Shown here: one piece after another, positions 1 to 64,000 of the stretch | Numbering within the stretch: the first letter of the stretch is position 1 | Layout: the number at the start of each line of letters is the position of its first letter | From: Mustelus asterias | Taxonomy: Eukaryota | Direction of reading: 5' to 3' | Assembly (NCBI RefSeq): GCF_964213995.1 | Contig: NC_135808.1 | Location: 34,472,001-34,536,000, forward strand | DNA length: 64,000 nucleotides | Notes under the pieces: model-generated | Seen by the model: the letters and a program-made list of their open reading frames with translations, nothing else | What the model was told of the DNA's origin: nothing | Database searches by the model: none | Translations under genes and position numbers: made by a program

Positions 1-471
1 CATTTGTATGGTGTGTGTTCGTGTTAATGGGATTACTTGGTCCTGCCCCGGTGTCTAAATGCGTTTCCCATTACCATCTCTATGTGTCCTCTTATTTAAA
101 TTGATCCTATTGTTCCGTGTCTGTGTTTCCTGCTTGTGAGATTGAGTGTTAATGTCATCCTGTCCTGTTGGGTGTCTGGGGTATTTCATTCTTAACCTTT
201 TATCCTTATCTCTTAGTTTATCAGATTTTTATGTCTGCCTTGGCCAGTTTAAAATGCAGCTACGCGCTGTTGCTAGGCAGATTAGGGATCTTCCGTAGTT
301 TCTGAAATTCGTGAGTCTCTCAGCTGTGCAGGGGGGGACCCGATCGAATATCCATCCGGGGGTGCCCCTCTGCATTGTTGGCCCGTTATGAGTGGTGCCA
401 ATTAGTCCAATATGTAAATATGTTTGATGATGCAAATATGGTTTTCTGGAAAATTTCCTCCTTCACTTTGA

Positions 472-736
472 TACAACTGAGTGGCGTGCTGGGCCACTTC
501 AGAATCAGCCACATTGTTGTGGATCTGGAGTCACATGTAGGCCAGATCAGGTTAGCATGGCAGATTTCCTTCCCCAAAGGTACATTATTGAACCAGATGG
601 ACTTTTACAACAATCAGCAATGGTTTCACAGTCATTATCAGATTTTTTAATTCACGATTTTTTGCTGAATTAAAATTTCAAAACCCAGGTCCCTAGAGAA
701 TTGCTCAGTCTCTGAATTACTAGTCCAGTGACAATA
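472..736 (-). mobile_element. tRNA-headed repeat fragment (same 5' module as the LINE at 62099)
   Basis: Reverse complement matches the head and 5' region seen at 16600-16805 and 62099-62340 (…gtcactggactagtaattcagagac…, …ctacatgtgactccagatccac…). Confidence 0.7.
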
Positions 737-738
737 TT

Positions 739-1092
739 AGTGGCAGAGTGGCACAGTGGCTAGCACTGCTACCTCCCTCCAGGGAACTCGGTTCAATTCC
801 AGCCTTGGGCGACTGTCTTTTTGGAGTTTGTATGTTCTCCTTGTGTCTGCATGGGTTTCCTCTGGTGCTCTGGTTTTCTCCCACAGTCCAAAGATGTGCA
901 GGTTAGTTGCATTGGCCATGCTAAATTGTCCCTTAGTGTCCAAGAATGTGGAGATTAGATGGGATCAGCCATAGTAAATGTGTGGGATTATAGGGATAGG
1001 GTGAGGAAGAGGGCTGGGTAAAATACTCTGTTAGAGAGTTGGTGCTAACTTGATGGGCTGAATGGCTTCTTCTGCACTGTCGGGATTCTGTG
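739..1092 (+). mobile_element. HE1-like tRNA-derived V-SINE
   Basis: Head gtggcacagtggctagcactgct with B-box ggttcaattcc, V-domain-like core (ggagtttg…ccacagtccaaagatgtgcaggttag) and CR1-like tail. Confidence 0.85.
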
Positions 1093-1602
1093 AATGCCAC
1101 TGCATCTCCTGTTACAGGGAGAAGGCAGGAGACTGGCAGATGAGTTGCTCATTCGATAACTAGTGCAGACATGATGGGCTGAATGGGCTCCTTCTGTGCT
1201 GTAACAGTGCAGAGTGTCCTTCACTACACTAAGATCTGATAACATTCTTGGGTCAAACAGCGTAGGCTCTGATTTTCTGCATTAATTGTCTTTTCCTGGC
1301 TGAAACCAGACTGGGTGCACTAAAATGGAAATTTCCCTCCGATTACTGTCCGGCAGGAAGTTAAACGGTCAACATGATGCAAAGACTGACCCCATTTCCA
1401 GCCAGGAAGGGATTGTTTTATGTCCAGGTCTGTTTCCCCTTGTGAAGATGCTCTGAGTGTTGACCTGTGATGGGACAGCCCTGTATCTGGGGTTAGTGTC
1501 CATATATCTCAAACTGTTTTACTGGGGTGTTTCACCACAGCTAAGCTCAGGTCACCAACTCACCCGGGAGATGCGTTATTTAGAAGCGTTGTGATAAAAT
1601 GT

Positions 1603-1667
1603 GAACTCCAGGAGAGAATGTCTCTCAGCAACAGATGACAACCTGGTGTTCTAAATTTCTATTGGTC
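1603..1667 (+). promoter_or_regulatory. MHC class II-type S-X-Y module
   Basis: X-box CTCAGCAACAGATG(AC) at 1624-1637, ATTGG at 1661 (23 nt after X, the HLA-DRA-type spacing), and possible S-box GAACTCC at 1603-1609. Confidence 0.7.
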
Positions 1668-1965
1668 AATAGCCCATTGAGCCTGCCCACACTCGGGATG
1701 CTAGCTGCCCAAACAGAAGCTGTGGGTTTTGTGTGTTCCTGTCTGCTCTCACACTTACCCTGGACTCTCTCCAAAGTCAGACACCCACAACACACCCTTT
1801 TAGAGAAATGTTCTTTGGGAGAGTTTTCAGTCAAACTAACACTGAGATAACTTCCTGTTTCACTCATTAAACTCACTTATTGCTGGTGATGACAGGGGCA
1901 CAGATTACGAGAGCAGGGAGGTTATGCTGAATTTATAAAAGGCGATATATCATACTTCAGCTGTT

Positions 1966-2270
1966 CTTTAAGTTTATTTATTACTGTCACAAGTAGGCAT
2001 ACATTAACACTGCAATGAAGTTATTGTGAAAATCTCCCAGTCGCCACACTCCGGCGCCTGTTTGGGTTCATTGAGGGAGAATTTAGCATGGCCAATGCAC
2101 CTAACCAGCACGTCTTTCGGACTCTGGGAGGAAACCGGAGCATCCGGAGGAAGCCCACACAGACATGGGGAGTGCGTGCAGATTCCGCACAGACAGTCAT
2201 CCAAGCCAGGAATCGAAGCTGGGTCCCTGGCGCTGTGAGGCAGCAGTGCTAACCACTGTGCCACCATGCT
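1966..2270 (-). mobile_element. HE1-like V-SINE with alternative tail
   Basis: Reverse-complement SINE head (gcagcagtgctaaccactgtgccacc) and core. Confidence 0.8.
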
Positions 2271-3492
2271 GCACCAGGAATAGCCAGAATATGGGGCGTG
2301 ATTCTTCTGCTACCACCAGGAAAATTGGGGCAATTCCCACTGGCGCTGGCAGCACTAATAAGATGGGATTCAACCACTTTAAAAGCGCACCACAGTATTG
2401 GAGCCAGAATTTAACTATACAATAGGGCTGTGCCTGGCATGCATGTCTTCGTCCCAGTCCAGGTTTGAAGAGGGAGACATCTGGTGGTCTCATGGGTGGG
2501 GGGGATTCCTGTAGGTCACTGTGCATGGGGCTTCAAGGGGTGAGGTCAATATGGGACATGGGGACATCAACAGAAAATAGATTGGGGGGAGAACAGGAGT
2601 ATCAACAACAATAAACATGGATCCATGATTAAAGGGGGAAGTAGGAGAGTGAGCTGGGGAATGGGTTTGTTGAGGACCAAGGAGGATAGAAGGGATTTGG
2701 ATAGTGACAGGAGAGGACTGGAAGCTGCTCTCGAAGTGGAATCGGAGCAGCACTATTTCGACAGCCTGATGCAATGACACTGTAGGAAAGTAACTTTGTA
2801 AAGAATTGCGAGAGCGAGAGTCTGAGAGCTTCTGGGAGCCATCCATTACTGTCCTTTCTTACCGATTGAAGGAGCACTCTAATAATTTCCACTTCAGGAC
2901 ATGTAGAGCAAAGCTCAACTGAGATACATTAGGAAGATTCAAATGTCAATGGAAGGATTTGGGGACCAGATGTTGGGTGGCAATGCCCTGACTGAGGTTG
3001 ATAGAAGGTTGTGAATGTGCTGTAGTGCCTGGGGTGTTGGGGTCATGGGGAGGTGGCGCAGGGGGGGGGGGGGGGGGGGCAGGAGAGAGGGGGCACGGGT
3101 GGTGCTTTTGAGGACCCTCAGCTACCTGTGATCCTTCATGATGTGCTTCAGCTGCAAAGGAGGATCTTGTGATGAAATACCTGGAATGAGGGCTATGCCA
3201 GGGATTCACAATGACCGGGATTTTCGGGTTTTCCGATGGCGGAGGTGGTTCGCATTGGTTGCCAGTGGGATCTTCCAGTCCCACTGAATTCAGTGGCCAT
3301 TTGTGTTTCTCACTCACCACGCTGCCAGAGAACCCATTACACGGGAACTGCTTTCGGCGGGACTGGAAGATCTCACCGGCAAAAATGCCAGACAATGACT
3401 CCCCCTTGCTTGGCGATGGAAGGTGATCATTGCAGGGTAATGTTCAATCATGTCTCTCATCTATTTCTCTACAAGCACAAAGATGCAGGTAC

Positions 3493-3831
3493 GGGCGGCA
3501 CGGTAGCACAGTGGTTAGCACTGCTGCTTCACAGCTCCAGGGACCTGGGTTCGATTCCCGGCTTGGGTCACTGTCTGTGTGGAGTTTGCACATTCTCCTC
3601 GTGTCTGCGTGGGTTTCCTCCAGGTGCTCCGGTTTCCTCCCACAGTCCAAAGATGTGCAGGTTAGGTTGATTGGCCATGCTAAAAATTGTCCCTTAGTGT
3701 CTTGAGATGCATAGGTTAGAGGGGTTAGCAGGTAAATATGTAGGGATATGGGGGTAGGGCTTGGGTGGGATTGTGGTCGGTGCAGACTCGATGGGCCGAA
3801 TGGCCTCCTTCTGCACTGTAGATTTTCTATG
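3493..3831 (+). mobile_element. HE1-like V-SINE, young full-length copy
   Basis: gggcggcacggtagcacagtggttagc head, ggttcgattccc B-box and tail gggccgaatggcctccttctgcactgtag…ttctatg. Confidence 0.9.
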
Positions 3832-4025
3832 AACACTGCCTTTTTTATTGTTTTCATGCAATGTTGGAGGTGAAGATGGGCCTGTTGCCTTCAGGCTGGG
3901 CAAAGAGAAGAGTCTTGCCCTGTGGAACATATGCCAGAGGGACCCCATGAAGACCCAGAAACTGCACGGACTCTCACTGGCTTATTGGGAGATGCTGATC
4001 TTGCCTTTTGTGCAAGAATGGTCCA

Positions 4026-4185
4026 GGCTCTCTCAGGCCAGCTCTGTCTCCTGCTCTCTCAGGCCAGCTCTGCCTCCTGCTCTCTCAGGCCAGCTCTGCC
4101 TCCTGCTCTCTCAGGCCAGCTCTGCCTCCTGCTCTCTCAGGCCAGCTCTGCCTCCTGCTCTCTCAGGCCAGCTCTGCCTCCTGCT
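4026..4185. repeat. 26-bp tandem repeat, ~6 copies
   Basis: Unit gctctctcaggccagctctgcctcct recurring every 26 bp. Confidence 0.95.
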
Positions 4186-5479
4186 CCTTGTAGGGGGAGA
4201 GTGGCCTCAACTCTGGCATTCCCCCTCCAGTCTGAGATCTCCCCTGTTGCTGTGGGAGGTCTTGACCTGCCTAAAGACTGATAGGTAAACTGAAAGCACC
4301 GGGGACAAAAAGGGAGATGAGAAGCATGAATGCCCGCTGTGTGTGCTGAGTGCTCCCAGTGAGGGTGAAGATGCTAAAGCATCAGTGAGACAATCAGTGC
4401 TGATGTCCCTTCAGTTAGTCATGTGTGAGATTCCTGACGATTGTGATCCTGTGAATACCTGATGACCTTAAAAGCGAGTCAGTTGACAGTGAGAAGGTTG
4501 ACTTTCCCTGGTAGAGCGGTTGAGATCATTCATCCTCTGCCTACACTACAGTTCAGTCCTCTTCTGAGGTCCACAGGCATTGATCTCCCGGCGACCTCCT
4601 CCCAGGCCAGCATGCTGAGACTGGTGGATCTCCAGCTTCCGTCCCATGAGTAAAGAGCCTCCCACCAGTCCCGGGCTGCCTGAAGGAGTCTTTCCAGGGA
4701 GCTGTCGCTAAACGTGGAGGAAAGGGCTTGTTTCCTCTGAGGAGCCATTACTCACCACAACAAGGTCTAAACTGCAGAGAGTGACTGTGTGTGTGTGTGT
4801 GTGTGTGTGTGTAGTGGGCGGGGGGTAGGGGGGATGTTTTTAAATATGGACCTTCAAACACATACAGTAATGGCAGAGTGGATAAATCCCTGTCTGTTCT
4901 GTCACGAGATTCGATGAGCTCCTCATTGATGCATTTACAATGAACTGAACAGTGGACGGTCCGGCACAAGAACCCTTCCCAACATCCAGGGAATCAAACT
5001 GACTTTCCTGCCTGCCACCAGAGTTAGTCCACAGAATGGAAAATTCTGTCCTAAAACAGAAAATGCTGGATATGTTCAGCAGGTTGAGGTGTATAAAGTC
5101 ATGAAGAGTTTCGATTGGGGTAAATAAGGAGAAACCAATTGAGGAAAGGTCAGTAAGATGACTGGGAAAAGAACCAGAGGCAACACGACATAACCTCTTT
5201 TACACAGCATGTGTTGAGTATTTGGATAGCACTGCCTGATGGGGCATTCAATAAGATTCAATAATAACCTTCAAAATGAAATTGGATAATTATTTGAAGA
5301 AAATCTTGTGGTGATGTGGGAAAAGAGCAGAATTGTGGGAATAGTTAATGTGCTGTTTGAAAAGTTGACACAGACATAATAATTTCATTCTGATCTGTAT
5401 GATTCTATCAGTAAAGGATTATTATGGCTGGGCAACGAATGTTGGCCTTTCCAGTCTCACTCATATGCTGAGAATGTGA

Positions 5480-5735
5480 GTTGGAAAGTCCCTGTCCCTG
5501 GAATGAAATGAAGATCGGCATTGACTCCTGTTGTTATACCAGGTAAATGTAGTTTGTGTTGTGTTGGGGAAGAGCAAGTTATGTGGCTGGTAAATGAAGG
5601 TTTTGATGGAAAGTCCCTGTCTCTAATAGACTGGAATGAAGATTGACACTGACTCCAGTAGTTTGTGTAGCGTTGGGAAAGAACAGGTTGTGTGGCTGGT
5701 AATTGAAGGTTTTGTTGGAAAGTCCCTGTCTCTGA
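5480..5735 (-). promoter_or_regulatory. ~110-125-bp degenerate tandem repeat carrying three perfect NF-kB sites
   Basis: GGAAAGTCCC (= GGGACTTTCC on the - strand) at 5483, 5608 and 5717, inside repeated units. Confidence 0.55.
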
Positions 5736-5968
5736 AGGTAACCTAACCCCACATTGTGAAATTTGACTTATAGCAGAATGATGTTAAAACAGTAGCTCGG
5801 CTGCCCTACAGCCAATCAGATCGAGGAGTCATCAGTTGCTGGGTAGAATATGTTCGTGACGATTTGATTCTGTATCTGTGTACAGTGGAGATTATTAACA
5901 GGCCCAGTCACTCCCACAGGCTTTCCAATCTTTATAATCCGAATAGTTGGACAGATTGTGATTGATAA

Positions 5969-6957
5969 TAAGAACAAAGAACAAAGAACAGTACAGCACA
6001 GGAAACAGGCCCTTCGGCCCTCCAAGCCTGTGCCGCTCCTTGGTCCAACTAGACCAATCGTTTGTATCCCTCCATTCCCAGGCTGCTCATGTGACTATCC
6101 AAGTAAGTCTTAAATGATGTCAGCGTGCCTGCCTCCACCACCCTACTTGGCAGCGCATTCCAGGCCCCCACCACCCTCTGTGTAAAAAACATCCCTCTAA
6201 TATCTGAGTTATACTTCGCCCCTCTCACCTTGAGCCCGTGACCCCTCGTGAACGTCACTTCTGACCTGGGAAAAAGCTTCCCACCGTTCACCCTATCTAT
6301 CCCCTTCATAATCTTGTACACCTCTATTAGATCTCCCCTCATTCTCCGTCTTTCCAGGGAGAACAACCCCAGTTTACCCAATCTCTCCTCATAGCTAAGA
6401 CCCTCCATACCAGGCAACATCCTGGTAAACCTTCTCTGCACTCTCTCTAATGCCTCCACGTCCTTCTGGTAGTGCGGCGACCAGAACTGGATGCAGTACC
6501 CCAAATGTGGCCTAACCAGCGTTCTATACAGCTGCATCATCAGACTCCAACTTTTATACTCTATACCCCGTCCTATAAAGGCAAGCATACCATATGCCTT
6601 CTTCACCACCTTCTCCACCTGTGTTGCCACCTTCAAGGATTTGTGGACTTGCACACCTAGGTCCCTCTGTGTTTCTATACTCCTGATGACTCTGCCATTT
6701 ATTGTATAACTCCTCCCTACATTATTTCTTCCAAAATGCATCACTTCGCATTTATCCGGATTAAACTCCATCTGCCACCTCTCCGCCCAATTTTCCAGCC
6801 TATCTATATCCTGCTGTATTGCCCGACAATGCTCTTCGCTATCCGCAAGTCCAGCCATCTTCGTGTCATCCGCAAACTTGCTGATTACACCAGTTACACC
6901 TTCTTCCAAATCATTTATATATATCACAAATAACAGAGGTCCCAGTACAGAGCCCTA
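5969..6957 (-). mobile_element. CR1 LINE, 5'-truncated (RT C-terminal half)
   Basis: Open ORF 6049-6927 with YINDL…FADDTK…RPHLGYC…RRRMRGDL, and (TTCTTTG)n tail at the left end. Confidence 0.95.
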
Positions 6958-6959
6958 TT

Positions 6960-8040
6960 AGTAGACAGTGAAAAGTATTGTTTCTGGCACGCTATACAGA
7001 AAAAGCATACTGTTCATAGAGAAGGAAACGCGAGAGAGTGCAGAATGTAGTGTTACAGTCATAGCTAGGGTGTAGAGGAAGATCAACTTAATGCGAGATA
7101 GGTCCATTCAAAAGTCTGACAGCAGCAGGGAAGAAGCTATTCTTGAGTCGGTTGGTACATGACCTCAGACTTTTGTATCCTTTTCCTGACAGAAAAAGGT
7201 GGAAGAGCGAATGTCCAGAGTGTGTGGGGTCCTTGATTATACTGGCTGCTTTGCTGAGGCAGCGGGAAGTGTAGACAGAGTCAATGGATGGGAGGCTTTT
7301 GCGGAATGGATTGGGCTACATTCACGACTATTTGTAGTTTCTTGTGGTCTTGGGCAGAGCAGGAGCCATACCAAGCTGTGATACAACCAGAAAGAGTGCT
7401 TTCTATGGTGCATCTGTAAACGTTGGTGAGAGTCGTAGCTGATATGCCAAATTTCCTTCGTCTTCTCAGAAAGTAGAGGCGTTGGTGGGCTTTCTTAACT
7501 ATAGTGGGGGGACCAGGACAGGTTGTTGGTGATATGGACACCTAAAAATTTGAAGCTCACGACCATTTCTACTTTGTCTCCGTTGATGTCAACAGGGACA
7601 TGTTCTCCTCTACACTTCCTGGAGTTGATGACAATCTCCTTCGATTTGATGACATTGAGGGAGAGATTATTGTCATTGCACCAGTTCACCAGATTCTCTA
7701 TCTCATTCCTGTACTCTGTCTCATCATTGTTTGAGATCCGACCCACTATGGTGGTGTCGTCAGCAAACTTGAAAATCGAGTTGGAGGGGAATTTGGCCAT
7801 ATAGTCGTAGGTGTATAAGGAGTATAGTAGGGGGCTGAGAATACAGCCTTATGGGGCACCAGTGTTGAGGATGATCATGGAGGAGGTGTTGTTGCCTATC
7901 CTTACAGACTGTGGTCTGTGAGTTAGGAAGTTCAGGGTCCAGTCGCAGAGGGAGGAGCCAAGCCCCAGGCCACAGAGTTGGGAGATAAGTTTCATAGGAA
8001 TAATGGTGTTGAAGGCTGAGCTGTAGTCAATAAATAGGAG
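6960..8040 (-). mobile_element. Rex1/Babar-type LINE 3' fragment
   Basis: ORFs 7495-7800 (KFADDTTIVGRISNNDETEYR…FKFLGVHI) and 7281-7541 (KKAHQRLYFLRR…YRCTIES…CITAWYG) carry Rex1-clade RT motifs. Confidence 0.85.
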
Positions 8041-9189
8041 ATCTCCTTTTTACTCTGATCAATCCTAGAATAATGAGCACTCTGTAATCCAGAAATCTCA
8101 ATTAATAATCTGGAGACACAATTTCAAATTTCATTAAAGCAGTTATAGAATTTAATTCAATAAGCAAAGGTGTCCTTCAGTTCCCACATGCTAAAGCTGC
8201 AACACACCACCTGCCCTGTTTGTATTTAACTAAATAGTTTCAAGTTCAGATTGTCACTGAATAATTATCCATACTCATATTGTAGAGTCTAACTAGTTAT
8301 GCTCTAAATTTTATATAATACTTATATCACCCAGTAATGGTTTAACCTATTGTCCTGGTTTACAGAAGAGAAAAACCTCACCAGTTACCTCCCCACACCC
8401 ACTTGATGCCTCTGGGCTTCTACAGTCTCACTGTCCTCATTCCCTCTTTTGGATCACTCCATTGTAAAAGGCCGGAACAGCACCCCGTTCCTCACAGCAC
8501 CAAATTCCCACCCAAATCCTGGAATTAAGCAGCACCCAGTCTCCAGCTGCCAACTTTGTGTCACTTACTTCATGTGTGTGCTAAACCTCCTGATTTTAGC
8601 CTAGCTCAGCTTCCAGTGAGATAGGAGCGCCACTGCTGGCGAGGGAACCAGCTCTAGCCAGTTATCTAATTAAATACCCTGCAGGTGCCTCTAGGTATGG
8701 ACCCGGTTTATCAGTAAGACTGGAAGAAACTGCAAATTATTGTTATAGTTAAGTTGGTGTAAAATAGCCTGTTCCATGATTGGTTCCACGACCCACTACT
8801 ATAAGAAATTGCCATGGTGCGCAGCATCAGAACATTGTTGATAGGTCTGATACCAAAATGTTTGGTGCAATGGACAGCCTGCCTGAACATTTATGGGCAA
8901 TAGCTCAAGTAAGGAGAAGTCCATCTCCTTCTTGCTTATGGTTTGTCGTAGCCCAGAAACCGTTCTCTGCAACATGAAAGGGCTGGCCAATCCCAGCCAG
9001 GAACCCAACATCCGATGATTGGACTTGAAACTTCCATTAGATTTCATAATGGTACCCCCATAGAATGGCAGACAGCTTCCATGGAATGAGAAGTTGCTAC
9101 AATGGAATCTCAGGAAACTGGCATCATGGTTCTGTGCTTCTTCGTTGCTGATCATAAGAACATAAAATCAATAGACCTTTGACCAATTT

Positions 9190-10925
9190 GATTCAAAAAG
9201 GAAGATAGAGAGAAAACATGGCACTATAGATCAGTGAGCCTAATGTCAGGAGTAGGGAAGTTGTGAGAGTCATTTGTTAAGGATTTCATAACGCAGCATT
9301 TGGAAAGCAGTGGTTATAATCAGACAAAGTCAGCATGGATTTACAAAGGGGAAATCATGCTTGATGAATCTATTGGAATTCTTTGAAGATGTAACGAGTA
9401 GAGTTGATCAGGGAGATCCGGTAGATGTGGTTTATTTAGATTTTCAGAAGGCTTTCAACAAGGTCTCACATAGCAGATTACTATGTAAAGTTAAAGCAAT
9501 GGGATTGCAGGTAGTGTCTTGAGGTGGATAAAAAGCTGGTTAGCAGACAGGAGGCAAAGAGTTGGAATAAATGGGTCTTCATCCGATTGGCAGGCAGTGA
9601 CTAATGGGGTACTGCAGTGATCTGTGCTAGGACTCCAACTGTTCACATTATATATTAATGATTTGGCAGAGGGAACTAAATGTATTATCCTCAAATTTGC
9701 AGATGATACAAAGTTGGGTGGGAGGGTGAGCTGTGAGGAGGATGAAGAGATGCTTCAGCGTGATTTGGACAGGCTGATTGAGTGGGCATCTGCATAGCAG
9801 ACGCAGTATAATTTGGATCAATGTGAGGTTATGCACTTTGGTTGCAAAAATAGAAAGGCAGAATAATATTTGAATGGGTGTAAACAGAGAGAGGTGGATA
9901 CTCAGCGAGACCTTGGTGTCCTCGTGCATCAATCACTGAAAATAAGCATGCAGGTGCAACAGGCAGTAAAGAAGGCAAATGGTATGTTGGCCTTCATAGC
10001 GAGAGGATTTGAGTATAGGAATAGGGATGTTTTACTGCAGTTGTATGGGGTGCTGGTGAGGCCACATCTGGAGTATTGTGTGCAGTCTTGGTGTCCTTAT
10101 CTGAGGAAGGATGTCCTTGCTATAGAGGGAGTACAGCAAAGGTTTAGCAGGCTGATTCCTGGGATGACAGATCTGTCATATGGGGAGAGATTCGGGCAGC
10201 ATGGCGGCACAGTGGTTAGCACTGCTGTCTCACAACACCAGGGACCCAGGTTCAATTCCTGCCTTGGGTGACTGCTTGCACATTCTCCCCATGTCTGCAT
10301 GAGTTTCCTCCAGCTGCTCCAGTTTCCTCCCACACTCCAAAGATGTGGAAGTTAGGTTGATTGGCCAAGCCAAATAGCCCCCTAGTGTCAGGGAGACTAG
10401 CAGGGTAAATACATGGGGTTACAGGGATAAGATCTTGGTGGGATTGTTGTCAGAGCAGGCTTGATGCACTGCACTCATTCTGTGCTGTAGGAATTCTGTG
10501 ATTAAGTCGGTTAGGATTATATTCATTGGAGTTTAGAAGAGTGAGAGGGGATCTCATAGAAATTTATAAATTTCTAATAGGATTAGACAGGGTAGATTCA
10601 GTAAATATGTGCCCAATGGTGGGGGAGTCCAGAACTAAGGGGCATAGTTTGAGGATAAGGGGTCAACATTTTAAAACTGAGGTGAAGAGAAATTTCTTCA
10701 CCCAGGGAGTGGTGAATCTGTGGAATTCACTACCACAGAAAGTAGTTGAGGCCAAAACATTGTGTGATTTCAAGAAAATATTAGATAGAGTTCTTGGGAC
10801 GAAAGGGATCAAGAGATATAGGGGGAAGGCAGGATCAGGGTATTGAATTTGATGATCAGCCATAATTATAATGAATGGTGGAGCAGGCTCGAAGATGGCC
10901 TAGTCCTGCATCTATTTTCTATGCA
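9190..10925 (+). mobile_element. Degenerate CR1 RT fragment containing a V-SINE at ~10193-10503
   Basis: ORF pieces QHGFTKGKSC…DVVYLDFQKAF, RPHLEYC and RRVRGDLIE, with stop codons. Confidence 0.9.
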
Positions 10926-11759
10926 TGTTTATATGTGTGACCTAAAACATTAAGGGCTGAATTTTCCAGTTCTGTTTTAAATCTGCCTAAAACCATGGCT
11001 TTTTGTTCTCGAATGTCCAACAAGGAGAAATATCTGCCCTACGTCGATATCCTTTAGTATCTTATATACCTCAATCACATCTCCTCTCATTCTTCTAAAC
11101 TCCAGCGAGTATCGGCTAAACTGCTAAATCTCCCTTCATAAGACAAGTCCTTCATCCCCAGAATCAATCTAGTGAATCTTCTCTGAACCGTCTCCAATGC
11201 ATTTACATCATTCCTCAAGTAAGGGGACCAAAACTGTGCGAAGTACTCCAGATACGGTCTCACCAATACCCTACAGAGTTGCAACTTCCCTATTTTTATG
11301 CCCTATTCCATTAGCAACGAGTGCCAAAATTCCATTTGCCTTACTCATTACCTTCTCCTTCTGCATACTTTCTGACTCGTGCACAAGAACACCCAGATCC
11401 CTCTGCACCAAAGCATTCTGAAGTTTCTCTTCATTTAGACAATGAGTTGCCATTTTATTCCTCTGACCAAAATGGGTAACCTCACACCTATCCACATTAA
11501 ATTCTATCTGCTAAATTTTGCCCAATCACCTAAGCTACTCATATTCATTTGTAAATTTCTTATTTCCTCATTGCAACTTGCATCACACCTATTTTAGTGT
11601 CATCTGAAAATTTGGCTATAGTACATTCTATGCCTGTATTCAAGTCATTAATGTAGATTATAAATAGTTGGAGCCCAAGGACTGCACCCTGTGGCACACC
11701 ACTAGTTTGCCAACCAGAAAAAGGCTCATTTATTGCCACTGTCTGCTTTCTGTTGGTTA

Positions 11760-12157
11760 ACACAGTAAGAAGTTTAACAACACCAGGTTAAAGTCCAACA
11801 GGTTTATTTGGTAGCAAAAGCCACACAAGCTTTCGGAGCTCTAAGCCCCTTCTTCAGGTGAGTGGGAATTCTGTTCACAAACAGAGCTTATAAAGACACA
11901 GACTCAATTTACATGAATAATGGTTGGAATGCGAATACTTACAACTAATCAAGTCTTTAAGAAACAAAACAATGTGAGTGGAGAGAGCATCAAGACAGGC
12001 TAAAAAGATGTGTATTGTCTCCAGACAAGACAGCCAGTGAAACTCTGCAGGTCCACGCAACAGTTGCTTTTGCTACCAAATAAACCTGTTGGACTTTAAC
12101 CTGGTGTTGTTAAACTTCTTACTGTATTTACCCCAGTCCAACGCCGGCATCTCCACA
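11760..12157. mobile_element. Penelope-like element remnant, two inverted pLTR arms
   Basis: Minus arm 11760-12060 and plus arm ~12065-12157, flanked by 12-bp TSD TTCTGTTGGTTA (11748-11759, 12158-12169). Confidence 0.9.
11824..11860 (-). ncRNA. Minimal type I hammerhead ribozyme motif (Penelope pLTR)
   Basis: Minus strand reads cac-CUGAAGA-a-GGGGCU uag AGCUCC-GAAA-GC-UU-gug. Confidence 0.7.
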
Positions 12158-12784
12158 TTCTGTTGGTTAGCCAGTCCTCTATCCAAGCTAATACATTACC
12201 CCCAACCACATGGGATCTTACCTTGTGCATTAATCTCCCGTGTGGCACCTTATCAAATGCCTTCTGGAAGTCCAAATATACTGCATTGATAGTACACCCA
12301 TTATCCACTTTGCTTGTTTCATCTTCGAAGAACTCTAGCAAATAACTCAAACATGATTTACACTTCATAAAACCATACGAACTCTGATGGATTGCGTTTT
12401 GACTTTCCAAATGTCCTGTACTACTTCCTTAATAATGGATCCCAAAAACATTCCAATGACAGGTGTTAAACTAACTGATCTACAGTTTCCTACTTTCTGC
12501 CTTTCTCCCTTTTTGAACATCAGCCTTTTTGCAATCCTCTGGAACATTTCCAGAATTCAGGGAATTTTGGAATATTATAACAAATGCCTTCACTATCTCT
12601 GTTGCCACTTCCTTTATGACCCTAGGTTAGGCCATCTAACCCTGGGGACTTGCCTGCCTTTAATCCCAATGATTTGCTCAGAATTTTTGTAATGGCTATT
12701 GTTTGAAGTTCGTCCTTTTCAACAACCTCTACATTAACTTTTATTGTTGGGCTGGTGAAAACCGAGGCAAAATATTGATTTAGT

Positions 12785-12910
12785 GGGCGGGATTCCCTGG
12801 CCACGCTCGCCTCAAAACCGGAGAATCTCACCCGAGGTCAATGGACCTTTGCATGGTCCGCCCCTGCCCGCTGCAATTCCCATGGTGGGCGGGACAGGAA
12901 AATTCCGGCC
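12785..12910. mobile_element. Harbinger-like MITE
   Basis: Imperfect TIRs gggcgggatt / aattccggcc and 3-bp TSD AGT. Removing the insert restores the CR1 sequence gatttAGTgtctc. Confidence 0.75.
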
Positions 12911-13369
12911 AGTGTCTCTGCTATTTCTGTTCCCCTTTAATAATTCCCCAGCATTTTCCTTTAAGGGACCAAATTTGACTTTCGCTACTCTCTTCCTTTT
13001 TATATGCTTATAGAATCTTTTGCTATCCATTTTTATATTTTGCACTATATTTCTTTCATATTTTACCTTTGCTCTTCTTATTACTTTTTTAGTAACCCTC
13101 TGTTGGCCTTTAAAGGTTTCCCAATCTTCCAACTTGCCACTAACCTTTCCAATAAGGTATGCCTTAGTTTTGGTCTTTATGTTATCTTTAACCTCCTTGT
13201 TTAGCCACAAAAGCATTTTCCCCTTCTTACAATCTTTCTTCCTCTCTGGAATATATTTTAATTGGCAGGAATTGAATATCTCCTTAAATATTTGCCATTG
13301 TTCATCAACTGTCCTAACTTTTGTCTTTGTGTCCAGTTCACGAGGGCCAAATCTGTCCCCATGGGAATT

Positions 13370-14420
13370 ATAAGAACATTAGCAACAGGAGTTGGCTGTT
13401 CGGCCCCTTGAGCCTGTTCCACCATTCGATAGGATTATGGCTGATCTGATGTGAGCTTCCACTTCAGACTCATGTATACCCCAGGCTCCTTTGTTAGTCA
13501 GGAATCTATCTACCACTGCCTCAACAATACTCATTGATCCTGCTTCCACTGTTCTCCAGGAAAGAGAGTTCCAAAGGCATCACCCTGCCAAGTCCCTTCA
13601 GAACCATATATGTTTCAAGAAAATTACAGCTCATTCTTCTAAATTCCAATGGATACAGACTCTAGTCTGCCTAACCTTTCCTCATAAGATAATCTCCCCC
13701 CATTCCAGGTATCAATCCAGTGAAACTTCTCTATATTGCTTCTAACACATTTATATCCTTTCTTAAATAAAAGACCAAAACTGTACACAGTACTCCAGAT
13801 GTGCTCTCACCTCTGCCTTGGATAACTGTGGAAAAACATTCCTATTCCAATTCCCTTGCAATAAACATTTGTCTTTCTAATCACGTGCTGTACCTGCAGA
13901 CTGATCTTTCCTGATTCATGTCCCAGAACACATGTACAGATTCCTCTGTACCTCAGAGTTCTGCAATCTCTCTCCATTTAAATAACATGCAGCTTTTCTA
14001 CTCTTCCTGCCAAAGTGAACAAGTTCACATTTTCCCACATTATACTACTTCTGCTAAGTTTTGCTCATCAATTAACCTGTCTATGTCCCTTTGCAAACTC
14101 TTTATGTCCGCTTCACAACTTACTTGCCTACCTATCTTTGTGTTGTCAGCAAATTTAGTAACCATACATTCAGTCTCTTCATCCACGTTATTGGTATACA
14201 TTGTAATCAGTTGATGCCCCAGCACTGATCCCCGTGGCACTCCACTCATCACATCCTGCCAACCAGAAAAATGACCCATTTCTGCCTACTCTCTGCTTCC
14301 TGTTAGCCAGCCAATCCTCTTTCCATGCTGATATGTTACCCCCTACACCATGAGCTCTTATTTTGTCCTGTGGCACTGTGTCAAATGCCTTCTGGAAATC
14401 TGCATATAGTGCATCCACAG
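13370..14420 (-). mobile_element. Old CR1 3' fragment
   Basis: ORF pieces DFQKAFDTVP, SGVPRGSVLG and KFADNTKIG. Confidence 0.85.
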
Positions 14421-14487
14421 GTGTTTAATTACCAATCCTCCAAACACTTGGTCCATTGGCACACTTCAACACATGAATCAAGACAGT

Positions 14488-15488
14488 GGGCGGAATTCGC
14501 CCCAAAAAATTCTAAGTGTTGAATACACGGGGAAACTGGTGTAAATCCCGATTATTTTTTCAGTGGGAGTTCACACTAGAATCTTCCACACTCTGTGCAA
14601 TGCAGAGGCCACCAACATGATTGTTATTAAATTTCAGGGGACGGGGCCTATTCCTGCCCGGGAGGCTGAAACCAGCAGGCCTCTGCGCATGCACAGTGGC
14701 CCCGAACTGTCAGCCTCCCGTTTGCTGGCCAGCTCGGGACCCCCTTAGTGCTGCCCCCCTCAACCCTCCCACGACCCAATCACAGCCCCCTCCCCGACCA
14801 TTCCCAGCCCCCCGTCCCAGACTGCCACGATCTCCAACGCCCCCCCAATGCTGAAAATCCCCCCCACTTCCCCCGCAGACACCCCCACAGGCAGACCCCT
14901 CCCCCGACAGAACCCACCCCCAGTAGATACCAACCCCCGTCCACCCTGGTCTCTGGCCTCCCTCCTGCCCCCAATGCAAAGTGGCTGCAAGACCCCCCCA
15001 ACCCCTACGTGGGCCTGGCCCATGATAGGACCCACCACCGTGGCACTACCCGCAGTGCCAAGATGCCCCCTGGGCATGGACACCTTGCCCTTGAGCAGTG
15101 CTAGGAGGACCAGGCTGGCACTGCCAGGGTGTCCATGCCCTGGAGGCACCAGTCCCCCACTGCCTGACCCCCTGGGGGAGCCCCGATTGCATCCCGCTTC
15201 ATTCCAGTGGGGTTGGGCCACTTGTTCCCCAAAAGTTGGTAACTCGTGCAAACCCCGCTTGAGTGAAAGAGAATTCAGTCCTGGGCCCATTAATCTCATT
15301 TAAACTGGAGGGAAATTATTATTTAAATCATTTCCGTGTCTCCCCACCGATTTCTGGTGCAGGGCAGACCGTGCCAAAATCCCAGCGCTGGGAGACGCAA
15401 GTGCAGCACAAATGCTCGCGCGAACCCCACAAATCGGCCAACTTGCAATTCTCCTGGCCTGCTCCCGCAGGATGGGAGAATCACAGCC
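14488..15488. mobile_element. Non-autonomous Harbinger-like element (~1 kb, GC-rich)
   Basis: Termini gggcggaattc / gaatcacagcc with AGT on both sides. Internal sequence is related to 58343-59190 and 59945-60543. Confidence 0.75.
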
Positions 15489-15819
15489 AGTGTCTTGTGC
15501 TAACGGTGGGTCAGCCAGTATTTCAGCTCAATGTCCCATCTTGGTCACTTCAGAGACTGTCTAGCACCTTGAGTTTCTGGGTAAAATCACTGTCCTGGGT
15601 CTGCTAGGGAGACACTGGATGGAAAGTTGATTTGACAGAGGTGCTTTTATGTTAATGCAAGGTCCCATTAGTCTGTTTCCTGTTCAGGCACTCGTTGGTG
15701 AAGGAGGAATTGGGGCCAATTTTTACACACCTTTATATTTACACAGCTACACATTATAAGCAATGTAAATAAGCACAATTTCAATCTGTGTCTATTGGGA
15801 TTCAAGTGAATCCCCAATT

Positions 15820-16805
15820 TTTAAATATTCATTCCTGGGATGTGGGCATTGCTGGCTCAGCCAGCATTTATTATCCATCCCTAATTATCCCTAAACTGAA
15901 TGACTTGCTAGGCATGTAAACCACATTGCTGTGGATCTGAAGTCACTTGTAGGCCAGACCTGATAAGAATCATAGAATCCTACAGTGCAGAAAGAGGCCA
16001 TTCGGCCCATCGAGTCTGCACCAACCACAATCCCACCCAGGCCCTATCCACATATCATAGAAACCCTACAGTGCAGAAGGAGGCCATTCGGCCCATCGAG
16101 TCTGCACCGACCACAATCCCACCCAGGCCCTACCCCCACATATTTTACCCGCTAATCCCACTAACCTACGAATCTCAGGACTCTCAGGGGCAATTTTTAA
16201 CCTGGCCAATCAACCTAACCCGCACATCTTTGGACTGTGGGAGGAAACCGGAGCACCCGGAGGAAACCCACGCAGACACGAGTAGAATGTGCAAACTCCA
16301 CTGCTGTGAAGCAGCAGTGCTAACCACTGTGCTACCGTGCCGCCCCTATCCCTACATATTTACCCACTAACCCCTCTAACCTATGCATCCTGGGACACTA
16401 AGGGGCAATTTAGCATGGCCAATTAACCTAACCCGCACATCTTTGGACTGTGGGAGGAAACCGGAGCACCCGGAGGAAACCCAAGAGGAGAATGCGCAAA
16501 CTCCACACAGACAGTGACCCGAGCCGGGAATCGAACCCAGGTCCCTGGAGCTGTGAAGCAGCAGTGCTAACCACTGTGCCGGCGACACGTCCCATAACGA
16601 CAGCAGATTTCGTCCCCTAAAGCACATTAGTGGACCAGATGGGTTTTTCCGACAATCGAAAATGGTTCCATGGTCATCATAAGACCTTTAATTCCAGATT
16701 TTTATTGAATTCAAATTTCACCATCTGCCGTGGTGGGATTTGAACCCAGAGCATTACCTTGCGTCTCTGGATTACTAGCCCAGTGACAATACCACTGTGC
16801 CATCA
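15820..16805 (-). mobile_element. tRNA-headed SINE-like element split by nested HE1-like SINE copies (15968-16583)
   Basis: Head at 16600-16805 and body/tail at 15820-15965 flank two to three nested V-SINE pieces. Confidence 0.75.
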
Positions 16806-16861
16806 CTTCTCTGGAAATGTCCATAATCTGCATGCAATTAAATACAATTAATATCAGTGGT

Positions 16862-17057
16862 GTGGAGGTCCTGTGGTGCAGTCTAACCACTGAACCAGAA
16901 GCTCCGGGTTCGAGTTCAACGCCAGGACTTGTTCGCCACGGCTGGAGAGTTCAACGGCTGATAATCAACTTGGAAGTTCTTCCACTACTTCCCCCCACTA
17001 TTCCCCAAAGAGCAAAAAACATTTTATGGACGTGAAGATACGCTAAACATACAAAAC
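16862..17057 (+). mobile_element. Short tRNA-derived SINE (distinct family)
   Basis: A-box-like tggtgcagtc, B-box gggttcgagt, A/C-rich tail and 11-bp TSD ATATCAGTGGT (16851-16861, 17058-17068). Confidence 0.75.
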
Positions 17058-17775
17058 ATATCAGTGGTCCCATACAACACCACCAAAAGATTCACATAAA
17101 TTGGCTGCTGGATTTTTCAATATTGGATGGGTGGCTAACCTTCAAAAATGATTCACTAAGTGGGAATGTGAATGTAATAAACACCTTACAAATGAATATT
17201 CGATATTAATATAGTAGCACTGGAAAGCACAGGTACAATCTGGTGTGGGGTCAGACTAGAATTAATATGAGGAGTGTCTTCCAGGGTGTGCTTCAGTTAT
17301 AGTACATGCAGGGCCTGGAAATTGTTTACTGCCGAGCCCCTCAGGCTGCAGGCCCCACATGGAATACACATTGCGAATGGCAGCAACTTTGAAATTGTAT
17401 CGAGGCACCTGAGAGTGGGACATGCTATTCTATTCACAATAGAAGTGAATTCTATTGCACTTCCTTAATATTCAATTTGAAATGTTTTGCTCTCAGCCTG
17501 TATGCCTGATACGGAAATGTATTCTGTAAATATCGAGAATATTAAAATTGTATAGAGTCAAAACAGTTTAATTTTATTGTACTTTCTGTAATTTTCAATG
17601 CAAATATTTTGTAATTACGTTAATAAATGACGTATATTTTTGGACAAGCAGATGGAGTGGGGTGAGGTTATTAACAGTGACTGGAACATTCTAACATTAC
17701 TACAGACAACAACACAGCAATGCTCTTAGGGTTACTCTTGACAGGGTAACATTTTATTATGAGTTATCATGGGTT

Positions 17776-17902
17776 GGAAAGTCCCAAGAACAGAAACCAG
17801 TGCTGCAGAGGCCAGAAATACAGGACACGCAACTACAAACCAAGTCAAAGCCCAAATTGGCCAATTAGAATTCAGCTTTCTGTAGGGTCAGCTGTCTCTG
17901 GG
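17776..17902 (-). promoter_or_regulatory. Inverted MHC class II-type X-Y module plus NF-kB site
   Basis: Minus strand: X CCCAGAGACAGCTG (17902-17889), 20-nt spacer, Y CTAATTGGCC (17868-17859), and GGGACTTTCC at 17785-17776. Confidence 0.75.
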
Positions 17903-18973
17903 TGAAGGTGTTGGAATGGTAGTTGTTTTTCTCCATAGAGTAATAGTGCCCCAGCACCCTCTGGTAACACAGTCATGAACTACATCACACCCGCTGGACT
18001 GCAAAGTTAGAGGAATGGTTAGGATTTAGGATGGGCTATAGACAGCACAGTGCCTCTGTTTGGAGGATACTGAGAGGGCAAAAGACACTCAGCAGTCACC
18101 CCTCCCTCACGGTTTGCCTCTATACTAGTGAATAGGTGAAGACCACAGAATCTGAGATAGAGGAAGGTGGCATATTCACAGTGATGGATGTAGGGTTTCA
18201 ATAGATTGAAAGCAATGCTTCTGGATTGTAGGAAGAGATGATGTGGAGATGCCGGTGTTGAACTGGGGTAAACACAGTAAGAAGTCTCACAATGCCAGGT
18301 TAAAGTCCAACAGGTTTATTTGGTAGCACAAGCACAAGCTTTCAGAGCGCTGTTCCTTCATCAGGTGAGTGGGACTTCTGTTCACAAACAGGGTATATAA
18401 AGACACAAACTCATTTTACAAAATAATGGTTGGAATGCGAGTCTTTACAGGTAATCAAGTCTTAAAGGTACAGGCAATGTGAGTGGAGAGAGGGTTAAGT
18501 ACAGGTTAAAGAGATGTGTATTGTCTCCAGCCAGGATAGTTAGTGAGATTTTGCAAGCCCAGGCATCTCCCTAGGCATGGTACATTGGGGAGACCATGCA
18601 GACGCTACGACAACGGATGAATGAACACCGCTCGACAATCACCAGGCCAGAGTGTTCTCTTCCTGTTGGGGAACACTTCAGCGGTCACGGGCATTCGCTC
18701 TCTGATCTTCGGGTAAGCGTTCTCCAAGGCAGCCTTCACGACACACGACAATGCAGAGTCGCTGAGCAGAGACTGATAGCCAAGTTCCGCATACATGAGG
18801 ACAGCCTCAACCGGGATCTTGGGTTCATGTCACACTATCTGTAACCCCCACAACTTGCTTGGGCTTGCAAAATCTCACTAACTGTCTTGTCTGGAGACAA
18901 TACACATCTCTTTAACCTGTGCTTAACCCTCTCTCCACTCACATTGTCTGTACCTTTAAGACTTGATTACCTT

Positions 18974-19116
18974 GTGAGGGAGTGCTGCTCGGGCTGCAGT
19001 GGAGAGTGACAGTTGGTGTCTCAGTGAGGGAGTGCTGCTCGGGCTGCAGTGGAGAGTGACAGTTGGTGTCTCAGTGAGGGAGTGCTGCTCGGGCTGCAGT
19101 GGAGAGTGACAGTTGG
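18974..19116 (+). repeat. 50-bp tandem monomers in the CR1 5'UTR (~2.9 identical copies)
   Basis: gtgagggagtgctgctcgggctgcagtggagagtgacagttggtgtctca starts at 18974, 19024 and 19074. Confidence 0.95.
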
Positions 19117-19170
19117 GGAAGTGTGGGGAAGTTGTTTTTTTTTTTTTCTTTTCTTTTTTTCTTGCTGGTA

Positions 19171-20100
19171 ATGGCTTCAGGGATGGCAGTTCAGGCAGTA
19201 TGCTGCATCTCCTGTGGGATGTATGTGGTGAGGAAATCCAGTAGTGTTTCAGGAGATTTTAGTTGTAAGAAGTGCATTAGATTGCAGCTTCTGGAGGAGC
19301 GTGTAAAGGAGCTGGAGGGGGAGGTAGAGGAACTCCGCATAATTCGGGAGGCGGAGGTGGAAGTTGATAGGAGTTATAGAGAAATAGTAACTCCTAGAAA
19401 TGAGGCTTGGGTCAATGCCAGGAGGAGGGGTAAGAAGCAATCGGGAAGACAATCCCCTGGGGCGGTTCCCCTCCATAATAGGTTTTCGGTGCTGGAGGCT
19501 ACAGTTGAGGAGGAATCAACTGAGCATAGAGAGCAGATCTCTGGGGGTGAGCCGAGTGAGAAAGCTCAGGTGGTTAGGGGCTGTAAAAGACTGGGCCTTG
19601 TGATTGGGGACTCCACAATTAAGGGGACAGATAGGAGGGTCGGAACTAAAGGTAGGGACTCAGGGTTGGTGTGTTGCCTACCAGGGGCTGGGGTCCGGGA
19701 TGTGTCTGACAGGGTATTCAGGATTCTTAGGGGGGAGGGAGATAAACCACAAGTTATTGTACATGTGGGGACACACGACATAGGGAGGATAGGGGAAGGG
19801 GATATTAGGCAGGGATTTATGGAGTTGGGGTGGAAACTAAAGGCCAAGACTGACAGAGTGGTTATCTCTGGACTCTTGCCTGTACCACGGGATAGTTTAG
19901 AGAGGAATAGGGAGAGGGAAGGTTTGAATTCATGGCTGAGGGGATGGTGCAGGAGGGAGGGGTTCAGGTACTTAAGCAATTGGGGCTCGTACTGGGGAAG
20001 GTGTGACCTCTATGAGAAGGATGGTCTACACCTTAATCAGAAGGGGACCAATATCCTGGGGGGTAAATTTGCTAAGGCCATGCAAGGAGGTTTAAACTGA
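19171..20100 (+). CDS. CR1 ORF1 protein (Zn-finger, coiled coil, SGNH esterase-like domain)
   Basis: First ATG at 19171. CISC…CKKC, leucine-rich coil, then GDS, PGAG, VGTHD and DGLH blocks. Confidence 0.92.
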   Translation: MASGMAVQAVCCISCGMYVVRKSSSVSGDFSCKKCIRLQLLEERVKELEGEVEELRIIREAEVEVDRSYREIVTPRNEAWVNARRRGKKQSGRQSPGAVPLHNRFSVLEATVEEESTEHREQISGGEPSEKAQVVRGCKRLGLVIGDSTIKGTDRRVGTKGRDSGLVCCLPGAGVRDVSDRVFRILRGEGDKPQVIVHVGTHDIGRIGEGDIRQGFMELGWKLKAKTDRVVISGLLPVPRDSLERNREREGLNSWLRGWCRREGFRYLSNWGSYWGRCDLYEKDGLHLNQKGTNILGGKFAKAMQGGLN

Positions 20101-20150
20101 TTCGGGGGGGGGGAGGGATCCTGAGTAGTGGGGCTGAAAGTGAGGGATGC

Positions 20151-22970
20151 ATGGATGGGGACTGCAATGCACGGCATTGCAGAGGTGGGGTGGAGCAGGG
20201 TTTGAAATGTGTATACTTCAATGCCAGGAGTATTCGCAATAAAGTGGGTGAACTTGCAGCGTGGATCAGTACCTGGGACTTCGATGTTGTGGCTATTTCA
20301 GAGACATGGATAGAGCAGGGGCAGGAATGGATGCTGCAGGTCCCGGGGTTCAAATGTTTTAGTCGAAGTAGGGAAGGAGGTAGAAGAGGGGGAGGGGTAG
20401 CATTATTGGTCAGAGATTGTATCACAGTGTCAGAGAGGAGGTTTGATGAGGACTTATCTGTTGAGGTAGTATGGGCGGAGATTAGAAATAGGAGAGGAGA
20501 GGTCACCCTGTTGGGAGTCTTTTATAGACCTCCTAAAAGTTCTAGAGAGGTTGAGGAAAGGATTGCGGAGTCAATCCTGCTTAGGAGTGAAAGTAATAGG
20601 GCAATTGTTATGGGGGATTTTAACTTGACTAATATTGACTGGAATTGTTATAGCTCTAGCTCGTTAGAGGGGTCAGTTTTTGTTCAAAGCGTGCAGGAAG
20701 GTTTTTTGACTCAGTATGTAGACAGGCCAACTAGAGGTGAGGCTATATTGGATCTGGTGCTGGGAAATGAGCCAGACCAGGTGCTAGACTTGGAAGTTGG
20801 TGTGCATTTTGGTGATAGTGACCACAATTCGGTTACGTTCACCTTAGTGATGGAAAGGGATAGGCATGAACCTCGGGCCAGTGGTTTTAGCTGGGGGAAG
20901 GGTAATTATGAGGCTATTAGGAGAGAATTAGGAAACATAGGTTGGACTAGGAGATTACAGGGACTGGGAACGTCCGACATGTGGAGTTTTTTCAAGGAGC
21001 AGCTACTGCGAGTCTGTGATAGGTATGTCCCTGTCAGGCAAGGAGGAATTGGTAGGGCTAGGGAACCGTGGTGCACCAAAAAAGTTTCTTTGTTGGTTAA
21101 AAAGAAAAAGGAGGCTTATGTTCGGATGAGACGTGAGCACTCGGGTAGTGCACTAGAAAGCTTTAGATTGGCTAAGAGGGAGTTGAAGAGCGAGCTTAGA
21201 AGGGCTAAAAGGGGACATGAGAAGACTTTGGCGGATAGGGTTAAAGAGAATCCTAAGGCGTTCTATAGGTATGTCAAGAACAGAAGGTTGGTTAGGGCAA
21301 GTTTAGGGCCAGTTATAGATGGCAGAGGGAAGTTATGTGTGGAACCGGAGGAGATTGGTGAAGCATTGAACCAATATTTCTCTTCGGTGTTCACGCAAGG
21401 GGACATGAATATAGCTGAGGAGGACACTGGGTTGCAAGGGAGTAGAATAGACAGTATTACAGTTGATAAGGAGGATGTGCAGGATATTCTGGAGGGTCTG
21501 AAAATAGATAAATCCCCTGGTCCGGATGGGATTTATCCAAGGATTCTCTGGGAGGCAAGAGAAGTGATTGCAGAGCCTCTGGCTCTGATCTTCAGGTCGT
21601 CGTTGGCCTCTGGTATAGTACCAGAAGATTGGAGGTTAGCGAATGTTGTCCCATTGTTTAAGAAGGGGAACAGAGACTTCCCCGGGAATTATAGACCGGT
21701 GAGTCTCACTTCTGTTGTCGGCAAGATGTTGGAAAAAATTATAAGGGATAGGATTTATAGTTATTTGGAGAGTAATGAATTGATAGGTGATAGTCAGCAT
21801 GGTTTTGTGGCAGGTAGGTCGTGCCTTACTAACCTTATTGAGTTTTTTGAGAAAGTGACCAAGGAGGTGGATGGGGGCAAGGCAGTGGACGTGGTATATA
21901 TGGATTTTAGTAAGGCGTTTGATAAGGTTCACCATGGTAGGCTTCTGCAGAAAATGCAGATGTATGGGATTGGGGGTGATCTAGGAAATTGGATCAGGAA
22001 TTGGCTAGCGGATAGGAAACAGAGGGTGGTGGTTGATAGTAAATATTCATCATGGAGTGCGGTTACAAGTGGTGTACCTCAGGGATCTGTTTTGGGGCCA
22101 CTGCTGTTTGTAATATTTATTAATGATCTGGATGAGGGTATAGTTGGGTGGATTAGCAAATTTGCTGATGACACCAAAGTCGGTGGTGTGGTAGACAGTG
22201 AGGAAGGGTGTCGTAGTTTGCAGGAAGACTTAGACAGGTTGCAAAGTTGGGCCGAGAGGTGGCGGATGGAGTTTAATGCGGAGAAGTGTGAGGTAATTCA
22301 CTTTGGTAGGAATAACAGATGTGTTGAGTATAGGGCTAACGGGAGGACTTTGAATAGTGTGGAGGAGCAGAGGGATCTAGGTGTATGTGTGCATAGATCC
22401 CTGAAAGTTGGGAATCAAGTAGATAAGGTTGTTAAGAAGGCATATGGTGTCTTGGCGTTTATTGGTAGGGGGATTGAATTTAGGAGTCGTAGCGTTATGT
22501 TGCAACTGTACACAACTCTGGTGCGGCCGCACTTGGAGTACTGTGTGCAGTTCTGGTCCCCACATTACAGGAAGGATGTGGAGGCTTTGGAGAGGGTGCA
22601 GAGGAGGTTTACCAGGATGTTGCCTGGTATGGAGGGGAGATCCTATGAGGAGAGGCTGAGGGATTTGGGATTGTTTTCGCTGGAAAGGCGGCGGCTAAGA
22701 GGGGATCTTATTGAAACATATAAGATGATTAGAGGTTTAGATAGGGTGGATAGTGATAGCCTTTTTCCTCTGATGGAGAAATCCAGCACGAGGGGGCATG
22801 GCTTTAAATTGAGGGGGGGTAGTTATAGAACCGATGTCAGGGGTAGGTTCTTTACCCAGAGGGTGGTGAGGGATTGGAATGCCCTGCCAGCATCAGTAGT
22901 AAATGCGCCTAGTTTGGGGGCGTTTAAGAGATCCGTAGATAGGTTCATGGACGAAAAGAAATTGGTTTAG
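20151..22970 (+). CDS. CR1 ORF2 protein (APE endonuclease + reverse transcriptase), 939 aa
   Basis: YFNARS, ISETW, MGDFN and DSDH endonuclease motifs; GVPQGSVLGP and FADD RT motifs; uninterrupted frame. Confidence 0.97.
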   Translation: MDGDCNARHCRGGVEQGLKCVYFNARSIRNKVGELAAWISTWDFDVVAISETWIEQGQEWMLQVPGFKCFSRSREGGRRGGGVALLVRDCITVSERRFDEDLSVEVVWAEIRNRRGEVTLLGVFYRPPKSSREVEERIAESILLRSESNRAIVMGDFNLTNIDWNCYSSSSLEGSVFVQSVQEGFLTQYVDRPTRGEAILDLVLGNEPDQVLDLEVGVHFGDSDHNSVTFTLVMERDRHEPRASGFSWGKGNYEAIRRELGNIGWTRRLQGLGTSDMWSFFKEQLLRVCDRYVPVRQGGIGRAREPWCTKKVSLLVKKKKEAYVRMRREHSGSALESFRLAKRELKSELRRAKRGHEKTLADRVKENPKAFYRYVKNRRLVRASLGPVIDGRGKLCVEPEEIGEALNQYFSSVFTQGDMNIAEEDTGLQGSRIDSITVDKEDVQDILEGLKIDKSPGPDGIYPRILWEAREVIAEPLALIFRSSLASGIVPEDWRLANVVPLFKKGNRDFPGNYRPVSLTSVVGKMLEKIIRDRIYSYLESNELIGDSQHGFVAGRSCLTNLIEFFEKVTKEVDGGKAVDVVYMDFSKAFDKVHHGRLLQKMQMYGIGGDLGNWIRNWLADRKQRVVVDSKYSSWSAVTSGVPQGSVLGPLLFVIFINDLDEGIVGWISKFADDTKVGGVVDSEEGCRSLQEDLDRLQSWAERWRMEFNAEKCEVIHFGRNNRCVEYRANGRTLNSVEEQRDLGVCVHRSLKVGNQVDKVVKKAYGVLAFIGRGIEFRSRSVMLQLYTTLVRPHLEYCVQFWSPHYRKDVEALERVQRRFTRMLPGMEGRSYEERLRDLGLFSLERRRLRGDLIETYKMIRGLDRVDSDSLFPLMEKSSTRGHGFKLRGGSYRTDVRGRFFTQRVVRDWNALPASVVNAPSLGAFKRSVDRFMDEKKLV

Positions 22971-23359
22971 GTTGGAGGGTCACAGTTTTTTTTTTTTTTT
23001 TTTAACTGGTCGGTGCAACATCGTGGGCCGAAGGGCCTGTTCTGCGCTGTAATGTTCTATGTTCTATGTTCTATGTTCTACCTGTAAGGACTCGCATTCC
23101 AACCATTATTCTGTAAATTGAGTTTGTGTCTTTATATGCCCTGTTTGTGAACAGAACTCCCACTCACCTGATGAAGGAGCAGCGCTCTGAAAGCATGTGG
23201 CTTGTGCTACCAAATAAACCTGTTGGACTTTAACCTGGTGTTGTGAGACTCCTTATTGTAGGAAGAGCACAGATATGTTTTAATGACCCCAGTGACATCA
23301 TCTCAGTGCCCTTTCCCATTCCAGATGTTTATTAATGACCCCAGTGTCCTGGCCTCAAG

Positions 23360-25355
23360 CGATGATAAAACCAGCACCCTTAATACCCATTCCAGCATTT
23401 AAGGAACCATTTATAAGAGTCTTAATTAAAACAAAAAGTGGGATTCAATATCTATTGAGTATAATTGATGTGTCTACCAGGTTTCCAGAGCCATTCCATT
23501 ATGCAATATTACAGCTAAAACATTATAGAGAAATTACTTAAATGTTTTACTACATATTTTTGTTTGTAATATATATAAATGATTTGGAGGAAAAGGTAAC
23601 TGGATTGATTCGTAAGTTTGCGGACGACACAAAGGTTGGTGGATTTGCGGATAGCGATGAGGACCATCAGAGGATACAGCAGGATATAGATCAGCTGGAG
23701 ACTTGGGCGGAGAGATGGCAGATGGAGTTTAATCCGGACAAACGTGAGGTAATGCATTTTGGAAGGTCTAATACAGATAGGAAATATACAGTAAATGGCA
23801 GAACCCTTAAGAGTATTAATAGGCAAAGGGATCTGGGTACACAGGTCACTGAAATTGGCAACGCAGGTGGAGAAGGTAGTCAAGAACGCATACGGCATGC
23901 TTGCCTTCATCGGCTGGGATATTGAGTTTAAAAATTGGCAAGTCATGTTGCAGCTTTATAGAACATTAGTTAGGCCGCACTTGGAATATAGTGTTCTGTT
24001 CTGGTCGCCACACTACCAGAGGATCTGGAGGCTTTGGAGAGGGTACAGAAAAGATTTACCAGGATGTTGTCTAGTATGGAGGGCATTAGCTATGAGGAGA
24101 GGTTGGAGAAACTTGGCTTGTTCTCACTGGAGCGATGGAGGTTGAGGGGACACCTGATAGAAGTCTACAAGATTATGAGAGGCATGGACAGAGTGGATAG
24201 TCAGAAGCTTTTTCCCAGGGTGGAAGAGTCAATTACTAGGGGGGCATAGGTTTAAGGTGCGAGGGGCAAGGTTTAAAGGAGATGGCCGAGGCAGATTTTG
24301 TACACAGAGAGTAGTGAGTGCCTGGAACTCATTGCCGGGGTAGGTAGTGGAAGTGGATACGGTAGTGACTTTTAAAGGGCATCTTGACAAGTACATGAAT
24401 AGGATGGGAATAGAGGAATATGGTCCCCGGAAGAGAAGGGGGTTTTAGTTAAGTCGGGCAGCATGGCCGGTGCAGGCTTGGAGAGCCGAAGGGCCTGTTC
24501 CTGTGCTGTAATTTTCTTTGTTCTTTGTTCTATATGGACTACCCACAGAAATACAATCAGACCAAGGATCAAATTTTACATCAAAGTTGTTCAAGGAAGT
24601 TATGGATAGTTTAGGAATAAAACAATTTAAATCAACTGCGTACCATCCAGAATCACAGGGAGGGTTAGAGCGGTGACATCAAACTTTAAAGACAATGTTA
24701 TGGGCTCATTGTCAAGGTTATCCAGAGGATTGGGATAAAGGAATTCCATTTGTAATCTTTACAGTTCGGGATGCACCTAATGAGTCAACCAAATTCAGTC
24801 TATTTGAATTAATTTTTGGTCATGAGGTAAGAGGACCATTTAAATGGATTAAGGAGAATTTGGTGAGTGAGCATTCTGAAACTACATTATTGGACTATGT
24901 GTCAAATTTTAGGGAAAGGTTGAATAGAGCAGGTAAATTGGTTAGACAACATTTAAAAGGGGCACAGCATGTGATGAAACAGGAAGTGAATAAGAAATCA
25001 AAAATTCGTAGTTTTGCGAGTGGGGATAAAGTCTTAGTACTGGTACCATTGGTAGGTGAATCTTTAAAAGCAAGGTTTAGTGGGCCTTATCAAATTGAAA
25101 GGAAATTGAGTGAGGTGAATGATTTGATAAGTGTGCCAAACAGAAGGAAAATTCACCGAGTGTGTCATGTGAATATGTTTAAAAGGTATTTTGATTGGGA
25201 AGGAAAGCAGAAGGATTGAAGCTCCCTAGTGGATCATTTGAATCATACCTGAAGTGAAACATCTTATGCTTACCCGTAACAAATTCAAAGTGCAAAACCT
25301 AAGGTCTAGGGCGACTTCATTAAATACCTTGGAGTTTCTGACCTGGATTGTAACA
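23360..25355 (+). mobile_element. Gypsy-type integrase fragment (Gmr1-like) with probable LTR end, interrupted by CR1
   Basis: KPAPLIPIP…IDVSTRFPE, then ORF 24695-25219 (DWDKGIPF…FGHEVRGP…GDKVLV…FSGPYQI). Ends in tgtaaca. Confidence 0.8.
23560..24531 (+). mobile_element. CR1 3' fragment (frameshifted)
   Basis: YINDL…FADDTK, RPHLEY and (TTCTTTG)n tail. Confidence 0.92.
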
Positions 25356-25899
25356 AATGACACCAATGTCCTGGCCTCAGTGCCCTTTCCCATTCCAGAT
25401 GTTTATTAACTATTTATTAAATGGCTCCAGTCTCCTTTCCCATTCCAGATGTTTATTATTGACCCCAGTGTCCTGGCCCCAGTGTCCTTTCCCATTCCAG
25501 ATGTTTATTATTGACCCCAGTGTCCTGGCCCCAGTGCCCTTTCCCATTCCAGATGTTTATTATTGACCCCAGTGTCCTGTCCTCAGTGCCCTTTCCCATT
25601 CCAGATGTGCAGTGGATAGGCCTTGCTGCTGAGCAATTGTGGAGAATGGAAGTTGAATGTAACTGCTGATTATTGCAGATAATGACAGCTGCCAGGTTAG
25701 CAGGCACACACTAGCAGCTCAGTGACCACCTCCCAGTGATGCAGAGCCACTGAACACACTGGTTGGGGGCTCCCTAAGAAGCCTGGGTGGGCCTCCTGGT
25801 GAGAGCCCTCCAGCTCCTCATCCTCTCTATGAGCAGCTTGTCTACTCTGCTGTCTCTTCTCCCTCTCCCTCTGGTTCTGCAGCCTAAGGGGAACTGAAC

Positions 25900-28800
25900 C
25901 CAAGCCCACATCAGAGCGGTGGGAGTTATTCAAAAATGAAATAGAGAGAGTACAGGGCCAACATGGTCCCGTAAAGATAAAGGGTCAGACAAGAGATCCA
26001 GAAAAACCTGGATGTCGAGGATTGGATTGGTAAGGAAAAAAAGAGAGGCTTATGACAAATACAAGAGATTAAAAACATTGGATGCTCGAGAGGAGTATAG
26101 AAAATGCAGGGCAGGGGAGTATTTTAAAAAGAAATTAGGAGAGTAAAGAGACACATGAAAAACCCTGGCAGCAAAACAAAGGAAAATCCCAAGGTGTTTT
26201 ATAAGTATATTAAGGAATAGTGGGTAACCAGGGAAAGAGGAGAGCCCATTAGGGACCAAAATGGCAACTAGTGTGTAAAGGCAAAAGACGTAGGTGAGGT
26301 ATGAATTTTGCATCTCTGTTCGCTATGGAGAAGGATGATATTGGTGTAGAAAGCAGGGAGGTAGGTTGTAATAAATTGAAGAGGTTAACATTGAAAAGGA
26401 AGAGGTGTTAGTGGTTCTAATAGTCTTAAAAATGGATAAATTTCCAGGCCCAGATGAGATGTATCCTAGGCGACTGTGTGAGGCATAGAACATAGAACAG
26501 TACAGCACAGAACAGGCCCTTCGGCCCACGATGTTGTGCCGAGCTTTATCTGAAACCAAGATCAAGCTATCCCACTCCCTATCATCCTGGTGTGCTCCAT
26601 GTGCCTATCCAATAACCGCTTAAATGTTCCTAAAGTGTCTGACTCCACTATCACTGCAGGCAGTCCATTCCACACCCCAACCACTCTCTGCATAAAGAAC
26701 CTACCTCTGATATCCTTCCTATATCTCCCACCATGAACCCTATAGTTATGCCCCCTTGTAATAGCTCCATCCACCCGAGGAAATAGTCTTTGAACGTTGA
26801 CTCTATCTATCCCCTTCATCATTTTATAAACCTCTATTAAGTCTCCCCTCAGCCTCCTCCGCTCCAGCGAGAACAGCCCTAGCTCCCTCAACCTTTCCTC
26901 AAGACCTACCCTCCAAACCAGGCAGCATCCTGGTAAATCTCCTCTGCACTCTTTCCAGCGCTTCCACATCCTTCTTATCGTAAGGTGACCAGAACTGCAC
27001 ACAATATTCCAAATGTGGTCTCACCAAGGTCCTGTACAGTTGCCGCATAACCCCACGGCTCTTAAACTCCAACCCCCTGTTAATAAAAGCTAACACACTA
27101 TAGGCCTTCTTCACAGCTCTATCCACTTGAGTGGCAACCTTTCGAGATCTGTGGATATGGACCCCAAGATCTCTCTGATCCTCCACAGTCTTCAGAACCC
27201 TACCTTTGACCCTGTAATCCACATTTAAATTAGTCCTACCAAAATGAATCACCTCACATTTATCAGGGTTAAACTCCATCTGCCATTTTTCAGCCCAGCT
27301 TTGCATCCTATCTATGTCTCTTTGCAGCCTACAACAGCCCTCCACCTCATCCACTACTCCACCAATCTTGGTGTCATCAGCAAATTTACTGATCCACCCT
27401 TCAGCCCCCTCCTCTAAGTCATTAATAAAAATCACAAAGAGCGCAGGACCAAGCACTGATCCCTGTGGCACTCCGCTAGCAACCTGCCTCCAAACCGAAA
27501 ATTTTCCATCCACCACCACCCTCTGTCTTCGATCAGATAGCCAGTTACCTATCCAATCGGCCAACTTTCCCTCTATCCCACACCTCCTCACTTTCATCAT
27601 AAGCCGATCATGGGGGACCTTATCAAACGCCTTACTAAAATCCATGTATATGACATCAACTGCCCTACCTTCATCAACACACTTAGTTACCTCCTCAAAA
27701 AATTCTATCAAATTTGTGAGGCACGACTTGCCCTTCACGAATCCGTGCTGACTATCCCGGATTAATCCGCATCTTTCTAAATGGTCGTAAATCCCATCCC
27801 TAAGGACCTTTTCCATCAATTTACCAACCACCGAAGTAAGACTAACCGGTCTATAATTACCAGGGTCATTTCTATTCCCTTTCTTAAACAGAGGAACAAC
27901 ATTCGCCACTCTCCAGTCCTCTGGCACATTCCCCGTGGACAGTGAGGACCCAAAGATCAAAGCCAAAGGCTCTGCAATCTCATCCCTTGCCTCCCAAAGA
28001 ATCCTAGGATACATTTCATCAGGCCCAGGGGACTTATCGACCTTCAGTTTATTCAAAACTGCCAGTACATCCTCCCTCCGAACAACGATTTCCTCCAGCC
28101 TATTAGCCTATAACACCTTCTCTTCCTCAAAAACATGGCCCCTCTCCTTGGTGAACACTGAAGAAAAGTATTTATTCATCACCTCGCCTATCTCTACTGA
28201 CTCCATACACAAGTTCCCACTACTGTCCTTGACCGGCCCTAACCTCACCCTGGTCATTCTTTTATTCCTCACATAAGAGTAAAAAGCCTTCGGGTTTTCC
28301 TTGATCCGACCCGCCAAGGACTTCTCGTGTCCCCTCCTAGCTCTCCTAAGTCCCTTTTTCAGCTCATTCCTTGCGAACTTGTAACCCTCAATCGAGCCAT
28401 CTGAACCTTGTTTCCTCATCCCTACATCAGCTTCCCTCTTCCTTTTCACAAGACATTCCACCTCTTTTGTGAACCATGGTTCCCTCACTCGGCCATTTCC
28501 TCCCTGCCTGACAGGGACATACCTATCAAGGACACCCAGTATTTGTTCCTTGAAAAAGTTCCACTTTTCATTAGTGCCTTTCCCTGACAGTTTCTGTTCT
28601 GCCTAATTGAATCATAATTACCTCTCCCCCAATTGTAAACCTTGCCCTGCCGTACGGCCCTATCCCTCTCCATTGCAATAACAAAAGACACCGAATTGTG
28701 GTCACTACCTCCAAAGTGCTCTCCCACAACCAAATCTAACACTTGGCCCGGTTCATTTCCCAGTACCAAATCCAATGTGGCCTCACCTCTTGTCGGCCTA

Positions 28801-30856
28801 TCCACATATTGTGTCAGGAAACCCTCCTGCACACACTGCACAAAAACTGCCCCATCCGAACTATTTGACCTACAAAGGTTCCAATCAATATTTGGAAAGT
28901 TAAAGTCCCCCATGACAACTACCCTGTGACCCCCACACATATCCATAATCTGCTTAGCAATTTCTTCCTCCACATCTCTATTACTATTTGGGGGCCTATA
29001 GTAAACTCCTAACAACGTGACCGCTCCTTTCCTATTTCTAACTTCAGCCCATATTACCTCAGTGTGCAGATCCCCCTCGAAGTGCCTTTCCACAGCCGTT
29101 AGACTATCCTTGATTAACAATGCCACTCCTCCACCTCTTTTACCTGCTTCCCTACACTTACTGAAACATCTATACCCCGGAACGTCCAACAACCATTCCT
29201 GTCCTTGTTCTACCCCACGTCTCCGTAATGGCCACAACATCGTAGTCCCAAGTACCAATCCACGCCCCAAGTTCATCTACTTTGTTCCGGATGCTCCTTG
29301 CATTGAAGTAGACACACTTCAACCCACCTTCCTATCTACCTGTACCCACCCTTGACCTTGATACCTTCCCCAATACCTCGCCACCCTCAACACTGACTTC
29401 TGGACTACAACTCCTTTTCCCACTCCCCTGACAAATTAGTTTAAACCCCCCTGAAGAGCCGTATCAAATTTCCCTCCCAGGATATTGGTGCCCCTCTGGT
29501 TCAGGTGCACCCCGTCCTGTTTGTACAGGTCCCACCTTCCCCAGAATGTGTTCCAATTATCCACGTATCTGAAACCCTCCCTCCTACACCATCCCTGCAA
29601 CCACATGTTTAACTGCACTCTTTCCCTGTTCCTCAACTCGCTATCACGTGGCACCGGTAACGTATCAGAGATGACCACATGTTTTGTCTTGGCTCTCAGC
29701 TTCCAGCCCAGCTCCCGAAATTCCTGTTTTAAATCCCGTCCCTTCTCTTACCTATGTTGTTGGTACCAATGTGTACCACGACTTGTGACTGTTTCCCCTC
29801 CCCCTTCAGAATCCGGAAGACACGGTCCAAGACGTCACGGACCCTGGTATCCGGTAGGCAACATACCATCCTCGAGTCTCTTTTGCTGCCACAGAACCTC
29901 CTATCTATCCCTCTAACTAACGAGTCCCCAATAACTATTGCCCTCCCGCTCTGCCCCTTACCCTCCCGAGCCACAGAGACGGACACAGTGCTGGAGATCC
30001 TCTCATTGCGGCTCACCACTGGTATGTCGTCCCCCTCAACCGTATCCAAAGCCGAATACTTGTTGCTAAGGGGAACGACCACAGGGGATCCCTGCACTGA
30101 CTGCTTCCTCCCAGCCCCTCTCACCGTCACCCATCTATTTTCATTCCTCGGAGTAACTGTATCCCTAAAGTTTCTGTCCATGGTCACCTCCGCGTCCCTA
30201 ATGATCCTAAGTTCATCCAACTCCAGCTCCAGTTCCCTAACACGGTTTTGGAGGAGCTGCAGATGGGTGCACTTCCCACAGATGTAATCAGCAGGGACAC
30301 TGACGTCGTCCCTCACCTCAAACATAGTGCAAGAGGAACATAGCACTGCCTGCACACCCATCCCCTCCAGATACCTTGCCAGTACCAGGTAGAAACAGCA
30401 AAAATGAATTTAAACTCACCCCTGCTCGCCCTTTCTGCCTAAACCCTGTGAGCCAAAGCCCTTACAGCTTTCACTCAGCTTCCCACTCACTCCGGTGCCC
30501 GCTCCCTACGCTGCCCGCTGGATAGAGTGACTTTTATACTAAAAAACACAATCTCCCAGAATCCCCTGCAGCCTACTCCCACTTCCTCAGAGTTTAAACC
30601 CTTGAAAAAAGCCCGCGAAAAAAACGGATTAAATAAATAAATCACAGCACTTTACTCACCCTCAGTACTCCTGCTGAGAATCTCTCCATCTGTCCTGCAC
30701 CACTTCGAATAAATGAGCAAGGGAGGAGATTGCTCTGAAACTAATTTTCAAATCCTGTCCGGCCATAGGAGAGGTGCCAGAGGACTGGAGGACAGTTAAT
30801 GTGGTACCATTGTTCAAGAACGGAATTAGGGAAAAAGCAGGAAATTAAAGACCAGT
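25900..30856 (+). mobile_element. Old CR1 ORF2 fragment (25900-26485 and 30713-30856) split by a younger CR1
   Basis: gataaatttccaggcccagatgagatgtatcctagg… continues as …agggaggagattgc…ccagaggactggagg. Confidence 0.75.
26484..30712 (-). mobile_element. Near-full-length CR1 LINE with frameshifts (inactive)
   Basis: ORF1 pieces 29729-30361 (CSSC…CGKC, IGDS) and 29436-29678 (DGVH); ORF2 pieces 28485-29276, 28108-28488 and 26899-28056 (FADD); (TTCTATG)n tail. Confidence 0.95.
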
Positions 30857-31590
30857 GGGCAGTATTTTCCCAAAATGAGGCTAAATGTCAATTTTGGCCT
30901 GAAAACTAGTGTTAATCCCGCCAGCTCGATCCAAACTGTAATGAAAGATACTTTAAAAAAAGCTATTCCCACATGAAAATAAGCTGCACCAGAGGCACAA
31001 TGTTTCAGAGTCGCCCCCTCCGGGGGTCATCTGAGCAGTTCACTCTCGGGGGTGCTGCATTTAAACAGCTCCAGAGCACTTACTCACAGTCAACCCAAGA
31101 GGATGGAAGCAAGAAAACCAGCTCCAAAGATCACAGAGGGGGCCTCCACACGAATGTTAGATGCTGTGGAGGAGTGAAAGGAAATATCTGCCCTAAGGTG
31201 GGCAGGAGATCCTCCAGTAAGGTCACCAACCCCACATGGGAGACTGTGGCTGCACTGGTGAGTGCCAGCACCTTCCACAAGAGGACAGAGGTTCAATGCC
31301 AGAAGAAAATGAACGATCTTCTCTGTGCTACCAGTTGCTTCTTGTCTTCTGTCACCACCCTCTCTCTCTCAGAAACCCCTCACCATGCCACATGGACCAC
31401 ATGCTGCCACCTTGCTGTGCTCCACCACCTGACCTCCCGCACACTTCCTCATCTCCCCGAGGCTCCTCTCCTCAACATCCATCCTGACTCACACACACAG
31501 CGCCCACACATGCCAGGCATCACTGCCATCTGACCCTGCACACAGCCTACTAACATCATTCCCATCTGTCTCCCTGCAGGATAAACTTGC
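30857..31590 (+). mobile_element. Harbinger-type element end with Myb/SANT-like exon remnant
   Basis: Terminus AGT|gggcagtattttccc. ORF 30973-31533 contains WETVAALVSA…RTEVQCQKKMNDL. Confidence 0.7.
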
Positions 31591-32514
31591 TCATAACCTC
31601 TGTCATTTTTGAGGACTTTCAAGGTAACTCCATCCTGACTTTTGTTATGGTCGGCAGAGGATAAGTGCCAAGCTGTCCAAATCCCAAATGGAAAGTTGGT
31701 ACAAATTAGCCACAATAATTTTGCAATTTGTATATAATGAGGAGGTATCTGAAAGCAAGATAAGTAACTCTCATTAATCAATTGTCATTATTTTATGTAT
31801 TAAAATTAAACATTTATTAAAATAAAGAAAAAAGAAAATAACACTTAAAACGCAAGAATACCTTTACACAGTTCACAGTATTTTTCAAACATTTTCAAAA
31901 AGATCTTGACTTAAATAAACTCAGAGCTAAATCTCCTTTTTGATGGCAACAATTCTCAGATGCATACTCCATAGCACATTCGAGTAACATTACCACACAA
32001 TGCCCCTGTTGCTCTCTGAGTGTGGCAGCAAACTGATATTCACAGGTTTAGCTTCGACATACATTGAGATCTCACAGTCACCACCAACACAGCCCACAAT
32101 GTTTCCTTAAATCTGTTTCCTCCTTTGATCTTATAATCCAGTATTTCTACAATCCTTTCAAAGTTCCTTTTCCCAGAATTGATCAACCTTTTTTAAAAAG
32201 CTTAATGGCTAGTGTATTTATAAAGTGAACTTACCCTATTTACAATCTTCCAATTGTGTATGTTCCTTTTCAACAGCCAAATTCAAACCACCTATTTTAT
32301 TTGCCTTCTATAAATCCCCATTCAAGTTCTCGTGGTTCTCTGTTCATGACCTTTTTAAACCATTTGCCCTCACACCTCCTTTATTGATGTTTGACCTTTG
32401 TAGTCCTTTGTCTCCAATTCAATTAAACCATTCATACTCACACAAGCTTGTTTCTTAGTAAATCACAGTGGTATTGCAAAAAGAAATATTAAGACTCATT
32501 TTCCCTACACTGTG

Positions 32515-32897
32515 TAGCACAGTGCCGCCAGCCCTGGTGGGTCTGTCCTGTTGGTAAGACAACCCATACACAGGGATGGTGATGGTATTTTCTGGGACAT
32601 TATCTGTAAGGTTATGATTATGTCAGGCTGTTGCTAGACTAGTCTGTGAGACAGCTGTCCCAGTTTCAGCACAAGCCCCAGATTTCATAAGGAGGTCTTT
32701 GCAGGGTCGGCAGGTCTTGGATTGCTTTAGTCATTTTTGGTGCTGACGTCGATGCCAGGTGACCCGTCTGGTTTCATTCCTTTTTGTAGATTTTGTAGTG
32801 CTTTAAAACAACTGAGTGGTTTTTCAGAGGGCATTTAAGAATCAAGCACATTGCTATGGGTCTGGAGTCACGTATAGTCCAGGACAGGTAAGGACGA
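32515..32897 (-). mobile_element. 5' fragment of the tRNA-headed LINE family (APE start)
   Basis: Reverse complement is homologous to 62300-62550 (gggagagctgtctcacagactag…). Confidence 0.7.
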
Positions 32898-32899
32898 CC

Positions 32900-33880
32900 G
32901 GTAAGCGAAAAACCGCACCGACCTCCTCAGAAGACAAACACGGGACATGGTGGACAGAGTACCCTTCGTTGTCCAGTACTTCCCCGGAGCGGAGAAGCGA
33001 CGACATCTTCTCCGGAGCCTTCAACATGTCACTGATGAAGACGGACATCTCGCCAAGGCCATCCCCACACCCCCACTTCTTGCCTTCCAGCAACCGCACA
33101 ACCTCAAACAGACCATTGTCCGCAGCAAACTTCCCAGCCTTCAGGAGAATAGTGACCACAACACCACACAACCCTGCCACAGCAACCTCTGCAAGACGTG
33201 CCGGATCATCAACACGGATGCCATCATCTCACGTGAGAACACCATGCACCAGGTACACGGTACATACACTTGCAACTCGGCCAACGTTGTCTACCTGATA
33301 TGCTGCAGGAAAGGATTTCCCGAGGCATGGTACATTGGGGAAACCATGCAGACGCTACGACAACGGATGAATGAACACCGCTCGACAATCACCAGGCAAG
33401 ACTGTTCTCTTCCTGTTGGGGAACACTTCAGCGGTCACGGGCATTCGGCCTCTGATCTTCGGGTAAGCATTCTCCAAGGCAGCCTTCACGACACACGATA
33501 GCGCAGAGTCGCTGAGCAGAAACTGATAGCCAAGTTCCGCACACATGAGGATGGCCTCAACCGGGATCTTGGGTTCATGTCACACTATCTGTAACCCCCA
33601 CGACTTGCCTGGGCTTGCAAAATCTCACTAACTGTCCTGGCTTTAACCTGTGCTTAACCCTCCCTCCACTCACATTGTCTGTACCTTTAAGACTTGATTA
33701 CCTGTAAAGACTCGCATTCCAACCATTATTTTGTAAATTGAGTTTGTGTCTTTATATACCCTGTTTGTGAACAGAACTCCCACTTACCTGACGAAGGAGC
33801 AGCGCTCCGAAAGCGAGTGGTTTGTGCTACCAAATAAACCTGTTGGACTTTAACCTGGTGTTGTGAGACTTCTTACTGTG
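32900..33880 (+). mobile_element. Penelope-like element 3' part: GIY-YIG endonuclease region and pLTR with hammerhead motif
   Basis: ORF 32947-33501 (CKTC…NVVYLICC…WYIGET…RQRMNEH) ends at a premature TAG compared with the 18596 copy. CTGACGA…GAAA at 33788-33812. Confidence 0.92.
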
Positions 33881-34099
33881 GGGCCGATTTTACCAAATCG
33901 GGACTAAGTGCCGGGTGCAGCCGGAAATCAGACCCACGCCCGGCAGCCGCGCTCCAGCGCCCCCATATGCTTTTTTTGGCGTGGGTCTAGTGGGCGGGGC
34001 CTAGCGCATTTGCATCTGTCGGAGCGCCGACAGCACAGCGCGCACGGGCGCGAAAGTCAAAGGTAGCGCTGACAGCAGTGGGGATGAAAGGAATCCCCT

Positions 34100-37000
34100 T
34101 TAGAGGATAATGTCCTTGGACATTGCTCGTACACGGACCCCCCCCCGGACGCGAGACAGAATGAGATTCGCCCACACTAGATGGTGGTCCGAGCATGGCA
34201 CCTGCTGCACAGAGGCTGATGGAATGCCGGAAGCGTACACCCTTGAAATGTAAAGGCGATCGAGTCTGGACGCTCCAGCTCCAAATCCCACATAAGTGAA
34301 GACTCTGGAGCTAGGATGGAGATGTCCCCAGACGTCCACCAAGTCAAGGGACCCGACCAGGTCTTGCAATCTCGCTATCGCCAGCATGGGACACTAGGGG
34401 CCAGTTCCGGGCCTCAAGGGTGCAGTTGACATCCCCCCCACCACCAGGGACAATGCACGAGCCCATGTTGATGGTGCCAAGATAAGTGCAAACTTTCTTG
34501 TCAAGAGTCGCTTGCTGCAGTCCAGCCAGTGGAGCGGAGACATTCACAAAGTGAAACACCACGCCCCCCCTCACAAACCGCCAAGTGCAGCAATCGGCCT
34601 GGCACAGGCTCCTTGACCCCTAAGATCTCCGGCTGAAAATGTGGGGCCAACAAGATCGCCACTTTGCTGGAATTATCCATGTTTTGTCTCCCGAGGCGGG
34701 GCAGGTTTCTTGCAGGAGGCACAATGCACACTTCCTGTCCCGGAGAACCGAGAAGCTCTGGAGCTTGTCTTGTGTCTCCCTGCCGCCATTGATGTTGAGT
34801 TTGGTTATGGATACTCTCGTGTCAGAAGCAAGGTGCACCCATCCACTCCCTCACGAGCCCAGAAAGGAATCCTTGCAACTGGTGCTGCTCATTCCGGTCC
34901 GAGTCCAGTGCCATCTTTGAATAGGCACGCACGGACTGTACCAGCAGTGCCAGATCCAACCAGCAGTCAAGGGCTATCTGGATACCATCCCAGTGACCAT
35001 GATGTTCTAGCAAAAGGTCCCAGAGTTCCCTGGGGAGATGAGGGGAGACTCGGTGGGCGGGGGGGGGGAGGGGGGGGGGCTCGAGGGAGTCATGAGCCAT
35101 TTCTGCCAATGGACTCCAAATCGTCTCCCGTGCCCACCACCAAGCAGCCATCTTCCTCTGGGTGGTTGCCGTGCAGATCCGAGTACCCCGCTGCAGTGAG
35201 TACAGCAGGTGGCACGGAGACGCCAACTAGCCCCACCTTGGTTTCACCCCCCAGGATCGATGGAGGAGGGGTCCTCTGTGGGATCCTCCCGGATCTCTGG
35301 ATCAGAGGGTGGCGGCGGCTCAGACCCCCACTCCACCCAGACACCAGGACACCTGGGAACCTGGAGAAAACTCCGGTTCCGGGGTGGGGGGGGCCCAGTG
35401 CTAGGGGCTATGGTGGGGGGGGGGCAGTGCTAGGGGCTAGGGTGGGGGGGGCCCAGTGCTAGGGGCTAGGGTGGGGGGGGGCAGTGCTAGGGGCTAGGGT
35501 GGGGGGGGCCCAGTGCTAGGGGCTAGGGTGGGGGGGGGGCAGTGCTAGGGGCTAGGGTGGGGGGGCCCAGTGCTAGGGGCTATGGTGGGGGGGCCCAGTG
35601 CTAGGGGCTACGGTGGGGGGGCCCAGTGCTAGGGGCTATGGTGGGGGGGGCCCAGTGCTAGGGGCTATGGTGGGGGGGGCCCAGTGCTAGGGGCTATGGT
35701 GGGGGGGGCCCAGTGCTAGGGGCTATGGTGGGGGGGGGCCCAGTGCTAGGGGCTACGGTGGGGGGGGCCCAGTGCTAGGGGCTATGGTGGGGGGGGCCCA
35801 GTGCTAGGGGCTATGGTGGGGGGGGCCCAGTGCTAGGGGCTAGGGTGGGGGGGGCCCAGTGCTAGGGGCTATGGTGGGGGGGCCCAGTGCTAGGGGCTAG
35901 GGTGGGGGGGGGCCCAGTGCTAGAGGCTATGGTGGGGGGGGCCCAGTGCTAGGGGCTACAGTGGGGGGGCCCAGTGCTAGGGGCTAGGGTGGGGGGGGGC
36001 AGTGCTAGGGGCTAGGGTGGGGGGGGGGGCAGTGCTAGGGGCTAGGGTGGGGGGGGCAGTGCTAGGGGCTAGGGTGGGGGGGGGCAGTGCTCGGGGCTAG
36101 GGTGGGGGGGCCCAGTGCTAGAGGCTAGGGTGGGGGGGGCCCAGTGCTAGGGGCTAGGACAGAGATGGGGGGCCCTCCTCAGCACCCCCACCCAGAGATC
36201 CAAACAACGGGGTGCCGCCGCCGCAGCTGCACACGTTATAAATCTGAAAGCCTCTGGGGTGCAAAATTGCACCGGGCGGATTGCGGTCTCGCAGGTCCCG
36301 CTCGCACCCGGCCCCAGGACGGCCCGCTTGGAGGACTGCGTGTTTCATTTGCCCCCACTCTGGGAACAGGTTGGAGCATGGCAGGGCATGAAGTTGGGGG
36401 TGGGGGGAGGAGGGTGGGGGGGGGGTGGGGGGGGGGAGGAGGTGGGGGGGTGGGGGGGGGAGGAGGTGGGGGGGTGGGGGGGGGTGGGGGAATGGTGGCC
36501 TCTTCATCAGGGAGGTGGAGATGTTAACTCCAGAGCGGACCTCCCCAGAAGATCGAGGTGTGGGGGAGGAGCCCTATGGGAACAAAGAACAGAACATGCG
36601 ATCGTATTAGTCTCTGGACGTGGCCTCCAGAGGGTCCATCACCAGGAAGGTCCTGCCCACCATGAGCCCCTTTTCCAGAGTGAGGTGGGCCGCCCACTCA
36701 GTCTTCAGGAAGTAAATGGTCTTCCCGTACATTTGAAGCCGCTACAATGGCCGAGGGGCCGACAACCCTGGGCATTGCCTGGACGCAAGCCTCGATGGTC
36801 ATATGGGGGTGAGTGCAGCACTTCACCCCGAGTTTCTTGGCTATTAATTTAAATGGTGACGGGAGCAGCGGGGGCTCAGGAAGATGCCACTCCCACGTAA
36901 ATAGCCCTGGAAGACCCCGCCGCCAGCAATGGTGGTGTCGCCACCATCAGGGTAGTGCTACCCCCACTTCAGGCGGTTGTTTGGCATGATGTAATCAGTG
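34100..37000 (-). mobile_element. Tx1/L1-clade LINE 5' part (ORF1 and APE endonuclease), decayed
   Basis: ITKLNING…CLLQET, GGDVNCTL, LVDVW…FTY…SRLDRLY…CSDHHLV; ORF1-like VVGPSAIVAAS…LEKGLMVG near 36650-36800. Confidence 0.8.
35385..36157. repeat. G-rich ~29-30-bp minisatellite (~26 copies)
   Basis: Unit cccagtgctaggggcta(t/g)ggtggggggg. Confidence 0.95.
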
Positions 37001-37174
37001 GTTGGGGGAGGGGAGAGGGGGATTGAGTTGGAAAGATAACCCCCCCTCCCCCTCCCTTAGAAATGGAGATAGCTGGGAGAAAGGAGCGGGCAGGGGAAGC
37101 GAGGGAGGAACATAATGATAAGGAGTAAGGAGAGGGGCACCGAGGTGTAAGTGCCCCAGGGTCGGGTGGTGAGT

Positions 37175-40100
37175 CCCAGCAACACACACTCCCCATACCC
37201 CCCACAGACCCCCAGCAACACACACTCCCCATACCCCCCACAGACCCCCAGCAACACACACTCCCCATACCCCCCACAGACCCCCAGCAACACACACTCC
37301 CAATACCCCCCACAGACCTCCAGCAACACACACTCCCCATACCCCCCACAGACCCCCAGCAACACACACTCCCCATACCCTCCCCCACAGACCCCCAGCA
37401 ACACACACTCCCCATAACCCCCCACATAGACCCCTAGCAACACACATACCCACACCCCCCCAACTGACCCCTCAGCAACACACACTCCACAAACACCCAC
37501 CCCACAGCCTTCCACCAACAGACACTCCCTTAACCCCCACACAGACCCCCCGTAACACACACACCCCATAACCCCCACACACCACCCCCACCAACACACA
37601 CTCCCATACCCCCCCCACACCGACCCTCAGCAACACACAATCCCCATAGCCCCCACAGACCCCCAAGCAGCATACAGTCCCCAAACGCAACCCAACAAAC
37701 CCCCAGCAACACACAGACCCCATACCGCCACCCCCACACACACCCAGCAACACACACACCCCATGCCCCCCCACAGACCCCCAGCAACACACACTCCCTA
37801 TACCCCCCACAGACCCCCAGCAACACACACTCCCTATACCCCCCACAGACCCCCAGCAACACACACTCCCTATACCCCCCACAGACCCCCAGCAACACAC
37901 AGACCCCATACCGCCACCCCCACACACACCCAGCAACACACACACCCCATGCCCCCCCACAGACCCCCAGCAACACACACTCCCTATACCCCCCACAGAC
38001 CCTCAGCAACACACGCTCGCCAAACTACCCCGCCCACACCCCCAGCAACACACACTCCACATACCCCCTCACACAGATCCACAGCAACACACACACCCCA
38101 TACTACCCCACACACACCCAGCAACACACACTGCCCACATCCTCCCCACATCCCGCAGCGACAGACACTCCCATATGCTCCCACACAGACCCCAGCAACA
38201 CACACTGCCCACATCCTCCCCACATCCCGCAGCGACAGACACTCCCATACGCTCCCACACAGACCCCAGCAACACACACTGCCCACATCCTCCCCACATC
38301 CCGCAGCGACAGACACTCCCATACGCTCCCACACAGACCCCAGCAACACACACTCACCATGCCACCCAACACACCTCCAGCAACACAGACTCCCCACACC
38401 CTCCCCACAGTCCCCAGCAGACACACTCCCTATACCCCCGACAGGCCCCCCAGCAACACATACTCTCCATACCCCCCCCCCCACACACACTCCCAGCAAC
38501 ACACACTCCCCGTACCCCCCCCCCCCACACACACTCCCAGCAACACACACTCCCCGTACCCTCCCCCACAGACCCCCCCAGCACACTCCCCATATGCCAC
38601 CCCTCCCCCCACACAGACCCCTCAGCAACACACACTCCCCAAACCACCCCGGCCACATCCCCCCACAACACACACTCCCGATACCCCCCACAAAGACCCC
38701 CAGCACTGCACACTTCCCATACCCTCCCCCACACACCCCCAGCAACACACACTCCCCATACCACCCCAATGGACCCCCCAGCAAAACACACTCCCCATGC
38801 CACCCAACACACCCCCAGCAACACACACTCCCCATAGCCCCCCACACACCCCAGCAACACACACTCCCCATAGCCCCCCACATACCCCAGCAACACACAC
38901 TCCCCATAGCCCCCTTTGCAGATCCACAGCAACACACACTCCCCATACCCACCACACAGACCTCCAGCAACACACACTCCCCACACCCCCAACACAGACA
39001 CACATACCCTCCCCCACACAGAGCCCCCACAGCAACACACACTCCCCATACTCCCCCACAGACCCCCCAGCAACACACACTCCCCATACTCCCCCACAGA
39101 CCCCCCAGCAACACACACTCCCTACACCCCCCCACACAGACACCCAGCGACACACACTCCCCAACAGACCCCCAGCAACACACACTCCCCAAACACACCC
39201 CAACAGACCCCCAGCAACACACACTCCCCATACCCCCTTCCCCACACAGACCCCCAGCAACACACACTCCCCATACCCCCTTCCCCACACAGACGCCAGC
39301 AACACACACACCCCATACCCCCCCCAACACAGACCCAGCAACACACACACCCTATACCCCACCCACGCACCCCAAGCAACACAACTCCCATATCCCCCCC
39401 CACACAAACCCCCAGCAACACACACTCCCCATACCCCTCCCCCAACAGATCCCACAGCAAAACACACTTCCGCATACCTCCCCCACACACCCCAAGCAAC
39501 ACAACTCCCCATACCCCCTCACATAAACCCCCAGCAACACACACTCATCACATCGCCCCCCACACAGACATCCAGCAACACACACTCCCCATACCCCCTC
39601 AATGGACCCTCCAGCAAAACACACCCCCCATGCCACCCAACACACCCCCAGCAACACACACTCCCCATAACCCCCCACACAGACACCCAGCAACACACAT
39701 TCCCCATACCGTGCTCCCCCCAACAGCCTCCCAGCAACATGGACCCCCCATACCCCACAAGAGACGCCCAGCAAAACACACTCCCCATATCTCCCCACAG
39801 ACCCCCCAGCAACTCACATTCCTCATACCCGCCCACACACCCCCAGCAACACACACTACCCATATGTTAGGGAACTTGTGTGTTGCAGGGGGTCTGTGTT
39901 GGGGGGTATGGGGAGTGTGTGTTGCTGGGGGTTTGTGTGGGGGGGGCTATGGGGATGTTAGGGAACTTGGGGAAATAAATAGTGATGTTTTGAGGAGTGT
40001 ACATCTTACAGAGAAGGAAGTGCTGGAAGTCTTAAAGCGCATCAAGGTAGATAAATCCACGGGACCTGATGAAGTGTATCCCAGGACATTGTGGGAGGCT

Positions 40101-42650
40101 AGGGAGGAAAATGCGGGTCCCCTAGCCGAGATATTTGAATCATCGATAGTCACGAGTGAGGTGCCTGAAGATTGGAGAGTGGCAAATCTTGTGCCTTTGT
40201 TTAAAAAGGGCTGCAGGGAAAAGCCTGGGAACTACAGGCCAGTGAGCCTCACATCTGTGGTGGGTAAGTTGTTGGAAGGTATTTTGAGAGATAGGATCTA
40301 CAGGCATTTAGAGACGCAAGGACTGATTAGGGACAGTCAGCATAGCTTTGTGAGTGGAAAATCATGTTTCACAAATCTGATTAAGTTTTTTGAAGGGGTA
40401 AACAAGAAGTTAGATGAGGGCAGTGCAGTTGATGTTGTGTATATGGACTTTAGCAAGGCCTTTGACAAGGTACCGCATGGTAGGTTGTTGCATAAGGTTA
40501 AATCTCATGGGATCCAGGGTGAGGTAACCAATTGGATACAAAATTGGCTTCTTGACAGAAGCCAGAGGGTGGTTGTAGAGGGTTATTTTTCAAACTGGAG
40601 GCCTGTAACCAGCGGTGTGTCTCAGGGATCAGTGCTGGGTCCACTGTTATTTGTCATTTATATTAATGACTTGGATGAGAATATAGGAGGCATGGCTAGT
40701 AAGTTTGCAGATGACACTAAGATTGGTGGCACAGTGGACAGTGAAGAAAGTTATTTCCAATTGCAACGGGATCTTGATCAATTGGGCCAGTGGGCTGACA
40801 AATGGCAGATGGAGTTTAATTTAGACAAATGTGAGGTGATGCATTTTGGGAGATTGAACCAGGGCAGGACTTACTCAGTTAATGAGAGGGCATTGGGGAG
40901 AGTTACAGAACAAAGAGATCTTGGGGTACATGTTCATAGCTCCTTGAAAGTGGAGTCACAGGTGGACAGAGTGGTGAAGAAGGCATTCAGCATGCTTGGT
41001 TTCATTGGTCAGAACATTGAATACAGGAGTTGGAATGTCTTGTTGAAGTTGTACAAGACATTAGTAAGGCCACACTTGGAATACTGTGTGCAATTCTGGT
41101 CACCCTATTATAGAAAGGATATTATTAAACTAGAAAAAGTGCAGAAAAGATTTACGAGGATGCTACCGGGACTTGATGGATTGCATTATAAGGAGAGGCT
41201 GGACAGATTGGGACTTATAGAGATCTATAAAATAATGAGTGGCACAGATCAGCTAGATAGTCAATATTTTTTCCCAAAGGTAGGGGAGTCTAAATCTAGA
41301 GGGCATAGGTTAAAGCTGAGAGGGGAGAGATACAAAAGTGTCCAGAGGGGCAATTTTCTCACACAGAGGGTGGTGAGTGTCTGGAACAAGCTGCCAGAGG
41401 TAGTAGTAGAGGCGGGTACAATTTTGTCTTTCAAAAAGGATTGAGACAGTTACATGGGTACGATGGGTATAGAGGGATATGGGCTAAATAGAGGCAATTG
41501 GGATGAGTTTAGGGGTTTTAAAAAAAAGGGCAGCATGGACAAGTTGGGCTGAAGGGCCTGTTTCCATGCTGTAAACCTCTATGACTCTATGATTCTATAT
41601 CCCCCCCACACACCCCCAGCAACACACGCTCTCCATACACCCCTCAACAGGCCCCCAGCAACACACGCTCTCCATACACCCCTCAACAGGCTCCCAGCAA
41701 CACAAACTCCCCACAACCCCCCAACAGATCCCCAGCAACACACACACACCCCATAGCCCCCCCAACAGACCCCCAACAACACACACTCCCCATGCACCCC
41801 CCAACACCACACAATCCCCATACCCCCCACACAGATCCCCAGCAACACACACTCCCCATACCCCCCCACAGACCCCCCTCTGCAACACATACTCCCCATA
41901 CCCCCCCACAGACCCCCAGCAGCACACACACCCCATAGCCCCCCCAACAGACCCCCCAACGACACACACTCCCCATGCAGCCCCCAACACACCACCAGCA
42001 ACACACAATCACCATACACCCCACACAGACCCCCAGAAACACACACTCCCCATACCCACCCAAACAGATCCCCAGCAACACACACTCCCCATACCCTCCC
42101 CCCCCACAGACCCCCCTCTGCAATACATACTCCCCATATCCCCCCCGCAGACCCCCAGCAGCACACACCCCCCATGCCCACCCACACAGACCCCCAGCAA
42201 CACACACTCCCCATACACCCCCACACAGACCCCCAGCAGCACACACCCCCCATGCCCACCCACACAGACCCCTAGCAACCACACATTCCCCATACCCACC
42301 CACACAGACCCCCAGAAACACGCACTCCCCATACCCTCACCAACAGACCCCCAGCAACACACTCCCCCATAACCCCCCTACACACCCCAAGCAACACAAC
42401 TCCCCATACACCCCCCACATACCCCCCCCCACAGAACCCCAGCAACAAACACTCCCCATACCCCTTGACACAGACCCCCAGCAACACACACTCCCCACAC
42501 CCCCCCAACAACACACACTCCTCATACCCTCCCACATCCCCCAACAACACACACTCCCTATACCTCCCCACACCCCACCAGCAACGCACACTCCTCATAC
42601 TCTGCCAAACAGACTCCCGGCAACACACACACCCCATAGACCCCCACAGC
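37175..42650. repeat. C/A-rich ~36-bp degenerate satellite (37175-39863 and 41598-42650), split by CR1
   Basis: Unit cagcaacacacactccccataccccccacagacccc. Confidence 0.95.
39955..41597 (+). mobile_element. CR1 5'-truncated copy, RT frame open to 41444
   Basis: KSTGPD, DFSKAFDKVPH, FADD and RPHLEYC; in-frame deletion of the FSLERRRLRGD segment; ctctatga-type tail. Confidence 0.93.
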
Positions 42651-43536
42651 CCCCCAGAATGGCAACGCAGGCACTCCTATTCCACCCCTCACACACACCC
42701 AGAGCCCGTGCAGTAGTGGCCCAGACAGCGCTGCTTGACAAGTGCTGAGGCTGCAGTGCTGCCAGTTCTGAGAGTTTCCAGCCCATCCCCCACCTGCAAC
42801 AGTGCTTGCTGCTGCCTGCACTAGGACCCAGAGTCAGCGCCAAGCCCCAAGGTTGGCACTCAGACCCGTGTCCGTGCCGAGAGGCCAAAGTCAGACCCAA
42901 TGAGCAACAAAAGCTCCCCATCCTCCTCACACACGCAGACCCCCACAACCTGAAATGCAACATGGCTGCCATGAAACAGTCCCCCCTTCCTTGAGCAGCA
43001 CGGAGCCATTTGAAAGCAGAGACCGACCTCCTTGCTCACTCTCTCTGCTTCAGCATCTGAATCCGACTTTTACACTTGGTGTTTTCTGGTTGCAGGTACA
43101 GCGAGTGAGGTTGTTAAGGAGGCGAGCTGGGCTGATTGGGAGTGAAGCTCGCTGTGATTAATGCAAAAAAATGCAAAATGGTGTTTCACCCATTTTGGAC
43201 GGGGTCCCAATCGCACCGATATCTTTTGGTAAAATGGGAATGGGCGTGAAAATGGGTACCATTCCCGCTAGTTCCAGCGCTTCCAATTTTATGACTTTTT
43301 TCCACCGCAAAATGGGTGCAATGATGTTGTAAAATTCTGTTCATCATGTTTAACAGAGGGCAATAACAGGGGCGCTCAGTCCAAAATGTAGATTGGGCAA
43401 TAAATCAGTGTCACAGACTGACTGGTATCATGACCTATCCACTCTGCACACCCGTCCTCCATAATATGGCAATTGATGTGGGCTATACTATAAATACTCC
43501 AGAACAACTCTCCTGCCCCCTGCCACCTTTACCCCA

Positions 43537-44965
43537 GTAAGAAGTCTCACAACATCAGGTTAAAGTCCAACAGGTTTATTTGGTAGCACAAGCCACTAGC
43601 TTTTGGAGCGCTGCCCCTTCGTCAGGTAAGTGGGAGTTCTGTTCACAAACAGGGCATTTAAAGACACAAATTCAATTTACAAAATAATGGTTGGAATCCG
43701 AGTCTTTACAGGTAATGTGAGTGGAGAGAGGGTTAAGCACAGGTTAAAGAGATGTGTATTGTCTCCAGCCAGAACAGTTAGTGAGATTTTGCAAGCCCAG
43801 GCAAGTCGTGGGGGTTACAGATAGTGTGACATGAACCCAAGATCCTGGTTGAGGCCGTCCACATGTGTGCAGAACTTGGCTATCAGTCTCTGCTCAGTGA
43901 CTCTGCATTGTCGTGTGTCGTGAAGGCCGCCTTGGAGAACGCTTATCCGAAGATCAAGAACAACAAAGAACAATACAGCACAGGAACAGGCCCTTCGGCC
44001 CTCCAAGCCCGCGCCGCTCCCTGGTCCAAACTAGACCATTCTTTTGTATCCCTCCATTCCCACTCCGTTCATATGGCTGTCTAGATAAGTCTTAAACGTT
44101 CCCAGTGTGTCCGCCTCCACCACCTTGCCTGGCAGCGCATTCCAGGCCCCCACCACCCTCTGTGTAAAATATGTCCTTCTGATATCTGTGTTAAACCTCC
44201 CCCCCTTCACCTTGAACCTATGACCCCTCGTGAACGTCACCACCGACCTGGGGAAAAGCTTCCCACCGTTCACCCTATCTATGCCTTTCATAATTTTATA
44301 CACCTCTATTAAGTCTCCCCTCATCCTCCGTCTTTCCAGGGAGAACAACCCCAGTTTACCCAATCTCTCCTCATAACTAAGCCCCTCCATACCAGGTAAC
44401 ATCCTGGTAAACCTCCTCTGTACTCTCTCCAAAGCCTCCACGTCCTTCTGGTAGTGTGGCGACCAGAACTGGACGCAGTATTCCAGATGCGGCCGAACCA
44501 ACGTTCTATACATCTGCAACATCAGACCCCAACTTTTATACTCTATGCCCCGTCCTATAAAGGCAAGCATGCCATATGCCTTCTTCACCACCTTCTCCAC
44601 CTGTGACGTCACTTTCAAGGATCTGTGGACGAGTACAGGACAGAGGCCGAATGTCCGTGACCGCTGAAGTGTTCCCCAACAGGAAGAGAACACTCTTGCC
44701 TGGTGCTTAACCCTCTCTCCACTCACATTGTCTGTACCTTTAAGACTTGATTACCTGTAAAGACTCGCATTCCAACCATTATTCTGTAAATTGAGTTTGT
44801 GTCTTTATATGCCCTGTTTGTGAACAGAACTCCCACTTACCTGATGAAGGAGCAGCGCTCCAAAAGCTAGTGGCTTGTGCTACCAAATAAACCTGTTGGA
44901 CTTTAACTTGGTGTTGTGAGACTTCTTACTGTGTTTACCCCAGTCCAACGCCGGCATCTCCACAT
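43537..44965. mobile_element. Penelope-like element with inverted arms, interrupted by a CR1 fragment
   Basis: Minus arm 43537 to ~44700 and plus arm ~44704-44965; 13-bp TSD CACCTTTACCCCA (43524-43536, 44966-44978). Confidence 0.9.
43956..44630 (-). mobile_element. CR1 3' fragment
   Basis: HRSLKV…RPHLEYC…RRRMRGDL in ORF 44031-44726, with tail at the left end. Confidence 0.92.
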
Positions 44966-45259
44966 CACCTTTACCCCAACCAGATCCTGTATAACAAAGC
45001 CACCAGCACAATGGAGCTGAATTTTGCAGCCATTTCCCTCTCCAATTAAATTAACAGAAGGAAATGCGATGCGGTTGAAATAACTCCACGGAGGCGAGAG
45101 TCCCATCCACAAGCTTCTTTATCTACAAACTATAATATATATACAGAGCTAGCACTCCCGGTAGCTTCCTGCTATGGCAGGCTGAGAGACTGACACACCT
45201 GCTTTAAATAGGGAGCATGAGGCTCCCTGATTTAACCATCAGTTAGGACTCATCAGATA

Positions 45260-45397
45260 TCTCTTTTTGCGATAAAGAAAACCCGCACAGACACGGGCAG
45301 AACGTGCAAACTCCACTCAGAGATCGGGAATCGAACCTGGGAGCCTGGCCCTGTGAGACAGCAGTGCTAACCATTGTGCCACCGCAGCCACTCCCAA
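45260..45397 (-). mobile_element. 138-bp chimeric insert: V-SINE head plus Tx1-like AAAAAGAGA tail
   Basis: 16-bp TSD TAGGACTCATCAG(A/C)TA at 45244-45259 and 45398-45413. Confidence 0.8.
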
Positions 45398-45461
45398 TAG
45401 GACTCATCAGCTAGTTCATACCCAGCAAGCCAACCTCTTTAGCCTGGCTGAAGTCATCACA

Positions 45462-45474
45462 CTCCTCCCCCCCC
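45462..45474 (-). other. Polypurine tract of the Gypsy element
   Basis: Minus strand reads a G-run plus AGGAG immediately before the 3' LTR TG. Confidence 0.85.
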
Positions 45475-46099
45475 AAAGTCCGAGGAATCCCCTCGGTTTG
45501 CTTCCCTCAGGGGTCTTTTCCTCTGTTTGAGCGCCGGGTCAGGATCCTCCAACTCTGCCTCTGAAGTGTGTAATGGTTGGGCGCCTGTCTCTTCCGCAGT
45601 GAACACCGGAGGTCTGGTTCCTCGTCCACTTCAGGTGGTAGAGGAATCGCTGCAGCTTCATCCCTTGTGTCCATTTCGGACCCTGAGTCCCCATCAAGGG
45701 TGCAGGAGAGGCGGAACTGGCTTGTCGAGGGGGACTCTGCTCGCCCCTAGGGCTACAGGGTGGACTCGGCTCCGGAACGAGTGGAGAGCTTGAGGCCCGG
45801 ACCTGGTCCAGGTGTTTCCTTACCACTGCCTCGCCTACGCGTACTCGGTTGGATGCCGGTCCTGTCCTGTACTCAACTGTTCCGGTTACCCGGGCGGGTC
45901 CATTTGCATAACCTCTGACCCAAACTCTCTCAGCTGCTTCAAAGTGCCTCTCTCGGCGAATGTTGTTATGGCCCCTGCATTGGGCTTCCTGGTGTCTTTC
46001 CACCTTTCCTCCCAGGTTTGGCAACAACAGGCTCAGTCTGGTGTGGGCTGTCTGCCCATCAGTAACTCTGCTGGCACAGTTCCCGTGGTGGCGTGTGGA

Positions 46100-49000
46100 G
46101 CGGTCCTACAGTCAAATAACCACCTTGAGAGTTTCGTCTCTAAATGAGGCCACTGGCTGTTTTTTCAACCCGGCCTTTAACATCTGGACTGCTCTCTCCG
46201 CTCGCCAATTTGACACCGGGTGGTAAGGTGCCGTCTTGATGTGCTGGATCCCATTTGATTTCATAAATTTTGTGAACTCTAGGCTGGTGAACACTGAACC
46301 ATTATCGAAACTAATAGCTCTGGGATCCCGAGGTGTGCAGTTTCTCAACGGTTGCCATCGTGTTTGCCGAATTTAGTTTATAGACGTCTAACCACTTTGA
46401 ATGGGCATCTATTATCACCAGAAACATGGACCCCACAAACAGGCCTAGAAAATCGACATGGAGTTGTGACCATGGTCTACCTGGCCATTCCCATGGGTGC
46501 AGCAAGGCTGCCGGTGGTGCCATCTGCCCCTGTTGGCACTTCTGGCACTGTCCTACCAGTTTCGCTATGTCTGCGTCCAGATCTGGCCACCAGACGTAGC
46601 TCCTGGCCAGCATCTTCATTATTGATACTCCAGGGTGCCCATGGTGTAGTTCGGCCAGAATGGCCCGACAGCCCTGCCTTGGGACGATGACCCGTGCTCC
46701 CCACAGCAGGATCCCGTCTTCCACCGTGATCTGCTCCCTTCTGCTCCAGTATGGGTGGAACTGTGGATGGACCGGTCTTTCCAGCTGCCCTGTTAGCACC
46801 AGGTGCTTTACCTTCGCCAATACAGGGTCTTTCTGCGTCCACTGGCGTATATTGTGTGCATCCACTGGGAGGGTATCCGGAAAGTTTAATGTCATCACAG
46901 TCTCTTCCATTCTGGGTACCAATGGTGGGGTGTCCGGTAACGGTAGCCGGCTTAAGGCATCGGCATTTGCCACTCTAATCCCTGGTCGGTGTTCCGATCG
47001 ATACTGATATGCTGCCAGCAATAATGCCCAACGCTGGATCCGGGCTGACGCTATCGGCGGCACTGCTTTGTCTTCCTTCAGTGGGCCCAGCAAAGGTTTA
47101 TGATCTGTTACGATCATAAATTTTCACCCATATAAATACTGGTGAAATGTTTTGACTACAAAGACTGCCAGTCCTTCCTTTCCAATCTAGGCTTATCTTC
47201 GCTCTGCCATTGCCAGGGCCCTGGAGGCATACGCTATTGGCCGGTTTTGTCCGTTCTGCCACCTGTGTGCCAGGAATGCACCAACTCCATATGGGGACTC
47301 GTCACAGCTGAGTACCAATTCCTTATAATGTATCAATACATTTTTGGATGAGAGTTGCTGTTTAATTTTCTTGAAGGCCCTGTCCTGGTGGGCCGACCAT
47401 TCCCAAGTTTGTCCCTTTTTTAGCAGCTGGTGGAGGGGATCCAGAATGGAGGCCCTATTCTGTATGAATTTCCCGTAGTATGTTAGTCCTAAAAACGACC
47501 ATAGCTCCTGGATGGTTGTGGGAGCCGGGGCGTCTTTTATTGCTCGCACCCGATCCTCCAGAGGATGTAGGCCCGACTTATCCACTTTGTTCCTGAGAAA
47601 CGTTATTAGTTGTGCTAAAAAGACACATTTCTCCCTTTTCAAACGCACTCCCACTGCTACAAATCTCCTGAGAACTTCATCCAGATTCTGCAGATGTTCT
47701 GCCCTTGTTTTACCCGTAATGAGGATATCGTCTAGGTAAATAGCAACCTGTGGTAACCCCTGGAGGATGCTCTCCATGGTCCTTTGGAATATGGTACAAA
47801 CTGACGAAAATCAAAAGGCAATGTTTTATACTGGAAGAGGCCTTTCAGGGTATTTATTGTGGTGAATTTTTGCGAATCCTCGTTCTGCCCTAGTTGCAGG
47901 TATGCGTGGCTCATGTCCAGTTTTGTGAATAGGAGTCCTCCTGCCAACTTTGCGTACAGGTCCTCAATCCTGGGAATTGGGTATTTGTCTAGCTGAGAGT
48001 AACGATTTATCATCTGTTTGAAATTGCAGCAAAGGTGCACTGAGCCATCCAGCTTTAAGATAGGAACCACAGGTGCCGCCCATTCTGCGAACTGGACCGG
48101 TTTTATTATTCCTTCGTGCAGTAATCTTTTGATTTAAGAATCAACCTTTTCCCAGAACGCAAAAGGTACCAGTCGGGCTTTGCAAAACTTTGGGACAGGC
48201 TCCGGGTCGACGGGCAATTTTGCCTTGATTCCTTTGATTGTTCCTCGGCCTTCCCGAAAAATCTCCGGATATTTGTTCAGGGCCTCACTCAGGCGACCAT
48301 TTTCCAGCTGGAAGATATTTGTCCAATCTAGCTGGACCTCTTTTAGCCAATTTCGCCCTAATAGGTCCCGAACCTTCCACTACCATTAATGGGAGCCTAA
48401 CTAATTGCTTCCCGTATGCAACTGGCACATGGGTTGTACCCATCACTTTCAGTGGTTCCCCCGTATAGGCCCTCAGCCTTGCCAAAGTTTTGGTCAGGGC
48501 TAAGAGTTGTAGTATCTTGTTAAACACTGTCTCCCAGTGATCGATACGGCTGCGCCTGTGTCGACCTCCATTAAAATTGGACGTCCATTCAGTCTCACTG
48601 ACAATTTGATGAGTTCTGACTTTGTCATTGCTACGCACTGTAGCTGTTCCTCATCAGAGGTAGGGGGAGCTTCCAGGTTGTGCATTCTCCTGTCCCTTGA
48701 CCTACGTGTTCTTTTTGGCCATGTTGGTTTAGGAACATTGCTTTTCCTCTGTGCCTCCAAACACTGGCAACCATCGCAATGTTGTGTTGGGCGGGGCTCT
48801 ACAAGAACTGCTGTCACTCTGGGCTTAACCTGACCTTGTCTAGGTGCGGTTCTACAGGTGGACGTGGGCTCCCTTGTATCCGAATCCTGCCGGAGGGCTG
48901 CTATGTTGTGGCCTGCCCCGTAGTGGTAGTCCCCTAACCTAGTCTCCCTGGTGTTGGCCTCTACCTCCATCGGATTACCCTGGAGCTCATGCACTCTGCT

Positions 49001-49503
49001 TGCCACTTTTTCTAATGACAAGGCCAGCTGTAATGCCTGTTTACAGTCCAGCTGGGCCTCCGCTAACAGGCATTTCTGTACAGTCATATCATTAATTCCG
49101 CACACCAATCGGTCTTGGAGCATCTCATTTAGTGTCTCCCCCTGCATTCGCAAGTCTCCGCCGGACATCTTAGCCTCGTTAGGAAACTGATGATTGACTC
49201 CCCCGCTGCTCTAAATGTGGAATAAAAACGGTGCCTCCTCAGGATCAGGGTTGGCTTAGGGTCATAATATTCTTGAACTAAGTCTGACAACTCTTGGAAG
49301 GACTTTGTGTCCGGTGCCTCCGGGAAAGTTAAAGTGCGCATAATTGCAAAAGCTGCTGGTCCACAGGCAGTCAGCAAGATAACCCTTTGCTTCTCATCTG
49401 AGGTCATGTCGTTTGCCCTGAGGAAATACTTCATCCTTTCCACATATTGGGCCCAGTCCTCCACTGTGGGGACAAAAGAGTCCAACTTCCCAAATAGCGG
49501 CAT
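46100..49503 (-). pseudogene. Gypsy gag-pol pseudogene
   Basis: MPLFGKLDSF…EDWAQYVER (gag), MEVDTGAAVS, FTKLDMSHAYLQ, IYLDDILI, TDHKPL, HHGHPG…CQKC, DNGSVF…YHP. Confidence 0.9.
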
Positions 49504-49573
49504 GTTTTCCCAACAATGGCTTACCCTCAATATGTGCGGTGGTTCAGCAAGTTCCTTCAGGTCACTCCTTTTT

Positions 49574-49584
49574 CCTCGTCGCCA
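49574..49584 (-). other. Primer-binding site TGGCGACGAGG, complementary to the tRNA-Ser(GCU) 3' end
   Basis: Lies 1 nt inside the 5' LTR end. The tRNA assignment comes from the recalled vertebrate tRNA-Ser-GCT 3' end …CCTCGTCGCCA. Confidence 0.8.
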
Positions 49585-49769
49585 CTGAAATAACTCCATG
49601 GAAGGGGAGAGTCCCATCACCAAGTTACTTTATTTACAAACTATAATAAATATACAGAGCTTGCACTCCCGATAGCTTCCTGCTATGGCAGGCTAAGGGA
49701 CTGTCACATCTGCTTTAAATAGGGAGCATGAGGCTCCCTGATTGGACATCAATGAGAACTCATCAGGTA

Positions 49770-50380
49770 TCTCTTTCGGGTACCAACATAATAAACTAAC
49801 TCAAATTAACTTAGGGACAAAGTAAAAGGGGCGGCTCCCCAAAAGGAAGGGGGAACAGCCCGAACCAAAAACAAAGTCGAAAGGAAACTTAAAACGTCAA
49901 ACTAAAAAGTGATTATCGGGGTCGATAATACACCCCAGCCCCTGCGGCGCCCAGCGGTCGCGGAAGGCGTCAACCGCGCCCGTGGACACCGCATGCACCC
50001 TCTCCAGAGACACCTGGCCGCGAATGTAGCCGCGGTAGAGGGGCAGACAGTCGGGATGGACGGCCCCGTCGATCGCCCGCTGCCTGGACCTATTGATGGC
50101 GCGTCTCGCCAGGCCCAGGAGCAGGTTCACGAGGAGGTCGGCATCCCGACCCGCCCCTCTCCGCACCAGGTGCCCGTAGATCAGGAGCGTGGGACTGAAG
50201 TGCAAACAAAACATCAATAAGAGGTGTTTGAGGAAACCAAAAAGGGTGTGCAGCCTAAAACACAGAACGTAGACATGGTCCACGGACTCCACGAGGCCAC
50301 AGAAAGGGCAGTCTCGGGAGCCCGTGTACCGGAAAAACCTACGGTTGTACGGCACTGCTGCGTGCAGCACCCTCCACCCA
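49770..50380 (-). mobile_element. Tx1-clade LINE 3' fragment inserted in the Gypsy 5' LTR
   Basis: WRVLHAAV…CPFCGLVESVDHVYVLC zinc-knuckle region, 3' end …GAAAGAGA and perfect 16-bp TSD GAGAACTCATCAGGTA (49754-49769, 50381-50396). Confidence 0.9.
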
Positions 50381-50601
50381 GAGAACTCATCAGGTAGTTC
50401 ATCCTCTAGCAAGCCAACCTCATTAGTCTGACTGTAGTCACCACAGCGGTGTAAAGCAGCCCACCCCTTCACTATTAATGCATTCACACTCCTGGGTGAA
50501 TCAATTTCACCCTCACTGTACCTGGGTGAATGTGAGAATGTAAATCTCTCTCCTGCAGGGGGAGACATTGTAAAGTTTATCACAGGCTGGAATTGAAATA
50601 T

Positions 50602-50971
50602 ACAGTAAGAAGTCTCACAACACCAGGTTAAAATCCAACAGGTTTATTAGGCACTAGCTTTCTGAGTCTCGGGCTCCTTCATCAGGTGAGTGGGAGTTCT
50701 GTTCACAAACAGGGCATATAAAGACACAAACACAATTTACAAAATAATGATTGGAATGCGAGTCTTTACAGGTAATTAAGTCTTAAAGGTACAGACAATG
50801 TGAGTGGAGAGAGGGTTAAGCACAGGTTAAAGAGATGTGTATTGTCTCCAGCCAGGACAGTTAGTGAGAGTTTGCAAGCCCAGGCAAGTTGTGGGGGTTA
50901 CAGATAGTGTGACATGAACCCAAGATCCCGGTTGAGGCCGTCCTCACGTGTACGGAACTTGGCTATCAGTT
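50602..50971 (-). mobile_element. Penelope pLTR fragment with hammerhead motif
   Basis: Same family as 33500-33880; motif at 50652-50688. Confidence 0.88.
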
Positions 50972-51449
50972 TCAATTAAGGGGTTAGAGTGGGTTAGACA
51001 GATACCAGTCATCTGTATCGTGGATGGGGATTCAGATCCAACCCTGTCCAATAGGCAGAAAGTTTGTTCAGTCTGTTAGTTTTCAGAGTCTATTCCAGAT
51101 GAACATTCTGAACCCAACTCTCACAACATGAAAAACATTCCCGTTCAGTGTTAGTGACAATCTCAGCTCAATCCAAACAGAGTAAAGACTTTCTGATTAA
51201 AGCTCACCTTGATCTGAAATGTTAACTTTGTTTCTCCCCACAGATGCTGCCTGACCTGCCGATTATTTCCAGCATTATTTTTATAAATAAAGGAGTTATT
51301 GGAAACAGACACCAATCAGACATTTTCCTTTCAGTTTCTTATCAACATTTTGGGCACAAGTTGCTCGTGATTTCCCATCAAACTTTAATAGATCATAAAA
51401 TGTATGTGAAGTGCATCCTCATTTCCAGTAGAAACTCCTATTGGGTGAA

Positions 51450-52471
51450 GTTCCCCGTGGAGGTCTCTCTACAGAGGGATCTCCCCCCACTATGTCGGGG
51501 ACCTGGGGTGGAGGGTGCTGCACTCTTCACTGTACAATCGTAGGTTGTACCGGTTCACGGGCTCCCAAGGGTGCCCTTTTTGCAACTTTGTGGAGTCCGT
51601 GGACCATATCTATGTTATCTGTTGTAGGCTGCACAACCTTTTCAGTTTTCGAAAAAAACCTTTTATTGAAGTTTTGTTTGCACTTCAGTCCCACGCTCCT
51701 GATCTACGGGCACCTGGTGCGGAGGGAGGGGCAGGTAAGGAGGAGTAGCTCCTTGTGAACCTGCTCCCGGGTCTGGCAAGACGTGCCATCTATAGGTCCA
51801 GGCAGCGGGCGATCGAGGGGGTCATCCAACCCGACTGTCTGCCCCTCTACCGCAGCTACATTCGCAGCCGGATGTCCCTGGAAAGGGAGCATGCAGTGTT
51901 TGAGGGCACCACTGATGCCTTCTGTGCCCGCTTGGCACCGCAGGGACTGGGGTGTATTATTGACCCCTTTAATCATATTTTCATAGAAAGAAATCATAGA
52001 AACCCTACAGTGCAGAAGGAGGCCATTCGGCCCATCGAGTCTGCACCGACCACAATCCCACCCAGGCCGTACCCCCACATATTTACCCGCTAATCCCACT
52101 AACCTACGCATCTCACGACTCTAAGGGGCAATTTTTAACCTGGCCAATCAACCTAACCCGCACATCTTTGGACTGTGGGAGGAAACCGGAGCACCCGGAG
52201 GAAACCCACGCAGACACGAGGAGAATGTGCAAACTCCACACAGACAGTGACCCGAGCCGGGAATCGAACCCGGGACCCTGGAGCTGTAAAGCAGCAGTGC
52301 TAACCACTGTGCTACCGTGCCGCCCCCATGAAATTTTAATTTCATGTTTTAAGTTTCCTTTCCGCTTTGATTTTTGTTTTGGGCGGTTGCCCTCCTTTTA
52401 GGGAGCTGCCCCTTTTGGGTTGTCCCTAAGTTAATTTGATTTTGTTTATTTGGTTGGGGAAAAAAAAGAGA
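51450..52471 (+). mobile_element. Tx1-clade LINE 3' fragment containing an HE1-like SINE (~51981-52327, -)
   Basis: CPFCNFVESVDHIY, 3' end AAAAAAAGAGA and 14-bp TSD TCC(T/C)ATTGGGTGAA (51436-51449, 52472-52485). Confidence 0.88.
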
Positions 52472-52552
52472 TCCCATTGGGTGAATCTCCTTCTTGGGTG
52501 AACAAGATAAAAATCTAGCCTCTGATTTCTGGTTTCTGAAGAAAGCATCATA

Positions 52553-52893
52553 AATAAGATGATCAGAGGATTAGATAGGGTCGACAGTGAGAGCCTTTTT
52601 CCTCGGATGGTGAGAGCTACCACGAGGGGACATAGCTTTAAATTGAGGGGTGAGAGATATAGGACAAATGTCAGAGGTAGGTTCTTTACTCAGAGAGTAG
52701 TAAGGGCGTGGAATGCCCTGCCTGCAGCAGTAGTGGACTCGCCAACATTAAGGGCATTTAAATGGTCATTGGATAAACATATGGATGATATTGGAATAGT
52801 GTAGGTTAGATGGGCTTTAGATTGGTTTCACAGGTTGGCGCAACATCGAGGGCCGAAGGGCCTGTACTGCACTGTAATGTTCTATGTTCTATA
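52553..52893 (+). mobile_element. CR1 3' tip
   Basis: MIRGLDRVDSESLFP…WNALP and ttctatgttct tail. Confidence 0.9.
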
Positions 52894-52937
52894 TGCAAAC
52901 AGGGTAATTTTCCAATTTTAGCCAATTTAGCCAATGC

Positions 52938-53300
52938 AGTTTTATTCTGTATCTAAGCCCGTGCTGTAGCTCCTTGGGGAGTGTACGAGGAGAACAGTGT
53001 AGAGGGAGCCTTACTCTGTATCTAACCCCATGTTGTACCTGTCCTGGGAGTGTTTGATGGGGACAGTGTAAAGGCAGCTTTATTCTATATCTAACCCTAT
53101 GCTGTACCTGTCCTATGAGTGTTTGATGGGGACAGTGGAGAGGGAGCTTTACTCAATATCTAACCTCATGCTGTACCTGTCCTGGGAGTGTTTGGTGGGG
53201 TCAGTGTAAAGGGAGCTTTACTCTATATCTAACCCTATGTTGTACCTGTCCTGGGAGCGTTTGGTGGAGACAGTGTAGAGGGAATCTGATTGTATGTAGA
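52938..53300. repeat. 69-bp tandem repeat, ~5 copies
   Basis: Unit approximately gggagctttactctgtatctaaccc…tgtacctgtcctgggagtgtttgatggggacagtgtaga. Confidence 0.9.
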
Positions 53301-54211
53301 CCCAGTGTGTGACAGTAATGGCAGGTTTTGTAGATAAGACAGGGCTGGCAATAAACAACGACACAGCTGCTGAAGTTTTATTGCCAAGATCAAAGGGTAA
53401 AATAAACATGTGTCCTTACCTTTATCTCAAGGTTTGACCTGAGTTGAGAAGGAGGGGGTTTTGGGAAGACCTGAGGACAGAGATAGTGGCTGTCAAGCAA
53501 AAAAGCAAAATCCCAAACACAAAATTGTGACATTTTAAACATCTTGCCTTCTTGCCTTAACCTGATTCCTCTGTCAGCAGCATCTTCTGGAGAGGGAAAA
53601 GAAGGAAATGGGAAAAATAGAGATTTCCAGATATTTGTTGGGATTCCATCCTGATTTTTATCCCAATATCACAGGGCATGTTAATTGTATATTAACTGGG
53701 TGTTTAATTGAATTCTGGTACTGGGTATTAACTGGGGATTTACCTGTGCCCATAGAATATACATTGAGCAGGTAGGAGGTATATGTCTGCAATCTATAGC
53801 TCTGTACGTAAATAGTTTTATATATAGGAGCAGACTGAATGTGGTTGTTGAGATTGTAGGTAGGTACTTGATATGTAATATGTTTCTCTGTAAATTAAAG
53901 CTTGGAAGTGTATATCTCACATGTCAGTGCAGACTTGATGGGCCGAAAGGCCTCTTCTGCACTTTGTGATTCTGTAATTAGGCTCCTCACCTCCACCTGG
54001 CTGTCTGAACCTCCTGAGGAAGGATTCTGATCAATATCGATGACAGGTCATCATGAAAGAAATCATTAACCCCACTTCTCTCTCCACAGAGGCTGCCTGA
54101 CCTTTTGAGTATTTCCAACATTTTCTGTTTTATTTCTGATAAATACTGGTACATGAAGCAGAATATATATAAAGAAAGATCACTCCCTCTACTGGCCAGC
54201 GATCTTTCTTT

Positions 54212-54563
54212 AGGGGCAGCACAGTGGTTAGCACTGCTGCCTCACAGCACCATGGACAGAGGTTCGATTCTGACCTTGGGTGACTGTGTGGAGTTTGCAC
54301 TTTCTCCCCGTTTCTGAGTGGGTTTCCTCTGCGTGCTCTGATTTCCTCCCACATTCCAAAAATGTGCAGGTTAGGTAGATTGGCCATGCTAAATTGCCCT
54401 TTAGTGTCCACAGATGTGCAGGTTAGGTAGATTAACCATGGGAAATGTGAGGGGTTACGGGGCTAGGACAGGGAGGGTGGGACTGGGTAGGATGCTCTTT
54501 TGGAGAGTCGGTGCAGATTCGATGGGCCGAATGGCCTCCTGTACTATAGGGATTATATTCTAT
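54212..54563 (+). mobile_element. HE1-like V-SINE
   Basis: gcacagtggttagcactgctgcctcacagc head, core and CR1-like tail. Confidence 0.88.
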
Positions 54564-54784
54564 GGATCAGAATGGAGGTGGGTCATTCAGCTGAGAGTAT
54601 GCATGAGACATGGGGGAGAGCAGGAGGCACTGGAAACAGTAAAGCACCAACAAGAGACTGTTTAGTTCAATACAAGTAAACAGATACCTCTTCACCTCCA
54701 AAAATCTTCCTCCCACTGCTAATCTTTCTCAAATAAAACAACTCAAGGATCATGCAGAGAAATTGCGAGCAGGCTGCTATTTCA

Positions 54785-54827
54785 CCCAGAAACAGCTGAT
54801 GGAGGAAATCTGAATTTCTGATTGGTT
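54785..54827 (+). promoter_or_regulatory. MHC class II proximal promoter X-Y module
   Basis: X CCCAGAAACAGCTG (54785-54798), 19-nt spacer, Y CTGATTGGTT (54818-54827), ending 132 nt upstream of a Kozak ATG. Confidence 0.88.
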
Positions 54828-54959
54828 TATTAACGCTAAACCACATGTCAATCACAGAGTGATATTTCAGTGAGTGAGATAGAAACTTGACTGAATTCAG
54901 ACACTGACAGCAAACTGAGAGGAGCTGGGATCAGAATTGGGAGAAACAAGAGGATCACA

Positions 54960-55026
54960 ATGGAAGTTGGGACACACTTTACTGTGTTGCTGCTGGTTTT
55001 GATTCATGGAGCCTGGGCTGTGAAAT
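54960..55026 (+). CDS. Exon 1 (leader peptide) of a probable MHC class II alpha chain gene; remaining exons not found in the window
   Basis: acaATGg start; MEVGTHFTVLLLVLIHGAWAVK hydrophobic signal peptide; phase-1 donor T|GTGAGT at 55027. Resembles my recollection of the nurse shark class II alpha leader (ME…F.VL.LVLIQGGWA), which is unverified. Confidence 0.8.
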
Positions 55027-55399
55027 GTGAGTTATGAAACAGTAAATAGTTTCTAAATATTAATCTCTGATTTCACTGGACTCCGTGTGGTGTTATTACA
55101 GGAAGTGTTAATTGTATATTAATTGAGTGTTTAATTAAATTCTGGTACTGGGGATTTACCTGTGTTTATAATATACATTGAACAGGTAGAGGGTATCTGT
55201 CTGTAATCTAAAGTTCTGTAAATAAATAGTTTTATATATAGCAGCAGACTGATGTGGTTGTTGGTATTGTAGGTGGATACACAAATGCAATGTGTGTCTC
55301 TGTAAATAAAAGCTTATAATGAATAATAATTCTGCTTCAATTCTATCCTTCACCACCTGGCAATCTGAATTATAATCTGCATAGTGTGTGTTACATTTA

Positions 55400-57250
55400 T
55401 TTTGTATTTCAACAAACACAACTTGCATTTATATAGTGCCTCTTACTGCCTGAAGGCATTTTACTTGAGCTAATCAGACAAAACTTGATCCACGAAGGAA
55501 TTGCTTCAAGGGATGGCTTGCTTGGTGAAATAACTGATTTTAAATAAGTTTCTTAAAGGGGGAGAGTTCAGAGAGAGAATTTGAAAGTTTACGATCGAGA
55601 TACCTAAAGCCATTTCCACCAATGGTGGTGTGTGAGAGAGCAGAGGAATGCAGAGTGATCGGAGGACTGTAAAACTGAGCCTGGGAAAGTGAGGCCACAA
55701 ATAAATTTCAACATGATGAGAATTTTAAACTTGAGGCATTGCCAGATTGGGAGCGAATACAGATCATTGAGCACAGAAACAGGACTGGGTGTGAGTATGG
55801 ATGTAGGTAGCAGAGTTTCGGATGATTTCAAATTAATGAAGGGTGGAAGATCGGTAATTAGTTAAGGAAGCAATAGAACAGCCGAGTCAAAGGGTAACTG
55901 GTGCATGGAGGAGGGATTCAGCAACAGATAGCATGAAGCATGAGATTTCACAGAGGTTAAAGAGGCAATCTCAGTGATGGAGGGCGAATGGAGTTGGAAA
56001 CTCACCTCTGGGTCATCTGGTCACCGAGGTTATAAGCAGTCTGGTTCAACCTCAGTGAGTGACCAGGGAGGGAAATGGAATGGTTACTTGGAGACTAAAG
56101 ACAATGGTTTGATCTTCTGAATATTTATTTGGAAGGTATTTCTGCTCACTAGCACTGGATATTGGACAATGTGACAAATCAGATAGTGGAGGGGTCAGAA
56201 GTGTGATGGCGAGGCAGAGCTGGGTGTTATTAACTACAGGTGAAAACTCAAGGCAGAGTTTTGGATGATGTCACTGAGGAGCAGAGCTTGGATGTGAAAC
56301 AGGAGGGAGACAAGAATAAATCACATAGAATTACACAGAATAATACAGCACGGAATCCAGGCATTCCACCAAACCGGAACATTCCAGAGTTTATATTCCA
56401 CCTCAGATCAACCTCCTCATCCCAATTCCCTTTTCCACCATGTCCATATCTAACTTCCCTGAAATACATCCACACCATTCACTACAGCCACATCTTAGAT
56501 AACAGTGAGAGCAGAGAGAGAAACCAATGAGGAGCTCTGGCCACAGTTAAATATAGAACCAGGTGAGAGCAGTCGCACCCAGCTGGGTGACAAGGAAGAG
56601 CTATTGGAGGAGGATGGAGTGGTGTTAATCATGTGAATCAATCATGGATTGAGAAGGTGAGCTGAGGGGGACAGGAACCCCGCAGAGAGCAGAAGCACCG
56701 AGAAGGATGAGGAGGGAAAGTTCATTTTTGTCACAGTCAAATACGATATTGTTTGCGGACTTTGATAAGAATCATCTCAGTACTGTGAGAGAACCCGACT
56801 GGAAAAGGGTCGGGGGGTGTTTTTTGAAGGTGATGACATAATTTAAATAGAGAGGGACAACATCTGGAGAGAATGAACGGTGAACAATATCGGCAAACAT
56901 GGGGAGCAGGAGGGGAAGTTGGGTGATTCAGTGAGAATAGGGTTGAGGGAACAGGAGGTAGATCTCATGGACAAGGTGAGCTCAGAGAGGACATGAGGGG
57001 AGACAGGAGAGAAGATGTGAGTTCAGGGCTCAGCCAGGGGGGAACATTAATGGAAGTTTATCCGGGCAAGTTAGTGAAAGGGAGGGAAGTGGCAGAGGCA
57101 GCTGATGGGAAGGTAATAATCTTAGTGACAAAGGAATCCTTGAGCTCCTCTCACTTGTTGGAGGTGAGGGTGGAGGAGACCGGTGGGGGGAGGGGGGGGG
57201 TGCGGTGGTTGCAGGGAGGCAGTGACAGGGTTAAGAAGTTTGCAGCAGAA
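55400..57250 (-). mobile_element. Highly decayed L2-like LINE
   Basis: L2-type tail caacttgcatttatatagtgcc, and SPVSVLNDLYSLPIWQCLKFKIL resembling the L2 'TPVL..LHWLPV..RI.FK' motif. Confidence 0.6.
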
Positions 57251-58270
57251 AAAAAGAAGCCTGAAGGTAATTTACAATTAGACTCAGGCAGAAGTGAAAC
57301 AGTTTGGAGGAATTAGGAGATTGGGGTGGGGGCAGGGTGGTGGAATCGGAAATCTGGGCAGATTCAGGAGGACTGGCTGGGAGAAACAATGGAGGGTGTC
57401 GGGAGATTGTGGGGGGAGGGGTATTGGGTGGGGGAGGGGTTATGCAGTGGGAGAAGGGGTATAGGGTGGGGGTGGGATGGGGGAGAGGCGTGTCCAGAGT
57501 TGTAACATCAGTGGAGTGGTGGGAAAGGGGACACAGAGGTCAGGACTGCAGGGAACCGGGAGGCCGGGTTTTAGGGGAGTCGGGAGGGTGAGTGGAAAAT
57601 TGACAAGTAGGTGGGAATGGGAGACTGGGAAATGCTGCACGGATTGGACACAGCAGCTTCCATGGAGATGGGAGCAATAAAAACAACAAATAAATGGTGA
57701 GTGGAAATGGGACAGAAAGAAGCAGCCATTAAGAGAGAGAGAGAGAGGAAAGGGAAGAATAGGTGAGTCAGAGAGGAGAAGAGTGCAAAGGGGAGGAAGG
57801 AGAGACAGAGAGAGAAGCAGAGTAAACAGGAGAGAGGGAGAGACAGAGGAGCAGAAAGTAAAGGGGGAGAGGGAGGGACAGTGGGAGAAGAGTATAGAGT
57901 TAAGTGGAGACCGGGAGAGACACAAAGGCCTAGATTTTCAGAGTCATGGAGAATCAGTGAATTATCCTAAGTGGCAGAAGGAGTCCAGATCAGGAGATGT
58001 TAATACGGGATGTGTACAATCTACACAATGAAAATATCGCTGCCCTCAGTGTGTCAGGAACAAATCTGTGGAGTTGTAATGAAAATTTGAGATTCTTGAA
58101 AACCTGGAGTCTTTGCTTGGCCTGAAGATGTCAGAATCACCATGGAAATCCTTGACCCATCATTTCTGTGTAAAGGTCAAACGGGGGTCTTCAGTTTGTC
58201 ACATCTGTCCCAATATTGGCCGCTACAGTAAGCTGCAAACATTACTCTTTGCAGAATTTGACTCAAACGC

Positions 58271-60543
58271 TGGGCACGATTTTCCTGCTACGCTACTCTG
58301 GTCGAATAGCTTAGTAGGGTTGGAAATGTAAGCGGAAAACGAGGGGTGGGATTCTCCCAAGGAAATTCTAAGTTCGAATTTGCATAAAACTGGAGTAAAT
58401 CACACTGGTTATTTCAGCGGGATTTTCAAAATGAATCTCCCACACTACACTACAGAGTGCACTAGCGTGAGTGCACTAACGTGAATCATACTAAAAATCC
58501 AGAGCGGGCCGATTCCCACTGGAGAGACCGGCAGCACAGCGCTGAAAGGGCTACTGCACTGATCTGTCGGTGCCAAGATTGGCGCAAGCACAGTAGCCCC
58601 CACTGTCGGCCTCCCAATCGCTGTCCAGCCCTGCGACCCAGCATCGTTGGCCATGTGACGCCCCACCACCCAATCACTGGCCTCCCAGATGTGGCTGGCC
58701 CAGCCTCATCCCACTCCCACTCCCGGCCCACTTCGATTTACCCCCACCCCCTACACCGGCAGCTGATCTCCCAACCCCATGCTGCCCTTGGCAGCCCCGA
58801 CTCCCCTCCCCACCTGCAGTCCCAACACCACCCCCGTAGCCCCGGGCCCCCCGGCGTGCAGACCCCACCTCCCATCCCGATGTCCAGCCCCAATCACTGG
58901 CCTCCCTCCCTCTGTCACTGATCCCATTGCAGAGTGGCAGCGGGATCCCCAACACCTATGAGGCCCTGTCCCTATGGACCCCCCCCTTTCTGGCTTCACC
59001 CCCTTGGCACTGCCCAAAGCCAGGTGGGCAGTGCCAATGTGCCCCCTGGGCATTGCCACTTTGCCACCAAGGAGCCAGGCTGGCACTGCCAAACTGGCAA
59101 TGCCCAGGGGTCACCCCCATTACCCCTGACCTCCTGGGGGGCCTCCATGGTCCCTCTTCTCTCCAGCGGACTTCCACATTGACTTTATAAATACCTGATA
59201 TAGCATCTTTCACGTCCTTGGATATATAATACTATGCCTTGAAGAAATATATTTTTATCATGTTTGTATTTTTATCATGTTTCTTGTAAGGGGTATGTTT
59301 AAAATTCAGCTCTTTCATACGATGCCGATTTGTCTGCACCTGGCAGCTCACATGCTGAGAATGCAGGCTAATGATTGATTTTAGCTCGGGATGTGTTTGT
59401 TTTAATCTAAGTTAATGCATTTTTGTTTATTTTGGTTTTTCTCCTTGGGTTTCTGAGTTGGGTTTTGATTAGATTGATTGACAGCGGGGTCAGGCCACCA
59501 GCTCCCAGCAAGTGGGGAGCTGTTGTAAACCCTGCTGGAGTGAAACACTCCTGGCAGCGAGTGGGAGGCGGGGGGGGGGGGGTGAGGCTAGTGGGCCCAG
59601 AGACTTCAGTCCCAGGTCCGCTAATCACATTTAAATTGTATTGAAATCAGCATTATCATAAATTATTCAGCTCCACGCTGGTTTCTGGTGTAGTGCTGAT
59701 GAGACGGGAAATCTGGTGGGCGGAGACGCAGGGAGGCCGTGGCACCCAGCGTGAGGCCCACTACACAACCTCCACTTGAGACTCCCAGTCCATGGACTGG
59801 GAGAATCGCCCCTTAAAATTCGAATTCTCGTCTGATGGTCAGCAGGCTGCAAAGCTCCCGGGCCTTTTTATTTTGCCAGGAACAGTGCAAGGCTGATTTA
59901 AATATGCATTTCCTCAATTAAATCCTTTTAGCAAGCTCCAGACGCTATTGTCCGGACACACTTGGCTCTCCAACCTCGCCAGTGGAGTTCATACCAGTGG
60001 GGATCACAGAGACCCAGCAACAGAGACCAGACATGATGGCCCTGTTGGTGAGACCGGAGCCATTGACACCACCTGGGAAGTCAGGGACATGGGCTGGGGG
60101 AGGGGCGAGGGCAGTGCCACTTGGGCACAGCCAGCCTGGGACCCCGGCAGTGCTATCCTGGCAGTGCCCAATGTAGTACCCTGGCACTGCCCGCCTGGCA
60201 GTGTCCAAGGGGTGAGTCCTGAGGGGGCGGGACCTCACGGGGGCACGGGGGTTGGGATCAGCCATTATAGGTCGATGCCGACAAGCAGAGATCAGGGCCA
60301 GCCATTGGGAGGCCGGTGGTCAGGGGGATCGGAGAGTGGATGTGGCCCCCTGAGCACTCTGCTGCTGGCCTCTCCACTGGGTTTAAGCTCTGCCACCCCC
60401 ACTACTGGCGTGAATCACCTGGTGGCCTGTGTATTGCACAGAGTGCCGTAAATTCATGAAACTTAGCTCACCCAAAAAACAGGCACGTAAACCTCCCGTG
60501 TTCCCTCACGTTAGACACTTTGATTTTTTGGCGGAAAATCGCC
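58271..60543. mobile_element. Cluster of non-autonomous Harbinger-like elements
   Basis: Ends gggcacgattttcc (58271), gggtgggattctccc (~58344), gagaatcgccc (~59811) and gaaaatcgccc (~60543); GC-rich bodies like 14488-15488. Confidence 0.65.
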
Positions 60544-60599
60544 CTCCCCCATGTAAGATTTCCCTGTGTAAGTACATCACTCAACAGATCAAAACAACC

Positions 60600-61800
60600 A
60601 GATTCTAAACCTTCACTGAAGTGTTGTGGAGTCGTCACTCCCACAAAGATGTTTGTGTATAGACTCGATCTGCCATGGGCATATCTAGATCTACAGCTGC
60701 CTCTCTCGTCACACACATGCCCATGTGTTGCAAGGCACTGGTGCTTTAAATCAGCTTAACAACATTCCCAATGTCAAACATTACCTCAGGCTCCCACCAT
60801 TGCTCAAGATGGTTTATTCATTGTGTTCAGGATGAGGGAATGCACTATCATTCCATGTACTGTTCTGGAAAGCCTTATAGTGACTCTCTACCTATGTCTA
60901 GTTCACCATCATGTCAGCTACTCCAATTGGTCACACACAATATTTCTGTGTGGCCGATATGGCTGCCTCCATTGATTGGATTACAGATAGCTGTCATATT
61001 CACACTGGTCTCCAGACCATGCCACACACTATTGTACCTCAGTCTCTGACATTCCAGAGGTGCTTGACATCTTATCTGCCGCTGAAGCAATGGCCCATTT
61101 TGGTTGTATGAGAATGTGTCACTTACAACATTGTCAATGAACAACACAACCTGGGAGGGATGCTCTCCTCCAGCTGTGCACTGGGTTTCATCCATCGGGT
61201 GGTCTGAGGAGACACAGTGCTTCAGGAACACCACATTGCGATTGAGTTTGGGAGACCAGACAACCCCAATGAGAACCCAATAGCAGAGACGGCAGTATGG
61301 GAACTGGAAGACGAGCCTCTATGTCAAGAATGGAGGTCCTATCACATCTTTGGCTCTGTCTACCTCGACTGCTCGGCTCAAACCCTTCCTCTATTCCCAA
61401 GGCCTTTCTGCGAGAGACTTATGGAGAGAATGAATCAAGTTCATCAATCCACAGATTTTCCTGTCCAGTGACAGGGTTATTAGGATTCAGCATTAGCTCC
61501 CACTGATCAGAAATCTAAGGCCCATTCTAGGAGTGCACCCAGCACTCATCTCGGTTAACGTTAGTGATTTGGTCTACCTTCATGCTGACGACAACACGTC
61601 ACAGGCTCACCAATGCTATTTGGTTATCTCTGCCGATGATGGCTGGGTCAATATGCCCAAGTTTATTAGTTCCCAGCCACATAGCACAACTTATCAAGAC
61701 AAGAGATCTGAATGCTCCCTCCTTCCTGCTCTGTGATCGGCTCCATGTCTGACTATACCAGCCACAGTGAAAGCTCCCATCCATCAGGCCTGTCCTACGA
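60600..61800 (+). mobile_element. Decayed LTR-retrotransposon integrase region
   Basis: HHIAIEFGRPDNPNENPIAETAVWELEDE resembles the integrase-core segment carrying the catalytic Glu; many stops. Confidence 0.45.
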
Positions 61801-62098
61801 ATGTCTAACATACTGACTGAGCTTCTACACTTTCCACAGCTCCAGTGCTGTCAACTACAGGGTCAACTATGTAAGCTTCACAGCCTACAGTAGATCCCTG
61901 GATCGTGCCCAGTCAACTGACTTTGGGACAGCATCTCAATACAGAGATGCTGATACCTGGTCTGGTTTTTATCACTTATCCAGTTTTCTGGTCCCCAACA
62001 CAGGCCTTGATCTAATGCAGCCATCTGATTCAATCTTGCAGCCCCTGATCCTATATCACTGGACTTTCACACCTAGCAAACCATCTACCATCTCCCAA

Positions 62099-64000
62099 GG
62101 GTGGTGTAGTTGTATTGTCGCTGGACTAGACCCAGGGTAATGCTCTGGGGACCTGGGTTCAAATCGCACCACAGCAGATAATAAATTCAATTCAATAAAA
62201 AAATCTGGAATTAAAAGTGTAATGGTGACCATAAACCATTGCCAAAGTCACTTATGCCCTAAAACCTACCATTTGGTGACTAGGTAAGGACAGTATTGTG
62301 ATTGAGTCTTAAATGGCCGAGCAAGACATTCAGTTGTATCCAACCACAGAAAGTCGACCAAATGGAATGAAACTGGACCTGAGCACCAGAAATGACAATG
62401 GCAACAAACATCTGTGGGCTTGTGCCAAAGCTGGGAGAGCTGTCTCACAGACTAGTCACACACACAGAATCATAGACAATGTGCCAGACATCACGGTATG
62501 TTCACCAGCAGCACTCACCCAATAGAGCTGGCAGCGCGGGGTATACAGTCAGGAGGAAGTTGTCAAGTTTAACCATATCCCATGAGATCAGAGTGAATGG
62601 ACCCCATGAGGTGCCATGGCATAAGAGGAAGAAAAGCGCATGCTGTTTGCCACATATATCACCCCCACCTCCAGCTGATGAATCAGTACTCCTCCATGGC
62701 AACAAGGGTGCAGAATGTGGCTTGGTAGCACCATTATAATCCTAAAGACTAGATCTTCAGCAGGTGGTGAGGGAAACAACAAGAGGGAAAAACATACCTG
62801 ACCTCATCCTCATCAACCAGCCTGCCACAGATGCATCTGTCCCTGACAGTATCGGTAAGAGTGACCACCGCACAGTCCTTGTGGAGACAAAGTCACATCT
62901 TCATTTTGAGGATATCCTCTATCGTGTTGTGTGACACTATTGCCATTCTAAATGGGACAGACTTCAAACAGATCGAGCAACTCGAGACAGGGTAACTGCA
63001 GCATCCAGCCACGAATGGTGGTGGACAATTAAACAACTCACTGGTGAAGGAGAAAGCTCCACAAAGGAGCCCAGAACATCAGTGCAAAAGATAAGGCTGA
63101 AGCATTCGCAACAATCTTCAGCCAGAACTGCCAAGTGGATGATGCATCTTGGCCTCTTCCTGTGGTCCCCAACATCACAGATGTGAGTCTCCAGTCAATT
63201 TGATTCACATTATGTGATATCAAGAAATGGCTGAAGGTACTGGATACTGCAAAGGTTATGGACCATATTCTGGCAAAAGATTTGTGCTCCAGAACTTGCC
63301 ACACCCTAGCTAAAGTGTTCCAGTACAGTTACAATACTGTCATCTACCCAACAATGTGGAAAATTGCCCAGGTATGTCCTCTGCACAAAAAGCAGGACAA
63401 ATCCAACCCAACCAATTACCATGCTATCAGTCTACTCTCGATCATCAGTAAAGTGATGGAAGTGGTCATCGACAGTGCTATCAAGCAGCACCTGCTCAGC
63501 AATAAAGTCACCAAAATCCCAGATGACCATAGGCTGTGACTGGTGGTAGTTTAATCTGAGGATCACCACACATTAGGCGAGGGGCAAGGTTGCAAAGGCG
63601 GGGCCTTCTTGAATAACCTCAGCCGTTACAGGAGTTGAACCCACTCTGTTGGTATCGCTTTGCATCACAAACCAGCTTCCAGCCAACTGAACTAAAGTGA
63701 CCCCCTTAGCTCAGCAATAAGCTGCTCAATGATGCTCAGTTTGGGTTCCTCCAGGGTCACTCAACTCTTGACCTCATTACAGCCTTGGTTCAAACATGGA
63801 CAAAAGAGCTGAATTCAGAGGTGAGGTGAGAGTGACTGCCCATGACGTCAAGGCTGCATTTGACTGAGTGTGGCATCAAACTGGAGTCAATGGGAATCAG
63901 GGGGAAAACCCTCTGCTGATTGTAGTTATTGGCACAAAGGAAGATGGTTGTGGTAGTTGGAAGTCAATCATCTCAGTCCCAGGATCTCTCCGCAGGAGTC
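62099..64000 (+). mobile_element. Decayed CR1/L2-group LINE with tRNA-like 5' head and no evident ORF1; runs off the window
   Basis: Head ggtggtgtagttgtattgtcgctggactag…gggttcaaatc; APE start NICGLVPKLGEL near 62408; SIGKSDH near 62849; RT-proximal WKIAQVCPLHKK…NYHAISLLS. Confidence 0.8.
63506..63708 (-). mobile_element. tRNA-derived SINE (another family)
   Basis: Minus strand ttagttcagttggctgg…gggttcaactcc; 12-bp TSD GCTCAGCAATAA (63494-63505, 63709-63720). Confidence 0.8.

What the first reader, a model, noticed from the sequence alone, without database searches (positions are those of the whole stretch)
17776..17902. Inverted copy of the MHC-II promoter module coupled to an NF-kB site
Seen: the minus strand reads ttca-CCCAGAGACAGCTG-20 nt-CTAATTGGCC, versus the promoter ttca-CCCAGAAACAGCTG-19 nt-CTGATTGGTT. 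Even the spacer shares gaaa.ctgaatt. GGGACTTTCC lies about 75 nt downstream, and no leader exon follows. Known: inverted S'-Y' enhancers regulate mammalian H2-Ea and HLA-DRA. Inference: either an equivalent distal enhancer pushed 37 kb away by TE insertions, or the relic promoter of a lost head-to-head class II gene.
Basis: partly seen in the sequence, partly recalled or inferred. Interest (0 to 1): 0.72.

Follow-up and report, generated by a model that had tools for sequence, protein, structure and literature searches.

The report
Shark distal MHC-II switch with NF-kB
In a shark's immune (MHC class II) gene cluster, a copy of the genes' on-switch sequence sits far from any gene next to an NF-kB-type site, one of several such switch-plus-NF-kB modules there, and it likely works as a long-range enhancer like those known in mammals, which would make this kind of control very old.

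Summary
The window lies in a shark MHC class II cluster (alpha1-beta1-alpha2-beta2-broken beta3, all on +). The module is not alone: promoterless X-Y modules also lie at window 1624 and 5843 and 12 kb before the window. It has three genomic copies, each 3' of a beta gene. A duplication junction (window 31.6-43.3 kb) separates it from the alpha promoter, so it is not the alpha gene's own enhancer pushed away by transposons. An exact X-Y pattern hits 23 places genome-wide (reversed control 0), 21 in the class II or class Ia regions. Five of 7 distal module families carry a kappa-B site 114-133 bp after the X box; the 4 class II promoters carry none. In four other sequencing runs, 0 of 30 box positions vary against 19 of 118 others (p about 0.01). 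No leader exon follows. Best reading: a CIITA- and NF-kB-responsive distal enhancer, like mammalian S'-Y'/XL elements. Function is untested, and deleting two such human X-Y boxes did not change expression. An earlier scan note on this same window already mentioned extra modules.

The parts
17888..17902 (-). X1/X2-like box of the distal module (E3); 14 of 15 bases identical to the class II alpha promoter X box
   Evidence: unchanged in runs X14, X15, X17, not fully determined in X13
17866..17887 (-). 22-nt X-Y spacer; its Y-proximal 13 nt resemble the alpha promoter spacer and show no listed change in four other runs
   Evidence: z 4.2; changes only at 17879, 17884, 17886
17861..17865 (-). Y box (inverted CCAAT pentamer)
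   Evidence: unchanged in 4 of 4 runs; one base changed in the third genomic copy
17787..17798 (-). IRF/ETS-like stretch beside the kappa-B site; only the GAAA core (17793-17796) is kept; weak
   Evidence: label recalled; 4 of 12 positions vary in other runs
17776..17785 (-). NF-kappa-B consensus site, 75 nt after Y
   Evidence: unchanged in 4 of 4 runs and in both paralogous copies
17651..18027 (-). 377-bp non-repeat island that still aligns (72%) to the third genomic copy while its flanks do not
1624..1665 (+). Second promoterless X-Y module (E2), 22-nt spacer, no kappa-B site within 300 bp
5483..5843 (-). Third distal module (B): X box, Y only 12 nt later, and three kappa-B sites (5483, 5608, 5717); 3 genomic copies at 95-96%
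31599..43346 (.). Interval holding the junction of the tandem duplication, filled with GC-rich minisatellites (35382-42657) and LINE pieces
54785..54825 (+). Promoter X-Y module of the class II alpha gene (21-nt spacer, no kappa-B site within 300 bp)
54960..55026 (+). Leader exon of the second class II alpha gene (approximate 3' end); later exons lie outside the window

Best explanation
This is a promoterless copy of the MHC class II X-Y switch with an NF-kB-type site 75 bases behind it, sitting in a block of such modules behind each class II beta gene of a shark, and it likely acts as a long-range enhancer. Shown: the sequence, its three copies, its place in the beta-3' block, the sibling modules, the recurring X-Y plus kappa-B layout, and box-specific conservation. 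Inferred from mammals: RFX and a CREB-type factor would bind X, NF-Y would bind Y, the complex would recruit CIITA, and NF-kB at the neighbouring site would add an inflammation or B-cell activation input that the class II promoters here lack. The modules would loop to the nearest class II promoters (the beta promoter 70 kb to the left, the alpha promoter 37 kb to the right) and probably act together and redundantly. The 48-bp core probably shares an old origin with the alpha promoter core; its present position upstream of an alpha gene is a by-product of tandem duplication of the alpha-beta unit.
For: Exact X-Y pattern: 23 hits in 3.68 Gb, reversed control 0; 11 in the class II region, 10 at C8:41.0-43.4 Mb where proteasome-subunit and class I exons lie, 2 elsewhere. 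A matrix trained without any class II distal module recovers this one at 29.7 bits; 18 real hits at 19 bits or more versus 0 on reversed sequence over 1,064,000 bases. Kappa-B site 114-133 bp after the X start, same strand, in 5 of 7 distal families (U3/U4, E1, B, E3, D) and in 0 of 4 intact promoters; background 0.087 sites per 600 bp. Composite X-Y-kappa-B pattern: 13 genome-wide hits, control 0; 8 in the class II region and 1 more on the same contig. Orthologous sequence in 5 of 5 runs laid from other samples; 0 of 30 box positions versus 19 of 118 others vary, Fisher p = 0.0098. Third paralogue keeps 27 of 30 box bases versus 260 of 347 others, p = 0.043. RFXAP exons are in this genome; a CIITA orthologue is reported in whale shark (PMC8455134, passage). 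Mammalian distal X-Y elements bind RFX and CIITA and act as enhancers (PMC7866136 passage; PMC4381081 passages; PMC7041702 passages).
Against: No binding, chromatin or expression data. In human cells, deleting two CIITA-bound distal X-Y boxes removed CIITA binding but left class II expression and looping unchanged (PMC13653327 section 12). The element as a whole is not less diverged than its flanks (run X14: 18 of 198 inside versus 105 of about 1420 over 16800-18219). Runs X14, X15 and X17 share most differences, so they are not independent, and all runs are only 5-10% diverged. The third copy has a broken Y box. The second copy (98%) lies in a recently homogenised block and says nothing about selection. 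No clear S box. The two exact patterns and the 114-133 window were set after seeing the modules, so those counts are partly circular. E3 may be related to families D and U3 (z 2.6-3.4), which lowers the number of independent families.
Confidence: 0.6

Rival explanations
1. The module binds the class II factors and NF-kB but has little or no effect of its own on transcription; it is a docking or chromatin-marking site that is redundant with its neighbours.
For: Human precedent: deletion of distal X-Y boxes B and D lost CIITA and some H3K27ac but not expression (PMC13653327). CIITA binds many sites it does not regulate (PMC4381081). Several sibling modules nearby. The third copy has lost its Y box.
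Against: Box-specific invariance across other runs suggests selection on this single module. Its X-Y spacing equals that of the promoters, which in humans goes with regulated targets.
Confidence: 0.15
2. It is the promoter of an unannotated transcript on the minus strand (a non-coding RNA or a gene with short exons), driven by X-Y and kappa-B as a CIITA target.
For: The aligned island runs about 125 bp beyond the kappa-B site in the transcription-like direction. X-then-Y-then-proximal-sites is a promoter-like order (recalled for CD74). Intergenic transcription occurs around the human distal S'-Y' module (PMC1904273 passage).
Against: No class II leader follows. The few window frames near the modules that were scanned, including 16787-17032, gave no Pfam match. 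The same layout recurs in both orientations in unrelated sequence, which fits enhancers better.
Confidence: 0.12
3. It is the non-functional relic promoter of a lost head-to-head class II alpha gene.
For: Specific likeness of X box and spacer to the alpha promoter. Broken class II pieces do exist in the region: a frameshifted beta3 and an alpha promoter with a decayed leader at C8:33.91 Mb.
Against: No likeness outside 48 bp and no leader. The boxes are preferentially kept. The kappa-B site is absent from all class II promoters here but present in 4 other distal families. All class II genes found lie on the plus strand.
Confidence: 0.08
4. The module serves class I or other MHC genes through NLRC5 and NF-kB rather than class II through CIITA.
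For: X-Y with kappa-B and IRF-like sites is the factor set of class I promoters (recalled). A class I gene lies at C8:35.07 Mb and one U3-type module lies among class I exons at 32.64 Mb.
Against: No class I exon between C8:33.55 and 35.07 Mb. The module duplicates with the beta genes. Its X box is nearly the alpha promoter's own.
Confidence: 0.05

Closest known systems
Distal S'-Y' and XL elements of the mammalian MHC class II locus (HLA-DRA S'-Y'; Krawczyk 2004 and Gomez 2005 as cited in PMC7866136; PMC1904273; PMC4381081)
   Same: Promoterless X-Y module with promoter-like spacing, several per locus, in either orientation, between class II genes.
   Different: In a shark. Tied to the 3' side of beta genes rather than a few kb upstream of an alpha gene (the DRA/Ea position and inversion are recalled). 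Carries a kappa-B site at a near-fixed distance. Binding and activity untested. No sequence orthology to any mammalian element was tested.
HLA-DRB1/DQA1 intergenic super enhancer (DR/DQ-SE; PMC7041702, PMC13653327)
   Same: Cluster of X-Y sites in a beta-alpha intergenic interval; RELB sites were predicted in its open peaks.
   Different: The shark genes are in tandem on one strand and the modules spread over 30 kb of transposon-rich DNA. A strict CTCF-like pattern found no site in these intervals. In humans two of the X-Y boxes were dispensable for expression.
MHC class I / B2M promoters (kappa-B + ISRE + SXY) and the CD74 promoter (recalled)
   Same: Same set of factor sites in one short module.
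   Different: In class I and B2M the kappa-B/ISRE sites lie upstream of X (recalled); here they lie downstream of Y, and no gene follows.

Membership tests
Distal CIITA-type S'-Y'/XL enhancer | X1/X2-like box followed by Y box in promoter order and spacing | tested here: met
   22-nt spacer versus 21-22 in the four class II promoters; 29.7 bits with a matrix trained on other modules
Distal CIITA-type S'-Y'/XL enhancer | S (W) box upstream of X | tested here: inconclusive
   Only an ACC trinucleotide 16-18 nt upstream, read by eye; the alpha promoter shows none either; S consensus recalled
Distal CIITA-type S'-Y'/XL enhancer | Inside the class II locus, away from a gene start | tested here: met
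   About 50 kb after the last beta1 exon found and 37 kb before the alpha2 promoter; no leader downstream; short-exon or non-coding transcripts not excluded
Distal CIITA-type S'-Y'/XL enhancer | Cognate factors exist in the organism | tested here: met
   RFXAP exons in this genome; CIITA in whale shark from PMC8455134; RFX5, NF-Y and CIITA were not searched in this genome
Distal CIITA-type S'-Y'/XL enhancer | Bound by RFX, NF-Y and CIITA in vivo | not testable with these tools
   Needs ChIP or CUT&Tag
Distal CIITA-type S'-Y'/XL enhancer | CIITA-dependent enhancer activity on class II genes | not testable with these tools
   Needs reporter, 3C or deletion
Positional equivalent of the inverted module upstream of HLA-DRA / H2-Ea | Belongs to the upstream region of an alpha gene and duplicates with it | tested here: not met
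   It duplicates with the block behind beta genes; the first alpha gene has no copy upstream
Relic class II promoter of a lost gene | Homology to a class II promoter beyond the boxes, or a leader-exon remnant | tested here: not met
   Flank z at most 0.3; no leader hit
Relic class II promoter of a lost gene | Neutral decay of the boxes | tested here: not met
   0 of 30 box positions vary versus 19 of 118 others; the third copy alone has a broken Y
MHC class I-type promoter | Kappa-B/ISRE upstream of SXY and a class I gene downstream | tested here: not met
   Kappa-B lies downstream of Y (class I order recalled); no PF00129 hit between C8:33.55 and 35.07 Mb
Transposon-borne motif | Many dispersed copies | tested here: not met
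   3 genomic matches, all in the class II region; 0.3% local repeat cover over 16800-18230

The most novel reading that the evidence does not exclude
Sharks control MHC class II through a dispersed locus-control region built from a composite X-Y plus NF-kB enhancer grammar: class II promoters carry only the CIITA module, while at least five different distal elements couple it to a kappa-B site about 120 bp away. Distal CIITA enhancers would then date to the origin of jawed-vertebrate adaptive immunity, some made by copying a promoter core, and the kappa-B coupling would be an ancestral or shark-specific route for inflammatory control of antigen presentation.
Probability: 0.3. Interest if true: 0.7.

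Novelty: new variant of a known kind. Interest (0 to 1): 0.48.

Why it matters
Distal X-Y enhancers of MHC class II have been characterised in mammals. I found no paper on shark class II promoters or enhancers: two searches returned 0 papers, and two shark MHC papers have no occurrence of 'promoter' or 'enhancer'; the library lacks most subscription papers. A mapped, conserved set of such modules in a cartilaginous fish makes it testable whether long-range CIITA control is as old as class II itself. The recurring kappa-B partner gives a specific, cheap reporter test of CIITA and NF-kB synergy. The kind of element is known and its function here is unproven, which caps the interest.

Tried and rejected
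PF00969 (class II beta) found no match in the genome; beta genes were mapped with tblastn instead. No RNA holder was listed for the stretch, which is no evidence either way. The difference table was cut (189 rows not shown), so only its piece totals were used. The LTR-like match shared by units 1 and 3 (C8:34,463,442 and 34,881,123) was dropped as a repeat. The 4 off-contig hits of the composite pattern were judged chance; the 3 printed have poor X boxes and the C24 hit was not fetched. The 2 off-contig hits of the X-Y pattern (C16, C70) were not followed. Only 150 of 607 candidate frames were scanned with Pfam; frames under 70 aa were not scanned, so short-exon genes near the D and U modules are not excluded. 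C8:33.93-34.082 Mb was not fetched; it is covered only by the genome-wide searches. A strict CTCF-like pattern gave 2 hits in 1,064,000 bases, neither near the modules. Literature searches listed nothing on shark class II regulation; one search was swamped by shark anatomy papers and is uninformative, and (teleost promoters) returned 0. A look-up of earlier findings by sequence returned nothing. The original S'-Y' papers (Masternak 2003, Krawczyk 2004, Gomez 2005) were seen only as citations. No supplements were read; those of PMC10751288 could hold class II region maps that bear on gene order.

Full report
Observation. The inverted match covers 48 columns with 37 identities and stops there. 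It scores 52 against at most 31 on reversed-window controls. The names X, Y and kappa-B are recalled consensus labels; that the same X-Y pattern precedes all four intact class II genes is shown.

Setting. The window is G000:C8:34,472,001-34,536,000. The gene at 54960 is a shark class II alpha: its alpha-1 exon matches PF00993 and elasmobranch class II alpha proteins, the closest labelled Mustelus asterias. tblastn over fetched stretches gives, all on the plus strand: alpha1 (34,249,878-34,300,901), beta1 (34,419,821-34,440,163), alpha2 (34,526,960-34,587,017), beta2 (34,674,973-34,702,159) and a broken beta3 (frameshifted beta-2 exon at 34,778,004, transmembrane exon, no leader or beta-1 exon found). 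This fits the elasmobranch class II region of classical alpha and beta genes only (PMC10751288, passages and part 1 of section 4). I did not assign the genes to the DAA/DBA lineages.

Copies and the duplication junction. The module (E3) has three genomic matches: this one, one at 34,756,126 (98%) and one at 34,884,517 (72% over 377 bp). Each lies 3' of a beta gene; only this one has an alpha gene after it, and alpha1 has none upstream. Window 466-31598 is collinear at 92-99.5% with the block behind beta2, while unique sequence shared with the alpha1 upstream region starts at 43347. The junction lies between, in an interval with large GC-rich minisatellites. So E3 belongs to the beta-3' block and came to lie upstream of alpha2 by tandem duplication. 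The other reading (a unit starting with E3, with E3 lost before alpha1 and alpha lost twice) needs more losses but is not excluded. The 37 kb is repeat-rich (66% locally repeated), but that is not why the two are apart. The block behind beta1 and beta2 is mostly 95-99% identical while most beta intron matches are 70-87%, so it was homogenised recently and the 98% copy is uninformative about selection.

Sibling modules. A pattern scan of 864,000 bases found promoterless X-Y modules E1 (34,459,718, minus) and E2 (window 1624, plus), both repeated behind beta2, and D1/D2 at 34,906,699 and 34,916,470. A matrix trained on the alpha promoter, both beta promoters and two modules from C8:41 Mb, with no class II distal module, gave 18 hits at 19 bits or more in 1,064,000 bases and 0 on reversed sequence; E3 scores 29.7. 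It added B (window 5843, minus; X with Y only 12 nt on; three copies at 95-96%) and U0-U4 upstream of alpha1. It missed the window's E2 and the third E3 copy at the 17-bit cut. Genome-wide, an exact X-Y pattern has 23 hits and a reversed control 0: 11 in the class II region, 10 at C8:41.0-43.4 Mb among proteasome-subunit and class I exons, 2 on other contigs. That pattern was written after seeing the modules, so the 11 are partly circular; the 10 are not.

The kappa-B partner. Within 300 bp of the X start, a kappa-B consensus occurs in 0 of 4 intact class II promoters. It occurs at +114 to +133 on the same strand in 5 of 7 distal families (U3/U4, E1, B, E3, D). U0 and U2 have one about 220 bp upstream on the other strand; U1 and E2 have none. 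Two copies at stretch boundaries were read: the second E3 has it, the second E2 shows none in 330 nt downstream. Two of the three B copies have lost the nearest site and keep one at +224. Background is 0.087 sites per 600 bp; 6 of 7 families within 600 bp has a binomial p of 2e-6, an overstatement if families are related (E3 with D, z 3.3-3.4; E3 with U3, z 2.6). A composite X-Y-kappa-B pattern has 13 genome-wide hits and control 0: 8 in the class II region, 1 U3-type copy at C8:32.64 Mb, 4 on other contigs, of which the 3 inspected look like chance. E3, its third copy and D1/D2 also have a GAAA at a fixed place beside the kappa-B site; the rest of that IRF-like stretch varies.

Origin of the core. 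With the three bases next to Y left out, E3's spacer resembles the alpha promoter spacer (z 4.2, p 0.0005) and none of 9 other non-paralogous modules (z at most 1.5). Four flank segments show no likeness (z at most 0.3), and no alpha or beta leader lies within about 5 kb downstream of the window copy or the third copy. In mammals the spacer sequence is poorly conserved while its length is kept (PMC4381081 passages), so shared ancestry of the 48-bp core with the alpha promoter is the simpler inference; convergence on a functional flank is possible.

Conservation. Nineteen runs from 8 studies hold the stretch or part of it, none on record as RNA. I laid five. Runs X4, X13, X14 and X15 (four different organism codes) cover 16800-18230 at roughly 3-12% difference per piece. 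On 17745-17945, runs X13, X14, X15 and X17 list 19 variable positions and no indels. Within 17773-17920, 0 of 30 box positions and 19 of 118 others vary (Fisher p 0.0098). Caveats: the piece table counts 12, 18, 18 and 16 differences where 11, 13, 14 and 13 are listed. I infer that the rest lie near contig or stretch ends, which leaves the X box of X13 undetermined; three short X13 contigs over 17887-17933 carry 2-3 unplaced differences each. X14, X15 and X17 are close to one another. The element overall is no more conserved than its flanks (X14: 18 of 198 versus 105 of about 1420). The third paralogue keeps 27 of 30 box bases against 260 of 347 others (p 0.043), with kappa-B intact and Y broken. 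Between units 1 and 3 the unique collinear matches are two beta exons, B and this island.

Mechanism. Shown: anatomy, copies, position, sibling modules, box-specific conservation. Inferred from mammals: X1, X2 and Y bind RFX, CREB and NF-Y, which recruit CIITA (PMC13653327 and PMC7041702 passages). Distal copies bind RFX and CIITA and act as enhancers (PMC7866136 passage; table of distal modules in PMC1802633; PMC1904273 passages; order and spacing in PMC2278383 passages). The factors are plausible in sharks: RFXAP exons here, CIITA and NLRC5 in whale shark (PMC8455134 passage). I put 0.6 on a working CIITA- and NF-kB-responsive enhancer. Against it: nothing functional was measured, and deleting two CIITA-bound distal X-Y boxes in human cells left expression and looping unchanged (PMC13653327 section 12). 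Rivals: bound but dispensable 0.15; promoter of an unannotated transcript 0.12; inert relic promoter 0.08; class I-directed 0.05.

Comparison and novelty. It works like, and passes the sequence tests of, the mammalian distal S'-Y'/XL class, but the defining binding and activity tests could not be run, and it fails the test of being the positional equivalent of the alpha-upstream module. What appears new is the shark setting and the recurring X-Y plus kappa-B layout confined to distal modules. Searches for shark class II promoter boxes returned 0 papers, and PMC10751288 and PMC8010645 do not contain 'promoter' or 'enhancer'; PMC6155461 passages concern cetacean promoters only. Verdict: real feature, new variant of a known kind, interest 0.48.

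Noticed in passing
window 5483-5843 (minus); copies at G000:C8:34,743,525 and 34,880,969: X box with a Y box only 12 nt later (about one helical turn short) and three kappa-B sites; three genomic copies at 95-96%, more alike than the beta exons of the same units.
   Followed up: partly
window 1624-1665 (plus); L027 at G000:C8:34,459,718 (minus): Two more promoterless X-Y modules (E2 without, E1 with a kappa-B site), repeated behind the second beta gene.
   Followed up: yes
L066/L067 at G000:C8:34,906,699 and 34,916,470 (minus); L069-L072 and L131 at 34.087-34.211 Mb (plus): Further X-Y modules flanking the class II cluster; D1/D2 carry an ETS-IRF-like site (label recalled) directly beside the kappa-B site. 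No cellular gene was found near D1/D2 among the frames scanned.
   Followed up: partly
L023 and L042, upstream of G000:C8:34,419,821 and 34,674,973: The beta promoters have their X box 448 nt before the ATG, followed in beta1 by an array of 12 ATTGG (CCAAT-type) boxes.
   Followed up: no
L100-L109, G000:C8:41.07-43.37 Mb: Ten X-Y modules in two families near proteasome-subunit and class I exons; the larger family has a G-rich, CTCF-like stretch (by eye, recalled motif) about 55 nt upstream of X.
   Followed up: partly
L083/L084, G000:C8:33,908,661-33,911,759: A third alpha promoter (96-98%) cut after the Y box region, with a decayed leader about 1.7 kb further on.
   Followed up: partly
G000:C8:34,447,000-34,503,600 versus 34,714,000-34,762,250: The intergenic block with the modules is mostly 95-99% identical between units while most beta intron matches are 70-87%: recent duplication or conversion of the regulatory block between older beta genes.
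   Followed up: partly
window 35382-42657: Large GC-rich minisatellites (29-bp and 37-39-bp units) at the duplication junction.
   Followed up: partly
L028:4880-6376 (minus), L057:1524-4784, L117:367-1593 (minus): Open frames with retroviral env-like or pol Pfam matches in the class II region, one between E1 and E2 just before the window.
   Followed up: no
window 46311-49629 (minus) and 19078-30409: Fragmented LTR-retrotransposon frames (integrase match) and two long inverted LINE copies fill much of the interval between the module and the alpha promoter.
   Followed up: no

Follow-up and report, generated by a model that had tools for sequence, protein, structure and literature searches.

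A Tx1-clade LINE of a shark inserts at one site of a Gypsy LTR, and a segment with the putative LTR promoter is duplicated before its full-length copies

In the genome of the shark Mustelus asterias, a LINE of the Tx1 clade inserts preferentially at one base of a Gypsy LTR, and nearly all of its full-length copies at this site are preceded by a second copy of the local LTR sequence, which runs from the insertion site through the TATA box into R. This duplicate is probably formed as the element integrates, and it probably acts as the promoter of the new copy. LTR-targeting Tx1 elements were already known; the novelty is the promoter-containing duplication, which is seen outside the window (the whole stretch of 64,000 nucleotides that was analyzed).

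Results

Gypsy Provirus and Its Two Inserts

The host element in the window is a Ty3/Gypsy LTR retrotransposon with TG...CA LTRs, PBS, PPT, the RT–RNase H–integrase order and a short flanking duplication (Table 1). Its broken gag-pol gives Pfam matches to RVT_1, RT_RNaseH and Integrase_H2C2, and 30 substitutions were found between the LTRs over 246 aligned bases.

Table 1. Features of the Gypsy provirus, its inserts and a neighboring Tx1 copy in the window.
Feature	Position	Strand	Basis or remark
Gypsy 5-bp target duplication GCGGT, left copy	45071..45075	.	partner at 50446-50450
Gypsy 3' LTR, TG...CA, broken within U3	45076..45461	-	sequence
TATA-like box of 3' LTR (Tx1 site 50 nt upstream of it)	45203..45210	-	sequence; putative promoter element
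16-bp duplication in 3' LTR, its 3' copy	45244..45259	-	sequence
138-bp chimera: tRNA-type SINE 5' part (~122 nt) and 16-nt Tx1-type tail	45260..45397	-	
16-bp duplication in 3' LTR, its 5' copy (14/16 identical)	45398..45413	-	alignment
Polypurine tract (PPT-like) of Gypsy	45462-45476	-	sequence
Gypsy internal region	45462..49585	-	broken gag-protease-RT-RNase H-integrase
PBS-like tract of Gypsy	49574-49585	-	sequence
Gypsy 5' LTR, U3 broken at the identical base as in 3' LTR	49586..50445	-	
AATAAA in 5' LTR	49629..49634	-	sequence; putative poly(A) signal
TATA-like box of 5' LTR	49714..49721	-	sequence; putative function
16-bp duplication in 5' LTR, its 3' copy	49754..49769	-	alignment
611-bp 5'-truncated Tx1: ORF2 end and 3' UTR	49770..50380	-	L183 positions 6434-7041, 97% identical
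16-bp duplication in 5' LTR, its 5' copy (16/16 identical)	50381..50396	-	alignment
5'-truncated sister-subfamily Tx1 copy, non-LTR site, SINE inside	51450..52471	+	14-bp duplication 51436-51449, 52472-52485

The original prediction was that different inserts had entered both LTRs of this provirus at the identical base, each with a 16-bp duplication whose two copies bear the letters of their own LTR. Sequence and LTR alignment bear this out. The 3' end AAAGAGA that it gave is present, as one among several (AAAGAGC, AAAGAAA and AAAAAGC also occur). The two inserts are best explained as truncated products of one Tx1 system. The longer one corresponds to the end of L183, an unbroken full-length Tx1 copy of 7,041 nt located elsewhere in the genome. 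As for the shorter one, its SINE part aligns with SINE copies of the window near 52000-52330 and 54210-54540. An Rfam search of positions 45000-50600, the 138-bp insert included, with E up to 1 gave zero matches. The long promoter-containing duplication before full-length copies, the most important feature of the system, is invisible within the window.

Classification of the Element

According to its domains, motifs and nearest named protein, the element can be assigned to the Tx1 clade. ORF2 is closest, among named relatives, to ORF2 of Xenopus Tx1 (48% identity over 99% of the length) and contains an N-terminal APE domain (PF03372, E 1.5e-13), an RT domain (PF00078, E 3.2e-35) and a C-terminal CCHC motif. 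Homologues from turtle, ray and shark were also retrieved. The motifs GGDFN, SRIDR, TDH and YADD are present in all eight unbroken ORF2 copies, and the best solved relative is L1 ORF2p. ORF1 is separate (727 codons) and has a zf-CCHC zinc knuckle with an E value of 0.0014, just under the Pfam cut-off. The 5' end of the element derives from the R region of the LTR, and no snRNA-derived head is present. The family is best explained as a young one.

Insertion Site in the Genome

Insertion occurs at one base of the LTR U3, in a single orientation, and the TATA box follows 50 bp downstream. The downstream half of the LTR is intact in 528 copies; the site is empty in about 143 of these and the filled share is ~70%, with 21 filled among 30 copies inspected. 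What occupies the filled copies is mostly a Tx1 fragment, a tandem array or a chimera with tRNA, 7SK or SINE sequence. This count supports the predicted strong preference of a Tx1 family for the site, and the 143 empty copies speak against an LTR that natively contains the duplication. The filled junction sequence occurs 187 times and its reversed control 0 times, an excess that is not due to chance. With ~70% of sites filled, about half of the proviruses should be hit in both LTRs, so the case in the window is ordinary for this genome.

Among the 100 Tx1 3' ends listed (of 180 in total; classed by eye), ~62 lie at this site or in its arrays, 9 at the equivalent position in sister LTRs and ~29 outside LTRs; the targeting is therefore a preference. 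A Tx1 family has been regarded as target-specific when more than 20% of its flanks lie within one repeat (PMC4494074), and the ~62 of 100 listed ends, classed by eye, exceed this share. On the 3' side, the flanking sequence is LTR, array or unrelated DNA, with only TACC in common (positions 1–4 conserved in 15, 12, 15 and 13 of 16 flanks). The insertion site resembles a hammerhead core. An snRNA, tRNA or ribozyme as the real target was rejected, given the blank Rfam result over 45000-50600 and flanks that share only TACC.

Duplication of the LTR Segment with the Putative Promoter

The LTR segment precedes 35 of 41 ORF1-bearing loci (counted by eye) and was seen in 35 of the 36 on-target copies with a visible 5' end. 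It comprises 90–340 bp of the local LTR. Its end tracks the position of R, with nick-to-R distances such as 117 and 340 bp, so the length is variable. Truncated inserts have duplications of 12–17 bp in 27 of 27 cases; a single fixed length, as in R9-type elements, was thus not found.

The origin of the segment was assessed by minority letters at 25 loci. Between +17 and +84, 63 of the 94 minority letters of the downstream LTR recur in the segment of the same locus, whereas 4.2 of 94 would be expected from other loci; the 31 unshared variants need later mutation. Between +92 and +105, only 4 of 67 non-majority letters are local. The own LTR is the strict best match to the segment at only 17 of 25 loci. 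Older inserts lying between the site and the TATA box were duplicated too (L185, L191 and L202), with zero differences over 295, 330 and 258 bp, respectively. In addition, one LTR holds two full-length copies (97.4% alike), both of which carry its private 9-bp deletion. The 5-bp flanks match in 10 of 13 composites, as expected if each composite is one LTR.

Termini of the Element and Chimeric Inserts

Five full-length copies without the segment begin at LTR positions +80 to +83, that is, 30–33 nt past the TATA box. In L179 and L210 the start is +80 plus a single additional G, and the duplications are 16 and 11 bp; L173 starts at +80 to +82, L124 at +82 and L138 at +83. Full-length copies off LTRs have duplications of 11 and 16 bp. 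As for the 3' end, 23 of the 25 LTR halves downstream contain AATAAA, which is missing from all 7,041 nt of L183. Where Tx1 bears R-U5, AAAG repeats stand in place of AATAAA, and in most copies the R borne by Tx1 ends before this motif or lacks it. L135 and L384 keep AATAAA in the 5' segment, and the segment of L384 does not share local variants. A(A/T)TAAA occurs near +500 to +570 in 4 of 25 Tx1 5' UTRs.

Truncated inserts have 26 distinct 5' starts among 32. In 5 of 9 pairs of neighboring truncated inserts, 13–24% different from one another, both members begin at a common 5' position, which homology-set junctions predict; one of these five starts is a frequent truncation point. Read-through beyond the Tx1 3' end was found in one case. 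The small-RNA chimeras recorded (SINE, four tRNA loci, 7SK) all differ.

Proposed Mechanism and Alternative Explanations

We consider it quite probable that RNA starting at the LTR cap site and cDNA pairing with the downstream R rebuild the host promoter for each copy; the transcription and the pairing are inferred. RNA polymerase II would start at the cap site, giving an RNA that opens with ~40 nt or more of R. The APE domain would nick the bottom strand beside TACC, where the primer may pair with read-through RNA. Once reverse transcription is complete, the 3' end of the cDNA would pair with R downstream of the nick in the same target, so that everything between the nick and R would be copied. 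The Tx1 RNA would terminate at AATAAA in the LTR half that lies downstream, and the RT may also switch onto tRNA, 7SK and SINE RNAs, producing chimeras like the 138-bp insert of the window. The start site, the promoter use and the poly(A) site of Tx1 are deduced here from DNA.

Some cases run against this scheme, among them L135, L384 and the four Tx1 5' UTRs with A(A/T)TAAA. L173, a full-length copy at the target, shows an ordinary duplication of 15 bp. In a sister subfamily that uses another target, full-length copies have short duplications only; among 20 loci of this subfamily, no clear full-length copy with both ends was found within its own LTR. At the non-LTR site of L388, the duplication reaches 315 bp without extended homology, so homology is not always needed for long duplications. 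This last copy fits a different route, in which, as in rotifer R9, protein alone cuts the top strand far downstream and the R match merely aids sealing, the promoter still being duplicated. L104 also fits it: in this off-LTR insert, two Tx1 ends are joined via an LTR site, and the duplication is 33 bp with 5 nt of microhomology. Such a route is nonetheless unlikely, since the duplication is unfixed in length and stops in R, and since the short duplications of truncated copies and of full-length copies off LTRs speak against it.

It is more doubtful still that the duplication is unneeded for expression, with an internal promoter in the Tx1 5' UTR and the R match a relic that shapes only the junction. 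Internal promoters are common among LINEs, and an R-like start is retained by the sister subfamily at a target where it duplicates no promoter. Against this stand the five 5' ends at 30–33 nt past the LTR TATA box, two of them with an extra G, and the R borne by Tx1, which mostly does not reach or contain AATAAA. A two-step origin, with a 15-bp duplication first and the promoter segment added later when an empty allele recombines with the filled one or converts it over the 40-nt R match, predicts the identical structure with local variants, and L173 resembles its starting form; it is very improbable, as it requires a rare event in 35 of the 36 copies noted above, even in those whose duplicates show zero differences. 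Finally, it is scarcely credible that the segment belongs to the element, through RNA from an upstream start, or that filled LTRs spread by Gypsy transposition: L104 shows that read-through RNA can carry an LTR site, and segmental amplification in contig C10 has multiplied one filled LTR, but the segment agrees with the local LTR and not with other Tx1 copies, which largely refutes the former, and the diverse insert starts, together with seven two-LTR proviruses (that of the window and six others) of which none has an identical insert in both LTRs, lead us to reject the latter.

Returning to promoter rebuilding by cDNA pairing with R, its wider reading is also rather likely, though put forward with more reserve. 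The element would be a LINE without its own promoter that rebuilds that of its host Gypsy at each insertion and ends at the host poly(A) signal, that is, an LTR-driven unit without LTR replication. It would fill ~70% of LTRs and belong to a clade of Tx1 subfamilies whose common target is one U3 motif conserved among related Gypsy families.

Discussion

LINEs have so far been known to retain a promoter through the RNA stage by means of internal promoters, co-transcription with host genes or the 3' end of a neighbor. If the proposed mechanism is true, copying the promoter of the target while integrating is a further way. A literature search, with most subscription journals and Repbase Reports outside its range, retrieved no description of a LINE that duplicates an LTR promoter at insertion. 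The system would offer a natural, countable read-out of 5' junction formation, which is less well understood than any other step by which LINEs integrate, and its junctions would reveal a homology search 80–340 bp downstream of the nick. Since young copies whose ORFs are unbroken number in the tens and the target spans 250 bp, it is directly testable. A vertebrate site-specific LINE with a junction set by RNA homology would also be relevant to targeted gene insertion. In addition, Tx1 may act as a brake on its host Gypsy, since U3 is interrupted.

Comparison with Known Systems

In the original prediction, the hyperparasite relation between Tx1 and the LTR was not recognized as a described one. 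Targeting as such has been described: in crocodilians, Tx1-8_Crp, Tx1-4_AMi and Tx1-Mar/SINEU are Tx1 families that prefer another transposon, which for two families is an LTR retrotransposon (PMC4494074). Tandem insertions with a duplication enclosed between them, small RNAs mobilized in trans and a suggested transcription from flanking target sequence were reported there as well (PMC4494074). The shark element resembles these families in its clade, transposon target, tandem insertions, small RNAs in trans and the idea of flank-driven transcription. For the LTR-targeting families, no site, LTR superfamily, occupancy or promoter-containing duplication is known to us from that report, whose supplementary figures S3-S4 could bear on this (PMC4494074).

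Tx1 (Tx1L) of Xenopus laevis targets the DNA transposon Tx1D, and Keno targets U2 snRNA genes (PMC4494074). The shark element is like Tx1L in its APE and RT, its fixed site in a repeated target and an ORF2 48% identical; unlike Tx1L and Keno, it targets a Gypsy LTR. We know of no long duplication for either of them. Some families of the Tx1-Mar/Keno subgroup have snRNA-derived heads, whereas the shark head is derived from LTR R.

In R1A of the Drosophila melanogaster group, target sequence at the full-length RNA's 5' terminus was suggested to anneal with the target site and determine the 5' junction; this match is upstream of the nick and leads to a 9-bp deletion (PMC2718515). Truncated R1A copies have ordinary 14-bp duplications, and read-through target sequence at the 3' end may help priming (PMC2718515). 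The shark element would work alike with mirrored geometry. It does not show the R1A arrangement of an upstream match and a deletion; its match lies 80–120 bp downstream of the nick and goes with a promoter-holding duplication. R1 lies within the transcribed rRNA gene, whereas the shark site is upstream of the host promoter.

The rotifer element R9, of R2 type and site-specific in rDNA, makes one fixed 126-bp target duplication. It is similar as a site-specific LINE with an exceptionally long target duplication; unlike in R9, the length in the shark element follows copy completeness and R position. In U6-L1 and similar template-switch chimeras, a small RNA is joined to the 5' side of a 3' end of a LINE; the shark chimeras, unlike these, go to a fixed site. 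HeT-A and TART borrow a promoter from a neighbor, outside the transcribed unit. In the shark element, unlike in these, the putative promoter is that of another element class and would be copied anew at each insertion.

The window provirus and its two inserts

The Gypsy provirus of the window is interrupted at the same base and in the same orientation in both LTRs. The 5′ LTR contains a 611-bp 3′ fragment of a Tx1-clade LINE within a perfect 16-bp duplication, and the 3′ LTR contains a 138-bp insert (approximately 122 nt of a local SINE and a 16-nt Tx1-type tail) with a duplication matching at 14 of 16 positions. The letters of each duplication pair are those of its own LTR. The original prediction, which had reported this double insertion, described it correctly; the finding is real, of a kind already known, and locally ordinary. 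The 138-bp insert is a chimera of SINE sequence and a Tx1-type tip, most simply explained by a template switch. The two LTRs differ by 12% (5.6–10.1% in six other proviruses), and the provirus is older or recombinant. The R region of its LTRs differs from that of the main subfamily. In addition, one of three nearby repeat fragments carries a CTGATGA...AAA motif, known from Penelope hammerhead ribozymes.

Features of the window (nucleotide positions) and target loci elsewhere in the genome (L-numbers)
Feature	Position or loci	Strand	Description
Gypsy provirus	45076–50445	minus	TG...CA LTRs, 5-bp flanking duplication, PBS- and PPT-like tracts, broken gag-pol
Tandem arrays	41560–42950; 52910–53330		Units of ~39 nt and ~69 nt
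Repeat fragments	43535–43890; 44703–44970; 50600–50975		Three related fragments of another repeat, flanking the provirus on both sides; one inverted
Third Tx1 copy	51450–52471	plus	5′-truncated, non-LTR site
Sister-LTR target loci	L337–L365; L069, L079, L321–L325		Subfamily of the third Tx1 copy, at the equivalent U3 position in several sister LTR families
Myb/SANT-repeat targets	L372, L374, L380, L382, L354		3′ flanks

Occupancy of the LTR site

Truncated inserts at the site showed 26 distinct 5′ starts among 32 and duplications of 12–17 bp in 27 of 27, and none of seven two-LTR proviruses (that of the window and six others) had an identical insert in both LTRs; the inserts therefore represent independent events. 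tRNAs, 7SK RNA and SINE RNA with Tx1-type 3′ tips were also found there (L192, L007, L057, L077, L139, and L072), one tRNA insert of this set having an intron-sized gap.

The filled LTR–Tx1 junction gave 187 matches across the 3.68-Gb genome, and the reversed control pattern gave none. Pattern searches revealed 528 LTR copies with an intact downstream half and 143 with the empty-site letters, a ratio that is approximate because the two patterns have different ends. Inspection of 30 LTR loci (three re-classed by eye) showed nine empty sites, 20 with the 3′ end of a Tx1-type insert and one with a different insert. Occupancy is thus about 70%, so a double hit in one provirus is unremarkable; a second such provirus is L241.

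Tx1 3′ ends were matched 180 times in the genome. The 100 that were listed and classed by eye comprise 40 adjoining the LTR, 22 within arrays at this site, nine at the corresponding position in sister LTRs and 29 in other places; a few of these 29 turned out to be LTR-linked once fetched. TACC, the sole feature common to the non-LTR flanks, is duplicated on the 5′ side in most of those fetched and is therefore target sequence.

Duplication of the LTR promoter

The site is part of U3, and a TATA-like box follows 50 nt downstream of it; a plain insertion would therefore leave the LTR promoter downstream of the new element. Loci with an ORF1 start were fetched (39 of the best 40 of 392 candidates, plus L103 and L210), and in 35 of these 41, by eye, the Tx1 5′ UTR follows a stretch of LTR that starts at the site, spans TATA and extends into R. 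In the other six, the 5′ end is lost or out of range (three), or the copy is on target with a 15-bp duplication (one) or off target (two).

Both ends were available for 29 loci; four were dropped (the downstream half was the front of the next Tx1 in three and interrupted in one) and 25 compared. Of the 94 minority letters of the downstream LTR at positions +17 to +84, 63 recur in the front segment of the same locus, whereas comparison with other loci predicts 4.2. At +92 to +105, the segment changes to Tx1-borne letters (four of 67 non-majority cells are local). Older short inserts between the site and TATA are duplicated as well, without differences in L185 (295 bp), L191 (330 bp), and L202 (258 bp) and with 12 differing columns in L171 (~190 bp). 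At C2:127.15 Mb, one LTR contains two full-length Tx1 copies, 97.4% alike, each preceded by a copy of the local LTR's private 9-bp deletion. Both LTR ends were located for 13 composites, and in 10 of these the 5-bp flanks match; therefore, each composite is one interrupted LTR. The front segment is thus a long duplication of the target and does not belong to the Tx1 element.

In a separate case, the full-length copy L184 has this LTR family on its 5′ side and another on its 3′ side, which likely reflects a mis-join or two loci having recombined.

Probable RNA ends and proposed mechanism

Two off-LTR full-length copies (duplications of 16 and 11 bp) begin with one extra G followed by LTR +80, 30 nt beyond the first T of TATA. 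Neither the target nor the LTR contains this G, which may derive from the cap. The 5′ ends of L173, L124, and L138 lie at +80 to +83. Among the 65 and 58 matches listed in two pattern scans for further ends of this type, non-LTR upstream DNA was found only in the same two copies. Of the downstream LTR halves, 23 of the 25 contain AATAAA, which is absent from all 7,041 nt of the full-length copy L183; Tx1 copies carrying R-U5 have AAAG repeats in its place, except L135 and L384. The element has no poly(A) tail. In L104, a single RNA read through the Tx1 3′ end, the LTR site and a second fragment.

According to the proposed mechanism, the duplicated LTR promoter would drive transcription, and the target would be nicked next to TACC. 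Reverse transcription would reach the R-derived 5′ end of the RNA, the cDNA end would pair with R downstream on the target, the interval from nick to R would be copied, and the heteroduplex would be resolved between +80 and +120. This whole explanation (borrowed-promoter transcription, R pairing and copying of the interval) is probable. Confidence is much higher in the structure of the duplication itself than in its route of formation or the putative promoter use.

Of 15 pairs of adjacent inserts, six were chimeric and skipped; in five of the nine compared, the truncated inserts, 13–24% apart, have a common 5′ start. The background for any two inserts is 15/153, a figure that includes the adjacent pairs themselves. 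These common starts hint, as an independent sign, at homology-set junctions. Inserts with a common start, position 4953 of L183, occur again in L381/L385. These two loci, fetched from a set of at least 12 nearly identical Tx1 matches in a segmentally amplified region (G000:C10:50.7–53.4 Mb), contain the same filled LTR with two inserts. L388 argues against homology being strictly required: this 5′-truncated Tx1 at a non-LTR site has a nearly perfect 315-bp duplication, and its junction shows no extended homology.

The Tx1 element and sister subfamilies

Full-length copies (~7.0 kb) encode ORF1 of ~710–727 codons with a weak zinc knuckle and ORF2 of 1292–1305 codons with APE, RT and CCHC domains. 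ORF2 is unbroken in eight copies, with protein identity of 93.7–99.5%. ORF2 is 48% identical to that of Xenopus Tx1 over 99% of its length, and the top identities in the homologue search were with ray and shark proteins, which makes a cartilaginous fish the likely source of the genome.

A sister subfamily, of which the third Tx1 copy in the window is a member, occurs mostly at the equivalent U3 position in related LTR families (by eye, 17 of 23 distinct loci, after seven repeats of two amplified loci among 30 were merged). Another sister subfamily uses a related motif that precedes a Myb/SANT ORF (PF13837, PF13873) by ~70 bp, where the full-length copies seen have short duplications only and no promoter duplication. 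The Myb/SANT-bearing repeat is likely a Harbinger-type transposon; a crocodilian Tx1 targeting Harbinger has been reported (PMC4494074).

Comparison with known LINEs

The duplication that places a promoter-containing segment in front of full-length copies has good support from the sequence and can be tested directly. The literature searched, whose coverage is incomplete, yielded no account of a LINE that duplicates the promoter of an LTR when it inserts. R9 reportedly makes a long target duplication. Among other targeted LINEs, Keno and Utopia occupy U2 genes (PMC4640811). In crocodilians, two Tx1 families prefer LTR retrotransposons; tandem insertions and passengers with snRNA heads are also described, and it is suggested that transcription starts in the target DNA next to the element (PMC4494074). 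The RNA of R1A carries upstream target sequence that determines the 5′ junction and leaves a 9-bp deletion (PMC2718515), the mirror image of the Tx1 described here.

What the first reader, a model, noticed from the sequence alone, without database searches (positions are those of the whole stretch)
54785..55032. Hidden host gene: shark MHC class II (probably alpha) promoter and leader exon
Seen: X box, 19-nt spacer, Y box, Kozak ATG, a 22-codon signal peptide and a phase-1 GTGAGT donor, all missed by the ORF track. Known: MHC leaders are encoded by a separate phase-1 exon, and the X and Y boxes closely match mammalian class II promoters such as HLA-DQB (recalled as CCCAGAGACAGATG…CTGATTGGTT). 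Inference: class II alpha, based on leader resemblance from memory. Intron 1 would exceed 8.9 kb, since I found no alpha-1 exon in the window.
Basis: partly seen in the sequence, partly recalled or inferred. Interest (0 to 1): 0.78.

Follow-up and report, generated by a model that had tools for sequence, protein, structure and literature searches.

The report
Shark MHC class II alpha promoter
This is the on-switch and first exon of an ordinary, already catalogued shark immune gene; the only fresh point is that several more copies of the same mammal-like switch sit between the neighbouring genes and may act as long-range enhancers.

Summary
Window 54785-55032 holds an X box, a 19-nt spacer, a Y box (inverted CCAAT), a strong-context ATG and a 67-nt phase-1 leader exon. 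The other three exons lie 15-60 kb further on, outside the window. Spliced, they give an intact 247-aa classical MHC class II alpha chain, identical to a protein NCBI already lists (P0049, XP_078073906.1). The gene sits in a duplicated alpha-beta block about 0.7 Mb from beta-2-microglobulin. The X-Y motif is not chance: 0 of 100 window shuffles gave it, and both beta promoters carry it in unrelated flanking DNA. Binding by RFX, NF-Y and CIITA is inferred from mammals; no RNA run was available and the trans factors were not tested. By-product: three further, mutually unrelated X-20-Y modules lie in the 94 kb between the upstream beta gene and this promoter (two in the window, at 1624 and 17902), with no leader exon found beside them. 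They resemble the distal enhancers of the human class II locus. My literature searches found no description of shark X-Y modules, but the library is incomplete.

The parts
54785..54798 (+). X1 box of the proximal promoter (RFX site by analogy); the following bases overlap an X2-like TGA half-site
   Evidence: identical in the paralogous alpha promoter and in the dead third copy
54799..54817 (+). 19-nt X-Y spacer (20 nt in the beta promoters and the intergenic modules)
54818..54827 (+). Y box, inverted CCAAT (NF-Y site by analogy); ends 132 nt before the ATG
   Evidence: Y as inverted CCAAT per PMC7866136; 92-152 nt to gene start in bat class II genes per PMC5437515
54581..54871 (+). Low-copy promoter island shared by three places in the genome (this gene, paralog B, dead copy C)
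54960..55026 (+). Coding part of exon 1: leader, 22 codons + 1 nt (phase 1)
55027..64000 (+). Start of intron 1 (donor GTGAGT 55027-55032); 15,233 nt in all, ending at G000:C8:34542259. Exons 2-4 lie outside the window at C8:34542260-34542508, 34565026-34565307 and 34586875-34587020 (stop included)
1624..1667 (+). Intergenic X-20-Y module, 53 kb upstream; candidate distal enhancer
   Evidence: matrix score 19.8, chance 0.019 per 64-kb window; 2 copies genome-wide, both in the class II region
17859..17902 (-). Intergenic inverted X-20-Y module, 37 kb upstream; candidate distal enhancer
   Evidence: matrix score 21.1, chance 0.006 per window; 3 copies genome-wide, all at C8:34.5-34.9 Mb
54213..54560 (+). 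Very high-copy interspersed repeat just upstream of the promoter island (SINE-like; label recalled, edges approximate)
   Evidence: depth up to 1e7 against about 30-60 in the promoter and exon

Best explanation
The stretch is the proximal promoter and leader exon of an intact four-exon classical MHC class II alpha gene of a carcharhiniform shark (probably DBA lineage). Shown: gene structure, open frame, protein identity, position in a duplicated alpha-beta block near beta-2-microglobulin, and an X-Y module shared with both beta genes. Inferred from the mammalian system: RFX binds X, a CREB-type factor X2, NF-Y binds Y; this platform recruits CIITA, which starts transcription some 50-100 nt downstream and so co-ordinates alpha and beta chain synthesis in antigen-presenting cells. 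The leader exon sends the chain into the endoplasmic reticulum; exons 2-4 give the peptide-binding alpha-1, the C1 alpha-2 and the membrane anchor.
For: MHC_II_alpha exon 6.3 kb past the window. 247 aa, all junctions GT-AG phase 1, ungapped: 227 of 247 identical to P0004, 166 of 247 to nurse shark P0021; identical to NCBI P0049; Pfam MHC_II_alpha + C1-set over cut-off. Landmarks of PMC8010645 met: no Cys in alpha-1, H5/D27, D29/E30, N69, N-glycan at alpha-78 (the carcharhiniform position), C107/C163, C195, G198, G202, G209. Two Logan proteins from 1.1-kb contigs show the same leader joined to alpha-1 in relatives (P0005, P0006). Against paralog B, differences pile up in alpha-1 (about 16 non-synonymous, 2 synonymous) and not in the anchor exon (0 and 1) (small counts, no test made). 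X-Y module upstream of both beta leaders and a weaker X-21-Y 245 nt before the beta-2-microglobulin ATG (score 15.4, chance 0.0013 per 500 nt).
Against: No S-box-like heptamer at the 16-nt spacing upstream of X in the alpha or beta promoters, and that stretch varies among the three alpha copies (S consensus recalled). G205 is Ser (as in nurse shark). No X-Y module near the candidate invariant-chain (CD74) first exon in 80 kb scanned, although mammalian CD74 has one. NCBI also lists a 219-aa isoform without this leader (P0048). In salmon and zebrafish interferon-gamma induction of class II was attributed to IRF1, not the enhanceosome (PMC7573153 passages). CIITA and RFX genes were not searched for in this genome.
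Confidence: 0.9

Rival explanations
1. The gene is real, but the X-Y module is largely vestigial and expression is driven by other elements (IRF1/ISRE-type) as reported for teleosts.
For: Teleost results in PMC7573153; no canonical S box; no module at the CD74 candidate.
Against: X and Y are kept with 19-20 nt spacing at alpha and beta promoters whose flanks are unrelated, which drift would not preserve; 20 of 32 genome-wide matches lie in two MHC stretches of C8.
Confidence: 0.07
2. The copy is intact but silent, or is mainly transcribed from another first exon.
For: Recent duplicate of paralog B (promoter 98% identical); NCBI lists a leaderless isoform.
Against: No stop or frameshift, all splice sites canonical; amino-acid changes concentrated in the peptide-binding domain.
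Confidence: 0.03
3. The leader belongs to a class II beta, DM-like, W-type or non-MHC gene.
For: The X-Y motif alone does not tell alpha from beta.
Against: Leader aligns to residues 1-20 of shark alpha chains; beta leaders are 34 codons and unrelated; spliced product identical to an annotated alpha chain; DM is reported absent from cartilaginous fish.
Confidence: 0.005
4. For the side finding: the three intergenic X-Y modules are leftovers of promoters of deleted class II genes, or chance, and do nothing now.
For: The region shows gene birth and death: a dead alpha copy and a broken third beta. A 74%-identical third copy of the 17902 module has lost both boxes (score 10.7), and its recent duplicate carries a change in X. 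An off-MHC pattern match also scores 23.8 (L121).
Against: Flanks show no similarity to alpha or beta promoters or leaders (18 comparisons, best z 2.1); no hydrophobic leader exon found in 900 nt downstream; all three keep a 20-nt spacer and TGAC after X although unrelated to each other; background rate about 12 per 3.68 Gb gives about 0.0003 expected in 94 kb, and the module at C8:34459677 was found without having shaped the pattern.
Confidence: 0.4

Closest known systems
Elasmobranch classical MHC class II alpha (DBA lineage; PMC8010645), NCBI protein XP_078073906.1 (P0049)
   Same: Identical protein; four exons; H-alpha-5 as in DBA; alpha-beta pairs near beta-2-microglobulin as in PMC10751288.
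   Different: None at protein level. Lineage rests on one residue; my alpha-2 tree did not resolve DAA from DBA.
Mammalian W/S-X1-X2-Y module bound by RFX, CREB, NF-Y and CIITA (PMC7866136, PMC2677874)
   Same: X then inverted CCAAT, same orientation as the gene, fixed spacing, about 130 nt before the ATG, present at alpha and beta genes.
   Different: No clear S box at 16 nt in the shark class II promoters; alpha spacer 19 nt against 20 in beta; the beta promoters carry 10-11 extra CCAAT boxes; none found at the CD74 candidate; binding untested.
Distal S'-Y' enhancers and XL elements of the human class II locus (as described in PMC7866136 and PMC2677874)
   Same: Promoter-like modules away from any gene, in both orientations, spread through the class II region.
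   Different: Here 37-67 kb from the next promoter (the HLA-DRA one is at -2.3 kb); no occupancy or enhancer data; no sequence orthology shown.

Membership tests
Classical MHC class II alpha | Alpha-1 peptide-binding domain without disulfide | tested here: met
   PF00993 E 1.5e-13 over cut-off; Cys only at 128, 184, 215
Classical MHC class II alpha | One C1-set domain with C107/C163 | tested here: met
   PF07654 E 5e-21
Classical MHC class II alpha | Transmembrane C195 and glycine packing motif, short tail | tested here: met
   C195, G198, G202, G209 present; 205 is Ser as in nurse shark
Classical MHC class II alpha | Separate phase-1 leader exon and intact four-exon frame | tested here: met
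Classical MHC class II alpha | Linked beta gene in the MHC | tested here: met
   Beta leaders at C8:34419821 and 34674973, beta-2-microglobulin-like exon at 33794741, class I arrays on the same contig
Classical MHC class II alpha | Allelic polymorphism and expression in antigen-presenting cells | not testable with these tools
   Only three DNA-like runs from one study were listed
Shark DBA lineage | His at alpha-5 and clustering of the alpha-2 domain with DBA | tested here: inconclusive
   His present (diagnostic); tree of 18 rows had 12 of 15 inner branches open
W/S-X-Y module | X box upstream of Y in gene orientation with fixed spacing | tested here: met
   19 nt (alpha), 20 nt (beta) with a 14-nt X; papers give 17-18 or 20-22 nt by their own box limits; the X consensus itself is recalled
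W/S-X-Y module | Y box = inverted CCAAT | tested here: met
   54818-54827; definition
W/S-X-Y module | S box about 16 nt upstream of X | tested here: inconclusive
   Nothing S-like at 16 nt in alpha or beta promoters; judged by eye against a recalled consensus; PMC5437515 reports 1-25 nt spacings
W/S-X-Y module | Binding by RFX, CREB, NF-Y and recruitment of CIITA | not testable with these tools
   Needs EMSA, ChIP or reporter assays
W/S-X-Y module | CIITA, RFX5, RFXAP, RFXANK genes in the genome | not tested
   No search was made for them
Distal class II enhancers (S'-Y'/XL) | X-Y module away from a gene start inside the class II region | tested here: met
Distal class II enhancers (S'-Y'/XL) | Factor occupancy and enhancer activity | not testable with these tools
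   No chromatin data

The most novel reading that the evidence does not exclude
Sharks already control the class II locus as mammals do: besides the proximal X-Y promoters, a set of intergenic X-Y modules (three unrelated ones between each beta gene and what follows it, plus the well-kept promoter of a dead alpha gene, plus two families in the class I-like region) act as RFX/NF-Y/CIITA-bound distal enhancers. Long-range enhanceosome control of MHC would then date from the jawed-vertebrate ancestor, and the IRF1-led control reported in teleosts would be derived.
Probability: 0.45. Interest if true: 0.55.

Novelty: new member of a known kind. Interest (0 to 1): 0.3.

Why it matters
The gene itself adds nothing: it is annotated and its family is well described in sharks. 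The regulatory side has some value. It gives exact coordinates for testing whether the RFX/NF-Y/CIITA switch, and its long-range enhancers, were in place about 450 million years ago, a point left open by fish studies that credit IRF1. A 14+8 nt pattern picks out the MHC in a 3.7-Gb genome (20 of 32 matches), so it is also a practical handle for finding shark MHC regulatory elements.

Tried and rejected
RNA evidence: no RNA holder listed; the three runs laid behaved as genomic DNA and showed no splice joint; this says nothing on expression. One low-depth contig of run X3 carried promoter variants of both copy B and copy C, too weak to use. PF00969 found no beta exon (0 of 6 candidates); a shark beta protein did. 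Rfam: 0 matches in the window. Mammalian X/Y sequences from print: PMC2191754 was listed but the held text lacks them and no supplement could be read, so the X and S consensus remain recalled. Literature on shark X-Y modules: searches gave 0 papers; searches listed none on shark promoters by title or start of abstract; 'promoter' occurs 0 times in PMC10751288, PMC6795676 and PMC9992475. Subscription journals and older nurse-shark papers are not in the library, so this is not proof of absence. Earlier scan findings: none. Alpha-2 tree: unresolved. Idea that intergenic modules are transposon parts: rejected, 2-3 copies each, with the caveat that the search skips very common words. Idea that copy C drives another gene: rejected, a decayed alpha leader follows it. 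Idea that the class I-region modules are class I promoters: no leader exon found beside them; left open.

Full report
Observation. The window is G000:C8:34472001-34536000 of a 3.68-Gb genome, rich in retroelements. At 54785-55032 the sequence shows, in order, a 14-nt X box, 19 nt, a Y box (inverted CCAAT), 132 nt, an ATG with A at -3 and G at +4, 22 codons of hydrophobic leader plus one base, and GTGAGT. A strict X-Y pattern occurs once in the window and in 0 of 100 shuffles. That pattern was built from this site and the beta promoters, so the better test is recurrence in unrelated DNA, given below.

The gene. Pfam MHC_II_alpha gave 2 matches of 2 candidates in the genome, one 6.3 kb past the window end. 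That exon matched shark class II alpha chains at 62-85% (18 of 124 candidates) and 99 solved sequences, the 60 shown all class II chains. Searching 164 kb (window plus 100 kb) found all four exons in order. The longest GT-AG combination gives exons of 67, 249, 282 and 146 nt, introns of 15,233, 22,517 and 21,567 nt, all phase 1, a 247-aa frame without stop or gap, and AATAAA 281 nt after the stop. The product is identical to P0049, NCBI XP_078073906.1, named a class II alpha chain of a Mustelus species. NCBI also lists a 219-aa isoform that starts inside alpha-1 (P0048). So the gene is hidden only from the window's ORF track. It meets the landmarks listed for chondrichthyan class II alpha in PMC8010645 (Results section and figure legends read): no alpha-1 cysteine, H5/D27, D29/E30, N69, glycan site at alpha-78, C107/C163, C195, G198, G202, G209; position 205 is Ser. 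His-5 points to the DBA lineage, but an 18-row alpha-2 tree left 12 of 15 inner branches open.

Neighbourhood. On C8, all on the + strand: a beta-2-microglobulin-like exon at 33.795 Mb (name from recall of the sequence, Pfam gives C1-set), a dead alpha copy C at 33.909, alpha B at 34.250-34.301, beta at 34.420-34.433, this gene at 34.527-34.587, beta at 34.675-34.696 and a broken beta at 34.778. This fits the 1-4 alpha and beta copies linked to beta-2-microglobulin in PMC10751288 (passages) and the catshark layout in PMC9992475 (passages). Paralog B encodes P0004 exactly. Between A and B, alpha-1 has about 16 non-synonymous and 2 synonymous differences (pN 0.084, pS 0.035), alpha-2 has 5 and 2, the anchor exon 0 and 1: the pattern of a working peptide-binding chain, on small counts and untested.

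The promoter. Both beta genes carry X-20-Y 406 nt before their ATG, in flanks unrelated to the alpha promoter (z -0.4 and 0.0). Beta-2-microglobulin has a weaker X-21-Y 245 nt before its ATG (score 15.4; chance 0.0013 per 500 nt). The strict pattern gave 16 genome-wide matches, 8 on C8, control 0. In mammals the module has fixed order, orientation and spacing and binds RFX, CREB and NF-Y, which recruit CIITA (PMC7866136, passages); it lies 50-100 nt before the start site (PMC2677874, passages) and ends 92-152 nt before the gene start in bats (PMC5437515, passages). That the shark module works so is inference. Against a full match: no S-like heptamer at 16 nt in the class II promoters (spacing from PMC4374748, passages; consensus recalled); no module near the candidate CD74 first exon at C16:11027629 in 80 kb scanned with a matrix that demands ATTGG; and teleost work that credits IRF1 (PMC7573153, passages). 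The trans factors were not searched for. No RNA run was listed.

Intergenic modules. A matrix trained on three promoters (alpha A and both betas) found two more modules in the window, at 17902 (minus, score 21.1) and 1624 (plus, 19.8); the best scores in 130 kb downstream of the alpha and beta genes were 11-12. An order-4 Markov null gives 0.006 and 0.019 per window; it ignores repeats and paralogy. Both are low-copy, with duplicates about 265 kb on, behind the second beta gene. A relaxed pattern, fitted to include them, gave 32 matches: 10 in the class II region, 10 at 41.07-43.37 Mb among class I-like exons, 12 scattered on eight other contigs, control 1. Collapsing duplicates, the class II ten are five families and the class I-region ten are two. 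One family (34459677 and 34727388, score 24.8) had not shaped the pattern; taking the 12 scattered matches as background, about 0.0003 are expected in the 94-kb interval. The three intergenic modules share no flank with each other or with alpha or beta promoters, all have a 20-nt spacer and TGAC after X, and no hydrophobic leader exon was found behind them. Human class II has such distal modules, bound by RFX and CIITA. Against function: a 74%-identical third copy of the 17902 module at 34.884 Mb has lost both boxes, its recent duplicate has one change in X, and an off-MHC match scores 23.8. I put enhancer function at 0.45.

Copy C. Its 292-nt promoter is 96.6% identical to this one (4 differences in 265 nt, against 5 for A-B), yet the 5' leader region behind it is only 68% identical, frameshifted and without a donor, and is cut off by a 1,560-nt insert with inverted ends. 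No exons 2-4 were found in the 60 kb fetched or genome-wide. Recent gene conversion is the simplest cause; selection as an enhancer is not excluded.

Novelty and verdict. The gene is known and annotated. The X-Y promoter is a known kind of element; seven searches (listings and starts of abstracts only) turned up no description in cartilaginous fish, but the library lacks most subscription and older papers, and figures and supplements of the papers read were not seen. Also seen in passages only: PMC1351924, PMC6155461, PMC6795676; PMC2191754 gave no passage. Verdict: observation confirmed, interpretation supported, interest 0.3, carried mostly by the intergenic modules.

Noticed in passing
L052 1410-1760 and L053 1560-1910 (G000:C8:34.4194 and 34.6746 Mb): Both class II beta promoters carry 10-11 further inverted CCAAT boxes between the Y box and the ATG, spaced 22-49 nt apart; the alpha promoter has none of this array.
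   Followed up: partly
G000:C8:41075578-43373612 (L111-L120): Ten X-20-Y modules in two families among class I-like exons; each has an S-like heptamer 16 nt upstream of X (consensus recalled); no leader exon found next to them, nearest class I exon 10 kb or more away.
   Followed up: partly
G000:C8:33908661-33911759 (L029, L030): Dead alpha copy: near-identical promoter, 1,560-nt insert with inverted ends, leader exon decayed to 68%; suggests gene conversion of the promoter.
   Followed up: yes
G000:C8:33792938 (L055): X-21-Y-like module and a second Y box upstream of the beta-2-microglobulin leader exon.
   Followed up: partly
G000:C8:34777995-34783450: Third class II beta remnant: beta-2 exon matched in two pieces (frameshift likely) and an anchor exon; no beta-1 exon or X-Y module found in 30 kb.
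   Followed up: partly
G000:C6:95819991, C15:18624341, C25:3381491, C1:11240211, C3:27427610: Scattered class II beta-like pieces at 53-72% identity; those on C6 and C15 run across the beta-1/beta-2 exon border, so are probably processed retrocopies.
   Followed up: no
G000:C16:11027629 and 11044340 (L081, L075): Candidate invariant chain (CD74): trimer-domain exon (Pfam E 1.4e-5) and a likely first exon with an NF-kB-like site (motif recalled) about 165 nt upstream, but no X-Y module.
   Followed up: partly
window 53667-53903: 81%-identical copy of intron-1 sequence 55094-55315 just upstream of the promoter; depth suggests a low-copy repeat.
   Followed up: partly
window 35382-36158 and 37175-42657: Long tandem arrays (29-nt and 37-39-nt units), the second interrupted by a LINE fragment at about 39.9-41.4 kb.
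   Followed up: no
window 19078-22970, 24677-25219, 32905-33501, 46311-49629: A LINE with two long open frames (964-aa endonuclease-RT), LTR-retrotransposon integrase fragments and a GIY-YIG (Penelope-like) fragment.
   Followed up: partly
G000:C8:50.17-51.09 Mb and C4:58.99-59.83 Mb: An array of over 20 near-identical C1-set exons on C8, and a cluster of C1 exons about 30-35% identical to class II alpha and beta on C4 (possibly W-type genes; guess).
   Followed up: no
P0048: NCBI lists a 219-aa isoform of this gene that lacks the leader and starts at a Met inside alpha-1.
   Followed up: no
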